From: the human T2T-CHM13v2.0 reference genome, Homo sapiens | Length of the DNA stretch: 64,000 bases | Assembly: GCF_009914755.1 (NCBI RefSeq) | Contig: NC_060925.1 | Reading direction: 5' to 3' (one strand) | Part shown: positions 1 through 64,000 of the stretch, piece by piece | How positions within the stretch are numbered: position 1 is the first letter of the stretch | Layout of the letters: each line of letters starts with the position of its first letter | Notes under the pieces: model-generated | Databases searched by the model: none | What the model was told of the DNA's origin: nothing | The model's input: only the letters and a program-made list of their open reading frames with translations | Made by a program: the position numbers and the translations under genes

Positions 1-192
1 TTGTTCTGTCTTTCACCTTCCTGTAACTTGTCCACAAACTATTGTTTGTCCTTCAATCGTTGACAAACCATTGCCTGATCTTTGGGCCCATTCATTTACG
101 GCTTCCCCCTTTACATCTCCCCAGTGAAGATGATATTTAAGCATCAACTATCTGGTCTTTCTTTGAGTTTTCACCCTTTTTCTGCCCTTACA

Positions 193-194
<2 letters not shown>

Positions 195-228
<34 letters not shown>
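195..228. repeat. (CA)n microsatellite
   Basis: Uninterrupted CA run, about 17 units. Confidence 0.95.
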
Positions 229-230
<2 letters not shown>

Positions 231-1611
231 CTTAATTTTTTCTACTTAAGATATCTTAGAGAAAAAGTTCTAAGATCCTTAATAAGATCTTAGAAAATAC
301 TTATGAATATATTATATTACACTTTCCAGATGTACTACAGTTTATTTAAAAGTCATCCACTAGAGGAAATTTAGATCGTTAACAATCTTTTGATTATGGA
401 CAATGTTGCCATATAGATGTATCATTTCTGTGACTACAGCTGTAGAATAAATTCCTAGAATTGCAGAGTCAAAGACATATGTTTATAATTTTGATATATT
501 TTTGCCAAATCACTTACCATCACTGTATGATAGAGTTGTTTACCATATTCTTACTCATATAGTCTTCAAACTTTTGAACAAACATTTAAAACAAACATCA
601 ATTTAGTTTTCACTTAGATATATCTTATTATGAATATAACTGGGTATCTTTTTCTATGTTCAAGGGAGTCATTTATATTTCTTTTATGTGTGTATGTGAA
701 TTCTCTCTTCATATAAATTATGACTTAAATTATGACTTTATTATTAAGTTGTAAGAATGCTTTACATACTTGGGAAACAAGCTTTTGTGATGTGAACTAA
801 GAATCGTCTATCAGATTATTGTTACTTTTTACTTTTTGTCATAATTTATTATATGCACAAATTTTCATTTTCATACATTAAATTAAGAGTCCATACATAA
901 CCATTTTGCTCTATTTTTTACTTGAGTTGTCATGTTGGGTGTACTAATAAATCCAATATAAGTTCACCTTACTCTCATGAATAAGATGTCTCTCTTATCT
1001 TTAGTGTGTAGATAAGATAAATGAAGTTCTGAGCGTATAAGTAACTAGTCATGCATTAAGTGGCAGAGCCAAGATTTAGACCCAGATTCTTTGGGTTACA
1101 CTTGATGTTTTTAGCCTCTTTGCTGAATTGCATCCTGAAATACCTGTAAGTTTCATGAAAGTTAAGCCTGTCTTTATTTTTTGTATTCTAATAGTACCTA
1201 ACACAGGGCAAGGCACATAGATTTTCACTAACTGATGGACTGTTTTCCATCTACTTCTTTCTCTCTCTTTCTCTTATTAATGTAGCTCTTATGGGTAACG
1301 TGCTAACTTTCAGCCTCTTATATTGATTTTTAAGAAGTCCACAAAGTCCTCAGATAAGAGAGAATTCACAGGAAGACAAACATCAGACACAAAATAGCTA
1401 AACGACATTTGTTTTAGAATAGTCTAGGGTGACTTCATTTGGACAGATAAATGTTTTCACTTTAATGGGAAGCAAAGACACTAGCTACATACAGACACTG
1501 AAGTCCTCAAATAATCAAAAGTTCACCTCTTTCTAGAGGCCAAGCAGGGAGCCAGCATCATTTACCAACCACAGAGAGGTATGACATGAGGACTGCATAT
1601 CATGGCAGTTA

Positions 1612-2245
1612 GTATTAGGGCAAGAAAATGATGCCCCAAAATACAGTGCTCTGGCATGCCAAGTGCTTTGAATTTTAAACAATGGAAAGGCCTCAGAAAT
1701 AATCCTTAGAACCAAGATCTCTCTCTGATCCTTTCCTGCTCTCCTGTGTCTCTGATCCTCTTTCTTTCCTGAAGCACCAGGACAGATTTTCTCTGGAGAA
1801 ATGCAATTGTCTTAAGACCCCCTTCCTAGGAATCTCATCAAATAACCAGGAAATATTAATCTCTAGAGAAGAGAAGACGCTAGGAGTCATTGCCATGCCC
1901 AGGCAGATTTTTCATCTGTTCTTCTGAGGACAGTTCTAAGAGATTACTTGTGAGGCTTTATCTGCATAACAACAAAACTTTTGTTCACAGTGAAGTTCCA
2001 CCCCTCACCTTCCTGCCATCTCCCCCACAGCACAGAGGAACTCTGTCCCAGGCCTTTGTTCTTTGGGTCATTCCTTTCCCATGAAAATGATTTACTTTTA
2101 CAACCTCCATCTCCCCTTCCCCTATGAAGAAGTGTACATAAGTATCTGGACCTCATCGGGTTATTGGGGAATCATTATCCTGTAATTCCCTCTTGCTCAT
2201 GCACATTAATTAATAAAGCAAAGGCAAAGCTTTCCCTCTTCAACA
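1612..2245 (+). mobile_element. Solo ERV1-class LTR, MER39/MER34-like
   Basis: Starts 'tattagggcaagaaaatgatgccccaaaatacagtgctctggcatg...ggaaaggcctcagaa', resembling the MER39-type 5' end. Has AATAAA near 2212 and ends in CA. Confidence 0.6.
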
Positions 2246-3506
2246 CTGTATTAGTGATCCCTCAGCTGTAAGACATCCCATCCCTGGTAGCCCATTTCTA
2301 GGATAATAAGCATGTGATTTCCCGTTCGCATCTCAGAGAGCCCTACCCCACACGGGCATTTCCCGAGGCTGCCTGTATTGCTTTATTACTCCACCTAGCC
2401 TCCGAGAAGCAGCGGTAGTTCACTGTGCCCATGAGATTAGCAAGCGAGTAAAGGGCACTACAGCAAACCGTTGCCGCTGCACTGCTCTCCACCATCAATT
2501 AAAAATGGACGCACAAAAATCAGATCAGTTAAGTCTTTACTAAACTTTGGCCTAAACAATGAGCCTTATTTGCTTAGGCAGTATGTGGGAGAGAAGCAAG
2601 GCACTAGTTGCTGTTGCTGTGTATCTCTGCTTGATGTTTCATTTTAAAAAACAAACAAACAAAAAAAGAATGTTACTGTTTCACACTCCCTTTAAAAAAA
2701 AAAAAAAAGGACCTGACAGTCTCTGAAGCCAGCCTCTTGTACAACCTAACCTTGTGCTCTCTTTTATCTTTCCTCCTTCGTGCTGCTAGATCATTCAAGC
2801 CCAACTCCTCCCTCTCTTGCTTGCCCCAGCCCTGTATTACTCCACCCCCTCTGTAGTGCTATAGAGGCGCTGCGGGGCACAGGCTCCCCACCTGGCTGGG
2901 CTTGGGAATCACTGGGGAAGCTTTTTAGTATGAATCTGCGGGCCTGAGTGGAAAGTCACTGAATCAGAATGTCAGGGCAGGAGGGGAAGGGGAAGGTGTC
3001 TCACAAACTTGCTTTTTTGTTGTTGTTGTTGCTGCTGCTGCTATTGTTTGATTGGTTAGTTGGTTTGGTTTGGTTTGGCTTGATTTTGTTTGTTTTTTAA
3101 TGATTTTAATGCAACCAGTTAGAAAGGGCCAGAGTCTGGGAACCACTGCCATAGAAAATTTCTGTCTGGAGATGAGCAATTGAATTAGGCTAGTTTAAAA
3201 GTTCTTTTCTACACCAAGATTCCGATATTTGGTATTGCGTACAAGCAAAACGAAGTCCATAAGGTGCAAAGAGTGAGGTGTGTGCAAGTTGTATTTGGAT
3301 TTTGTTTCCATCACTTGCTATGTGACCTTCACCAAACTTGTAAAGTTCTTGAATCCTCCATTTCTCCATCTGTAAAATGGGAGTAGTAACTGCCCTCACC
3401 TCATATGACCATTATGAAAGTTACCTGAGATAGGATGTAGAGGGCCCAGTACATAGAAAGTATTCAATAAATGCTAGCTCTTATCAGTGACTTCAACATT
3501 CTGATT

Positions 3507-4067
<561 letters not shown>

Positions 4068-4159
4068 TCCTTAAATTACTAAGTTAAAAAGATTTTTAAA
4101 AATTTAAATAAATGCTAGATCTGCAGTTGTTGTTGTCGCCTTTCAATGGTAAACTGCTG

Positions 4160-4870
4160 TTACTTACAACGCTTCTGACACTAAATTTGTGTTTTTTTTT
4201 TTTTTTTTTTTCCTGACACTATCCAATTCTCTAAGCATCTGGACATCAACTGGTTGCCCTTCATCCCAACTCAAGTCAGACAGTAACTACGCAGAGTTTG
4301 ATAATTTGCTGGAATGGCTCACAAAGTGAGGGAAATATTTACTTACGTTGACTGGTTTATTATAAAGGAATAAAGGATACAAATGAAAAGCCAAATAAAG
4401 AGATACATAGGGTGAAGTCCAGAGGGTCCCGAGCACAGGAGTTTCTCTGCCCCCAAGGAGTTGGGGCACATCACCCTCCCAGTATGTGGATGTATTCACC
4501 AACTCGAAAGCTCTCAGAGTATTATTATTTAGGTCTTTCACAGATGTTCCATGAAGTAGGTATGATTGATTAAATTATTGGCTATTGGTGATTGAGCTCA
4601 ATCTCCATCCCCCCCTCCACTCCTAGAGGTTGAGGGATGGGGCTGAAAACCAAATCTCTAATCACATGGTTGGTTCCTCTGGAAATCCACCCCATCCTGA
4701 AGCTATCTAGGTGCCCACCTATAGTCATTTCATTAGCATAAACTCAGGAATAGTTGAAAGAGGCTTGTTATGAATTACAAAAGATGTGCCTATTATCCTT
4801 ATCACTGAGGAGTTTTAGAAGCTCTCTGCCAGGAACAGGAGAGAAAGACCAAATATTTATTTCTTATTAG
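4160..4870 (-). mobile_element. LTR, MER21-like
   Basis: 'ataatttgctggaatggctcac...ggtttattataaagga...gagatacatagggtgaagtcc...gcacaggagtttct' matches the MER21 family in reverse and is similar to 56880-57668. Confidence 0.65.
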
Positions 4871-5354
4871 TGGTTGTCCAACTCTTCCTGGGAAGCTCAG
4901 ATATGCTGCAGGTGCTGAGTCTACCATACAGGAGAGAAGGCAGTGCCAGACTGGCAGTACAGGACATCCTAAAGTGAAATATTTGTCAAGATGGACTGAG
5001 ACCACTGAAGGTGGGTCCCCTGTCTTCAAAAGCTATAGGTGCCCCAAAGGTATGATTATCATTCAGCACAACCTCCTGGAGTGAGGGGTTAAGGGAGGGG
5101 AGGATTTTATATTCTGTTTGCAACCTCCTGGGCATCCTCCTTCTCCCTCTTCAGTCCTTTGTCTGTTTACTCATCAGAGCCCAAAAAGGAACAGGGAAGC
5201 AATCTGGTATTATGACTATAACTGTTTATGTTTCTTAATATTATAATCATCATCCAGATCATTTCTGTTGTTATTCTTACTTAATGTCTAAACGGCCCAC
5301 AGGGCTCTCAAGATGTACACAGTGGAGATGCCGGTTAAAACTGTGGTGGGGCCT

Positions 5355-5650
<296 letters not shown>

Positions 5651-5841
5651 ATTGTGGTGGGGCCTGAAGTCAGGCCCCTGGGCTGGCAGAAGCAGCAATG
5701 ACAGTCAGTCTCACTCACTCACTGCACCGTGGGCTTCCACCCACAGCTCCTCATTCCTAATGCCAGCCCTTCTCAGAAATGATCTGTAAGTGATCTGTAA
5801 GTCCTTTCTCAGGGACTTAAGGGAATTGCAAATTTATTCTC

Positions 5842-5859
5842 CTGCCACTAGGTGGCAGG
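5842..5859 (+). promoter_or_regulatory. Predicted CTCF site, forward orientation
   Basis: CTGCCACTAGGTGGCAG closely matches the CTCF core. An upstream TGCAAAT at 5827 lies 18 bp before CCACTAG, the canonical upstream-motif spacing. Confidence 0.65.
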
Positions 5860-7734
5860 CAACACGATGTGCATTTTCCAAGGAAGATATTAACGACAGT
5901 CATAAACGGTCCCCCTCTGTCTCCAAGTATTTATTCCCTATAATAAAGTCAGTAAATCTCAAGCTCATTTCTGATTGCAAGCCCAACTTGCTCCATCTGA
6001 GAGCACCCCAGGACTGCCTGCTGTAATGTCTGCCATTCAGGGATTCATAATCACAACTCTGATAATAGCAAATCCTTGTGTCTATGGCATTTTATAGTTT
6101 ACAAAGCACTGTAGGGTTGGTAAAGCTCTTTTGCATGCAGGATCTTATTTGACAAGTGAATGTACATACACACCAAGCCCAGCCATAATGCAACTTCATT
6201 ATACTGATGAACAATGCATACACAATGTCCTGCTGATCCATTTGCATCCACTTTATATGGAAACAGTTGCTACAGAAGGTCTTGGAACCAATGGCAGTAT
6301 TTTAAGGTACTCAACTAGTGATAGGCATCACTTCAGCTCAGTGTCTCTGGGACCACCATGGGGAGGTCAGCAGCTGAAAGGCCAAAGCTTTTGGGCTGGG
6401 CACGACGGGTACAGCATCTCCTCATTTGGTCTAGTAATGCCACATCATAGAGGTCTGGTTTGTTCTTTTTTCACAAACAAGAACCAGCTACATCTTGTCA
6501 TTTGCATATAGCCAGCATGAGTTAAGTCACCCTTGCACTCTGGAATAAATTAATTCGTTCAAGAAGGGAATGAATCCTGTATATGTGAGTGTGTGTGTGG
6601 CGTGGTGGCGGGGGGGCGGATTTGGGGGGATTGAGGGTAAGAGAATTGAAAATCCACTTGTCTGAGATTATTTTCATCTGTCTCGCAGTTTTATAACTCT
6701 TTCTGAAAAGGTCTGATTCCTTTTATTAACAATTGTGAAGGCTTTTCTCCCAGGCTGAATTTAAGAGGCCAACTCTGCATAGGCAGATAGTGATACATTG
6801 CAGAGCTCATCGTTTTCTGTTGTGAACTACAAATGGCACACGTTTGTATTTCATAAAATCAGCATAAAAGCAAAAAATGTATTGGCTTGGAGAGTGAGTT
6901 TGTCCATCAATGTAATATTCCTATTAGTGCAGCTCTTCAGCTGTGGAAAAAAACCACATTGTATTCCAATAATTAAATAGAGCAGGTGAGTGTTAGGACT
7001 TCCACATTAGAAACTCTCTAGTTACACATTGCATATATTTTATTATAGGGCTGGAGGGAAATGAATTTTGCATAATTTTCCGAAAATCCTCACTGCATGT
7101 GGAGGCTACAGAAAGCCATGGCTGTTCCCTTAGACTGATGTTTAATCAAGTCCCTTCCTCTCCAACCGGCCACTGAGATGATGCTGTTCAGTCTCCCTGG
7201 GTCACCCACTGTCCCAGGCCTCTCAGTGCCAGTCTCAGATACCTCTGGTAACATGACTTGCTATTTCAGAATGCAAGTTGCATAGCAGGTGCAAATTCTG
7301 TGATGGAACTTGCAGAATGGACAGAGCAAAATCTCACCAGTTTCATTTCATCTGTGCCCAAAGCAGACTTTATAAAGCAATAAAGACTGAATGTCTAAGG
7401 ACTTAAAAGAAATGTGCTGTGTTATCATCAATTTATGAAACTCCCACAAGGAAGCAGGCATGATACAAAACATACAAATTGTATCGTTGTTGCCTCTGGA
7501 AGTTTAAATGGCAAAGTACAAAATGTTGAAATTGGATATTACTTCTGTCTCACCTCTTTCCTCTCTCTCCCTAACCTTTTTTTAAATTTTCTCTTTTGCC
7601 TTTGAGTTTGAAGGGTTCCCTCTGGCGACTAGAGCTTGGCGAAGACTCTGAGTGTAATATCGTAGAAGACACCGAGGTGTGAGCCACTTCTAAATACTGG
7701 GTCGGGGCTAGGGCCACGAGAGGGGAGTGGCAAG

Positions 7735-7736
<2 letters not shown>

Positions 7737-7782
<46 letters not shown>
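7737..7782. repeat. (GT)n microsatellite
   Basis: About 23 perfect GT units. Confidence 0.95.
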
Positions 7783-7783
<1 letters not shown>

Positions 7784-8389
7784 GAACAAAGGGGTGCAAG
7801 TTAAATGGGGCTAAAAAAGAAGGAAAACAGATGGAGATATTGACTAGGCTGTGTTCACTTTGTTTCTGCGATACATCCTCCCTCCCTACCTCCACATTAC
7901 CATCCAACCCTTTGGGAATTACTGGCCACAAGGACCTTTCCCTGCTTTTGGACATAAGCCTCATACTCATTGCACAAACTCTCCTCTGTGTTTAGAATGT
8001 GTCAGGCATTACGGAAGCAAGGATGACAAGGGCATGGCTCCCACTCTTGACAAGATCCTAATCGTGTGCTGAAGACAATTCTGCCATCCCAGTACAGAAG
8101 AACATGTTCTACAAGGACTGAGCGAAGTGCTAAGGGAACAAATGCATCTGTTCTGAGTGTCTGGGGCAGCTTCAGAGGACAGGGGACATCTTATAAAAGG
8201 CTGAAGGAGATAAAGAAATTCTGTAGAATTCTGGGCAGAGAAGACATACACGTAGTACAAAAGCAGAAAATTGCTCAGCCTGTTTTGAGCGATGATAAAT
8301 TCTGTTGAAGAATATTGAAAATAAGAGTTGTAAAAGTTGGTTTTACAACTGTTTTACAACAGTTGATCTTACTGTCAATTGCTTTATAT

Positions 8390-9380
<991 letters not shown>

Positions 9381-10279
9381 GCCCACTCCACCATGAGCTC
9401 CATTCAAAGCCACAGGGAAATATTACCAGCTTCAAGGAGACAATGACATGGTCTGATCCAATCTGTCCCCAAGATACGGACAACAATCTACTTCGGAATT
9501 TACCATAGCATCTAATAATTTTATTGTCAGCAAGTGTTTCTTTATATCTGACCTGTCATATCTACACTTCCTTTAGAGAATATGAAATATTCTCCTCATG
9601 ACCACAGACTCAAAGACAACTAGTAAGTATTTCTAAAATGTGTCCCCTATAATCAAGCACTGACAAAAAGACTGCCACGTAGTGAGTATTCGGCTAGGTT
9701 CTAGGTTTTTAATAGCAACTAAGATCCAGTCCATGCTGACAAGGAGTTTGAAGTCTGGGACCTAGCAAGACGGCAAAGACAAATCAAACCTCCACCAACT
9801 AGCCAGCAGAGCATTTGGTTATGTTTCTCTGTCCCCTTCTGAAGACCCAGCTCTGTGAGAACTCGGAGGATGCAAAGACTGCCTCTCCCACTGCCCTCCC
9901 CATCCCTGACCTCCAGATGTTTGGGTGCCAGCAGGTTTGAACCCAAGATAGGCAACTCTGCACCGAGAGCTCCTCTCCCACTCGCTGGTGTGCAGTTCAG
10001 TCACAAAAGAAGCCCTCTAGTTCACAGGCTGCTGAGCCCTGACAAGGAGGAAGCAGAGGGCTTCAGGCCGAGCACAGCCAGCCCACGAGACTCTGTGAAT
10101 CCACTCCATGGATGCTTGCTTGCCCAGAGGAAGTTGGTACCCTGAGTCTATCATGCCCTTCCTGGTGACCGAGCCTCAGCACTTCCTGAAAGAGTGAGCA
10201 GCCTGAGAATCAGGACACCTTGGCTCTCACCCACAGGGAGGAAAAGAGGCAGATAAATACTCCTGGGAATCAGAGAATC

Positions 10280-11150
10280 GAGCTTAGAAGCTCCACGATC
10301 GGCCGGATCAGCTGAGCTAGGCAGAAACTACCATTGCTGGAAACCAGGGCCAGAAAAGGAACATGTGGGTGGCACACGCATGAACATCTGGTGCTTCTGC
10401 TGTGACTGGTGACTCTTCCACTCCTCGTTGGGGGGGACACAGGGCCAGGAGACTGGTCCTACCACTTCAACCCCAGCTGTAACCCTAAACCCCCAGCCGA
10501 GTTAAACCCCAAATCATTACTCTGGAGGCTTGGGGAACGGAGGCAGGAGTTGGCATTATTTTTCCACGCAAGTCGGAGCCTGAAAGCTTTGTTTCAGCAT
10601 AGGCGGAAGCCTCCACTCCAGGGCTTGGGGTGGGCTCGGGAGGCCGCCCGCCGTCGGCCTGACTCACAGCGAGCTCGGCGCTCCCTCTTGTGGCTTCTGT
10701 GTTCCCCGTCAGCCTCGGGAAGCTGCCGGCCACCACATACAAATGGACTCCGCGTAGTTAAGCTGTCAGGTCTAATGTATTTATTTGACTCTCTCCTGTT
10801 AAAATGATTTCTCTACAGCACTGCGGTTATTTACGACTATTGTCAGTACAAGGCGATGAGAAGGCAGCAGCAGAGGAAAACAACAACAGCTGAAGGAAAA
10901 GTTCTGTCTGGGAGGGCTGGGTGGCTGGGTCCCGGGCTTTCCCGCGGCTGCAGCGGCTGTGTGTTTACTTTATCTGCAGCGGGGGCTTCGGAGCTCATCC
11001 ATCCATAATGCAGAGCCCATTGCCCTCAGCCCGCAGTTCACGGCCAGCCCCAGTGAGCGCCCTTGCGGAGGAGCTGTGGCCCGGGGAGGACACCCCCAGC
11101 TCTTTTGAGCGCTAAACATTTTCACAGAGACCCCGCGAATGGGCTTTTGG
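10280..11150. promoter_or_regulatory. CpG-enriched unique segment, candidate enhancer or promoter
   Basis: Locally high CpG without a recognisable repeat. Motifs: AP-1 TGACTCA at 10660, posterior-HOX TTTACGAC at 10830, E2F-like TTTCCCGC at 10938, FOX TGTTTAC at 10962. Confidence 0.45.
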
Positions 11151-11234
11151 CTTTTCTAGGGTCCAGATCGAGTTCTTTCTTATACAGAACCTGGGACCCA
11201 GATGTCGTCCCATGGTTTGTCATTTTGGGTACTG

Positions 11235-11412
11235 TTTGCCAGAATGCCGTCCCTGGGTAGCAGCATCCACGTCACCTAAGAATTTGTTAGAAATGCATAC
11301 TCTCAGGTCCCACCCCAGGTTGAAAGAATGGAAGTTCCAGGGATGGAGCCCAGTCATCTGCCTTGTAACAAGCCCTCCAAGAGATTCTGATGTGGGCAAG
11401 TGTGAGAATCAC
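11235..11412. mobile_element. MER5A (hAT-Charlie)
   Basis: 'cagcatccacgtcacctaagaatttgttagaaatgcatactctcaggtcccacccc...ttgtaacaagccctccaagagattctgatg'. Confidence 0.75.
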
Positions 11413-11609
11413 AGACCTAGAGAGTTAAGCCCCAGGACAGACCTTGAAGTGAGTTTCCACAGAGAAATGACCCAATACTCCTGCACCCCAGTCTCTTCCT
11501 TCTTTTAAAGGTTCCTAGAGGCCAGGTGAGTCCCAACCTCCCCTGGAGCTGATTTGGAAAATGATCCGCTCTGACCTGCAGTAGCATGGAACAGGAGTGA
11601 TCTGAGAGA

Positions 11610-12280
11610 AGCAGGATAAGGTAGTGGTTAATGACACAGGTCCTGCAGTCAGTCTGTGTGCAAATTTAGATGACTCCACTTACTGCTCCTGTGATCTTGG
11701 GGAAATGACTTAATCTCTGTAAAATGAACATGAGATAGCTTTATAGGGTTATTATGACTAGATGAATTCATTCAGAAAAATTCTTTGAAGAGTGGCTGAC
11801 ATGTAGTGTTAATAAATGCTAACTGTGATTCCATTTTGTAATATTGGCTTCCATGTCCATCTCCAAGTCTCAGTCATCACTCAAAGCTGCAGGTTCATGG
11901 ATAGATCACTTGTTATCAGAAGACCTGTGTTTATATGTAGCCTGGGCTGCTTATAAGCTACAGCACTTGGTGTAAGCCACTTAGCTTCTCTGTGCCTCAA
12001 ATTTCTCATCTAAAAATCAATACCTATCTCAAGTTTTCATATAAATTATCCCATTTACTCCTCGCACAAGCATTTGTGCTAGGAAAAACAGGTCTCTCAC
12101 GATGCTCATTATACAAATGAATCAACTAGGACTCAGAGAGGCCAAGTCATGTATTCAAGGTCACACAGCAAGTAGACGGTGAAATCAAGACAGGAATCCA
12201 TTTCATCTGAGTCCAGGTCTAATAAATTTTTATGAGATAATGCCTGTGAGGGCACTATACAAATGATGGTTATTATTGTT
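11610..12280. mobile_element. Cluster of MIR fragments
   Basis: MIR core phrases such as 'ctgtgatcttgggg..tgacttaatctctgtaaaatg' and 'caaggtcacacagcaagtag'. Confidence 0.6.
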
Positions 12281-15200
12281 GTTATTTTGGAGGGGCAATC
12301 AGAAGAAAACATCCCATTTTCTGAATGTGAATTCAGGAAATTAAAATAACAAACCATAAAGTCCTTCTGAAAAAAAAAAATAAATCAATAACACCAAAAA
12401 AAAAGAAAAAACCAACAAAAAATAGAACATTCCGCTATAGAACAAGCAGCAACATTCTGCTGCTATGATTGAGATAAAATCACAAAAATAAATAGAGAAG
12501 TGACACCACCATTTTCCCCTTCCTGGGAGATGTGTCTGTGTTCATGAAAGGTACGGAACTGACAGCAGGAGTGGATGGTCTATTTATTCCTGGGACAAGC
12601 ACGGCCTCATCTGTTTAGCATTTATATAGTGCTTGCCTCCTCTGCTGCACCAAGGCGCCAGGGAGAATGGGTTATCACTGTGAAAGCTGAGGAGCAGCTG
12701 AGGTCCCTGAGCAGGACAGAGGGTCTTTCCACAGCTCCACTCCACCCCACCCTGAGTAAGGAAGGGACTGGGTGGCTTCAGACCCTCTCTGCAGGTTTGC
12801 CTGTGCTGCTCATCAGCAAGGGATTCACAGAGAAGGAGCCCAGGAGGAGAGATCTCCGGAAACACTCCTCCTGAGATGTTCTGCAACAAGCAGCTTCCTT
12901 CCCCAGTGTGGTAAGGAAAAGAAACCTCCTGCAGCTGATCTCTGGGAAATTATCCTTAAACACTGATTCTATCCTGACCCCCATCCCTTTCCCTATAAAT
13001 CTTCCATAGCCTTCCATTCCTGCCTTATTCATTCTTAACTTCTCTGCCTAGTTTCCAGCCCTGCTCTTCCTATCTGGTCCTATTTTCCTGAGCTCCCAAT
13101 TGTGGTCTTCACTTTAGATATACTATGATGTTATGGAAGGTGCAAGAGACCTAGAAGTGAAGAGCTGGGCCTGTGAACTGTGTGGCCTTGAGCAAGTCTC
13201 TTTACAGTTCTGTGCCTTGGTTTCATCTTCTGCAGAATAATGCCGGGCTCTTTTGAAGATAGAAGCTTGTGAAACATCTGTCATGTGTTTCAATGTGCTG
13301 TTCTATGTTTTTCTTTTTAAAAAATTTTTCCAGGAGATCCTTTGCCCTGGAGGATAATGAGATTTTTTTATTTTTAACAGAAGTAAGAAAGAGTTAAAAG
13401 TCTGCTATTGTTGGTAGAAAGAATAATTGAATTTGCATCTAAACAAGTGATGTTGTCTTGAGATGTGATTTTCTGAATTTCGTGGTGTCCCTTTTAAGTC
13501 TAGCAAGAATTAAGCCTAAACATCTCTGTTCATGGAATTTTCTCAGAGTCTAGAGAAAGGAACCCAGTGGCCTATAACAGCTAAGCTGTGAGAGTCACTG
13601 CTGTACTGAAGAAGGAAGTTATTTTGCAGGGCATTTAGGGGGTGATGGGAAAAAAGAAGGCACAGAGAGAAGAACAGAGTTAAAAAGGAAGTTGGATTTG
13701 GCTCAAAGGGGTACATGTGCATTAGCCCTCTGGTTTTTCTCTCTTACCACAAGGGAGCTCTGCTCCAAGGAGATGTTTCACAGGCTGCCCCTGGGTTACC
13801 GCCACAGCAACACTGATTTGGTAATGCAGCACGGTGAAGTGTAAACACACTTCAGGGCTTAGCTTAGGTGGGTCTCCTTGAGTTTCAGTGACACAGATGG
13901 GACCCAGATATCCCCATAGCACCCCACCTGCAGCCTCAACAGTGAGACAAGAAAGGCTGCTGAGCTGGCTGTCAAAAGGCCTGCCATGGGGCTCACTATG
14001 ACCAGGGAAGGGGACTCAGAGCAGAGGTTAGGTGGGAAGATGGAAGCTGTGGCAGAAACAGAAACAGAGGGGTCTACCAGGCAGGCCAGGGAAGTCAGCT
14101 AGAAAGGACTACTGCCCTTGATCAAACCCAGGGGGTGACACTAGCCACTGGCTTCATCACTGGAGGCCAAAAGAGAATCCAAAGGCAACATCGACACTTC
14201 TTCACTATCCCATCCTAGAGCCAAGTGAGTCCCTCACTCCCACCCTGCCACACACCCAAGCATTATCTCAGAAAAGAAGAGGAAAGAATAGGAGAGACTG
14301 AGTACCATCCCCAAATTCGGGACATTACCTTAGAATAAGCCATGTTTTATATCATGGTAGATTAAACTTTAGTCTCTTTGTCATCACTCAGGGGATATGG
14401 GGGCTTGTAAGGAAGACCAGATAAGACATAGACCACGTTTGCTGAATATGAGTATATATAAGGAATTCAGGCAACGATTCATTAGACAACTTTGCCTATC
14501 CCCTACAGAGGCTAAATGTATCCTGACCTCTCTGTTTCTGTGGCTCTAATGCACCTGTAGAATTTTAATCCTGTCCATCTAACTCTTGCTTACCCTTTGT
14601 GTCCTCATCACAGCTCATCTCATCCAGGAGTTGTCCCTGAGTCCTCCAGCCTTCATAGGTGCCATACTTCATTTGTTTCTTCCTTCATCTGTGTGTCCAT
14701 TTATCAAGCCCAGATCAAATGTTCCTATGGATCAAGCACTACGGTTACAAATATGGCTATAGCACAAGGCATTTGCAAATGTCTTCAGAATCTTGCAGCA
14801 CCTAGAAACTTTGATCATTAGCTCTTAGGTACATACAGTTGCTGATGTTTTGCACAAAGGTGACCCTTAATAAACATTGATTGAATGAATGAAGAACAAC
14901 TTAATCTTGGATTCTTGTCCATCCTCTTCCTCTGTTTGTTCTAGAAAACAAAAGCAGGGCTGCAGCAGCACATGCTTTCATGAGGGCAGGGGATGATAAG
15001 CTTCTAAATGGTTTCTCAGGTTCCAGTGGGTACCACTAAGTGAACATCTGCAAGTTCTTCTCTCTGCTTCCCAGGGTCATGCAGTGTGGTGATACTGCTG
15101 TAGAGGGAGTTATCATAGCATAAAATAACAGGTTTAGTGGCTTGGAACCTCTACCTTTTAGCTGTTTGTTGTTGTTGTTGTTGCTGTTATTGCTACTCAG

Positions 15201-16041
15201 CTCAGGGAAATGAGAAAGAGAAGGACACATTTCACATGATTCCTCCTTCCTGGTCTTTAACAAGTTTAGCAGTCTACCACTAAGACCTGCTGATTCATTC
15301 TTTGGAAGAAAAATAATCTCTTATTTTTTCTTCTTCCTCTATATTCCTGTAGTCACCAGGTAGATCCAGATCCTCACCCTCAGAAATATCCGTCGATGTT
15401 CCCCAGCCTGCCATTTAGTTAAAACTCCCCTCACTCTGAGGTACACCCTCCCTTCTGGCTCACTGACATTCTTAATCATTTTCATCCCAATAGACAGAAC
15501 AGTCCTGGCACCAAGTAAGCATGTAATAAATAATTATTGTATAATCAGGCACATTTCACCCTTATCTAACATGTCAAGTCTAAATTACCCCACCTGGAAT
15601 TCAAGAAATTTTATACTCAGCCCCCTTGAGTTTCCTCTCTAACTGCTTTGTAGCTGACCCCTCTAATCTAGGACTCCAGATCCCTCATCACTGTCCATCA
15701 GGGCCCAGGATGATTCTGACCTTAGGCAGAAGACTCTCTATCCAGGCATCCCAACATTTGCCCTCATTCCCTCTTTCTTCAACCATCTTAATTCTATCCA
15801 TGCTTTCATTGATCTGAAGAGGCTCTCAACGAATATCCATGCTGTGCAGTTCAGTTCCACTTCTTATAAGAAGCCCTCTGACTATGCCTGTGTGGGGCTC
15901 ATTCCTGCTTGCCTGCAACACTGTCTTCCATTGGTTTACTTGTATGGATCTCTCACGTGGCTACTCAAATGTCACCCCTGCTACTGTAAAAGTTCTCCAA
16001 AGCCAGGGGCTATTTTACTTTCTCTTTTCATCTCCTTTTTA

Positions 16042-18510
16042 CTTTTCTATCTTTTAATATGGTTTTTCCTTTTATTAATATATAATATTTTATGTATTTA
16101 TGGGGTATATGTGTTTTTTACATGCATAGAATGTGTAATGATTGTGTTCTAGCTACTTTGAAATACATAATAGGTTGTTGCTAACTACAGTCACCCTAAT
16201 CGACTGTTTAATATTGAAATTTTTTTTCTTCTATCTCACTGTAAGTTTGCACTCAATCACCAACCTTCTTTGTTTCTTCATCCTATCTTCACAACCTTCT
16301 CAGCCGCTTGTATCTACCATTCTATTCTCCATCTCCATGTGATCAAGCTTTTTAGGTCCTACATATGAGTGAGAACATGTACAATTTGTGTTTTTGTGCC
16401 TGGGTTTTTTTTACTTAACAAAGTGACCTCTAGTTCTATCCATGTTGCTGCAAATAACATGATTCCATTCTTTTTATGGGTGAATAGCATTTTATTATGT
16501 ATATATGCTACATTTTTATTATCCATTTGTCCACCAATGGACACTTAGATTGATTCCATGTCCTTGCTATTGTGAATAGTGCTGCAATAAACATGTAAGT
16601 ACATATATCCCTTTGATATATTGATTTCTTTTCCTTTGGATGGCTCTCCACTAATGGGATTACTGAATCATATGGTAGTTTTATTTTTAGTTTTTTGAGG
16701 TGTCTCCATACTGTTTTCCGCAGTGATTGAACTAATTCATATTAACAACAAAAATGTATAAGAGTTCTCTTTTTTCCACATCCTCGCCAGCATCTGGTAT
16801 TTTTCTGTCTTTTTAATGATAGCCATTCTATTTGGGGTAGGATGATATCACATTGTGGTTTTGATTTGAATTTCCCTGTTGCATAGTGATGTTGAGGATT
16901 TTCTTCACGTACCTGTTGTCTATTTATGTTCTTTGCCCACTTTTTAATAGGATCTTTTTTTCACTGTTGATTGAGTTGTTTGAGTTCCTTATGAATTCTC
17001 AATATTAGTTCCTTGTTGGATGAATAGTTTGCAAATATTTTCTTCCATTCAACAGGTTTTCTCTTCATTCTGTTGATTGTTTCCTTGCTGTGTAGAAGTT
17101 TTTGAGTTTGATATAGTCCCATTTGTCTACGTTTGCTTCAGTTGTTTGTGTTTTTGAGGTTTTGACATAAAATCTTTGCCTAGACCAACGTCTTGAAGTG
17201 TTTTACCTATGATTTCTTCTAGTAGTTTTACAGTTTTGGGTCCTGCACTTAAGTCTTTCACCTATCTTGAGTATATTTTTATATATGGTGAAAGATGGGG
17301 TCCAATTTCATTCTTCTGCTTATGGATATCCAATTTTCCTACTGTCATTTATTAAACAGAATGTCCATTTTTCAGTGTTTCTTCTTGGAGCCTTTGTTGA
17401 AAATAAGTTGGTCATAAATATATGGAATTATTTTCTGGGTGCTCTATTCAGTTCCACTGGTCTATGTGTCAATTTTTATTAAAATACCAAGCTATTTTGG
17501 TTACTAGAGCCTTGCAGTATATTTTGCAAGGCTACAGGTAGTGTGATTTGTTCTTTTTGCTCAGTATTGTTTTGGCTATTGAGGCTCTTTTTTGATTCCA
17601 CAAGAATTTTAGGATTTCTTTTTATATTTCTGTGAAAAAATGCCATTGGTATTTGATAGAGATTGCGTTGAGTCTGTACATTGCTTTGGGAAATATGATC
17701 ATTTTAATGATATCAATTCTTTGAATCCATAAGCATGGGATGTCTTTCCATTTATTTATGTTTTCTTCAGTTTCTTTCATCAGTGCTTTGTAGTTTTTCT
17801 TGTAAAGATCTTTTACCTCCTTGGTTAAATGTATTCCTAGGTATTTTTTATTTTTGTTGCTATTATAAATGGGATTGCCTTCTTGATTTCTTTTTCAGCT
17901 ATTCTTTTATTGGTATGTAGAAACACTACTGATTTTCGTATGTTGACTTTTTACCCTGCAACTTTACTGAGTTTGCTTATCAGCTATAGAAATTTTTTGT
18001 AGAGTATTTTGGTTTTCCTAATATAAGATCATGTCATTTGCAAAGAGTGAAAATTCAACTTCCTCTTTTCTAATTCTGATGCCTTTTATTTCTTTCACTT
18101 GTCTAATTGCTCTGGCTAGGACCTCCAGTATTATATTGAATAGGAATGATGAATTTGGGCACCCTTGTCTTGTTCCAGTTTTTAAAGGAAAAGCTTTCAG
18201 CTTTTCCCAACTCAGTATGATGTTAGCTGTGGGTCTGTCATATACACCCTTCATTATTTTGAAATATGTTCCTTTTATGCATAGTTTGTTGATAGTTTTT
18301 ATCACGAAAGAATATTGAGTTTTCTAAAGTACTTTTTCTACACTTATTGAGATGGTCATATGGTATTTGTCCTTCATTCCATTGATGTGATACATCATGT
18401 TCATTGATTTGTGTGTTTTAAGTCATCCTTGCCTCCTTGGTATAAATCTACTTGATCACATCTTTTTAACGTGCTGTTGAATTTTGTTTGCTAGTATTTT
18501 GTTGAGGATT
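16042..18510 (-). mobile_element. L1 (L1MA/L1PB-type) 3' half: part of ORF2 plus 3'UTR
   Basis: Minus-strand ORF 18018-18305 ([48 protein letters not shown]) is L1 reverse transcriptase. 3'UTR and a degenerate T-rich tail lie at the left end. Confidence 0.92.
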
Positions 18511-18514
18511 GCTT

Positions 18515-20591
18515 GGGGATCTGGGTCTTCAAGATGGCTGACTAGAGACATTTCATACTTGCCTTCTCCACTAAGAAGAACCAAAACAGAGTAGGTAATC
18601 ACATGTCAAATAGATCATCTAAGAGAATACTGAATTAAACAGAAAAGTGACAGGAAATACCTAAAGCAAGGAAGGAGAAGGAAGTGTGGCAACCTGGACA
18701 GCCAGATTGCCTTGGAGTCAAGAGAGACTCCTTAATAAGGGGAAAGAGTAAGTGATACACTCAGTAGTCCATATTCCCACTGTGAACTCCTGCAGTCCTA
18801 GCCATGAGAGAGCCCCTTGGCCCTCACAGGCCTTGAAACTAACATTGGAAATTGCCAGGAGATTGTGCAATGGCACTTCCCTAAGGAGGATGCTTGTTCT
18901 GGGTCCACACCCTCCCTGAGAGTTAAGCAGCTACAGCAAAGCACCATTTTAGAGCCCCACCCCCAATAGACTGTGAACTCTTTGGGGGCCCAGCAGTGTG
19001 GGGACTAAGGTGCAAGAGAAGCTGCTAACTCCAGGGCTTAGGTGCCAGGCTTAAATGTGAGTGATCACAGGTCTACTGCTCCTGGGGCAAAGGCAAGACC
19101 GAGGCACAGACTACTGCAGCAGCAACAGAGGTGCATTTGCCAATGGGGCTGAGGCATGAGTAGCATGTGAGCTCCCCACATGCCAGCCTAGGCCGCCATC
19201 ACTGAAGGAAGCACCACTCTCTCCAGTGGCAGGGAGGCAGTGCAGCCACTGCTGCTTCCACCCAAGCATTATGCAGGTGTCCTGGGAATTGCTTCACCCC
19301 TGTTTACCATGGCTAGTGCCTGTTCACACCATCAGGAGTGCTGAAAACAAGTCCTCCCGCTCCTTGCCACTCCCCCCATGTCAGAGCACACAGTCTGGGA
19401 ACGAGGAGATTGCCCAACCCGATCCACTACTATTGGTACTTCTTGCCCAACCCAATCCACCACTATTGGTACTTCTCCTGGGAGACTGAAGTTGGACTTA
19501 ACTACCAGGCTGCTACCATTACAGCTGGCAACTACCTGTATGTGCCTCTTGTGTGCCTGGAGATTGCCCAGCCCAGCTCACTGCAGCCACTGCCAACACC
19601 AGTGCAGACCACTTGGACCCAGAGGACCATCCTGCCACTGACACTGCTAACTTCCAGACCACGCCATCTGCCCAGGGGCATAAGAACCCATCCACCAGGC
19701 TGACCCCTTGCTGCTACTACTGGCATTTGAGTAAGCCACCTGGAGGGCCAAGAATTAGCCTGCCTGGGCCCACTAACATTGGTGCCAGCACACACCACTC
19801 AGGGACCCAAGGACCAACATGCTTGGCCCACCACTGCCACCACTGGAGCCTAAAGACTAGCTCACCTGCCATTCTAGTCCCCAGCAAAACTTCTCCACAT
19901 CCTCCATTAAGCCACCAAGAAAATTACAGATACCACTGACACTGTTTACAGCCAAAGAAATTACATAGAGACTACACTACTGCACACACTCAGAATCAAA
20001 GCCAAATGCTTTATTCAACTAACACCATAGATTCATCCTCAGGAAAAAGTCTTCTACAAAAGCAAATTCAAAAAATTGGAACAAGTGACTGTTACACCAG
20101 ATGCACAGATATCAGTATAAGAGCAGGAAACATGAAAAAATAAGGAAATATGACACCTTCAAAGGAACGCAATTAGCTCTCCAGCAACGGATACCAATTA
20201 AAACGAAATACACAAAATCCTGAAAAGAAGGAATTCAGGTTATTGATGCTAAAGAAGCCCGGTGAGATACAAGAGAATGCTGCAAAACAATACAAAGAAC
20301 TCAGAAAAAAACTGTTCAGACTATGAATGAGAAATCTGCCAAAAAAGACAGACATCATAAAAAAGAACCAAATAGAAATTCTGGAACTGAAGAATTCATT
20401 AAATAAAATATAAAATGTAATACATCCAAAAGCTTCAATAGGCTGGATCAAGCAGATGAAAGAATCTCAGAACTTGAAGACAGGCCTTTTGAAATAACAC
20501 AGTCAGACAAAAATTTTAAAAAAGAATTAAAAAGAATGAGCAAAGCCTTGATGATATACAGAACACCATAAAGTGACCAAATATTCAAATA
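18515..20591 (+). mobile_element. L1 5'UTR plus ORF1 N-terminal half, inverted relative to 16042-18510
   Basis: L1 5' start 'caagatggctgactagag' at ~18530. ORF1-like 'aaagaaccaaatagaaattctggaactgaagaattca...agaatctcagaacttgaagacagg' at 20100-20590. Confidence 0.85.
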
Positions 20592-22370
20592 ATCTTCTTT
20601 TTAAATCTCTAACCCCATCTCACCATCACTGTACACTACAGAACAGCCATATTTGCACCTCACCTGATAACTAGCAGAGCTCCAGGCACATGGCAAGTGC
20701 TCAATATATACTGGTGAATTCATGACTTCTCTCTCTTGATAATTCCTTTAGCCAGTTCCTAGTGAATTTTCCAAGTACATGTTCCTCATTCCTCCATGTG
20801 TTAGAGGTGGGGTGGTTAGGGAATGGGGACAGGCAGAAGGCTGACTTCAAAAGACCATTTAGAAAACGTCCCCATTTAGTCTGACCTAATCAGGTTACTC
20901 TTCAATTTCCCACAGAAAATTTCCTCCAATTTCCCCTTTCCATGGGGAAGGAAGAGTAAAGGAAAGGAGAGTGTGCTGGAGACCTCTAACCTGATACTGA
21001 AGCAGACAGGCAAGTGTCCTTTACTTATTGCAGTTTTCATTTTCTGGCATTTTTGGTGCCAGCATGCATGAGAGGGAGGGAGCATTTAGCAGAAAAGGCT
21101 GTCATTCTGACAAACAACTTGCAGCCAAGGCCACCTCTGGCTGTGTTCCATGCCAGACACACCAGGACAGCCAGGTGTGGACAAGGGGCCTGGATATGAA
21201 AGAAACACACTCTGCCCTGGAACTCCATTAGTAAGCTGAGGAATCAAGACTTACCTATGTTAAAATTACCTCAGAACATTCCTAACATAAGGTTTAAATT
21301 TTATTTTACTATATACAGTATAAACTCCACTTATACTGTTGACATTTGAATTTTTTCACAATTCCACAGAGTTAAAGTTGTTCTAAAATCTCATTCTAAA
21401 ACTGGGGGAGAGAACATGGATATGGATGGCCTGGAGGCGCATCTCTAAAATTCAGTAAGGTTGGTCTTCCAGACTCCCAGGTTTCTGCTTCATGTGTCTT
21501 TTCCCACACTGCACAGCACCTTTGCAGCAACTTTAAAAGCCTCTGGGTTTCAGATTATTCTTGTCAAAACAAAAACAAAAACAAACAAACAAAAAACCAT
21601 AGGATGATCTCAAAGAAAGTTCCTCCCAGGTCTGACTATGACTCCATGACTACTTGACTTTTAAACAGCCACAGATTTCTTTTTTTTTTTCTGTCAACAT
21701 CCTTCCCAGTCACAAGCAAGGACAAATGTCTGATAATGTGTAAGCCCTCTGGGGAATTATTTCTTTAACAGAGATCATAGAAAAGAATCTGTTGTGGTGG
21801 GAGTTCTGGCATCAGCCAGTCAGACTGAGGAAGAATCTTTGGAGGCATGAAGTCCTTCTAAGGGCCCTAAGCCTCGGGTCATCTTCTTCTGTGCCCAGTA
21901 GCAGGACTGTGTCTGGCTCGTGGGGCAGGGCAACTCCTAGGGCTCAGATTTTTACCTTATCGGATGTTTCTATTCTTTATGTGTCTAAGTACATGGATTC
22001 CCTCACATAAAAAGTTGGATGAGTCATATGGAATCCCTAACTAGGAGGGAGATCAAGATATGGAAAGACATAGTAATAACTTATATATAGTAATACCTGC
22101 TATTGTATCCACAAATTGACCATGTGCTCACTGTATTAGGCTTTAAGCATATGTTGCTACCTTAATTCTCATAAATCCAGTAGAGAAGTGCTATTAGTCT
22201 CAATTTATAGGTGAGAAAACTGACCAAAGGTCAAAAATGTTAAGATGTGTCCAAGGTCACACCAACCAGTGGGTGGAGGTACTAGAATTGTTACCCGCTT
22301 GTTGCCTAGAGGTTTTGGGCTCCTCCTTGCAGTCTATGGCCATAGGAGTCCTGAGGCAGGAGAAGCTCAG

Positions 22371-22740
22371 CCAGAGGGAGCCATTTTACCCAGGGGAAGC
22401 CATTCTACAAGGAGAACTGTTCTACCCACAAGAAGCCATTCTACCCAGGTGGAACCATTCCAGGTGGAGCCATTCTACCCAGGCCACCCGGGTGGAACCA
22501 TTCTACCCAGGGGGAGCCATTCTACCCGGGGGGAGCCATTTTACCCCAGCAGGGGGGGAGTGGGGGGGTGGGGGGGCGATAGGGTGGGGGGGCGTGGGGG
22601 TGGCGTGGGGGTGGGAGGGTGGGGGTAGGAAACTATTCTACCTAAGGGGAACCCTCCTAGTCAAGGGGAATTGTTCTACCCAGAGGGAGCCATTCTATCC
22701 AGAGGGAGCCATTTTATTCAGAGAAAGCCATTCCATCTGG
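22371..22740. repeat. Degenerate ~19-21-bp minisatellite (GGAGCCATTCTACCCAG) with an internal G-run tract at 22552-22625
   Basis: More than a dozen visible copies of (G/A)GCCATT(C/T)TACCCAG-like units. The central tract has many runs of four or more G. Confidence 0.85.
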
Positions 22741-23784
22741 TGGGGATGTGAGAGGACTAACAAGCACGAGGCTGTTGCCCACCCAACTGGGGGTTTCACG
22801 TCCCTCCCATCTTCGTCTCCTGGAACCAAGAGGACTTAGAGCATAAACAGAGCCTCCTTCCGCCAAGGGAACACTGGCTCAGATGACTTTTTGTTAAAGT
22901 GGGTGTGTATTTTTGGAAATGTTCTGGAGCATAAGTGCATAAAACGCTGGGTCAGACAGTGCCTGGGGCTGTGCGTAGGGAGGAGACTGGGCACTCCAAA
23001 GAACGCTGGAGCAGCAGCTTCAAAAAGTGGTTTGATATTTTTTCCTCCTGATTTTGATCTTAAAAATGTCTGGAGCCCCAGACAGCCACCGGCAGCTTTG
23101 TGCAACAGGGGCTCTAACCACCACGACCTCAACAGCCACACTGCAAAGGCTTCTAGTTAACAGAACTCTTTTGTGTGATGGAAAGCGAGGGAAAGCGTGA
23201 GAGACAGGAAAACGCTGGGGTTGACAGAGACAGCTGGTTTCTGTGGCAAGGCTTCAGAATTGTCAATGGAAAAACACAGTGGAGACAGCGAGAAATGCTG
23301 AGGCGCTCTGTGTGATCCTGGAAGCATGTTCCTTCGGCTGGCCCTGACGGAGCCAGTTTTCTTCTTTCTGGACTGAGAAAGCAGATAACTCAGCTCCTGA
23401 TCTCTCAATTGCTCTGTCTTTGACCAGTGACAAGATGGCATTGATGAGTTCCCGAAGGAGTCTGACTCCTCTTGGATGAATTTTTTTAAATTCTGTTTCT
23501 TGCTTCTTCTTTTCCGAGTAGTTTTTCATGAGCAGAGATGGCAGGAGCAGACATCGTGGTTATCCAGCCACCATTTGATCACGTTGTGGTCCCCATTTGA
23601 GTGACACCCAAAGGACATGAATTATGCTAAGTGTTTGGGGCTGCTGGGCACCCCTTTGCCAAGGAAAGCACTCAGCCCCAGGTCTGAGAGAGTTGTGGCA
23701 GCCACTCATGCCATGGATTTCAAAGATGCTAGGTTGGGTTTACTACCATCGCCCCAAACCCAACTTTCCAGCCTTTTCTACCCC

Positions 23785-23910
23785 TACACACACACATATT
23801 CACACACATACACACACACACACTCTCTCTCTATATATATATACACACATACACATATATATATACACATTGTGTGTATATATATATATTTACACATATG
23901 TGTGTGTGTA

Positions 23911-23964
<54 letters not shown>

Positions 23965-24022
23965 CCTGCCTGGGCCCACTGCCCACTAACATTGGTGCCA
24001 GCATACACCACTCTGGGGCCAT

Positions 24023-24065
<43 letters not shown>

Positions 24066-24124
24066 GTGTGTGTGTGTGTATATATATATATACACACACA
24101 CATATATAGTGACAATTCTGAATA

Positions 24125-24170
<46 letters not shown>

Positions 24171-24194
24171 TGTGTGTATGTGTGTGTGTGTGTG
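23785..24194. repeat. Compound (CA)n/(TA)n/(TG)n microsatellite with a 60-bp unique insert
   Basis: Alternating purine-pyrimidine tracts, interrupted at 23960-24020 by L1-derived sequence. Confidence 0.95.
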
Positions 24195-26449
24195 CATTCA
24201 CAGAGCCAAACATCGATCCCACATGCCTGAAATTTAGTTTTGAACTCTCCTATTCAAATTGTTTCCTAATGCAACATGGAAACAAGGATACATTTGAAAA
24301 GCAAAAAAGACTGGAAGGAAACTGTTACTAAAATATTAAGAATGGTTGTGTCTGGATGGAAGAATATAAAATGATATCCTTCCTATATTAATTTTATGTT
24401 ATAAAATTTTTATGAGAATATATTTTTTTTAAATGAGGGACATTTAGATTTCTTAAATATAGAAAATCCAATAAGGGTAATATGTTCAGACCTTACCAAG
24501 TCTTGAATTTGAGAACTCTCTGGGGGAAAGGCCCTATAAAAAGTGATAAGCGTCATGTGCTTTTGGGGAGCGGAAATGTCCAGGGAGGTGAAGACGTGCT
24601 GAAAGGGGTTGTAGCAAGACCACAAGGGTGTATTTGATATTTTGAAATAAATTTTCTGGAGTCAGTCCCTGGCTTTAGTGTCTTTATCTGTAAAGTGAAA
24701 GCACTGCATTAAATGATCATGAAAATAGTTTGTAATGTACAATAACTAGAGTTTTGTCAGCCTTTAGTGTCCTGGGAGTTCTCAACTTCCTTTTATCCTC
24801 TCTTTTCTGTCTCTCTGTTTGGAATCTAGAGGGCAGTTCTAAGACCTTTAGATGAAAATCACAACTTTTCTAGTACAACAGCATCACAAGGGAACTTAGG
24901 GCTTACTCATAAGGATACTGTAGATCTAAATGAGGCACCCAGAGCTCACTAAGGCTATCTATCTGCCTGACCCTCAATAACAATGAGTCCCTATCATGAC
25001 AACACCTATATTGCCACCCCTCACATGTCTGTGTAGGAGGGTATCACACAAAAGCTTCACAGTCACTTTTCAGATTTCAGAATCTAGGAAGATAAGAGAG
25101 GGTGGTGATGAAATCAGGGGCTTTATAATTAATCAAATGTGAGTCTGAACCCCAACCCTGCCTCTTCTCAGCTTTGTGATATTAAGGATGTTATTCAACC
25201 TCTCTGGTCCTCCATTTTCTCTCACTCAAAACATAGATACTGATACCTCACTTATAACTCTATTGGAGGTGTATTTAAGAAGACAAAGTGTTTGGCATAT
25301 GGCAGGTGTTAGATATCTTCCCTCTTCCTCATAACTTAATTTCTTATTGGTTCCACAAAATCTCATTTTCTCTTGCCCTAACTTCAGGAGAAACTGGGAA
25401 ACAACACATTGTTTCCCGGGGGCAAAATAGTTTTATTATTCTCAAATTCGAGCCCCATACATCAGTACCAACTATCAGAATTGACATCCAACTCCCAAAA
25501 CTCCAAGAAACACCTGCCCCAGAAATCCTGATTTTTCCACTTCATTTCTTCTGTCTCTAAATTATCTACACCCACACACAAACACACCCCCCCAACACAC
25601 ACACATCCCTCAATCATATCCACTCTTCTCCACACAAGATTGACTAAATATCCAAAGATATGCCCTGATCTTTCACCACCAGCTAAATGTCTTTAGATGT
25701 TACTACTTTGATTATAAACCCTGCCTTCTCTTCGTATTATCTCGGATGCCAACCCCATGAGACACATTAAATACATAATGCATTTTGACTTGCATCTGGG
25801 CTATGCTGTCTGGTGTGGGGAGGTTACAGCAGAAGCATATGCCTGCTTCTTAAAATTCAATTATTCAAATTCAATTTCTTCTCTTTCTCCCAGTCCTCAC
25901 CAGCATGTAGCCCCTGACTTTTCATTAGATCACTCAAACACCAGCACTGGAGCCAGAAGTTTCTGTCTTCCATTTAATTTGATTCGGCGGATGTTCGCCA
26001 TTGTTGTAGCTGTTACTTTGCACTGTTCTAGGCACTGAGGGCCCAAAGATGTAGAAGACAGAACAGCAACCCTTAATAAGTTCATGTCCTGGTAGATAGA
26101 GAAATGCATCTATATTTAACCCCAATAGTGTGTGACAAGAGCAATTTAAGTATAAAAGATAAAATAATATGAGAGTGCAAAAGGATAAAGCAATTAATTA
26201 TTTCACTATGGGAGTAAGGAATCAGATAAGATCTCATAACTACAATATGGGTGGCAAAGCACCATATGCTCACCGGAAATGAAGATTAGAGTCAACCAAA
26301 GCAGAATTAGGGTGCCAAATATTGTTCTAAGCTCAGGCGGGGACTCCTGGGTTTAGTAAGAATAGGAAAATCACAAATTTCTTTTATTTCAGAAGAACTG
26401 CCCACCAGCAACTGATAACCTTTCTCAGCTCCATTCCCCAGCTCATGCT

Positions 26450-26560
26450 ATTCCTTTTGCCCCTGTATACATTGACCTCACCCCTCTTTACCATCTGAAA
26501 CCCCATTCCCTTTGCCCCTGTATGCATTGACCTCACCCCCTCTTTACCATCTGAAACCCC
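26450..26560. repeat. 55/56-bp tandem duplication
   Basis: attcc(t/c)tttgcccctgtat(a/g)cattgacctcacccc(c)tctttaccatctgaaacccc occurs twice. Confidence 0.9.
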
Positions 26561-26899
26561 ATTTATCCTTTTTCCAGTACCACCTTCTTTGTAGATTTCT
26601 CACCCGACAGAATTAATTGCACTTCCCCTATCATTTTGGTTTCATTTTTGCTTTTTACTATTTGCTCCCATAGCATTTTTGGGCTCAACTCTAGTACCAT
26701 TCATTAGTGACTGCTTTATATTGTAGATTGTGTAATCTTGAGAATAGAAAGCATATTTTATTTGTATTTGTATTCTCTTGCAGTAACTCACAAGTGCTTA
26801 GCACATCATAGACACTAAATAAATGTTCTTTGCATTGAAAAGTCAGTGGCAAATATAAACCCAGTAGAAAATATATAATGAGATACTAAGTATGTTTTT

Positions 26900-28150
26900 G
26901 GCCAAATTACAATGGGGAGTATTCACTACTTTTCTAAGCTACAGAAACCTTTATCCAATTGCCTGTTCAAAATCCTCTTGGCTATCTCAAAGTTACCTCA
27001 CACTGAACTCATTAATATCTCCCTGGGCACTCTCAATTGGTCCTTTTCCAGTCTTCCCTATTTCTGTGAAGAGCACCATGGTTCATGCAATTGTACTAAA
27101 CAGAAACCTAGGGGTAATTTTTGATAACTCTCTCCCTCTCCCATCATGTTATATCCTCTTGGTTTTGCTTCTCAAATATCTTTCAATTTCCGTCTCTAAA
27201 GCCACTACCCTCTTGCAAGGGTCCATTGGCTCCCGCCTGGAATACTGTGACAGTCTTCACTGGTCTCCCTGCGTTTCCCTCTGCACCTTCCAATCCATTC
27301 CAAAATACAAATCACATGCTACCTATACCTTTCAACCTTTTAATCACTTCCCACTGTTCCAGGGTAAAGAATGAAACCTCTCTACGGACTTTAAGACCTT
27401 GCATGGTCTTGTCTAGCCGTAGGCAAACTTTTTCCGTAAAGGGCGTAACAGTAAATATTGCAGGCTTTTGGGGTCAGGCAGCCTCTGTTGGAACTACTCA
27501 CCTCTGCCATTGTAACTCAAAAGCAGCCGTAGACAATACAGAAACAAATGAGCATGGCTGTATTCCAATGAGACTTTATTTATAAAAATAGACAGCAGGC
27601 TGGATCTAACCTGGTGGCCACGGTTTGTGGACCTCTGGCCTAATCCATGCCTCCAGCTTTGTCTCTCTCAACTTTCCCCTCTGCCCTCTGTGCTCCAACC
27701 ACACTGGACTTTTGCTTCCATGATTTCACCCCTCCTGCCACAGGCCTTTGCTCAGGCTGGTCGTCTATCTGTCACGCTTCCATTCTCCTTCTCTTTCCCT
27801 TTACCAACTTAACTTCGACTTTTCCTTCAAGTCTCACCTAGCTATGACCTCTTCAGGGGAACATGTCTTGACACTCCAACTAAGTGAAGATGCCAGCTCA
27901 ATGCTCTAAAACCATTCCAGCCTTTCCCTTCACAGAACTCACTGCAATTTGTAAATACATAGGTATTTGTGGGGTTGTTTCAGTCTGACCTTTTCCACTC
28001 GACTGTCAGTTCCATAAAGTCAAGTCTTCATCATTTGGCCCAGTACCTTCCTGACACAGTACCTGACAGAGAGTAGGGATTGTTGATGAAAGAATAAATG
28101 GGTGAAAAAACACCAAAGACTGAATGCATGGATACAAAAAAGGGATAGAT
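26900..28150 (+). mobile_element. L2 fragments, interrupted by MER58A
   Basis: L2-type phrases 'aaacctaggggtaatttttgataactctctccc', 'ctggtctccctgc', and a 3' end with '...gatgaaagaataaatggg'. Confidence 0.6.
27414..27637 (+). mobile_element. MER58A (hAT-Charlie)
   Basis: 'ggcaaactttttccgtaaaggg...actcacctctgccattgtaactcaaaagcagccgtagacaatac...atggctgtattccaatgagactttatttataaaa'. Confidence 0.85.
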
Positions 28151-28486
28151 GAAGTACTGAATGTGGTTGCTGTATTAAGGGAGAAATTGGACATTGTTAC
28201 CAACTTTCCCAGGAGAACTGTGTCACTATATCTCAAAATGCTTATAAATGTACATATCATTTGACTTAGCAATTCTACTTATTGGAATTTCCTTAAGGAA
28301 ACAGCCATAGATGTATATAAAGATTTACATACAGATATTTTCCTCATACCGTAATAACCAACTAATTGAAACACATTGTAAATCTTCTAAATGTCCAAAA
28401 AGTTATAGAAAATAAGTTAAGTAAATTCATCAATTGAAGCCATTTACTATGCAGATGGTAGTAATAATCTTTTAAAATCATGTTCA

Positions 28487-28830
28487 TGGAGCACAGAAGA
28501 TTTTTAGGGCAGCTAAACTATTCTGTAAGATACCAAAATGGTGGATATGTGTCATTATACATTCATTCAAACCCATAGAATGTACAGCACCAACAGTGAA
28601 CTCTAATGTAAACTGTGGACATTGAGTGGCAATGATATGTCAATGTAGGTTTACCAATTATAGCAAATTTACCACTCTAGTTGGGGGATATTGATAACAG
28701 GGGAGGCTGTGTGTGTGTGAGGACACGACGTACATTGGAGCTGTCTGTATCTTGCATTCAATTTTGCTGTAAACCTAAAATTTCTCTAAAAATAAAGTCT
28801 ATCAAAACATATAATAAAAAATAAAAATAA
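28487..28830 (+). mobile_element. L1MC 3' end
   Basis: 'ggagcacagaagatttttagggcagctaaactattctgtaagatacc...aaacccatagaatgtacagcacc...ctctaaaaataaagtct' followed by an A-rich tail. Confidence 0.8.
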
Positions 28831-28877
28831 ATCATATTTAATGATTTGAAAAAAATGATCACAATATATCATTCAGT

Positions 28878-29779
28878 CAAGGCTGACTATATAGTTCACA
28901 GGGCCCAGTGGAAAATGAAAATGACGGGCCCCTAAACAGAAAAAAGTATCTTTCCTTTCTTCCGTGGTCTCTCATTTGACTTGACATGAAATTATTAATT
29001 TGCTATTTAATGTTGTTAAGTAAATAAAATTTTAGAATTTAATTTATTAGCATGAATTGTACCATTCATCTTTCTGTTGTGTGGTGCAAGTTTAAAATGT
29101 AAATAAAACCATTTCTTTTTTAGAATCACCAAAATTATACAATTTCTACTTTGAAATTCTCATATACATATGTATTTCTCTCTTGCCAGAACATGGAAAT
29201 GAGTTCACAAAGTAAACTCAACTGTTTTTATTTCACTTCTTGATGTACCCACAGTCTACCGGCACCCTCTACCTTTGGCTTACTGAAGAGTAAGGAAGAA
29301 CTGAGAGGAAAGGAATTACAGGTTGCCCTATTTTTCCTTCTATGTCATCATTTCAAGTGCTTGGCTAATACAGGGAGGTAACCTGTGTAAGAAAGGATAT
29401 GATAAGTTTTCTTGGTCCTTCATGTTTCTTAAAACACCATTGTCTTCTCTCTGCATTAGAAGCAAGCTCTGGTTCAAGTGGAAAGCACAGTCCCTCAGGA
29501 TGGTGAGCATTCAGTTATAGATATAACATGCTTACCTCATGCTTGCTTTCAGTATCATAAAGTCCCTTTCGTTGTGGACCCATCAGAATTCTGTGCTCAT
29601 GGAGCACTGTGAACACTGTATGCAAATGAGGCATCAAGAACAGGAGCCACCCATATTGCGTGCATCTCCTCCACTCCCATCGGACAACACACAGGTCCAA
29701 AGATAAAAGTAAGTATTTCATGATGGCAACAGCAGAGCATTAAACCAAGCACAGGCCACATGCTCATGAAGTTAGCCTG
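28878..29779 (-). mobile_element. MER45B-like hAT-Tip100 DNA transposon
   Basis: The reverse complement of the right end reads 'caggctaacttcatgagcatgtggcctgtgcttggtttaatgctctgctgttgcc'. The left end has 'gggcccagtggaaaatgaaaatgacgggccc'. Confidence 0.7.
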
Positions 29780-32741
29780 AGTTAAATGGAAAATAATACA
29801 GTTTGATTTCATTTTTGCTTTGAAAACACACACATACACACATAAACACACACACACGAATGCACACAGGAAATTTTAAAGACTGGAAGGATATACACTG
29901 AAATATCAATATTAGCTATTTCCAGGTTTTATAAATGACTTCTATTTTTTTGCTTTGTGTTCTGCTGTGCTTTCAAAATAAACTTGTAGTAAACCTGTCT
30001 ACTTGTAATAATAAAAAATAGTTTGTTTATAAGACTGTTGCTTGGGAAGCCATCCCTTTATGCAGTTACAGTAAGAAGAATGTCAGATGGCCGAACAGGC
30101 CCTCCTCAACGTGCATCCTCAGGGCAAGCCAATTTCATTTCATTTCACCACTTGGAAGCGCTCTTTTTCCCCAACCCCACCAGGATGGCGAGAGAGAGGG
30201 TGCCAGATGGTGGAGTGGCTTTGTAGTCCTTTTAAGATAGCTTCATCTATTGTTGGGACAGTTTAAGCACTCAAAGTTGTGTCACCTTCTAGTCTTTGCC
30301 AATAATGTTATCATTTGATATGGAAACGATGCATACCATTAAAATGGTAATTTGATTTTTAAATGTGCTTCAGCAGCCAGCGCGCCCTGACTGAAGTATT
30401 TATCCTGTTTTTCCAAACCCTTTCTTCTTGAGCCACAGTAAGCGAGCTGCATGGATTAAGTTCAAGTGTGTGATATATCTTCTTCATCCTTTTGTTTGTT
30501 TGTTTGTTTATTTTATGAATGGGACAGGTTTGGCAAATATTCCTTCCCTAGAGGAAGCCAGGAAGTGAACTCTGGTTGTTCAGATTTTACTACCTGCCAT
30601 ACTGTCTTATTCATCAGGTATATCCAAGGCACCTCTCACAACTTGCAATATAGTAGATGCTCAGTAAATCTCTATTAAATGAACAAATGGTGTGGCTTGC
30701 ATAAGTGAATAAAGTCAGTAATTCACTTAGAAAGCATACCTATCTAAAATTTCTCCATTACAGTCCCAGAGGCAGAACTGAATTTAATTAGAGACAACAT
30801 AGAAAATGACATACATGGTGGCATCTGAGCAATAGGGCCACTCAACTCAAAAATTTTCTACCAAGGTGCCTAGAATTCCACCAAAAGATATGCATTCCTT
30901 TGGGTTAAATCACTTCTGAAGTCTCCTTTTGAAATTCAAAATCCTCAGGAGAAAACACCATATTAACCCTTTATTGTCCGGTACAGTTGAGCTTACCAGT
31001 TAACTAGTGTTTACTTAGGACTCTAGAGAGCGAGGTCTGTGACTATATCTGGATGAGAAGGAGGGGTCAGGCATCCATGGTGGTGCTATACAAGGCAGAT
31101 ATATATATATAGTCTAGGATAGCCAGAAAGTAGCACGAACACTCTGTGGGGCTAGAAAAGAGAAAGGCGGAAGTTAATTAAGGAGTCATATGAAGAAAGA
31201 AAGATGTTGAGGAAAAGAGAGATTAAGTGAATTTAAATAAATTTCACCTATTTAAAATTTTCCCTTGGGCTGGCTTTCCTTTCTATTAATTCCTTCTGGT
31301 GATGCCCCAATGCTGGCTGGCCATTCACAAAGCTCCTGACCTTTTAAGTAAATGCATCCCATTTATTCTATGTTTAGTGTCTGAAAGGGATGGTGGAAGA
31401 GGTTGATAATGGGATGGTTAAAGGAATTAAACACTTGTAGAGTTTTAACCCAGACCATCAAAATGCAGTCTTGATCTAGGCATTCAAAGTGGGTATTAAG
31501 TTCAAGATCTGACTCTGGAGATTTCCAGAATGAAACAAGAGGGAAAATGGGACAGCAGAGAACAGAACTAAATGAAATGGACTGGAATTGAAAGGAGTGG
31601 TGTTCAATTCTTACAAGGAGAATATAAAATTTCAGCCGTGTCACTAGCTCACGATCTCATCAGTTAGTTGAAAGAATTAAGTATCTTTGAGAATAAATCT
31701 TAGAGAAGAATCCATTTAAAAAAAAGAAGATGATGAATTAGCTGTATAAAAGATTTAGGTTCAGGAAAATCTAGGTTATTAGTGGATGTTGGCCATGGGG
31801 AGATTAAATAATGTTCCTCTCCTTCAATTTGTGTTTGTTTAATGCAGAAATTGGCTGGGCAGCATTACTAAGCCTTCGTGATAAAGAGAAGTTTGAATTC
31901 CAAGAAACATGTCACCCACCTTCTCCAGTCCATGTTCCTGCCAACCCTAGTTCAGCATCCAAATTTGTGAGAGGTGAAAAAAAAATGAAAAGTATGAAAA
32001 CGTGATGTAATTTTCTTCCTTGTTTAATTATGAAAAGGTTGCTTTACTCTCCTTCCTTTCTACATTGTGAGCCTTTAGGGAGGAGTAAGACATTTTCAAC
32101 CTGCTTACCCAAGCCATTATCAGAGTAGATTAGAGCTAGCAACCTTGCATGCAAATGGACCAACTTGACAAAAAAAAAAAAATTGGAATTTAGATAGCAA
32201 CAAATAAACTGTATTGAAGGCTAATTTCAATGCTTTGCCCTTGCATTGATGGAGCTGAAACTAGGACAGAGTTATTGAGTTGTTTAGCTGCATTCTCTCT
32301 CCTTTAGGACTTATTATACACGACTCCTCTCTCTCAATCCTCATCTGCCCTCCATGCACAAACACACCTGCCCCAGCACAGATTCTCTGTCTACTTAAAG
32401 CTAACAGTTACCATCACTCCACAGATGTCATATGATCAAATAACTCTGCTTATGACTTCAGGGCACAGCCAGATACCATAGGGTACTTGTTGGAACAAGC
32501 CATCTCTTAGTCACATATTTCTCACCTGCATGCCTTTCAGGAAATACCCCAGGCATTTATTTTCCAGATGAATTATATCTGTCATTCTCACCAATTTCTT
32601 TCTATATCCCCTCAACTCTCGCCAACTCCTTGTCTACATCTCTGAAGACAGCTTGTAGCAAAAATGCACAGCCAGCAAAATTTGCCTTTGGGCTGTCTTG
32701 TTTGTTCCTCCACCATGTCCCCATTCTTGGTGTCCTCTCAA

Positions 32742-33100
32742 TCCTTCCAATCTACAAATATGGCTTTTCCTTTTGTGTGTGTGTCCTCTTCAATTTCATT
32801 CATTGGTGTTTTATAGTTTTCATTCCAAGATCTTTCACTTCTTCGGTTGTTTTTCCTACTTATTTTTTTGTAGCTATTGTACATTAGCGCACTTTCTGGG
32901 TTTCTTTTTCAGGTTGTTCACTGTTGGCATATAAGAAGGCTATTGATTTTGTATGTTGATTTTGTATCCTGCAACTTTACTTAACTGTTTATCTGTCCTA
33001 AGAGTTTTCTGATGAAGTCTTGAGGTTTTCCCATATAGAAGATCACATCATCTTCAAAGATGATTTGACTTTCTTATTTTCCATTGAAGAATGCCCTTTA
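32742..33100 (-). mobile_element. L1 ORF2 fragment, inverted copy of 33673-34046
   Basis: The reverse complement aligns end to end with the neighbouring + strand L1 segment. Confidence 0.85.
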
Positions 33101-33104
33101 GATT

Positions 33105-33545
33105 GAATATGACCAGTTGCAGTAAGTTTAAGCCAGTTTTCAACTGGCCAAAATTGGTTTTGCATAGCTATGACAGGACACAACCAGTTTAGACTGGTTC
33201 TGACCATAGCTATGACAGGCCACAACCAGTTTAGACTGGTTCTGACCATCTGTAATTGGTTTTGGCTGGTTTGGGCCAACCTCAACCTGTTCATACCAGT
33301 TCTGCCAGGTTATGGCTGGTTCTGATAGGCTTAGACCAATTACACCTGGTCACAACTGGTTTAGACTAGTTATGACTGCCACAGCCACTTTAGACTGGCT
33401 ATGGCTGGCCTCAACCAGTTTTGCCCAGCTTTGTCTGCCTACACTTGGTTTACACCAGTTCAGACTGATTATGGCCTGTTCCAACCAAATCAGTCCTGTT
33501 TCAACTGGCCACAACCACGTTAGACCTTCTCTTACGAGGTGCAAT
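33105..33545. repeat. 10-bp-period degenerate array (ACCAGTTTAG/ACTGGTTCTG), left block
   Basis: CYRG cores recur about every 10 bp. Includes a 42-bp near-perfect tandem duplication at 33163-33204 and 33205-33246. Confidence 0.85.
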
Positions 33546-33549
33546 TAGT

Positions 33550-34307
33550 TTAGTGTCATATGGAACTGGGAAAACCTGAGATACGGAACAAGCCAAAAAT
33601 GCCCACTTTCACTACTTTTTTTCAACATAGTACTGTAAGTCCTAGCCAGAGCAATTGGATAAGAAAAAGACATAAAGGGCATATAAACTGGAAATAATAA
33701 AGTCAAATTATTCTTGATTGAAGATTACATTATCTTATATATGGACAAACCTAAAGACTCCATCAAAAAATTCTCATAACAGATACACAAATTCAGTAAA
33801 ACTGCAAGATAAAAAATCAACATACAAAAATCAATAGCCTTCCTATATGCCAACAGTGAACAATCTGAAAAAGAAAACCAAGAAAGTGCTCTAATGTACA
33901 ATAGCTACGAAAAAGAAGTAGGAATCAATTCAACCAAAGAGGTGAAAAATCTCTAGAATGAAAACTATAAAACACCAGTGAAAGAAATTGAAGGGGACAC
34001 ACACAAAAAAGGGGAAAGATATTCCATGTTTACATATTGGAAGAATCAGTATTGTTAAATGTTCATATTACTCAAAGTGTTCTATAGATTCAGTGCAATC
34101 CCTATCAAAATATCAGTAATATTCCTCACAGAAATAGAAACAATAATCCTAAAACTAATACGGAGCCACAAAAGACCCATAATAGCCAAAGCATTCTTAA
34201 GTAAAAAGAACAAAGTTGGAGGCATCACACTACCAGACTTCAAAATGTACTATAAAGTTATAATAGCCAAAACAGCATGGTAGTGGCACAAAAAAATAAA
34301 CATAGAG
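33550..34307 (+). mobile_element. L1 ORF2 fragment, 5' of the retrocopy
   Basis: ORF 34059-34283 ([10 protein letters not shown]...[18 protein letters not shown]...KTAW) is L1 ORF2. Confidence 0.92.
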
Positions 34308-34944
34308 GTCCCGGCGCCACTCGGCCCAGAGGGACCGGTCCACGGACTGGACCGCCGGGACCACCCGGCCCGGCCCGGCCCCTGCCTGCGCCTCTCCGCG
34401 CCGCCCTGCGCCCCGCCCGCGAGGCCGGGCCGAGCAGCCAGGTGCGGCGGGTAGGGGATGCCGTGGGCGGGGCCCAACGGAGCGGACGGAAGCACGGGGC
34501 GCGGGGCTGGACCCCCGGACACCCCGTCCCGCGCCCCCACCCCCTGTAGGCGCCGCGCAGCACCTACCTGCGCCCTCCCGGACCCCGCGCGCTCGGCGCC
34601 GGTGGGGGCTTCTCAGGTGACCGCGGGGCCGGGGTCGCGGGCTGGGCCCTCCCGGCTGACAGCAGCGCCCGTGCCCCGCGCCGGATTGGGGGCCGAGGCC
34701 GGGGCCAGGGTTGGCCGGAGCGCGGAAGGTTGGGGAGGAGAGGCAGGCCGCCCAGCCTACGGGTACCCGGTTCCAGCGCGCGCGGGAGGCTTGCAGAGGC
34801 GGCCGAAGGCCTAGTGACAGGCGCGCGGCGCAGACCCCGGAAGCCCACTTGTCAGAATTACCGGTCAGCTGGGCCGGCGCCGCCGGGGTCTGGGGTGGTC
34901 CCACGAGTCTGCACGTTGCTCCGGGACCCAGGGGCTGCGCCCAG
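34308..34944. promoter_or_regulatory. CpG island carried in the 5' leader of the retrocopy
   Basis: Very GC-rich and CpG-dense (8 CpG in 34321-34380 alone), with a GC box (CCCCGCCC). Flanked by AT-rich L1. Confidence 0.8.
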
Positions 34945-37408
34945 AAGTCATTTTTCTTCTCTGGGAGGGTGACCATTTATAGCATTGATTTCCCAGATTT
35001 AGTAACATGGCAAAAGTTGCTGGTCTAATTGAAGCAAACGGAGAACTCAAGGTCTTCATAGACCAGAACCTTAGTCCCGGAAAAGGCATTGGTGTCCCTC
35101 ATAGCCGTTCACCCCTCCATCGTCAGCCCGCTCGGGAAACAGCTCTTGCCGAAAACCTTTGGACAGTCCAATGTCAACGTTGTCCCGCAAGTGGTAACCG
35201 GTACGCCTCAGAGACCGGCAGCGTCAAACACCCTCGTGATAGGTAGCCCACACACCGCCAGCACTCACTTTGCCTCTCAGAACCAGCCTTCCGACTCCTC
35301 ACCTTGGTCTGCCGGGAAGTGCAACAGGAAAGGAGAGAAGAATGGCAAGGCCTGTGGCATTTCTCCAGGAAGGTCTGAGACAAGGTGCAGTGGAAAGGGA
35401 CCACTTCCTATCACGAGGTGGCGGACGAGCTGGCAGAGGAATTCAGTGCTGCCGGCAACCACATCTTACCAAGCGAGTCAGCTTATGACCAGAGCAACAT
35501 CGATGGCGCGTCTACTATGCCTTAAACGTGCTGATGGCCATGAACATCTCCAAGGAGAAGAAGGAGATCAAGTGAGTTGGTCTGCCCACCAACTCGGCTC
35601 AGGAATGTCAGAACTTAGAGGTGGAAAGACAGAGGAGACTTGACAGAATAAAACAGAAAATCTCAATTTCAGAAACTTATTCGACAGCAAATTGCCTTCA
35701 AGAACCTGGTGAAGAGAGAAACCAGCACGCGGAGCAGCAGGCCAGCCGGCCAACGACGCCCAGCTGGCTCATCCACCTGCCCTTCATCATCGTTAACACC
35801 AGCAAGACCGTCATCGACTGCAGCAGCATCTCCAACGACAAATTCGAGTATCTGTTTAATTTTGACAACACATCTGAAATCTACAATGACATAGAAGTGC
35901 TGAAGCGGATGAGCATGGCTTGTGGGCTGGAGTCCGGGAGCTGCTCTGCCGAAGACCTTAAAATGGCCAGAAGTCTGGTCCCAAAGGCTCTGGAGCCGTA
36001 CGTGACAGAAATGGCTCAGGGAACTGGTGGAGGCGTGTTCATCACGACGGCACGTTCCATGTCTAACGGCAAGAAGCTCTCTGCCAGTGACCTGACCAAT
36101 GGTGTGGATGAGATACTGGCCACAAGCTCCAACCTCAGTACAATGGCTCCAGGGTGGAGACCCCGGTGTCCTACGTCGGGAAGGATGACGAGGAGGACGA
36201 CTTCAACGAGAACAACAAGGACGACTGACGTCCTCTCCACTTCACATTCAGCTTCAGGAAAATGTTTAGGGAAAATAAACTTTTTTTTTTCAATGTGGGT
36301 TTTCTGTTTCCTTTAGGCCTACTCCTAAGAAGATATTGGTAAGCCATTGAATTTAGATATGCACCTCTGATAAGCAAGGATTGTTTACCGTGGGAGTAGG
36401 ACGTGCTGTGGATCTATGTTTTGATACCAGTGTGCTGATGCCCAGCATTTATTTACTTTTTAGGATTTTGTGTTTTCATTTTCTGTTTTTAAGTGCAGAC
36501 TTAATTTTTGCCCCTTAACAGTTTTTGCTGAGTTTGCTGAAGAAATTGTATTTCATCCACATACATGAAAATAAAACGCCCTCCTGTTGTGGATGGTGAG
36601 CACCGAATGCCGTTTATTTGTCGTGAGTTTGGACAGCACCCACGCTGGCTGATAGTGAGACTCTGCGGAGTTGTCCATTTGTTCAGTGGTACGGTGTCCA
36701 AGAACCCCAAGCAAACAGCAGAATTCGACTTTCTAAACAATAAACACCATCAACCTTACTGACTTTATTCTCCCTTAAATTATATTGACTGTTGTGATTC
36801 CATCAAGTTTATACACTTTCTCTATTTTGCAGCAACAAATTGCAAAGTGCTTTTGTTTGTTTTTGTTTGGTTTGGTTAAAGCTTATTGCCACACTGGTGC
36901 AGCTATGGAGACTGTCTGGAAGGCTTGGGATGGTTTATTGCTTATGGTAAAATTTGCCTGATTTCTTACAGGCAGCGTTTGGAAACCTTTTATTATATAG
37001 TTGTTTACATACTTACAAGTCTATCATTTAAAGACATGTACTGAAACAAATGTTGTATTTGTTTCATAAGCATCTTCCTGTAATCTATTATAAAATTGAA
37101 ATTAAATATAGGGAATGTTTTAACAATTTTTAACTCAAAATTTGTCATTTTTAATAGTTCTTTTTTTATAAAAAGAAAAAAGGAATTTAAGGACAGGCAG
37201 TAGTCTTTTAAAATTTATTCACAAAATCCATTAACTGCACGGTTGCTATTAGCTGCCTGTTCTAAAATGAGTCTTTTTATTGAAACAAACTTTTCTGTAA
37301 TATTTTATGGAATATAAAGAGACTTTAATTGTTTGACTTGTTTACCTTGGCGCTGTTGGTTTTTATTAATGAAACGTGCATGGGCATCTAAAAAAAGATA
37401 AAAAAAAA
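34308..37408 (+). pseudogene. TFDP1P: Processed pseudogene of transcription factor Dp-1 (TFDP1)
   Basis: Intronless CDS remnant 35007-36228: [27 protein letters not shown] / [16 protein letters not shown] / [12 protein letters not shown]...[12 protein letters not shown] / [29 protein letters not shown], ending in acidic-tail codons and TGA at 36226. Frameshifts near 35088, 35350, 35660-35710 and 36133, and stops in the DNA-binding region (gtc TGA gac, aag TGA gtt). Has a 3'UTR, an A tail at ~37390-37408, and TSD AAACATAGAG at 34298-34307 and 37409-37418. Confidence 0.97.
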
Positions 37409-37921
37409 AAACATAGAGAACCCAGAAATAAATTCGCAAATATACTGTTAACTCATTTTCAACAAAGGCATCAATAACATACATTGGGAAAAGGATAGTC
37501 TCTTCAATGAATAGTACTGGGAAAACTGGATATGCTTATGCAGAAGAATGAAACTAGACTCCTATTTCTTGCCATATAAACAAATCAAAATGGATTAAGG
37601 ATGTAAATTTAAGACCTAAAACTATGCAACTACTAGAATAAAACATTGGAGAAACACTCTAGAATATTGTTCTGGACACAGATTTCTGGAGTAAGACCTC
37701 AAAAACACAGGCAACAAAAGCAAAATTTGACAAACAGAATCACATCAAGCAAAAAAGCTTCTGCACAGGGAAGAAACAACAAAGCCAGTTTCAACTGCTT
37801 TAAACATTGAGCAAGGACTTGAGTAGCCATTTCTACAAAAACAATTTGTAAATGTCCAAGAAGCACATGAAAATATGTTCAGCATCGTTACTCACAAGGT
37901 ATAGGCAAATCAAAACCATAA
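37409..37921 (+). mobile_element. L1 ORF2 continuation, 3' of the retrocopy, with an internal deletion
   Basis: Resumes at 'atagagaacccagaaataaa...gcagaagaatgaaactagac...aaaaaagcttctgcacag' and jumps at ~37784-37805 to 'gcaaggacttgagtagccatttct'. Confidence 0.9.
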
Positions 37922-38054
37922 TTCACGAGTTTATTTTTAATTTGAGGACCTCCAATAATCTATGGTTTGCTGTTCATCATGTGCTGCTACTGTTCTATGA
38001 ACAGTCATGAGCAGTCAGCGCTGGACACTGCTGTTTACCCCTGAACACTGCCCA

Positions 38055-39530
38055 TCATAACCAGGTGAAGCCAGACATAATGAGTCAAAACCAGGAGAAA
38101 CTAGCTAAAAGCTAGTCTAAACTGGCCGAGATCGGCTTCAACCAGTTGTGACTGGCCCCAGCCTGTTTATACCAGTTCTTTCTGGTCTAGGCTATTTCCA
38201 ACTGATTTAGATGAGTTTTAACTGGCCACAAATGATTTAGACTGACTATAACTGGCTACAATCTGTTTAGACTGGTTTCTTCTGGCCACAATTAGTTTGG
38301 ATTGGTTATGACCGACCATGACATGTTTAGACAGATTGAACATGGAACAACTGGTTTAGGCTGGTTTATACCAGCCACAGTTAATTTTGGCCATTTCTGA
38401 CTGGTCTTGGTCTGTTCCAAATGGTTTAGACCCGTTTTGACTGTCCCAAACTAGTTTGGACCTATTATGACCAGCCACAACTGGTTTAGACTGGTTTTAA
38501 TAGGGTATAACTGGTTTAGGCCAATTTTCAGTGGCCACAGTTTGTGTTTCTCACTGGTCGTGGTTTTTTACAACCAGTTTTGACTGATTTCAATAGGCCA
38601 CAATAAGTTCAAACCAGTTCTGACTGGCTGCAGACAATTTAAGCTGGTTGTGGCTGGTCACAACTTATTTTAATTGGCCACAACTGTTTTAGAACACCTA
38701 TGCCCAGCCTCAGTTTTGACTCATTACTCATTTTGACCAGCTGCAATTGGTTTATGCCTGTTCTGACTGGTCATGGCTGATTCTGACCAGTTTAGACTAG
38801 TTTCAACCAGTTTAGGCTGCCTCTGATCAGCTGCAATTGGTTTTGACTGATTTTGACCTGCCATAATTTGCCTGAACCAGCTATGATTGGCTGTGACTGG
38901 TTTAAACCCTGCCTAGACCATCCACAACCAGTTTTGGTGGGTTTCAATCAGTCATTGATGATTCTAACCAATTTCAACTGGCCACAACTGCGTTAGACCA
39001 CTTTTGACCAGCTGCAAAATATTGATGCTGGTTTCAGCTAGGCTCAACTGTGACTTGTTACAACCAGTTTAAACTGGTTCTGATTGATCATGGCAGGCTC
39101 TTACCGTTTTGACTGGTTATAACTAGCCACAAATGGTTTAGACCAGTTCTGACTGGCTGCAGCTGGTTTAGGCCAGTATTAAGTGGCCCACAACACCAGT
39201 TTCTAATGGTTATTGAAAGGCATGACCAGTTTAGAGTGGTTTGAACTGGGCACAACAGATTTATGCTGGTTCTGATCCATTACTGCCTGTTCCAATTTAT
39301 TTTGACCAATTTTAATGGGTCACAGCTGCTTTACACTGGCTATGGCCGAACCTAACTGGTTTCAACTGATTTTGACCAGCTACAATCAGTCTATGCTGGT
39401 TCTGACTAGTCATGGTTGGTCCCAATCAATTTGGAGTAGTTTCAACTGATTGCAATCAGTTTAAATTTAGGCTGTGATGGCCCAACTAGTTTAGGCCAGT
39501 ATTGACTGGCCACAGTGGGTTTGGATTGGC
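38055..39530. repeat. 10-bp-period degenerate array, right block (~1.5 kb)
   Basis: Cores CTGG/CTGA/CCAG/CTAG/CCAG/CTGC at 38767, 38777, 38787, 38797, 38807 and 38817. 'cacaaccagtttagactggtt'-like phrases recur throughout. Confidence 0.9.
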
Positions 39531-39714
39531 CTTTTCAAAACCTGATCTGGAAAGGACCCATGCTGGTTAATTATTCATTAGTGTGATTGCTTTTATCTCA
39601 GACATTTGGGTTTAAAGCCCAATGAGAAGTCTTCCTTTTGTACCCTCAAGGACCTTTCTAGTGCTAGTGATGGGATGGAGAGGAGAGGTTCTCTAGGACT
39701 CTGAATTATACCTC

Positions 39715-39915
39715 CCTAGGTAAGTTTCTCCAGGTATGGTGTGAGGACCCTGAGCATCAAAATTACCTAACACACTGATTAAATAAGCAACTGGACTGCT
39801 TCTCCCCCGCCAACCCCCAAACACTACTGAATAGGACTTGTTGGGGTGAGCACAGAAATCTATCATTTACTAAAACCTCCTGATGATACTGAAGCCCAAC
39901 AAGGTCTGTAAACTT
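39715..39915. mobile_element. MER5-family hAT fragment
   Basis: 'agtttctccaggtatggtgtgaggaccctgagcatcaaaattacct...cctcctgatgatactgaag'. Confidence 0.5.
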
Positions 39916-42161
39916 ATCCTGGGACAATCAGTGTAAAACACTGTGCTTGCCTAGCTCTTTAACTCCCTTCTTGGTTACCCAGCCCTATTTCCACATTTTC
40001 CAAATGGGAAATTGTCCCAGAGCCACTGTGTGACTTACCAAAGATCAAACAATTGGTTAGCACAAGAGAGAGCATTGGAAAGCAAGCTTTCAGATTCCAA
40101 AACCAGGATTTTGCACCTCAAACTTAGTTTAGGGAGGGTGACACAAACCTAGAGGGTATTTATAATAAAATGACTGTCGAAACTGCCTAACCACAGAAAC
40201 ATATCTTTCAAACATGCTTCAAATTATCATTTAGCACATGTCCAAATGATCAGAAAAATTTCTTAGACCTCACGTGGAGACTTCAGGCAGATATTCTAAC
40301 TTTCCATGAAGTATTGAGAAACTCTACAAAACCCCTTCATTCCCTGCTACTATTCCTATGATTGAGCACATCACATCAGGGCTACATCTCTGAGCCTCTT
40401 AATATTAGAAATCCCTTTGCTTTTACCTATATGATAGTATTTAGTTGGGACAGTGGAATTTGAATGTAATCAAGACCAGAAAAAGAAGCAACATGAGCTG
40501 CCTTGGTAAAGAAGTCAAGATTATGGACTTCAAAGTTCCTGAAAGAGATTGTTTCAAGCCAGAAGAGGCCAGGATGAACTACAGAGTAGAAAAAGATTTC
40601 GGAAACAAAGATTATGTCAGTGATGACTACAAAGGTCATGCTTATGATGATTTCTGATCATCATAAATGGGGATGACCTATTTATAGATAACAGGATGCT
40701 AACTTCTGCTGGTAAGAAGAGTTCAATCCCCTTTTGAGTCTGACTTGCTTGACCTAACCCATCTAAGGCACTGCACAGGAACTTTCAATAACTATGATTC
40801 AAGGCTATATATTTTAACTTTGGATCTTCCAACTTTTAGAAAGTCTATTCTTTTACGGTACTGAAACCAGAAGTGATCCACTGGAGAAAAATAGAAAACA
40901 AGGACAGGAGAGCAGAAACTAAATTGATGAAAACTCATAGGGTTGAGTTGAGAAAAGGAAAAGGCCATTTCATTTACTTAATGAGAAATTGTATTGAGGA
41001 GTAGGTTTGGGGATTTGGTTTTTGTTTTCTGTACCATGCAGAGAGCATTTTCCACCCCCAAAAGATTTTAGTCTTTGTGAATTCTAATCATTCCCCAAAG
41101 GACAATTTTCTTTGACTAAATAAGGTTTCTTGGTTGTAATGAACTGTAAAAGAGACTTATAAGCTCTTACTCACTTATGAAACCATCACAGATGAAAAAC
41201 AATTAGAAGAATCTTGCTTCTTTAGCCTGCAGAAAGTGGAGCAAGAATCTCCAACCTTGGGTAGGTTTTAAAGTCCAACTCAGGAATATTGGGCTTCAAG
41301 GCCTCAGGAAGGATTAAGGTCAGACAGGATGGATGCCTCATCAATGTTCTTCCTGCATGTGAGAGATTCCAGCCTAGCCCATGAACCCTTGAGAAAGAAC
41401 TCTGAATCACTAAAGCACCTCTCATTTAAAGAGTATGTGTTCTGTGAGATAATATTAACTTGCCAAATCTGCCTTTCCAAAGGAAGAAACGTGACCCATT
41501 TATAAATGTTGAGTTAGAAACTCCATGCAGAATTAAGTGACCTCTGGAAGTTGTCTACCAGAGTGTGGATTCTACAGATATTTCTTCAAAGACTAAAAAG
41601 GCTTATTTCTCTTCAAAAATCTCAGCTGATTTTCCACAGCTGGCCTCAGAAGCATGCAGGAGGCTCTGGCTCTTTCATCTGGGCAAGGCTGGCAGAGGAA
41701 GGAGGAACCTTCTTCTTTCGTAGGCAGATTATGAGAATAAATTATCGCTCATGCTCCTAAGATATCTATATGGAAATAGGTGGACAAACACCTGATTTAG
41801 AAAGGATTAGAGTATTTATAACAAGTCTTTCTGAGCCTGGGAAACATTAATACAATCTCTAAACAAATGGGAACTATAAAGAAATATTATTAAGCTAAAC
41901 ATGTATTCATATTCAGGGACAGACTTACCTCTTTCTGTTTAGATCATTTCCAAATTAAGAACAATTCCAAGCAAACCCCCACCACCTCACATGGATTCTA
42001 GTAGACAAATAGCTGTGTCTCCACAATACTGGGAATATTGGAGACAGGCAAATGTTGCATGTCCAGTTTGAAGGGTGATTATACGAATTGGGTCACTCTT
42101 GTCATATCCAACTAAATCAGTCAAGAAGCCAGGGTGGGAAAGCACTTGGAGCACATAACAC

Positions 42162-42526
42162 TGTGCAAAGAATTTAATTTTTTGCAAGCCTAGCTGCCGA
42201 AACTGCCGGCTGTAACTCTAAAACCAGTTAGATCCAATAGCTGCTGAAACAGCCTGCCACAACTCTTAAGACTAGATTTTACCTACCACCATCACCCACC
42301 AATCAGAGCTTACCATCTCCTAAAACTCTACCAGTGCCAAGAAACTTTCTTTCAAAACAATAAATAACATTTCCCTTTCTAATAACCCCTTCTACCGTCT
42401 CTTTGCTCTTCAGACACACCAAAGACCACCCAGTCTCTAGGTATGTCTCGAATCACTATTCTGTGATTCTAAAAATACAATGTTAAGTTTAGAGATCCAC
42501 CTTTATATTTTATTTTGACTTCAACA
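42162..42526 (+). mobile_element. Solo LTR, LTR47-like
   Basis: TG...CA bounded, from 'tgtgcaaagaat' to 'ttttattttgacttcaaca'. Internal 'cacccaccaatcagagct' and 'aaactttctttcaaaacaa'. Confidence 0.55.
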
Positions 42527-43739
42527 TAGTGTATTATAGGTTGCCAAAAATCTGTATATTTAGAATGATCTAGATAACAAGGTCTATTTTTCCTTTTTAT
42601 TTTCTTTTTCCAAACTCCCTAAAATGACACTTACTGAAAGTACATGAAAAACTAACTGTAAAGCACCCTACAAATATAGAATGTCATAATTGCTGAGATC
42701 TCATTGCTCTTAAAAATTGATAGAAATCCTTTTAGAAACATTTTGAGTAAGAAATACCTTCTTGACTATAAATCATTAATGCTGTATATTTCTCCCCCAC
42801 CCCTCCACTCTGAATGCTACAGAAGAAGCTTAAAAACAAGAGAAAATAACAATAAATGATATTACAATGTTGTTTTGAAATGAGAATTGGTAGTGTAGGG
42901 CAGGGGAGAAACAGATGGGAAAGAAATGTACCCTGAGAGGATTATTTTTGTTTAAATAAGTTCATAATATGTGAAATGCACGATGGAAACTGACAGGGGA
43001 AGTGGAAGATCATTGTTTGAATAGCATCAATATAAACACAGATGCAAAAGAAATTGGCTTGGGAGATGGAAGAGCCTAGCTTGAATAATGTTGCTATACC
43101 AATAAAAACCATAAAAAGGGGAAAATATACAGAGTGGGTGATTATTTCTGTGATGCCTGAAGATGCACATTTCCACTGATATCAAGGGGAAAGGAAAATA
43201 TGCCTTAGCTATGCCTTCGTTGGCTATTTTTGCTACAGTTCATAATTCTTCTGGGTTTCACCAGATCACGATTTGTCTAGCTACTGGGTTGTATGCTAAG
43301 CAGACCTCTATTTCAGAATGAAAGAGGCTGCATATGGGTCAGTCCTGGGAAATATAAAATATGGAGATGTGAAGCATGAATAAGTCCAACCCAAATCCCA
43401 GCCCTTGTTGACATTCACACTGTTTAATGGGAACCACAGAAATGTTTAGGGCAGACAGAGGACAAGGACAGCCATCCTCACTCCTACTCACTGCCTACCC
43501 ACTCCTACTGTGCTCTAGGGAGCCCCTTCTGTGCCTCTCTTTCTTCACTACCTGCCTATGTTATCCTGGGGAGAGAGAAAGATATTTGTTAGTCATATAG
43601 TAATATTTATCAAGTATATCAGTAGAAAGAGCAACTGCTCCCCACTCAAACTTTTTAGTATTCCACTGGCTTGGCTGAAAATCTTTGGATTGCATTCATA
43701 AAAAGTAACCGTGGATAACAACAATAATAATAATGACAG

Positions 43740-43950
43740 CCAGTTTGTATTAAGGACAATATAACTGGCAGGCATTGTGGAATGTACATTATCTACATCA
43801 TCTCTTGTAATCCTCACAACAGCCTGTGAAGTAGGCCAATTACTCCCATTTTGCCAATAGGAAAAATGAGACTCCAAGAGGTTTAATAAATTAATGAAAG
43901 TGGCACAGCTATTAAGAGGAGCTGGATACAGGTCTCCCAAAGTTTAGGCT
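43740..43950 (-). mobile_element. MIR
   Basis: 'taatcctcacaacagcctgtgaagtagg...cccattttgccaataggaaaaatgagactccaagaggtttaataa'. Confidence 0.75.
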
Positions 43951-45385
43951 GGCTGCCTTGACTCAATATTCATGGTTAATATTACATGCATTACATTACT
44001 TGAGGGATGTGGGCAAAGTTCACCCTAACCCCAATCTCCATTTTAGAGTTTCCTGAAATGTCATCATTAATAATTCAGCATTTTGTATTAAGCATTGCTC
44101 GCTTCTTGCAGGGCTTATCTTGCAAAGGACCAATGTCAAAAAAAAAATACCCATCTACTTTCCTTTGTGACAACTAAGACACAGAAAGCCTTGGAAAATG
44201 GAAAGAGCAGAGGATGTATTAAAGGGTGGCGGTGGGGAGAGAAGAGAAGGCACTAAAACCAACCTCTACCTATTTTGTAATTGTTTTATGGGGGCGAGCT
44301 TTGTGAGGAAGAAGGAAAGTAAAATATGGCAGAAAAGATTTCAATTAGATATAAAGCATTCCAAATATGAGACATTGTCATGGCCAATAGCAGGAAGATG
44401 AGGAGTGTCCTTCCCTGGAGACTTTCGAGGTGAGGGAGGGATCTCTAGAAGAGCATCTTGCACAAGACAGAAGATGGACAAGATGAGCTTCAGGGGAGCT
44501 TCCCATGCTGCTATCCAGTGTGCTGGTGCTGAGCTGATTGGCAATCCTTTCCAAGATTTGCGAAATAGACTCATCCTGTTTCGTCTTATTTCTATTATCC
44601 TGGACAGAGGCAGCAGCTCTTGTCTGTGAGAAGGGTCGTTGTGGAGAAGCAGTTCCCCCGTGATAAGATCCAGGAGGAAGAATAAGCAGGAAAGAAGGGG
44701 TAAGGCTCCTCACTGTTGACAACAAAAAGGGGCAGATGCTTCATAAAAGATGACAAGCAATCGCCTTTACAGGGGGTGATAATATGTCTGGTTGATCTGA
44801 TGTGTGGCTGTTCTGCCACTGTTGTCTGAACAGAAGCAACTCCATTAAGAGACTCAGGATGTGCTCAGCAGTTTTCTTCTTCCAAAATATTATTCTTTTG
44901 AAAAAAATATATTCAAAATATTATTTCTTTTCACTAGTTGCAATTTGTTGTTCAATGAACAATGATGGGATTTTATTTTAAATCCTTTTCCTTTTTTTTT
45001 TGCTCTTTGAGAACGCTTGAGAATGTGCAGCCCTCAGCCCCAAGCATATAGACTTATGTTTTAAGTAAAACCAGAAGAGTTGGAATAAAAAAAAAAATAA
45101 ATCAGAAAAGCACTTTTTCTCTGCTTTAAGAGAAACTTGCTGGAAACAGAAAGTCCCTTTGAGGGGTCAACTCATCCATCCTCTTGAATTTAGGCAAGAA
45201 AAACTGACTCCAAAGCTGGATGAATCCCACTTTGTGCAACCCTCAGGTTCCATGCTTGCCTCTCTGCCTCTGTGTCATTGATTTGGGTTGGTCCTCTTTG
45301 AAATGAACACTGGATGGCTTCAGATATTTCAGCATCAGCAGCCTTGGTTCTGACGTGATAATGGTGTGATAGAGTAACAGTTTGA

Positions 45386-45711
<326 letters not shown>

Positions 45712-48439
45712 ACAATTTTTTTTTACCTCCTTGTGTCCATCCTTGCTCCAGCTGTTGACAAGGGGCCACCTTCAACCCCAGAGCTAGAGAACAAAGATGT
45801 CACATTGTCAGCTTCTGAAATAAAGTGTTTGAGATTTCTGATGTAAGACAGAAAATATAAGAAAAGGAATTACTCTAAGTAGAAACATCTCTGCCCCAAC
45901 TGTTTTCTCCACATGTAAAAGAGAGAGGAAAGAGTCAGAGGGGAATCCAGGAAGCAGAGATGTGGATTCTTCTTTGTGTCTTGCTCCCACTACCCCCAGA
46001 TAATTTGAAAGAAGGGAGTAGAACAAGAATCACTGTTTTTCTGGGGTCAGAGAGAGACCTATGTCTTCAGCATAGAGAGAGAGAGATGCAGAGAGATTCA
46101 GTCTTTAACATTCCTTCCAGGGACCTTGGTGCCTTTGGGCATGTGAACAACAAAGCAGGAAGATTGCAAGGATATGCTGGGGCAGTGAGGACCCCTGAGT
46201 GCCCCCTTCGTCTTTCCAGGGTCTCAGAAAGACTCAGAACCATGTGATCTTCAAGCTTGCAAGAAGGATGAGGAAGGGGTGATGGATGCACAGGAACCTG
46301 AGAGTCCAAACAAGGAAAATGAAGAGTAACCCTATGAGCCTGGATGGTGGAGGCTACAGCAAAACCACAAATACTTCAGAGAATGCAGCTCCTAAAGGAT
46401 TGGGATGACCAAACACCTTGTGGTGGGGCAGTTTGAAAGGGGCTCCCTCAAAGACCAAACATTCATGTTACATCCCAAAGGATCAAGACAGGTGGACCCT
46501 GGGAAATGGGCAGCTCCTGTCCAGATGACACCATGGTGGGGGACCATTGCAAAACCACCTCCTCTCCAGCTAAAACTCTGTGCTGAGGAGGTGGGGAGGG
46601 AACAAACTGAAAGGGAGAATTTTTTCAAATCTATAGTGTAACTGAATCCTAACCCCATTTTCCTGAGAAGATACTACATAGGAGTAAATTTACTCAAAAG
46701 TGACTAGATTAAGTTTCTGCGTCAGGTGGAATGAGGGCTTAGGTTCAGATAATTGGCTTTTAAGAAGATGAAGAAACTTATTTTTGTTCACTTGAACCTG
46801 TATTAGCGAAAATTCATATCCAACAAATAGGTTACATTCCATGGAGATACTTATATTACACATTGTTAAGAAACAATGTACATAAGGATTTCCCAGCAGA
46901 ATCATCTGAGTTCCCATTACTAGTGCTAAGCCCAGCGCTTCTCTGTGCCCAAAAGGAAAGAGTTGTTCAAATAAACTCTTCCACTCTGAGCTAGGATTGC
47001 TATAGGAGATAAAAGTTCCAGGCTCAGTGTGGCTAGCTACAAGGCACCATCTCATTAGGATTCTTTCTTTAATTAATTATGCAAACAGGTTATTGATTAT
47101 TAATTAGAACATTTAGTGATGTTATTAAGAACCCGGAAGATAAATCTTTTTGACTTGTATTTAACTGGTAGATTGTATAAGCAATAAAGAGTACATGAGC
47201 AATAGCTGCATAATTACATTTTATGAATAGCAGAAACCTGTAAGGGATGTGGAGAGATTTAATTGACATTTAACAAGATAACTACAGCAAATTAATTAGG
47301 AATTATCTGCTAAAATATGAATTAACTTCTAATAATATTTTAACCAGCTACTCAGTGATGCTAGTGTCTTCTTATTGTTGCTAAAATACCTAAATAAAAT
47401 ATCCTGCTAGTTAATACGATAGTGCTAATTTGTCTCCCAAATAATCAATCAAGTTTTATTGAGATTTATTGTGTAGCCAGGACATATTAGAGTATAAAAA
47501 GAGGTATGGCATGTGGTTTCCCCTGTCGTGAGACTCACAGTGGGGAGTTCTGGGGAAGAACCCAGCACAAGTGACTGTTAGGAGCAACCTAACTTTAATG
47601 TGTTTGCAAAACCTGACTCACTTTGTCTCTTGAAGCCTCAGTTTTCTCATCTATAGAATGGGAAATGTGTCTCTCTAACTCAAGGTTTGTGGTAAAAATG
47701 CCTCAGTGCCTGCTACATGAGAATTGCTCAATAAATATTGGCTTAGTTCTAACTTACTATATGATCCTGAGAAGAAAACAGAATCAACAAATGCAATCCA
47801 CACACAGACAAAAAGAAGGATTCCTGGATTGTTTCATGAAACAGAGTTTGCACACCTAGACACTGGAATAACCTAATGCCCATAAAAGAGGTAATGGTTA
47901 AATAAGTGGTTATTCATACTACAGAGCCGTCCACATCAGATAACCAGTGTGAGGCTCCTCCAAGTAGGCTAACATGGATAGATGTTCAACAAGTTTACAA
48001 AATGTAAATATATGATGCCATTGATATTTTTAATTGGCACGTACAACATAAATTCTACAGATACTTAATGAGCATATATAAATATATATGAAAATGTAAA
48101 AAAAAAAAAAGCCATACCTGGAAGTATACTCCTCAAGCACTGAGCCATGCTACCTGGGCAAGGGGGAAGGAGGAAGATTGGAGGAACTGATAAAGGGGAC
48201 TTTAGTCTTCTCTATAAGTTTATTTTTAAAGAACATTATATCACTTGTGTAATTAAAATTTAAATTACAAAGAAGAAATGGGATCAGAATGCAGATAAAG
48301 TGGGAGTGGTTTGGAGGGCTATGCGGGGTGGTAGATGCCAGCGGGGAAAGGGGAAAGTAGAGAACACGCACAGAGTCCTCCAGCTTTCATTACACACCTG
48401 CTGAATGCACGTGCAAAGGGGGATGGTGGAACATCACGG

Positions 48440-49040
48440 AGCTGGAGGGCAGGCAGGGGCCTGCTGGCTGAAGCTGGAAAATAGCATAATGGTTGAATAG
48501 ACTGAAAAGGAGCACAATACGGAATCCAGGCTGAGAAGCTTGTACCTGGGGAGCAGGCAGTGGGAAGTATCTGTGGGGTCTGGAGCAAGGGAAGGTTGAG
48601 GCACAAGGAGTATTTTAAAAGATTGATTTGACAAAAGATAGGTGAGAAACAGGGAGCCTCCCGAAGGCTGTTGAAGGCACCTGGACATGCAGCTTGAAAC
48701 ACCTGAGCTGTGGGGATGCAGAGAGAAGAGTAAACCTGAAAGACAGCTGAGAGCAAACCATGGCAGGAACTGATGAAGGGGAGGGGTGTGGTCAAGATCA
48801 GCTCAAACCGTCTAGCCCAGGAGCCCCGAGGAACAGGGAGTGGTACCTCAGAATGTAGCGTTCTAGGCCATAGTTGGACATCTGGGTGGAAATGTCCAGT
48901 TGTTGAGTTGCATGCAGAGGAAGGTCTTCTAGTTTCCTTCTGAGAGGGATTAGCTGAAGCCACGAGAGTGTACAAACTCCCCAGCAATGTGAGTGATGTC
49001 AATGTGGAGAGGGAAAGACAGAGTCAAGAACTGAAGGAGG
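48440..49040 (-). mobile_element. L2 fragment
   Basis: 'ggacatctgggtggaaatgtccag' and a purine-rich degenerate L2 body. Confidence 0.5.
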
Positions 49041-49122
49041 AGAACCCACTTGCTCAGAAGTTCAGCACTGGCATTTGAGTCTCCTCCATCAGATGCTATT
49101 TACTAGGTGCAGGTGCCACTGA

Positions 49123-49440
<318 letters not shown>

Positions 49441-49721
49441 TAAAAGAATTTTATATCTACACCAGGGAGGCCTCTTTCTTTCTTAAGAAATAATTTTTAA
49501 AACTAAGGGAGGCCCACAAAGCTATGTGCATTATATTGTAAGAATGCTTTTCCCTGGCAGTCTGCATTCCACTGCACTTTCCTGTTTGAATAAGCCGAGA
49601 GCTGTGACACAGAAATGACTGCTGTTTGCACTGGCTGGGCTCTCCAGGAAGGCTTCTCTCCTTTCCTTTGGAAGCGGTTACTGACTAAATGATGATTCTT
49701 TGCAGTGGTCATGAGCCTTGC

Positions 49722-49786
49722 AGTGATCCTCTTGCCTCAGCCTCCCAAAGCGCTGGGATTACAGGCATGAGTCACCATGCCTGGCC
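49722..49786 (-). mobile_element. Alu left-arm fragment
   Basis: 'agtgatcctcttgcctcagcctcccaaagcgctgggattacaggcatgagtcaccatgcctggcc'. Confidence 0.85.
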
Positions 49787-50196
49787 CTTTTTTAATCCAT
49801 TTTGACCTCATGCATCCCTTCCAAGAAGAAAAAAGAGGAGAGTTATGCCTATTTTTTCCCCTCTAGGTTTTTTCATTTGTGAAAAAAGTAGAGTAAGTTA
49901 TTTTGCCAAGATTGCTTGGTAACTGATTGAAAGAAATAACAAATACCTGAGGAAAGTAACAGACACTTACTAATTGCCAAGCACTGTGCAAAGAATTGTA
50001 TCTGCATCATCTCATTTATGATTATCCCCTTTATAAAGAGGTCACTGAAGCTTCCTAGGACAAACAGGAGGGAGCAGAGCCAGCACTAAAGCCCAGGTGG
50101 TCTGACAACAGAGTCCCTCCTGCTTAACCACGCACTACATATAATAAGGAGGCAGCTTTCATTCTTTTATAATTTAGATTTTTTTGGTTGACCTTT

Positions 50197-50943
50197 TGTA
50201 CTAGTCTGTGTTCTTCAGAGAAATAGACCAATAGGATATGTATGTGCATGTGTGTAAAATACGTATTATATATATATTATATGTAATATACATTATAATT
50301 CTATATATTATGATATACAGCTAATTGTTATTTTATATATATTATATATTCATATGTATAATATATTATATATTCATATATATTACATATTCATATGTAT
50401 AATATATATTATATATTCATATGTATAATATATATTATATGTTATATATTCATATGTATAATACATATTATATATTGTATATTCATATGTATAGTATATA
50501 TTACATATAAATAAAATAAGAAATTAGCTCATGCAACTATGGAGGCTAAGTCCCAAGATCTGGAGTGGCATGCTGCCCCAGGAGAGCCCATGTTGTAAGT
50601 TCCAATCCAAATGCCAGCAGCCTCAAGACCCAGGAATAGCCAATGTTTTAGTCTGAATCCAACATCAGGAAACAAATGATGTCCCAGCTCAAAGGCAGTC
50701 AGGCAGGCAGGGGGAATTCTCTCTTACTCTAGGCAGGGTCAGCCTTTTTGTTCTATTCAAGCCTTCAACAGATCAGATGGGGCTAGCACACATTAGCAAG
50801 GACAATCTGCTTCCCTCAGTCTACCGATTCAAATGTTAATCTCTTTCAGAAACACCTTTACAGACACACTCATAATAATATGTGACCAGGTGTCTAGGCA
50901 CCCCACAGTCCAGTCAAGTGGACAGATGAAATTAACCATCATA
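50197..50943 (-). mobile_element. MLT2 (ERVL) LTR with an internal AT-rich minisatellite (~50260-50510)
   Basis: Termini 'tgtactagtctgtgttcttcagagaaatagaccaataggata' and 'cagtcaagtggacagatgaaattaaccatcata'. 'tatattcatatgtataata' is repeated inside. Confidence 0.85.
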
Positions 50944-51654
50944 TCCATATTGTTCCCTAGAGCTACTTTGATGGATAGGGGCTATGAATTTGTTTGTTCG
51001 GATTTTTTTTTTTTTGGTCTCTTCTCTCTGAATTCCTCTTCTTAGAAAGAAAAGTCACCATGAGCAGACAGAGAAGAAACTCATGCCACCTTCATTTGGC
51101 GACCAGTTCCCAGAAGTCGTCTGGCAGAGACCATGTGATCTTCTTTCAGGGCTGTGCCAGGGAGACCCCTCTACTGGATGGGAGCCTAGGCTACAGGGTC
51201 AAGAATTGTCCAACTCTGAGAGTCTGTGTACCTTGATAAATTTGCTCTTTCTGTGTCCTTTTCTTCTTATTTTATGTGAAGGAAGCTTCAGAGCTCAGTG
51301 ATGGTGAGGCATTTGTTTTGGCTATTCAACTTCTTCCCCAAACTGGAAGGGTATTTTTTAAGGGTGTAGTAAAGTGCAGTCTAAGAATACAGCCTTTGTC
51401 ATTAGTCAGAACCGAAGCTAAATTTCAGCTCTGCCAACTGCTAGGTATGTGAGTGAGTTCCTTAATCTCTGTAATACTCACAGGATTGTTGCAGATCGAA
51501 GTGTTAATGTATAAGAAGCAAGCACTTATGATGGTGCCTGCCAGGTGGTTAGCATCAAATAAGTCTTCACTGGTACTGTTATAACAGAAGGCAGGCTCAT
51601 TTCACCTGTATCAGTCACTGCCTACAGCCAATAATCAGGCCAAGAGGTCCTTTG

Positions 51655-51672
51655 TTGCCACCTAGTGGCCAT
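51655..51672 (-). promoter_or_regulatory. Predicted CTCF site, reverse orientation
   Basis: The minus strand reads TGGCCACTAGGTGGCAAC. An upstream TGTAG lies 17 bp before CCACTAG. Confidence 0.7.
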
Positions 51673-52699
51673 TAATTGCACTACACCACATAGCTAAACC
51701 TAACTAAATGCAAATACAAATGCAACTTAGGTGTCTAAATGAAAGAAAAGGCAGGGTAAGATTACGTACCAGTGAAACTACCACCTTCACCCTAGGAAGC
51801 TTGATTTTTAGCCTTCTGCTGCTTGGTGACAGGAGCTGCCTCCTCAAGAAAGCACTGATGCATGCACAACGAGATGAAGAACATTTTTTGTTATAAATGG
51901 GAAAGTTTATTTTATTATTTTTTTAGAATCTATTTACAAGATTAGTAAAATGTATGGAAAGGTGGGTAGAGAGATAAGCATGAGTTCGGATTAAATAGAC
52001 CACAGGCCAATGCAGCATGGAAGAAAAGACTTCAGTGACGGATTGTCTGGAGCCCACACAGGGGTTTTCAATAAAATCCAGGCCAAAGTGCCTTGGGCAC
52101 ACTGTGTTGAAGGTTTTAGCAAACTCGAGCAGAGAGCAAGCTTCCAACTCACCTCACTTCCTTCCTCCCTTGCTCCCAAGCTCCACAGAGACATCGTTTA
52201 GGGAGAAAATAGTTAGGTAGTCTCCTTCCATTTCTCCAAATGTCAAAGTGAAGTCCAACAGAAAGCAATTAACAGATGTCTGCCCAGCAGAGAGTGTGGG
52301 AGTACCAGTCAGCAATGAGCACAAGGCATATCTTAGCATATCACAGGGTGGCCCCATTTACTCCCCATTAACCAGCTAAAAATAGCCTCTCTACTTCCTC
52401 AGCTTTCTGTCTTTATTAGAATCAGTCCCAACAGTTTAGCTCTTTCCCCCTGAAAGCTTCCTTAAACAAGTGGCAAGTGAGAGAACTAAATGTGGACTCC
52501 GCTCAGGTGCAAATTTCCCCAGGGAATTTCTAGCCCCTCCCTGCAGGTAACCCACCACCAACTATTCCTAAAATCTTACCCCAGGCCCCACTCAGCCAGC
52601 CCCCATACCAGAGGCAGGATAATAACCAAACTGTCCCTGGAGAGGGACCAGAGTTGGTTGTTGGGGAGAGATTATATGTGGTTAGATAGCAAGATCTTA

Positions 52700-53100
52700 T
52701 TTGTGACATTAAATGAGCAAACCATAAAGCATCTAAAATGATTAATTTCTCACTGGCGCTGTCAGTGAGCTGTCATCAACTGACAGTTATGTCATAAGTG
52801 TCATTTTTAATGTCACAAGTCTATTCCCCATCAATGTCATTAAACAATTATGTTTGGTTTATAAAAAGAAAGGGGGAGGGAGGGGGGATGCGTGGAAAGC
52901 CATATGTAATGCTTAAGCAATTATATACTTTGCTGTTCCTGGATGGCAGTCCCCGCCAACAATTAAATCTTACTTGATTTGTTCATTTAGGAGGCAAATT
53001 ATCAATTATTTGGAGGCGTCAGCCTGGGTAATTTTTTCCTCTCCACTGGCAGCAGCCACGGTGCCCTGCCAGGATTGATATCAACAGGATGGAGACAGAG
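52700..53100. promoter_or_regulatory. Candidate developmental enhancer with a TGACA (MEIS/PBX/TGIF) cluster
   Basis: Eight TGACA/TGTCA pentamers in 52704-52839 plus several TAAT/ATTA cores, in non-repeat sequence. Confidence 0.5.
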
Positions 53101-53849
53101 CTTTGATAATGAGCCCTCTCAGAGCCTGAGACTGCAGCTCTGCTCTCTCTTTTTTTGTGCTAGGACTGTTGTGTTTTCTTTGTCAGTGTTTGGCATATGG
53201 GTGAGACGGCTAATTTTGCGAGCTGTTTAAATGGAGATAGATCTTCTAATAAGTATGCTTCCTCCTCCTTCCTTTTAAACATTTTGGTAAATATAACCTG
53301 TTAGGCAGCTCCTCACTTCTTCTCTTCTACCTTGGTTTTTCTTCATGCTAGTTATGCCGGGGCCACATTGCTCAACTCCCACTCCTGCCCCAGGTATCTG
53401 CTACGCATCTGTTTCAATGGATATGTTCACCAGAACAGCAATACCAATGACCCTTTCTGATTACTCTGTAGCATCAATGGAGAAACAGATGTATGTGGTG
53501 GGGAGGAGTCTAGCCTGGGTGAAGATTTAAGACCAGACTTTGTGAGAATGAAAAAGTGAAAGGCAGGAGGACACTCTTGCATTCTACAAAGGGATCCCTT
53601 TCTGCACTAGGGTTTCTGGGGTCAGGCCTAGAAAGAGTAGGTTTCTTTCTAAAGCGTTAAGGAGCAGGCCAGGGAGGGCCTGAAACATTTATTAAAAAAG
53701 AGACCCTTATATAGAATGCCGTCTGGGCAATTGTCATTTACACCTTGAGTCCTCATATAGATCTGACCCTTTCCTGGTGGATTCCAGAAACCGGTACATA
53801 ACTGTACTTGGTTCAGTTTTATGACTTTGGCTTCTTGTTGGCATCTGGG

Positions 53850-54385
53850 GTGGACATCTGTTGTTTTTGCCTGCCAGCATCTTTGCTCTTCTGTAAAGAA
53901 GACTCCTGATTTTCCTGGCGGAATCATTTCTTGCTTACTCTCAGACCATGTACTTTGGGTGTGGTTGGCCCCACTCCAGGCTTCAGGGGTGAACAACTGG
54001 CTAAGGCATGATCCATAAAGACATCCTATTCCCCTGGCCACAGTAATTAGTTCAGAGAAGGAACATGGCTCAAATTGATCCAATGGGAGCCCACCTGGAA
54101 CTTTTCCTGGTACTAGTGAGATGGAGTTTGAGTCTGGAAATGCTGGGGGCTCTCTTGCCACCACAAGCAAAAGTGTGTCTGAAACTGAAGCTAGTACAGA
54201 GAAGAGCAAAGATGTGTCATTCCAGGTGGCATTGGAACACCAGGTGGCATTGGAGCCTCCAGTGTGCCTGCAGTCAGTGTAATCCTGGGCTTTTTAATGA
54301 GATCAACCAATAAACTTCCTTTTCACTTAAGCTTGGTCAAGATAGGTTTCTACCCCTTGTAATCAGGAAAATCCTGACTAATTCA
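53850..54385 (+). mobile_element. MLT1-family MaLR LTR
   Basis: 3' end 'ccaataaacttccttttcacttaagcttggtcaagataggtttctaccccttgtaatcaggaaaatcctgactaattca'. Confidence 0.7.
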
Positions 54386-56115
54386 GATTTTCCTTCATTC
54401 TCAGTTCTCCGGTTCTTCCTTCTTGCATTTATGGCCAGTTTGTCTGCGAATGTCTGTCTCTATTATTACTCATATAATGGCTTCCATTTTGTTTTATTGT
54501 TGTAGCTTCATTTTGGTTGGATAGATTGTCCAAACTCTCTCCCCACCTCCATCTATTGACCTAATGGTGGTGGAGGGTTCTGGATGGGGAATTACCAGCC
54601 TGCTAGCTTTTTGAAATCGTATCCTGGCGTTTAGAAGCTTTTTGCACTGGCTGGCTGGATTGAAACCAACTCTTTGAATTTAACACTGAATGTGGCTAAG
54701 ACACATGTAAATATTACTCAAGAGTCCCTTACAATCTTAGCAATAATTAAATGAAGAAAGATGAAAGGGAGGAAAGAAGGAAGAAGAGGAATGGCAGAGT
54801 AGGGCACAGACCCCCATCTCTTGCCCCCATATCCCACGTAAACACAGTGTCGTGATGTCACACTGCCATTTCCTGAGGCCACAAATGCGTAAGACCTTTT
54901 AAGCCACTGGGCTATGCACAGTGTGGGAACCTGGCCAATGCTTCCATCTTAAGCATTATCCAGCTTGCAGTGGCCATGCCTCAAGTTCTCACTCTTATTT
55001 TTTCAAATATTCTTTCCCTGCTTAGCCCCATCCATTGAATAACAGTTTCTCTCCATCCCCAACTTCTCCAATTCTCTGGCTATGTCACATCACATCACCT
55101 CCTTCCTACCATTGTCCCATACTCTCTGCCTCAAGCTCCAGGGAGTCTCCAGTCCTTAGGGACATTATTTATAAAACCACTCATTTACACTTAACATACA
55201 GAGGCTTACTGGTATCCACTTTAAGGTGAAGTGGAAAGATAGCCACTTAGAAATGAAGAGGGTTGTTTATTGCACCTGGCATAGCATTTGGATGTGGTCT
55301 ACTCACTGCCAAAGAGAAACCTGGCAAAAAGTGGAAAATTGAATCCTGTTTTGTTCACACACCACTCATGCCAAAGATGTTCCGCTGAATTGACAGGCTT
55401 TCCGACTCAATCGATTGGCTCTTTTTGTCATCTGGTAGACTCAGAAACAGTTCTCCCTTGAGCTCTTCAGTTTGCAAAAGATAAATACACACTGACTTGA
55501 AAGAACAATGGAGTAGAATAAACATGTGTGTCCTCTAGCTGCATTTTGCAAGCAGAATAGGAGAAAGAAAAGAAGAGAGAAAAAAATGGGTAGGGTGGCA
55601 GAAAGAGCTGGGGGCTGGAGGGGGAGATGGAGAGAAAGAGAGAGAGAGAATGACACCTGATGGCAAATCTGCCTAGACCGCCCCAGCTGTGCTATGCTGG
55701 AAGTGTAGGTTTGCCCTACCCCAGCAGCTGTAGCTAGGGCCCAGGTGTTTCTGGAACATTGACGCGATTCTGTGGTTGATATCAGAACTAATGCCAGGGG
55801 AAAAAAAAATCTAAATTACATTTAAAAGGAATCCACCTTTTTATCTTTTAACCTTAGGCCTTCCCCAGCCATGCAGAAAAATCAATCTTGGCTAATCCAC
55901 TGACCAAGAAAAAGGGAAAAGAACAGAAGAAAACGTTGCTTTAAACAGCTACTTGATGTTTAAAGAGTTATCAGAGGGAAGGTGATCCGAGAGCTCACCA
56001 GCAGAAACAAAGGCTCAAAGGGCTGAATCGAGCGGCTTCTTATCCATATCCTCTGGCTGCTCAATAGCTGGGGAGTCAAGGATAGACTTACCTCACATCT
56101 TACCTTATAGATCTT

Positions 56116-56717
56116 TGTTGTTGTGGTGGATTTGTTTTTTTTGTTTTTTCAGCAATATCTTCATATATGTACTCTTTTTTTTTATTGTACTTTAAGTTCT
56201 AAGGTACATGTGCACAATGTGCAGGTTTGTTACCTATGTATACATGTGCCATGTTGGTGTGCTGCACCCATTAACTCGTCATTTACATTAGGTATATCTC
56301 CTAAGGCTATCCCTCCCCCCTCCCCCCACCCCACGACAGGCCCTGGTGTGTGATGTTCCCCACCCTGTGTCCAAGTGTTCTCATTGTTCAATTCCCACCT
56401 ATGAGTGAGAACACACGGTGTTTGGTTTTCTGTCCTTGCAATAGTTTGCTGAGAATGATGGTTTCCAGCTTCATCCATGTCCCTACAAAGGACAGGAACT
56501 CATCCTTTTTTATGGCTGCATAGTATTCCATGGTGTATATGTGCCACATTTTCTTAATCCAGTCTATCATTGATGGACATTTGGGTTGGTTCCAAGTCTT
56601 TGCTATTGTGAATAGTGCCGCAATAAACATATGTGTGCATGTGTCTTTATAGCAGCATGATTTATAATCCTTTGGGTATATACTCAGTAATGGGATGGCT
56701 GGGTCAAATGGTATTTC
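56116..56717 (-). mobile_element. 5'-truncated young L1PA with a 15-bp TSD and a short 3' transduction
   Basis: Minus ORF 56388-56798 encodes the ORF2 C-terminus (EIPFDPAIPLLSIYPKDYKSCCYKDTCT...WMKLETIILSKL...HRVFSLIGGN). TSD taccttatagatctt at 56101-56115 and 56718-56732. Confidence 0.95.
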
Positions 56718-56879
56718 TACCTTATAGATCTTAAACCAACAGCAGCCATGCTTTCTTGACATTTCTTTGCTGAGAGCTGGAAAAACTGGTTTCTTCACTA
56801 TTCATGATACAATATAGCCAACTATATGATCGTTAGGTAGGCATTAACTGCAGAAATCAAGATGGAGTTATTTCTACCT

Positions 56880-57668
56880 ATGATATAATAAAGAATCCAT
56901 CTAATCTTTGTCCCCCAGTTCCTGGCACAGAACTTCAAAAACGCTTGGAATTTCCTAAGTGATAGGAGTGTCTTGTTATTCACAAAGAGTCCTTTTGATC
57001 ATATTTGAGTTTATGTTAATAAGATGACTCATGGTGGGGGTCTTAGTTTCAAGAGAGGGGCTGGCCACTCCAGAAACACCAAGCACATGATTTAGAGAGT
57101 GGAACTTATGGGCCTATCCCCAAACACCAGGGAGAGAAGAGAGATTGGATATTGAGTTCAATCACATGAATAATGATGCAATCAATTATGTCTACTTAAT
57201 GAAACCCCAGATAAAAACTGATCAACAGATCATCAAGTGAGAGCACCCTCTCTCACTGATGTACCCTGACTCCATGGGGACAGAAGCTCCTGTCCTTGGA
57301 CCCTTCTAGATCTTGCTTTATGTATCTCTTTATCTGGCTGTTTATTTATATCCTTTATAATAAGACAGGAATTGTAAGCATCATGCCTTTTGAGGTCTGT
57401 GAGGCATTCTAGCAAATTATTCAACCTCAGGATGAATGATTGGGGTTTCTCATAAGAGAAACCCCAAATTTGTAGTTGACTGGGCAGAAATGTGGGTAGC
57501 CTGGGACTCCACTTGCAACTAGCATCTGAGGAAAGGGCAGTCTTGTTGGGGTCTTGTTGGGGACCTTGCCCTTTAACTTGTGGGATATGATGTTAACTTG
57601 GGAAGCTGGTGTCAGGATTGAACAGAATTGTAGGACACACAGTTGGTATCAGAGAATTGGTGTCAGAA
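56880..57668 (+). mobile_element. LTR, MER21-like
   Basis: 'tctttgtcccccagttcctggcacagaacttcaaaacgcttggaatttcct...cattctagcaaattattcaacc...agagaattggtgtcagaa'. Confidence 0.7.
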
Positions 57669-58159
57669 TGTGTTGCCTCTTCAGCACTCTCAAGTAGGGA
57701 GGCCGCAAAAGGGACCATACGGCATAAGACGTATGGTCTCTTAGCTCTGTAGTGACTGCTGTCACCTTATATTTTTATAGCAATAGGAAAATTGGTGGAA
57801 TATTCACTTGGGCTAAGAGGCAAAGTTCATAGAATTTGGGACTGAATGCACCAGGGGATGAAGTCCATATGACCATTCTGCAGCAAGATGACTCTTCAAA
57901 CATCCAAAAAGCATAATTTCTTTGCAATCTACTTATAATATTCCTAATTACCATCCCCTCCACTAACACCTCCATCCAGCAATCACGTCACCCCAACTTT
58001 AATCTCAACCAGAGCACTTATTACCACTTGGCATGAAAGGCACTTGCTGAAGTCCCAGGAACAGAAGAGTGACAGACCCACAGAGGTTGCCTGTCAGATT
58101 CGCTAGAAATGGGGAACGTGGGTATCGCAATCAATGGGGATGATCACACATTTTCTTAC

Positions 58160-58810
58160 TTTTTTCTTCTTTTTTATTGTGGTAAAATAAAAACACTTAT
58201 TATTTTAGCCATTTTAAGTGTCCAATTCTGTGGCATTAACTACCTTCACATTGTTCTGCAACTATTACTACCGTCTATATCCAGAATTTTTTCATCTTCC
58301 CAAGCTGAAACTCTGTACCCATTCAACACCAACTCCCCATTACTCCCTCTCCACAGCCCCTGGCAACCAGCATTCTACTTTTTATCTCTATAAATCAGAC
58401 TAATCTAGGTTTTGCAAAGAAGTTGAATCACAATATTTGTCCTTTTGTGACTGGCTTTTTTCACTTAGCATAATGTCTTCCAGGTTCACCCATGCTATAG
58501 CATATGTCAGAATTTCCTTCCTTTTTAAGGCTGCATAATATTCCATTGTATGCACACATCACATTTTGTTTTCCTATTTATCTACTGGTGAATACTTGGG
58601 TTGCTTTCACTTTTTGGCTATTTTAAATAAAGCTGCTGTGAACATGGGTGTATAAGAGTATCTGTTTGAGTCTCTATCTTCAAATCTTTTGCATATATAC
58701 CCAGGAATGAAATTGCTGGATTATATGATGTTTTTTTTAATATGGTAATTATATGTTTAATTTTTAAGGGGAACTAATATATTATTTCCACAGCAGCTGC
58801 ACCATTTTTC
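58160..58810 (-). mobile_element. L1MB 3' end
   Basis: 'ttttagccattttaagtgtccaattctgtggcattaactaccttcacattgtt...ttcacttagcataatgtcttccaggttcacccatg'. Confidence 0.85.
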
Positions 58811-58878
58811 TTACCTTTTAAAAAATATTTTCTCTAGGTTTTTAAAATGGTCTTATTTATTTACACGTTCATTAATTC

Positions 58879-59038
58879 TTAGATATGGGGTCTCACTATA
58901 TTGCCCAAGCTAAAGTGCAGTGGCTATTCACAGACAGGGTCATAGGACACTGCAGCCTCAAGCTCCTGACCTCAAGTGATTGCCCCACCTCAACCTCCCA
59001 AGTAGCCGGGATTACAGGCATATTTCACCATGTTCAGC
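58879..59038 (-). mobile_element. FAM (fossil Alu monomer, 7SL-derived)
   Basis: Monomer retaining the 7SL-type 'gtgcagtggctattcacag' segment. Confidence 0.75.
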
Positions 59039-60389
59039 TTAAAAATTATATACTTCTTGTGTGTGTTTTGAATTGGCAATATATTCACATGATACAAAAC
59101 ACAAGATTGATCACAAAATATCTACCTTTTATTCCTGTCTCCAAGCCTTTTAGTTCCCCTTCTGGAGGCTGCCAATGTTACTATTTACCAGTGCTCTACT
59201 ATAGCACCACAAGTCACCCCAATATCCAAGCAGGTTTCAAAATTCAATCTGAGGCTTGCTTAGTGAACAGAAATGTTTTCAAACTATCTGCTGTCTGCTC
59301 AAAGAAGGGGTTAATGGAGAGCAGAACTCTGAAATGCACTGTACATAATGAATAACAAATACCCTTTTAAGATGAGTATTTTAAAACACCAACATGTTAT
59401 TATCCAAAATGTATAAAAGTGTCTCTCTTTTCTTTTTTGGCCTTGAGTACTACATTGAAAGCATTACCTAATGCCCACTCCAAAAGATTAGATCCCTCTG
59501 AAAGAAAAGAGTCAACATGCATAACACATCACAGCACCATCCTGCATCTTTTCCATTTGGGTTCACAGTTAGACATTCCCTGGTTTAAGGGAAAGAGCAT
59601 TTGCAAAATGGCTCTTGGGGCTTAATTGGTATTTCTTTCTTTTGCCTGCCGGAATAATCCAGGAGAGGAAACTGCAAAGCAATTTAAGAACATTAGCATT
59701 GTTCCTAAATACCCGTCCAAGGTTAGTGAATACAACTGGAAAAGCCCAAAGAGCACCTAGGGAGATTAAGGGAGGTTTTGAAGCAGAACGCATGATTCTA
59801 ATGAACTTGGGCTCTGCCTCATGGAAGAAGAATCTATCTAAATACATTAGGGCCAACAGAGCAGACAGCAGACGGGAGGCAGCTACCTAAATGCGAGAGA
59901 TGCTGTTCTCAGTAAGTTGTGAAACGCTGCAAATAGATTTCGGTGGGTTTGAAGCCCTGAGTCGCTATAGGGTGCTAATTATGATTTCCATACTGTTGGC
60001 GAGAGAGACACTCCCCAGCAGGGTGTCGAGAGCCACAACATATGCACTCCAGCTGTCCTCGTGAACCGCCCCCTTGTACCCCTCACGGCGGAGGTTTCTG
60101 CTTGGTTTCCTCCTCTCACTGAGCAGATGAATTAATTTGTTTGAAGATTGGAGAAGGATTTTTGGAAAGAAAAGAGTCCATAATAGGTTAGTGCCAAATA
60201 GAAATCATTTTGCACAGGATCATTGTTGCATCCTTTTTACTGCAATATGAATGTTACCTAAACAATAAGATGTATAGAGTCAATATGATCGCATTTCAAC
60301 ACCTGCATCCAAACCACAAGAAATAAAATGTTATAGGTTTTAAACAAATCTCATTTTTGACTCAACAGGAAGTGTACCTGATCTTCCTG

Positions 60390-61150
60390 TTGAGGTTTTT
60401 TGGTGAAGGGGACATCTGGCATCAACTGTCCAGAGCCAGACAAAGCTTCACAGGTTGTGGGCAAAGCCCTCCACAAAACTGTTCTCACTTCAGATACCAG
60501 TTGCAAATTCTGGAGTCCCCAGGCCTTCCTCCCTGCTGACCAACTGCCTATAAATTCAGGGTTTATCACTATCTCTTCAGGTTTCATAATTTGTCAGAAC
60601 AACTTACAGAACTCAGAAAAGCACTCTACTTATGATTATAGTTATAGCAAAAGAATACAAATCAATCAGAATCAGCCAAAAGGAGAGACACATACAGCAA
60701 AGTCAGAGAGGATCTCAAATGTGAAACTTCCTTTGTCCTCTCCCATGCATTCAGGGTGCATCACCCTCCTGATAAGTGATAATACAGAGTATTACACACA
60801 GCTGAGCTCGGTGTCCATGGTTTTTACTGGGGCTTCAGTATTCAGGCATAAATGATTAAACCATTGACTATATGACTCAATCTCTAGTCTTTTCCTCCCT
60901 AAAGACTAGTTCAATATCAAGGTAGCTGAAAGCCTCTATAATCTCATGGTTGGTCTTTCTGTCATGACCAGCCTCCATCCCGAGTCTTTTCCTTAACATA
61001 AACTACCTACAGCCCTATCCTGAGTCACCTCATAAGCAAAACCTATCATGACCTACCATTAATAGCAAAGACACTCTTATTACTTAGGAAATTCCAAGGG
61101 TTTGGAGGCTACCTCCACAAAACTAGGGACAAAACCCAGCCAAATCCTTA
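60390..61150 (-). mobile_element. LTR, MER21-family-like, with a related fragment at ~62180-62315
   Basis: 'cacttcagataccagttgcaaattctggagtccc...cataatttgtcagaacaacttacagaactcag...ggaaattccaagggtttggaggctacctcc'. Confidence 0.6.
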
Positions 61151-63419
61151 CAGGGACAGAGGAATGGGATTGGTGGGAGATTATGAGGTCATCCAGGAAG
61201 CAAAAACTCAAGTTCTAGTTAGAGTTTATTATATCTTCTCACGCAGGTTACTTAATCATCTTGGGTTTTACATCTCATTCTTTTCACTTACAGCAGTAAT
61301 TACTGATACCATTTAATGAGTGCTTACTATGCACCAGATGCTGTGCTGAGAACTTTGCCTACTTAATCTCATTTATTCTTCACCATAAACTTGCAAATTT
61401 TGTCATTTTATTATCTCTATTTTGTAAAGAGTGGAGAGGTGATAGAGATTTCAGGAGGTTAAATAACTTGTTCAAGTAATTGGAGGAGCTGTCACTCAAC
61501 CACAACTGTGAGTCCAAAGTTCTGATTCTTAAGTTTCCATTCATAACACTATACTGATAATTGGCTTACAGGCATATTGGGAAAATAAATTAGAAAGATA
61601 TATGAATTATTATAATCTGAAAGGGAATAACCTCATGAGTCAAGGTTGTAAGATTACCATTATTATTATGTCACTGATTATTACTATTAGCAATATTATT
61701 TCACTTTCATACTTCACATGAATCTGTCTACTTATTATAAAAGTGGTTTCTACTTACTATATGAGTTCCTATTATAAGGAAAGAACTCTCTTTTAGAGAG
61801 AAAGCAAGTCTTTAAATCATAATAAACAAAATTCCATGTAGTTTCTGAAACATTTGTTAAGTATAATACCTACTATGTGCCAACTCGTAATGTGCAACTT
61901 GGAAGGTATAGAAAGATGGGTAAGACATAGACCCTCACCAGCAAGACAAGTGTGCATAGAATAACACAACTCAAGGCAGAATGTAATAAGTGTCCAAACA
62001 CACACAGAAAGCCCTCTGCTGATTCAGAGGAGAGAAAGATAGCACACAAGCCTCAAGAGATCAAGAAGAATTTCATATCCACATCTTGAAGGACAGACAG
62101 AATTTGGAGAGACTTGGATGGGTAAGAAGATGGGATTCCTGAAGAAAGGAATCTAGTAGCAAAATTAGACCAGGATGTATCACACTTATAATACATCAGT
62201 GGGTGACAATACAGACTATTACCAATCAAGCAAGCTCAGCAGAGCTTCTGTATCCACAGTTTTTATTGGAGCTTCATTATGTAGGCGTGATTTATTAAAC
62301 CATTGGCCATGTGCCATTAAAACAGGTGCAATTCAGAATGTTTGAAAGGATGGGAATGAGTGTATAGTTTAGTGGTAACATATTTTTGTGAGATAAACAC
62401 AGCATTTAAAATTTTAAAAAATTTGCTTCATCATAATTTTATTAGCTTTACTATGTTGAGCAAAGCTCTAACTCCTCCAGCACCACTTTGCCCATTCTAA
62501 AAATGAGGGTAGATAATGCCTAGCTCTTAAGGCTTTTGTGGGAGTTAAATGAGAAATATATTGAAAAACTCATATTCTGTGAACTAAATAACTTTAAGCA
62601 AATACAAGGTTTTACAATTTCTGTTGTTGTTTGTTTGGATTAAAGGAAACCAGCCAAGCTATGTTAAACAATATCAATGAAAAAAATATTGGAACCATAC
62701 CCTGGAGGTTGGGGATAGTGTGGCTAGGATGCCAGGGTGAGGAGGCTGAGCTTTGTCCAGTAGGAACAGTAGGCACGAAGAACTCAGTTCATGTCATGTT
62801 TTCAGTTGTTTTGTTTTGGTTTGGTTTGTTGAAGGTGATTATAAAAGCATTAGTACTTATTATTTCAAGAATAGCAAGCATTAACTCTGAGAAAAAGTAA
62901 AATTGTTTATCTGAAATTTTCAGTGAGGATAAGCATGGAATGTGGTGCAAATTTGTCTTTGAAGATTATTTGAGCAGGTTTACTTTTTCAGTGGTAACAC
63001 TTTGGAGAAAAGACAAAAGGTTAAATACACTTACCTGGCTTCCCCATTACCCCATCTAGAAGTCAGAGTATGAGTACGATGGTCTGTGAAGACAACTTTC
63101 AGGCTGAGAACTTGAAGCACTTCCAGCAATAACTCTAGCAGTCTGCATAATTATCTTTCTGCGTCACAGTTTGCCTTATCTAGTCCTTAGAAGCTGAGGG
63201 AATGAGAAATATGACTCCTCATTTGGCTCCATAGGCAGAGTTGTGGAGAGTAGAGAAAAATATTTATCACTTTAAAGTGTCCAAAATATTCATGTACAAT
63301 TAATTTTTTAATAAGAGATTTCAAAGAGATTTACCTTAAGTAAGTCTGACCATAGAAATTTAATCAAATCATTTTAATTAACTTATTTAAATATCTAGGT
63401 GGGCTTTAATATCACAGAG

Positions 63420-63950
63420 CTAGAACCTAAATACTTTTATTTGCAATACTGAGATTAACTATTTTAAATTAGTTTATTGTAAAATGTTCAAAATTCAAAA
63501 ACACAAAAAGGATAACATAATAAATTTTTCTATACTGTTCACCCATATTGACCAAGTGTCAAGATTTTGCTGTACTTACTATATCTATCCATCCTTCCTT
63601 CTCATCTTTTTTGATGGCATAGCTTTCAGTTTGTTTATATCTACTTCATATCTTTAACAAATGTATAAAAGCTTTCTATAAGTTTTGCAAATTTGGTTAA
63701 GTTTATGCATAAGTATTTTTTGTTGTTATTGTAAATAGATTTATCTCCTCCATTGAAACCTCTAACTAGTTATTGGTCATATTTAATGAGGTTATTAATT
63801 TATATCAGGTGATTTTGTATTCAATTTTACCAAATTCTATCATTGTTTATAGTAGTCTTTTTCACTAGTTCTTGATTTTTTCAAATATATAATATCTCCA
63901 TTATTACATACATTTCTAGAAATTCTACAATTTTACTTTGTATTTTCCAT
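63420..63950 (-). mobile_element. Old L1M fragments
   Basis: AT-rich degenerate L1 antisense phrases such as 'ttggttaagtttatgcataagtatttttgttgttattgtaaat'. Confidence 0.5.
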
Positions 63951-63979
63951 TTAACTCGAGTCTTTAAGAAAGAGTTTTG

Positions 63980-64000
63980 AGCTGGGCGCGGTGGCTCACG
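63980..64000 (+). mobile_element. Start of an Alu, truncated by the window edge
   Basis: 'gctgggcgcggtggctcacg' preceded by an endonuclease-like 'tt/aagaaa' target. Confidence 0.85.

What the first reader, a model, noticed from the sequence alone, without database searches (positions are those of the whole stretch)
33105..39530. ~2 kb of a 10-bp-period, CpG-decayed ACCGGT-type array that reads as tandem CP2/TFCP2L1/Grainyhead sites
Seen: two blocks (33105-33545 and ~38055-39530) are built from decamers such as ACCAGTTTAG, ACTGGTTCTG and ACTGGCCACA. CYRG-like cores stay in 10-bp phase, for example at 38767, 38777, 38787, 38797, 38807 and 38817, and CCAGTTTAAACTGG occurs at 39064-39077. Neighbouring units form small hairpins (AACCAGT-TTAG-ACTGGTT). 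I see no intact CCGG. Established: CP2/LSF-family tetramers (TFCP2, UBP1, TFCP2L1) bind CNRG-N6-CNRG, with a CCAGTTCAAACCAG-type consensus, and GRHL proteins bind AACCGGTT. Inference: the CCAG/CTGG mixture is what methyl-CpG deamination on either strand would make from an ancestral (ACCGGTTnnn)n. The decay would leave a CpG-free, helically phased, high-density binding platform. I do not recognise it as a named human satellite.
Basis: partly seen in the sequence, partly recalled or inferred. Interest (0 to 1): 0.8.

Follow-up and report, generated by a model that had tools for sequence, protein, structure and literature searches.

The report
Old decayed 10-bp/30-bp tandem array
This is a real but very old and worn tandem repeat, one of about a dozen similar arrays in the human genome, whose likeness to CP2/Grainyhead binding sites follows from its repeat geometry and has not been shown to mean anything functional.

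Summary
Window 33105-33545 and 38055-39530 show base autocorrelation peaks at 10/20/30 bp of 0.39-0.46 against a mean of 0.25; control stretches are flat. The unit is a 30-bp trimer of one decamer: CYRG+TTTAGA, CYRG+TTCTGA/TTTTGA, CYRG+CCACAA. There is no CCGG. The two blocks are separated by a LINE-1 ORF2 fragment that itself carries the TFDP1P1 retrocopy.

Core positions 2 and 3 vary almost only as C/T and A/G, and CCAG versus CTGG is independent of the 30-bp register (p=0.58), although the spacers are register-specific.

The array is not unique. At least 12 loci in this genome carry the same design, five of them on X.

CNRG-N6-CNRG pairs are 25-fold enriched over shuffles, but any CYRG array at 10-bp spacing gives that. 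Only 77 of 188 cores survive. Cores are kept no better than spacers. There is no ORF, Pfam or Rfam match.

Best reading: a neutral relic of an ancient (RACCGGYYNN)n array. Factor binding, Dfam status and orthologues could not be tested here.

The parts
32741..33100 (-). Short inverted LINE-1 ORF2-derived fragment that abuts the left edge of block A
   Evidence: Its reverse complement aligns to window 33673-34046 at 86% over 357 aligned bases and at 83.7% over 343 by blastn. A protein search with its longest frame found no solved-structure hit at E<=0.01, so the LINE-1 call rests on the DNA match to the confirmed fragment.
33105..33545 (+). Array block A: about 44 decamer slots, 30-bp unit, including a younger 42-bp duplication at 33163-33249
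   Evidence: Autocorrelation peaks at 30/40/10/60/20. Mean identity to the 30-mer is 0.736. The 42-bp repeat has 2.1 copies at 97%. Cores: CCAG 7, CTGG 10, CTAG 1, CCGG 0, other 26 of 44 slots.
33546..34298 (+). LINE-1 ORF2 fragment, 5'-truncated against block A (first part)
   Evidence: Window 34059-34280 translates to 74 aa that match residues 815-888 of human LINE-1 ORF2p, E 5e-23. The start near 33546 is read by eye.
34299..37418 (+). TFDP1P1 processed pseudogene with poly(A), inserted into the LINE-1 and flanked by the 9-bp duplication AACATAGAG
   Evidence: AACATAGAG occurs at 34299-34307 and 37410-37418. Exon-by-exon matches to chr13:112.84-112.90 Mb run from query base 9 (window 34308) to the A-run. 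The last exon is 89% identical over about 1.3 kb.
37419..37925 (+). LINE-1 ORF2 fragment, continued; it ends inside ORF2 with no 3' end and no poly(A)
   Evidence: It is colinear with the LINE-1 beside the chr19 array: 37413-37617, 37611-37768 and 37853-37922 against chr19:39814084-39815006. The end point is read.
37975..38033 (+). Flank piece 'F': a 59-bp imperfectly palindromic sequence directly left of block B
   Evidence: It aligns to chrX:25264956-25265014, at the right edge of the chrX:25.26 Mb array, in inverted orientation: score 61 against a null maximum of 22, z 20.4. There are only two copies in the genome. Of 10 pattern hits, 8 proved unrelated, and the blast query found only itself.
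38055..39530 (+). Array block B: about 144 decamer slots, 30-bp unit CYRG-TTTAGA / CYRG-TTYTGA / CYRG-CCACAA
   Evidence: Autocorrelation peaks at 30/60/20/10/40. Mean identity to the 30-mer is 0.704. Cores: CCAG 20, CTGG 31, CTAG 8, CCGG 0, other 85 of 144 slots.

Best explanation
The two blocks are what is left of one old tandem array of about 1.9 kb and 188 ten-base slots.

Origin (inferred). The founding unit was a 30-bp trimer of a decamer of the form RA-CCGG-YY-NN: CCGG+TTTAGA, CCGG+TTCTGA, CCGG+CCACAA.

Decay (inferred). After the array had been amplified, its methylated CCGG cores deaminated independently, unit by unit, to CTGG or CCAG. The rest of the unit drifted to about 70-74% identity with the consensus.

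Interruptions (shown). The array was later broken by LINE-1 sequence, into which the TFDP1 retrocopy then inserted.

Family (shown). It is one of at least 12 arrays of the same design in this genome.

Present state (inferred). It is most likely a neutral relic. Its CP2/TFCP2L1/GRHL-like look is an automatic result of CYRG cores spaced 10 bp apart and is not evidence of a maintained binding platform. How the family spread is open. Some members are segmental duplicates of each other. For the window's array, the only shared non-array sequence is the 59-bp piece F.
For: - Periodicity and unit.
- Decay in place: at core position 2, C/T are 0.35/0.50, 0.33/0.63 and 0.29/0.62 in the three sub-decamers; at position 3, A/G are 0.47/0.40, 0.30/0.60 and 0.33/0.60; other bases are rare.
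- CCAG:CTGG is 9:8, 8:11 and 8:14 in the three sub-decamers (chi-square p=0.58), while the top spacers are class-specific: TTTAGA 13, TTCTGA/TTTTGA 5+5, CCACAA 8.
- CCGG survives in phase in relatives: chr1:182.2 Mb 8/57, chr11:50.6 Mb 5/156, chr19:48.12 Mb 3/63, chr16 2/66.
- The second family group shows the same signature in its spacer: CCGTGA alongside CCATGA and CTGTGA.
- No sign of upkeep: 77 of 188 slots keep CYRG. Core C and G are kept at 0.56-0.83 against 0.60-0.94 for spacer positions.
- No coding or RNA signal: no frame of 80 aa or more, with the longest in block B being 63 aa; no Pfam match below E 0.05; no Rfam match.
- Age: the array predates a LINE-1 fragment, which predates a retrocopy now 89% identical to the last exon of its parent.
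- Family: blast and pattern hits at chr19:39.81, chrX:25.26, chrX:72.98, chr1:244.56, chr16:69.70, chr17:52.56, chrX:48.12, chrX:111.46, chrX:50.28, chr19:48.12 and chr16:77.83 Mb. Ten of these were confirmed as 10/20/30-periodic by my own scan; chr16:77.83 was not fetched.
- The window and chrX:25.26 share the top spacer TTTAGA and piece F.
Against: - Binding by CP2-family or GRHL proteins was not and could not be tested. About 23 CYRG-N6-CYRG and 50 CNRG-N6-CNRG pairs remain in B, so occupancy in some cell type is possible.
- Neutrality is inferred from one genome. No orthologues were available.
- CTGG outnumbers CCAG in most arrays (window 41:27, chrX:25.26 75:45, chr11 66:30). Symmetric deamination alone does not predict this.
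- A family of a dozen arrays, 5 of 12 on X, argues for some spreading mechanism or bias that I did not identify.
- Dfam was not searched, so the family may already have a name and a known carrier element.
Confidence: 0.7

Rival explanations
1. One reading: the decayed array is a CpG-free, helically phased, high-density platform that CP2/LSF-family tetramers (TFCP2, UBP1, TFCP2L1) and perhaps GRHL proteins occupy, with a regulatory or sequestering role.
For: CNRG-N6-CNRG occurs 50 times in B and 20 in A, against 2.0 and 0.8 in 200 dinucleotide shuffles. AACCGGTT with up to 1 mismatch occurs 11 and 5 times against 0.3 and 0.1. Two control stretches give 0-3. The consensus sequences come from the finding's text and my recall, not from a matrix library.
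Against: The enrichment follows from the repeat geometry. Only 41% of cores survive, and they are kept no better than the spacers. No AACCGGTT is intact. RefSeq's functional elements in the window lie at 2478-10795, not at the array. A full-text search for TFCP2L1 together with tandem repeats found 8 papers, of which 7 were listed; judged from titles and abstracts only, none is about such arrays.
Confidence: 0.07
2. The array is the internal tandem-repeat region of an old mobile or composite element, for example a hexamer-VNTR-unique element built like SVA, or a DNA transposon with repeated binding sites. That would explain why a dozen loci share the design.
For: The arrays are dispersed over chr1, 16, 17, 19 and X. 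Short non-array flanks are shared: F between the window and chrX:25.26, and a right flank among chrX:72.98, 48.12 and 111.46 (z 9-22). Degenerate CCCTAA hexamer runs lie beside the arrays at chrX:72.98 (both sides), 111.46 and 50.28.
Against: chrX:72.98 and 111.46 stay colinear for at least 830 bp beyond the array, through a shared hexamer run and a stretch I read by eye as a LINE-1 fragment. That indicates segmental duplication, not transposition. F has only two copies. I recognised no target-site duplications or terminal repeats. The arrays have no ORF or Pfam match. The window has no hexamer run.
Confidence: 0.18
3. The array acts through DNA shape: G/C-rich cores and T-rich spacers alternating every 10 bp give curved, nucleosome-favouring DNA, and the CCAG/CTGG mixture gives hairpin or cruciform potential that could stall replication or promote rearrangement.
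For: T is 0.84-0.94 at positions 5-7 and 0.75-0.81 at positions 15-16, while G/C cores recur every 10 bp. Single-strand folding gives z -6.75 and -7.23. The locus does show rearrangement: an inverted LINE-1 fragment, a LINE-1 lacking its 3' end, and F inverted relative to chrX. That phased A/T tracts bend DNA is recalled knowledge and was not computed here.
Against: No curvature or nucleosome model was run. Self-complementarity follows automatically from random CCGG decay. Insertions and rearrangements are ordinary in sequence of this age.
Confidence: 0.04
4. The array is the remnant of a coding 10-residue repeat (30 bp = 10 codons) from an old gene or its retrocopies.
For: The unit length is a multiple of three. 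The minus strand of the consensus lacks stop codons, and minus-strand frames are somewhat longer than plus-strand frames in 3 of 4 arrays tested.
Against: The longest open frames are 52-63 aa in block B and at most 98 aa in the best-kept arrays. There is no Pfam match below E 0.05 for 6 frames. The strongest period within the unit is 10, which breaks the frame.
Confidence: 0.01

Closest known systems
Ancient decayed minisatellites / simple-repeat arrays (the kind TRF, ULTRA or RepeatMasker report as long-unit simple repeats)
   Same: Head-to-tail units of 10 and 30 bp, a higher-order 30-bp register, copy-to-copy identity of only 55-64%, broken by later retroelement insertions, no coding capacity.
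   Different: The same decamer design recurs at about a dozen loci with partly shared flanks, five of them on X. The unit carries an 8-bp near-palindrome, RACYRGYY.
CP2/LSF-family sites (CNRG-N6-CNRG) and the GRHL site AACCGGTT
   Same: Half-sites sit exactly 10 bp apart. AACCAGTT and AACTGGTT are one transition away from AACCGGTT.
   Different: No intact CCGG, no evidence of occupancy, and cores are not preferentially conserved. Known functional sites are single or few, not about 190 in tandem.
Tandem arrays that act as factor platforms (DXZ4 and FIRRE with CTCF, GGAA microsatellites with EWS-FLI1; recalled)
   Same: Many phased copies of a short protein-recognition-like motif in tandem.
   Different: Those arrays are bound in experiments, and several are kept homogeneous. 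This array is heavily decayed and untested.
SVA-type composite elements (hexamer run + VNTR + unique part; recalled)
   Same: The X-linked relatives show a degenerate hexamer run, then a short-unit array, then about 450 bp of unique sequence.
   Different: No poly(A), target-site duplication or high copy number was seen. The window's array has no hexamer run. The two best-matching X copies look like a segmental duplication.

Membership tests
Tandem repeat (minisatellite class) | Periodic self-similarity well above background | tested here: met
   Lags 10/20/30 give 0.39-0.46 against a mean of 0.25; controls reach at most 0.315.
Tandem repeat (minisatellite class) | A consensus unit to which successive copies align head to tail | tested here: met
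   Wrap-around alignment to a 30-mer gives mean identity 0.736 (A) and 0.704 (B).
Named human satellite or Dfam/Repbase repeat family | Significant match to a curated consensus or HMM | not testable with these tools
   No Dfam, Repbase or RepeatMasker is on hand. NCBI's soft-masking (the hub's table) leaves both blocks unmasked but gives no family names. Full-text searches for six strings from the arrays and for 10-bp-repeat phrases found nothing relevant.
CP2/LSF-type binding site | Two CNRG half-sites 10 bp apart | tested here: met
   50 (B) and 20 (A) against 2.0 and 0.8 in shuffles, with 0 of 200 shuffles reaching the observed count.
CP2/LSF-type binding site | Occupancy by TFCP2, UBP1 or TFCP2L1 | not testable with these tools
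   No ChIP-seq, ATAC or in-vitro data are available here.
GRHL binding site | AACCGGTT with an intact CCGG core | tested here: not met
   CCGG occurs 0 times in A and B. Only one-mismatch forms occur, 11 in B and 5 in A.
CpG-decayed sequence (CCGG to CTGG/CCAG) | Variation limited to C/T at core position 2 and A/G at position 3, arising independently in copies that share the rest of the unit | tested here: met
   Composition table and chi-square p=0.58 for core state against sub-decamer. CCGG is retained in phase in relatives.
Transposable element (internal array) | Common termini or target-site duplications across copies, or coding remnants | tested here: inconclusive
   Only pairwise or triple flank sharing was found. 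F has 2 copies. There is no ORF or Pfam match. No target-site duplication was recognised.
Segmental-duplication family | Long colinear flanks shared between loci | tested here: inconclusive
   Met for chrX:72.98 vs chrX:111.46 (at least 830 bp at 79-81%) and for chr1:182.2 vs chr11:50.6 (flank scores 416-430). For the window, only the 59-bp F is shared, with chrX:25.26.

The most novel reading that the evidence does not exclude
The dozen arrays are relics of one early-mammalian family of once-perfect (RACCGGYYNN)n arrays. That would mean kilobases of tandem Grainyhead/CP2-type palindromic sites, spread by an unrecognised composite or mobile element with a bias to the X chromosome. Some copies, perhaps including this one, would still recruit CP2-family factors or shape chromatin.
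Probability: 0.07. Interest if true: 0.7.

Novelty: new member of a known kind. Interest (0 to 1): 0.3.

Why it matters
If the plain reading is right, this is ordinary: an old minisatellite worn down by CpG decay and retroelement insertions. The lesson is that a transcription-factor look can arise from repeat geometry alone.

Two points go slightly beyond that. First, the in-place CCGG decay can be read directly from the independence of core state and 30-bp register, which makes it a clean example of methyl-CpG mutagenesis. Second, the array belongs to a small dispersed family, 5 of 12 loci on X, whose way of spreading is unknown and which I could not find described.

If CP2/GRHL factors do occupy these arrays, they would be large motif sinks that standard unique-mapping ChIP pipelines could overlook.

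Tried and rejected
- Coding remnant: rejected. The longest frames are 52-98 aa and there is no Pfam match.
- Structured RNA: no Rfam match at gathering thresholds in 32500-40000.
- A third block at 23601-24300: it is a (CA)n/(TA)n simple repeat.
- The 17-mer ACCAGTTTAGACTGGTT as a genome-wide family marker: 27 hits against 28 for the reversed control. 9 of the 27 lie in the window's array and the chrX:25.26 array.
- F as a common transposon end: rejected. The blast query found only itself. The pattern gave 10 hits, and the 8 new ones did not align beyond the seed.
- F related to the right flank of the X-linked group: not significant (z 0.8-3.3).
- Telomere-like hexamer runs in the window: none.
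- A simple regex measure of array polarity did not discriminate (28 forward vs 31 reverse in B). I therefore leave open the orientation of F relative to the array.
- Twin-priming as the source of the inverted LINE-1 fragment: unlikely, because the two pieces cover the same ORF2 stretch. What twin priming normally produces is recalled.
- Pfam on short LINE-1 frames: no hits. A solved-structure search then confirmed ORF2p for the plus-strand fragment but not for the minus-strand one.
- Three literature searches gave nothing relevant; I read listings and abstracts only.
Full report
**What is there**

Reading the two stretches shows runs of decamers of the form CYRG plus six bases. Base autocorrelation confirms a strong periodic signal.
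- Block A (33105-33545): 0.453 at lag 30 and 0.408 at lag 10, against a mean of 0.253.
- Block B (38055-39530): 0.462 at lag 30, 0.407 at lag 20 and 0.393 at lag 10, against a mean of 0.258.
- Two control stretches of the same window never exceed 0.315.

A sliding scan of the whole window finds this signal only at 33101-33600 and 38001-39600. The other flagged places are a (CA)n/(TA)n repeat at 23601-24300, a GC-rich stretch whose background is equally high, and one borderline window.

Default TRF sees only fragments. With softer penalties it reports 30-bp units with 55-64% matches between copies.

Wrap-around alignment to a 30-mer gives mean identities of 0.736 (A) and 0.704 (B). The unit is a trimer of one decamer: CYRG-TTTAGA, CYRG-TTCTGA/TTTTGA, CYRG-CCACAA.

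**What separates the blocks**

- Block A abuts a 5'-truncated LINE-1 ORF2 fragment. Window 34059-34280 matches residues 815-888 of human ORF2p at E 5e-23.
- The TFDP1 retrocopy sits inside that LINE-1, between two copies of AACATAGAG (34299-34307 and 37410-37418).
- The retrocopy matches the exons of TFDP1 on chr13 from window 34308 onward. The last exon is 89% identical.
- The LINE-1 resumes at 37419 and stops near 37925 without a 3' end.
- Left of block A lies a 360-bp inverted copy of the same ORF2 stretch, 86% identical.

So the order of events is array first, then LINE-1, then the retrocopy.

On age: taking 11% divergence for the retrocopy, and Jukes-Cantor distances of about 0.33-0.38 from the unit consensus for the array, the array is tens of millions of years old and probably around a hundred. 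This is my own arithmetic and uses a recalled neutral rate of about 2e-9 per site per year. The second figure is an upper bound, because the founding copies need not have been identical.

**CpG decay**

CpG depletion itself is not diagnostic. The blocks have o/e 0.09 and 0.12, and the control stretches have 0.08 and 0.11. The shape of the variation is diagnostic.
- In each of the three sub-decamers, core position 2 is almost only C or T and position 3 almost only A or G.
- The joint states over 188 slots are CCAG 27, CTGG 41, CTAG 9 and CCGG 0.
- The choice between CCAG and CTGG does not depend on the sub-decamer: 9:8, 8:11 and 8:14, chi-square p=0.58.
- The six-base spacers are sharply sub-decamer specific.

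CCAG and CTGG differ at two positions. A fixed non-CpG ancestor could not yield a near-even mixture within each class by point mutation. Independent deamination of CCGG on one strand or the other, after the 30-bp register was laid down, does yield it.

Relatives back this up.
- The paralogous arrays at chr1:182.2 Mb and chr11:50.6 Mb keep CCGG in phase in 8 of 57 and 5 of 156 slots. Matching units read CCGG in one copy and CTGG in the other.
- chr19:48.12 Mb keeps 3 of 63.
- The second group of arrays shows CCGTGA alongside CCATGA and CTGTGA in its spacer.

One caveat: CTGG outnumbers CCAG in most arrays, which symmetric decay does not explain.

**The array is not unique**

Blast and pattern searches of the window's own genome found the same design at these places:
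- chr19:39.81 Mb
- chrX:25.26 Mb (about 3.3 kb)
- chrX:72.98 Mb (the best-kept copy)
- chr1:244.56 Mb
- chr16:69.70 Mb
- chr17:52.56 Mb
- chrX:48.12 Mb
- chrX:111.46 Mb
- chrX:50.28 Mb
- chr19:48.12 Mb
- chr16:77.83 Mb

I confirmed 10/20/30 periodicity in all of them except chr16:77.83, which I did not fetch.

Pattern counts:
- Four CYRG-YYNN-RA decamers, exact: 39 matches against 19 for the reversed control.
- The same with one mismatch: 139 against 46. In the 100 rows listed, nearly all fall in the same loci, and 11 fall in the window's array.
- The looser CYRG-N4-RA pattern: 576 against 219. It also picks up unrelated pentamer repeats.

Spacer spectra sort the arrays into three groups:
- TTTAGA/TTTTGA group: the window and chrX:25.26 (top spacer TTTAGA in both). 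chr19:39.81 and chr17 share TTYTGA/TTTCAR-type spacers less clearly.
- CCATGA/CTTTGA/CTGTGA group: chrX:72.98, 48.12, 111.46 and 50.28, chr19:48.12 and chr1:244.56.
- Purine-spacer CCGG group: chr1:182.2 and chr11:50.6.

Five of twelve loci lie on X. Counting 5 of 11, one search gives binomial p about 1e-4. Four of the five share flanks and are not independent; counted once, p is 0.056.

**How the family spread**

- chrX:72.98 and chrX:111.46 remain colinear for at least 830 bp beyond the array, at 79-81%. The shared stretch runs through a degenerate CCCTAA run and a piece I read by eye as a LINE-1 fragment. This indicates segmental duplication.
- chrX:48.12 shares the first about 70 bp of that flank.
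- chr1:182.2 and chr11:50.6 share both flanks.
- The window shares only a 59-bp piece, F (37975-38033), with the right edge of the chrX:25.26 array. It is in inverted orientation (score 61 against a null maximum of 22, z 20.4).
- F has no other copies in the genome.

I found no common termini, no target-site duplications and no coding remnants. A transposon origin is therefore possible but unsupported. Why F is inverted relative to the blast-defined array polarity is unexplained. F is itself an imperfect palindrome, and the units are nearly strand-symmetric.

**The binding-site reading**

The array does match the CP2-type geometry far above shuffles. This cannot be otherwise for CYRG cores spaced 10 bp apart. 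Against a maintained platform:
- 59% of the cores are gone.
- The outer C and G of the cores are kept no better than the T-rich spacer.
- No AACCGGTT is intact.
- RefSeq's functional elements in the window lie elsewhere (the hub's table).
- The literature searches turned up nothing on such arrays. I read listings and abstracts only.

Occupancy in vivo remains untested. The strong hairpin potential (z -6.75 and -7.23) and the 10-bp alternation of G/C cores and T runs are real sequence properties. They follow automatically from the unit and from random CCGG decay.

**Verdict**

- The CpG-decay inference is supported.
- The functional platform is unproven, and I judge it unlikely.
- The claim of uniqueness is wrong.
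- Naming against Dfam, orthologue comparison and factor binding are the open tests.

Noticed in passing
window 34300-34950: The TFDP1 retrocopy starts about 615 bp upstream of the annotated TFDP1P1 span (34924). This 5' part is still CpG-island-like (GC 0.78, 84 CpG, o/e 0.85), although it is only 76% identical to the parent's first exon region. It may have stayed unmethylated in the germ line.
   Followed up: partly
window 32741-33100 and 33673-34046: Two copies of the same LINE-1 ORF2 stretch lie in opposite orientation, 86% identical, on either side of block A. The plus-strand LINE-1 also lacks its 3' end at about 37925. The locus has been rearranged in a way I did not resolve.
   Followed up: partly
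window 33163-33249: A 42-bp duplication inside block A at 97% identity, much younger than the rest of the array.
   Followed up: no
L015 7520-7622; L016 207-273; L025 1340-1412; L026 5193-5313: Degenerate CCCTAA-type hexamer runs lie directly beside the X-linked arrays at chrX:72.98 (both sides), chrX:111.46 and chrX:50.28, all on the same strand as the array. The window has none.
   Followed up: partly
L022 5300-5900 (chr1:182.228 Mb) and L023 4700-6300 (chr11:50.589 Mb): A paralogous pair of 10-bp arrays with purine-rich spacers (ATAAGA, TCAGGA, ACAAGA) still carries CCGG cores. CpG o/e is 0.39 in the chr1 copy and 0.13 in the chr11 copy.
   Followed up: partly
L018 4760-5050 (chr1:244.5598 Mb): A short (about 290 bp) but much more homogeneous array of GTGACTAGCC-type units: identity 0.86, CTAG cores, CpG o/e 0.54. 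It looks like a younger local expansion of the same motif.
   Followed up: no
window 23778-24202: A compound (CA)n/(TA)n simple repeat. This explains the only other period-10 signal in the window.
   Followed up: yes
window 39700-39920: The sequence right of block B looks to me like a MER5-type hAT element. This is recalled resemblance only and was not tested.
   Followed up: no
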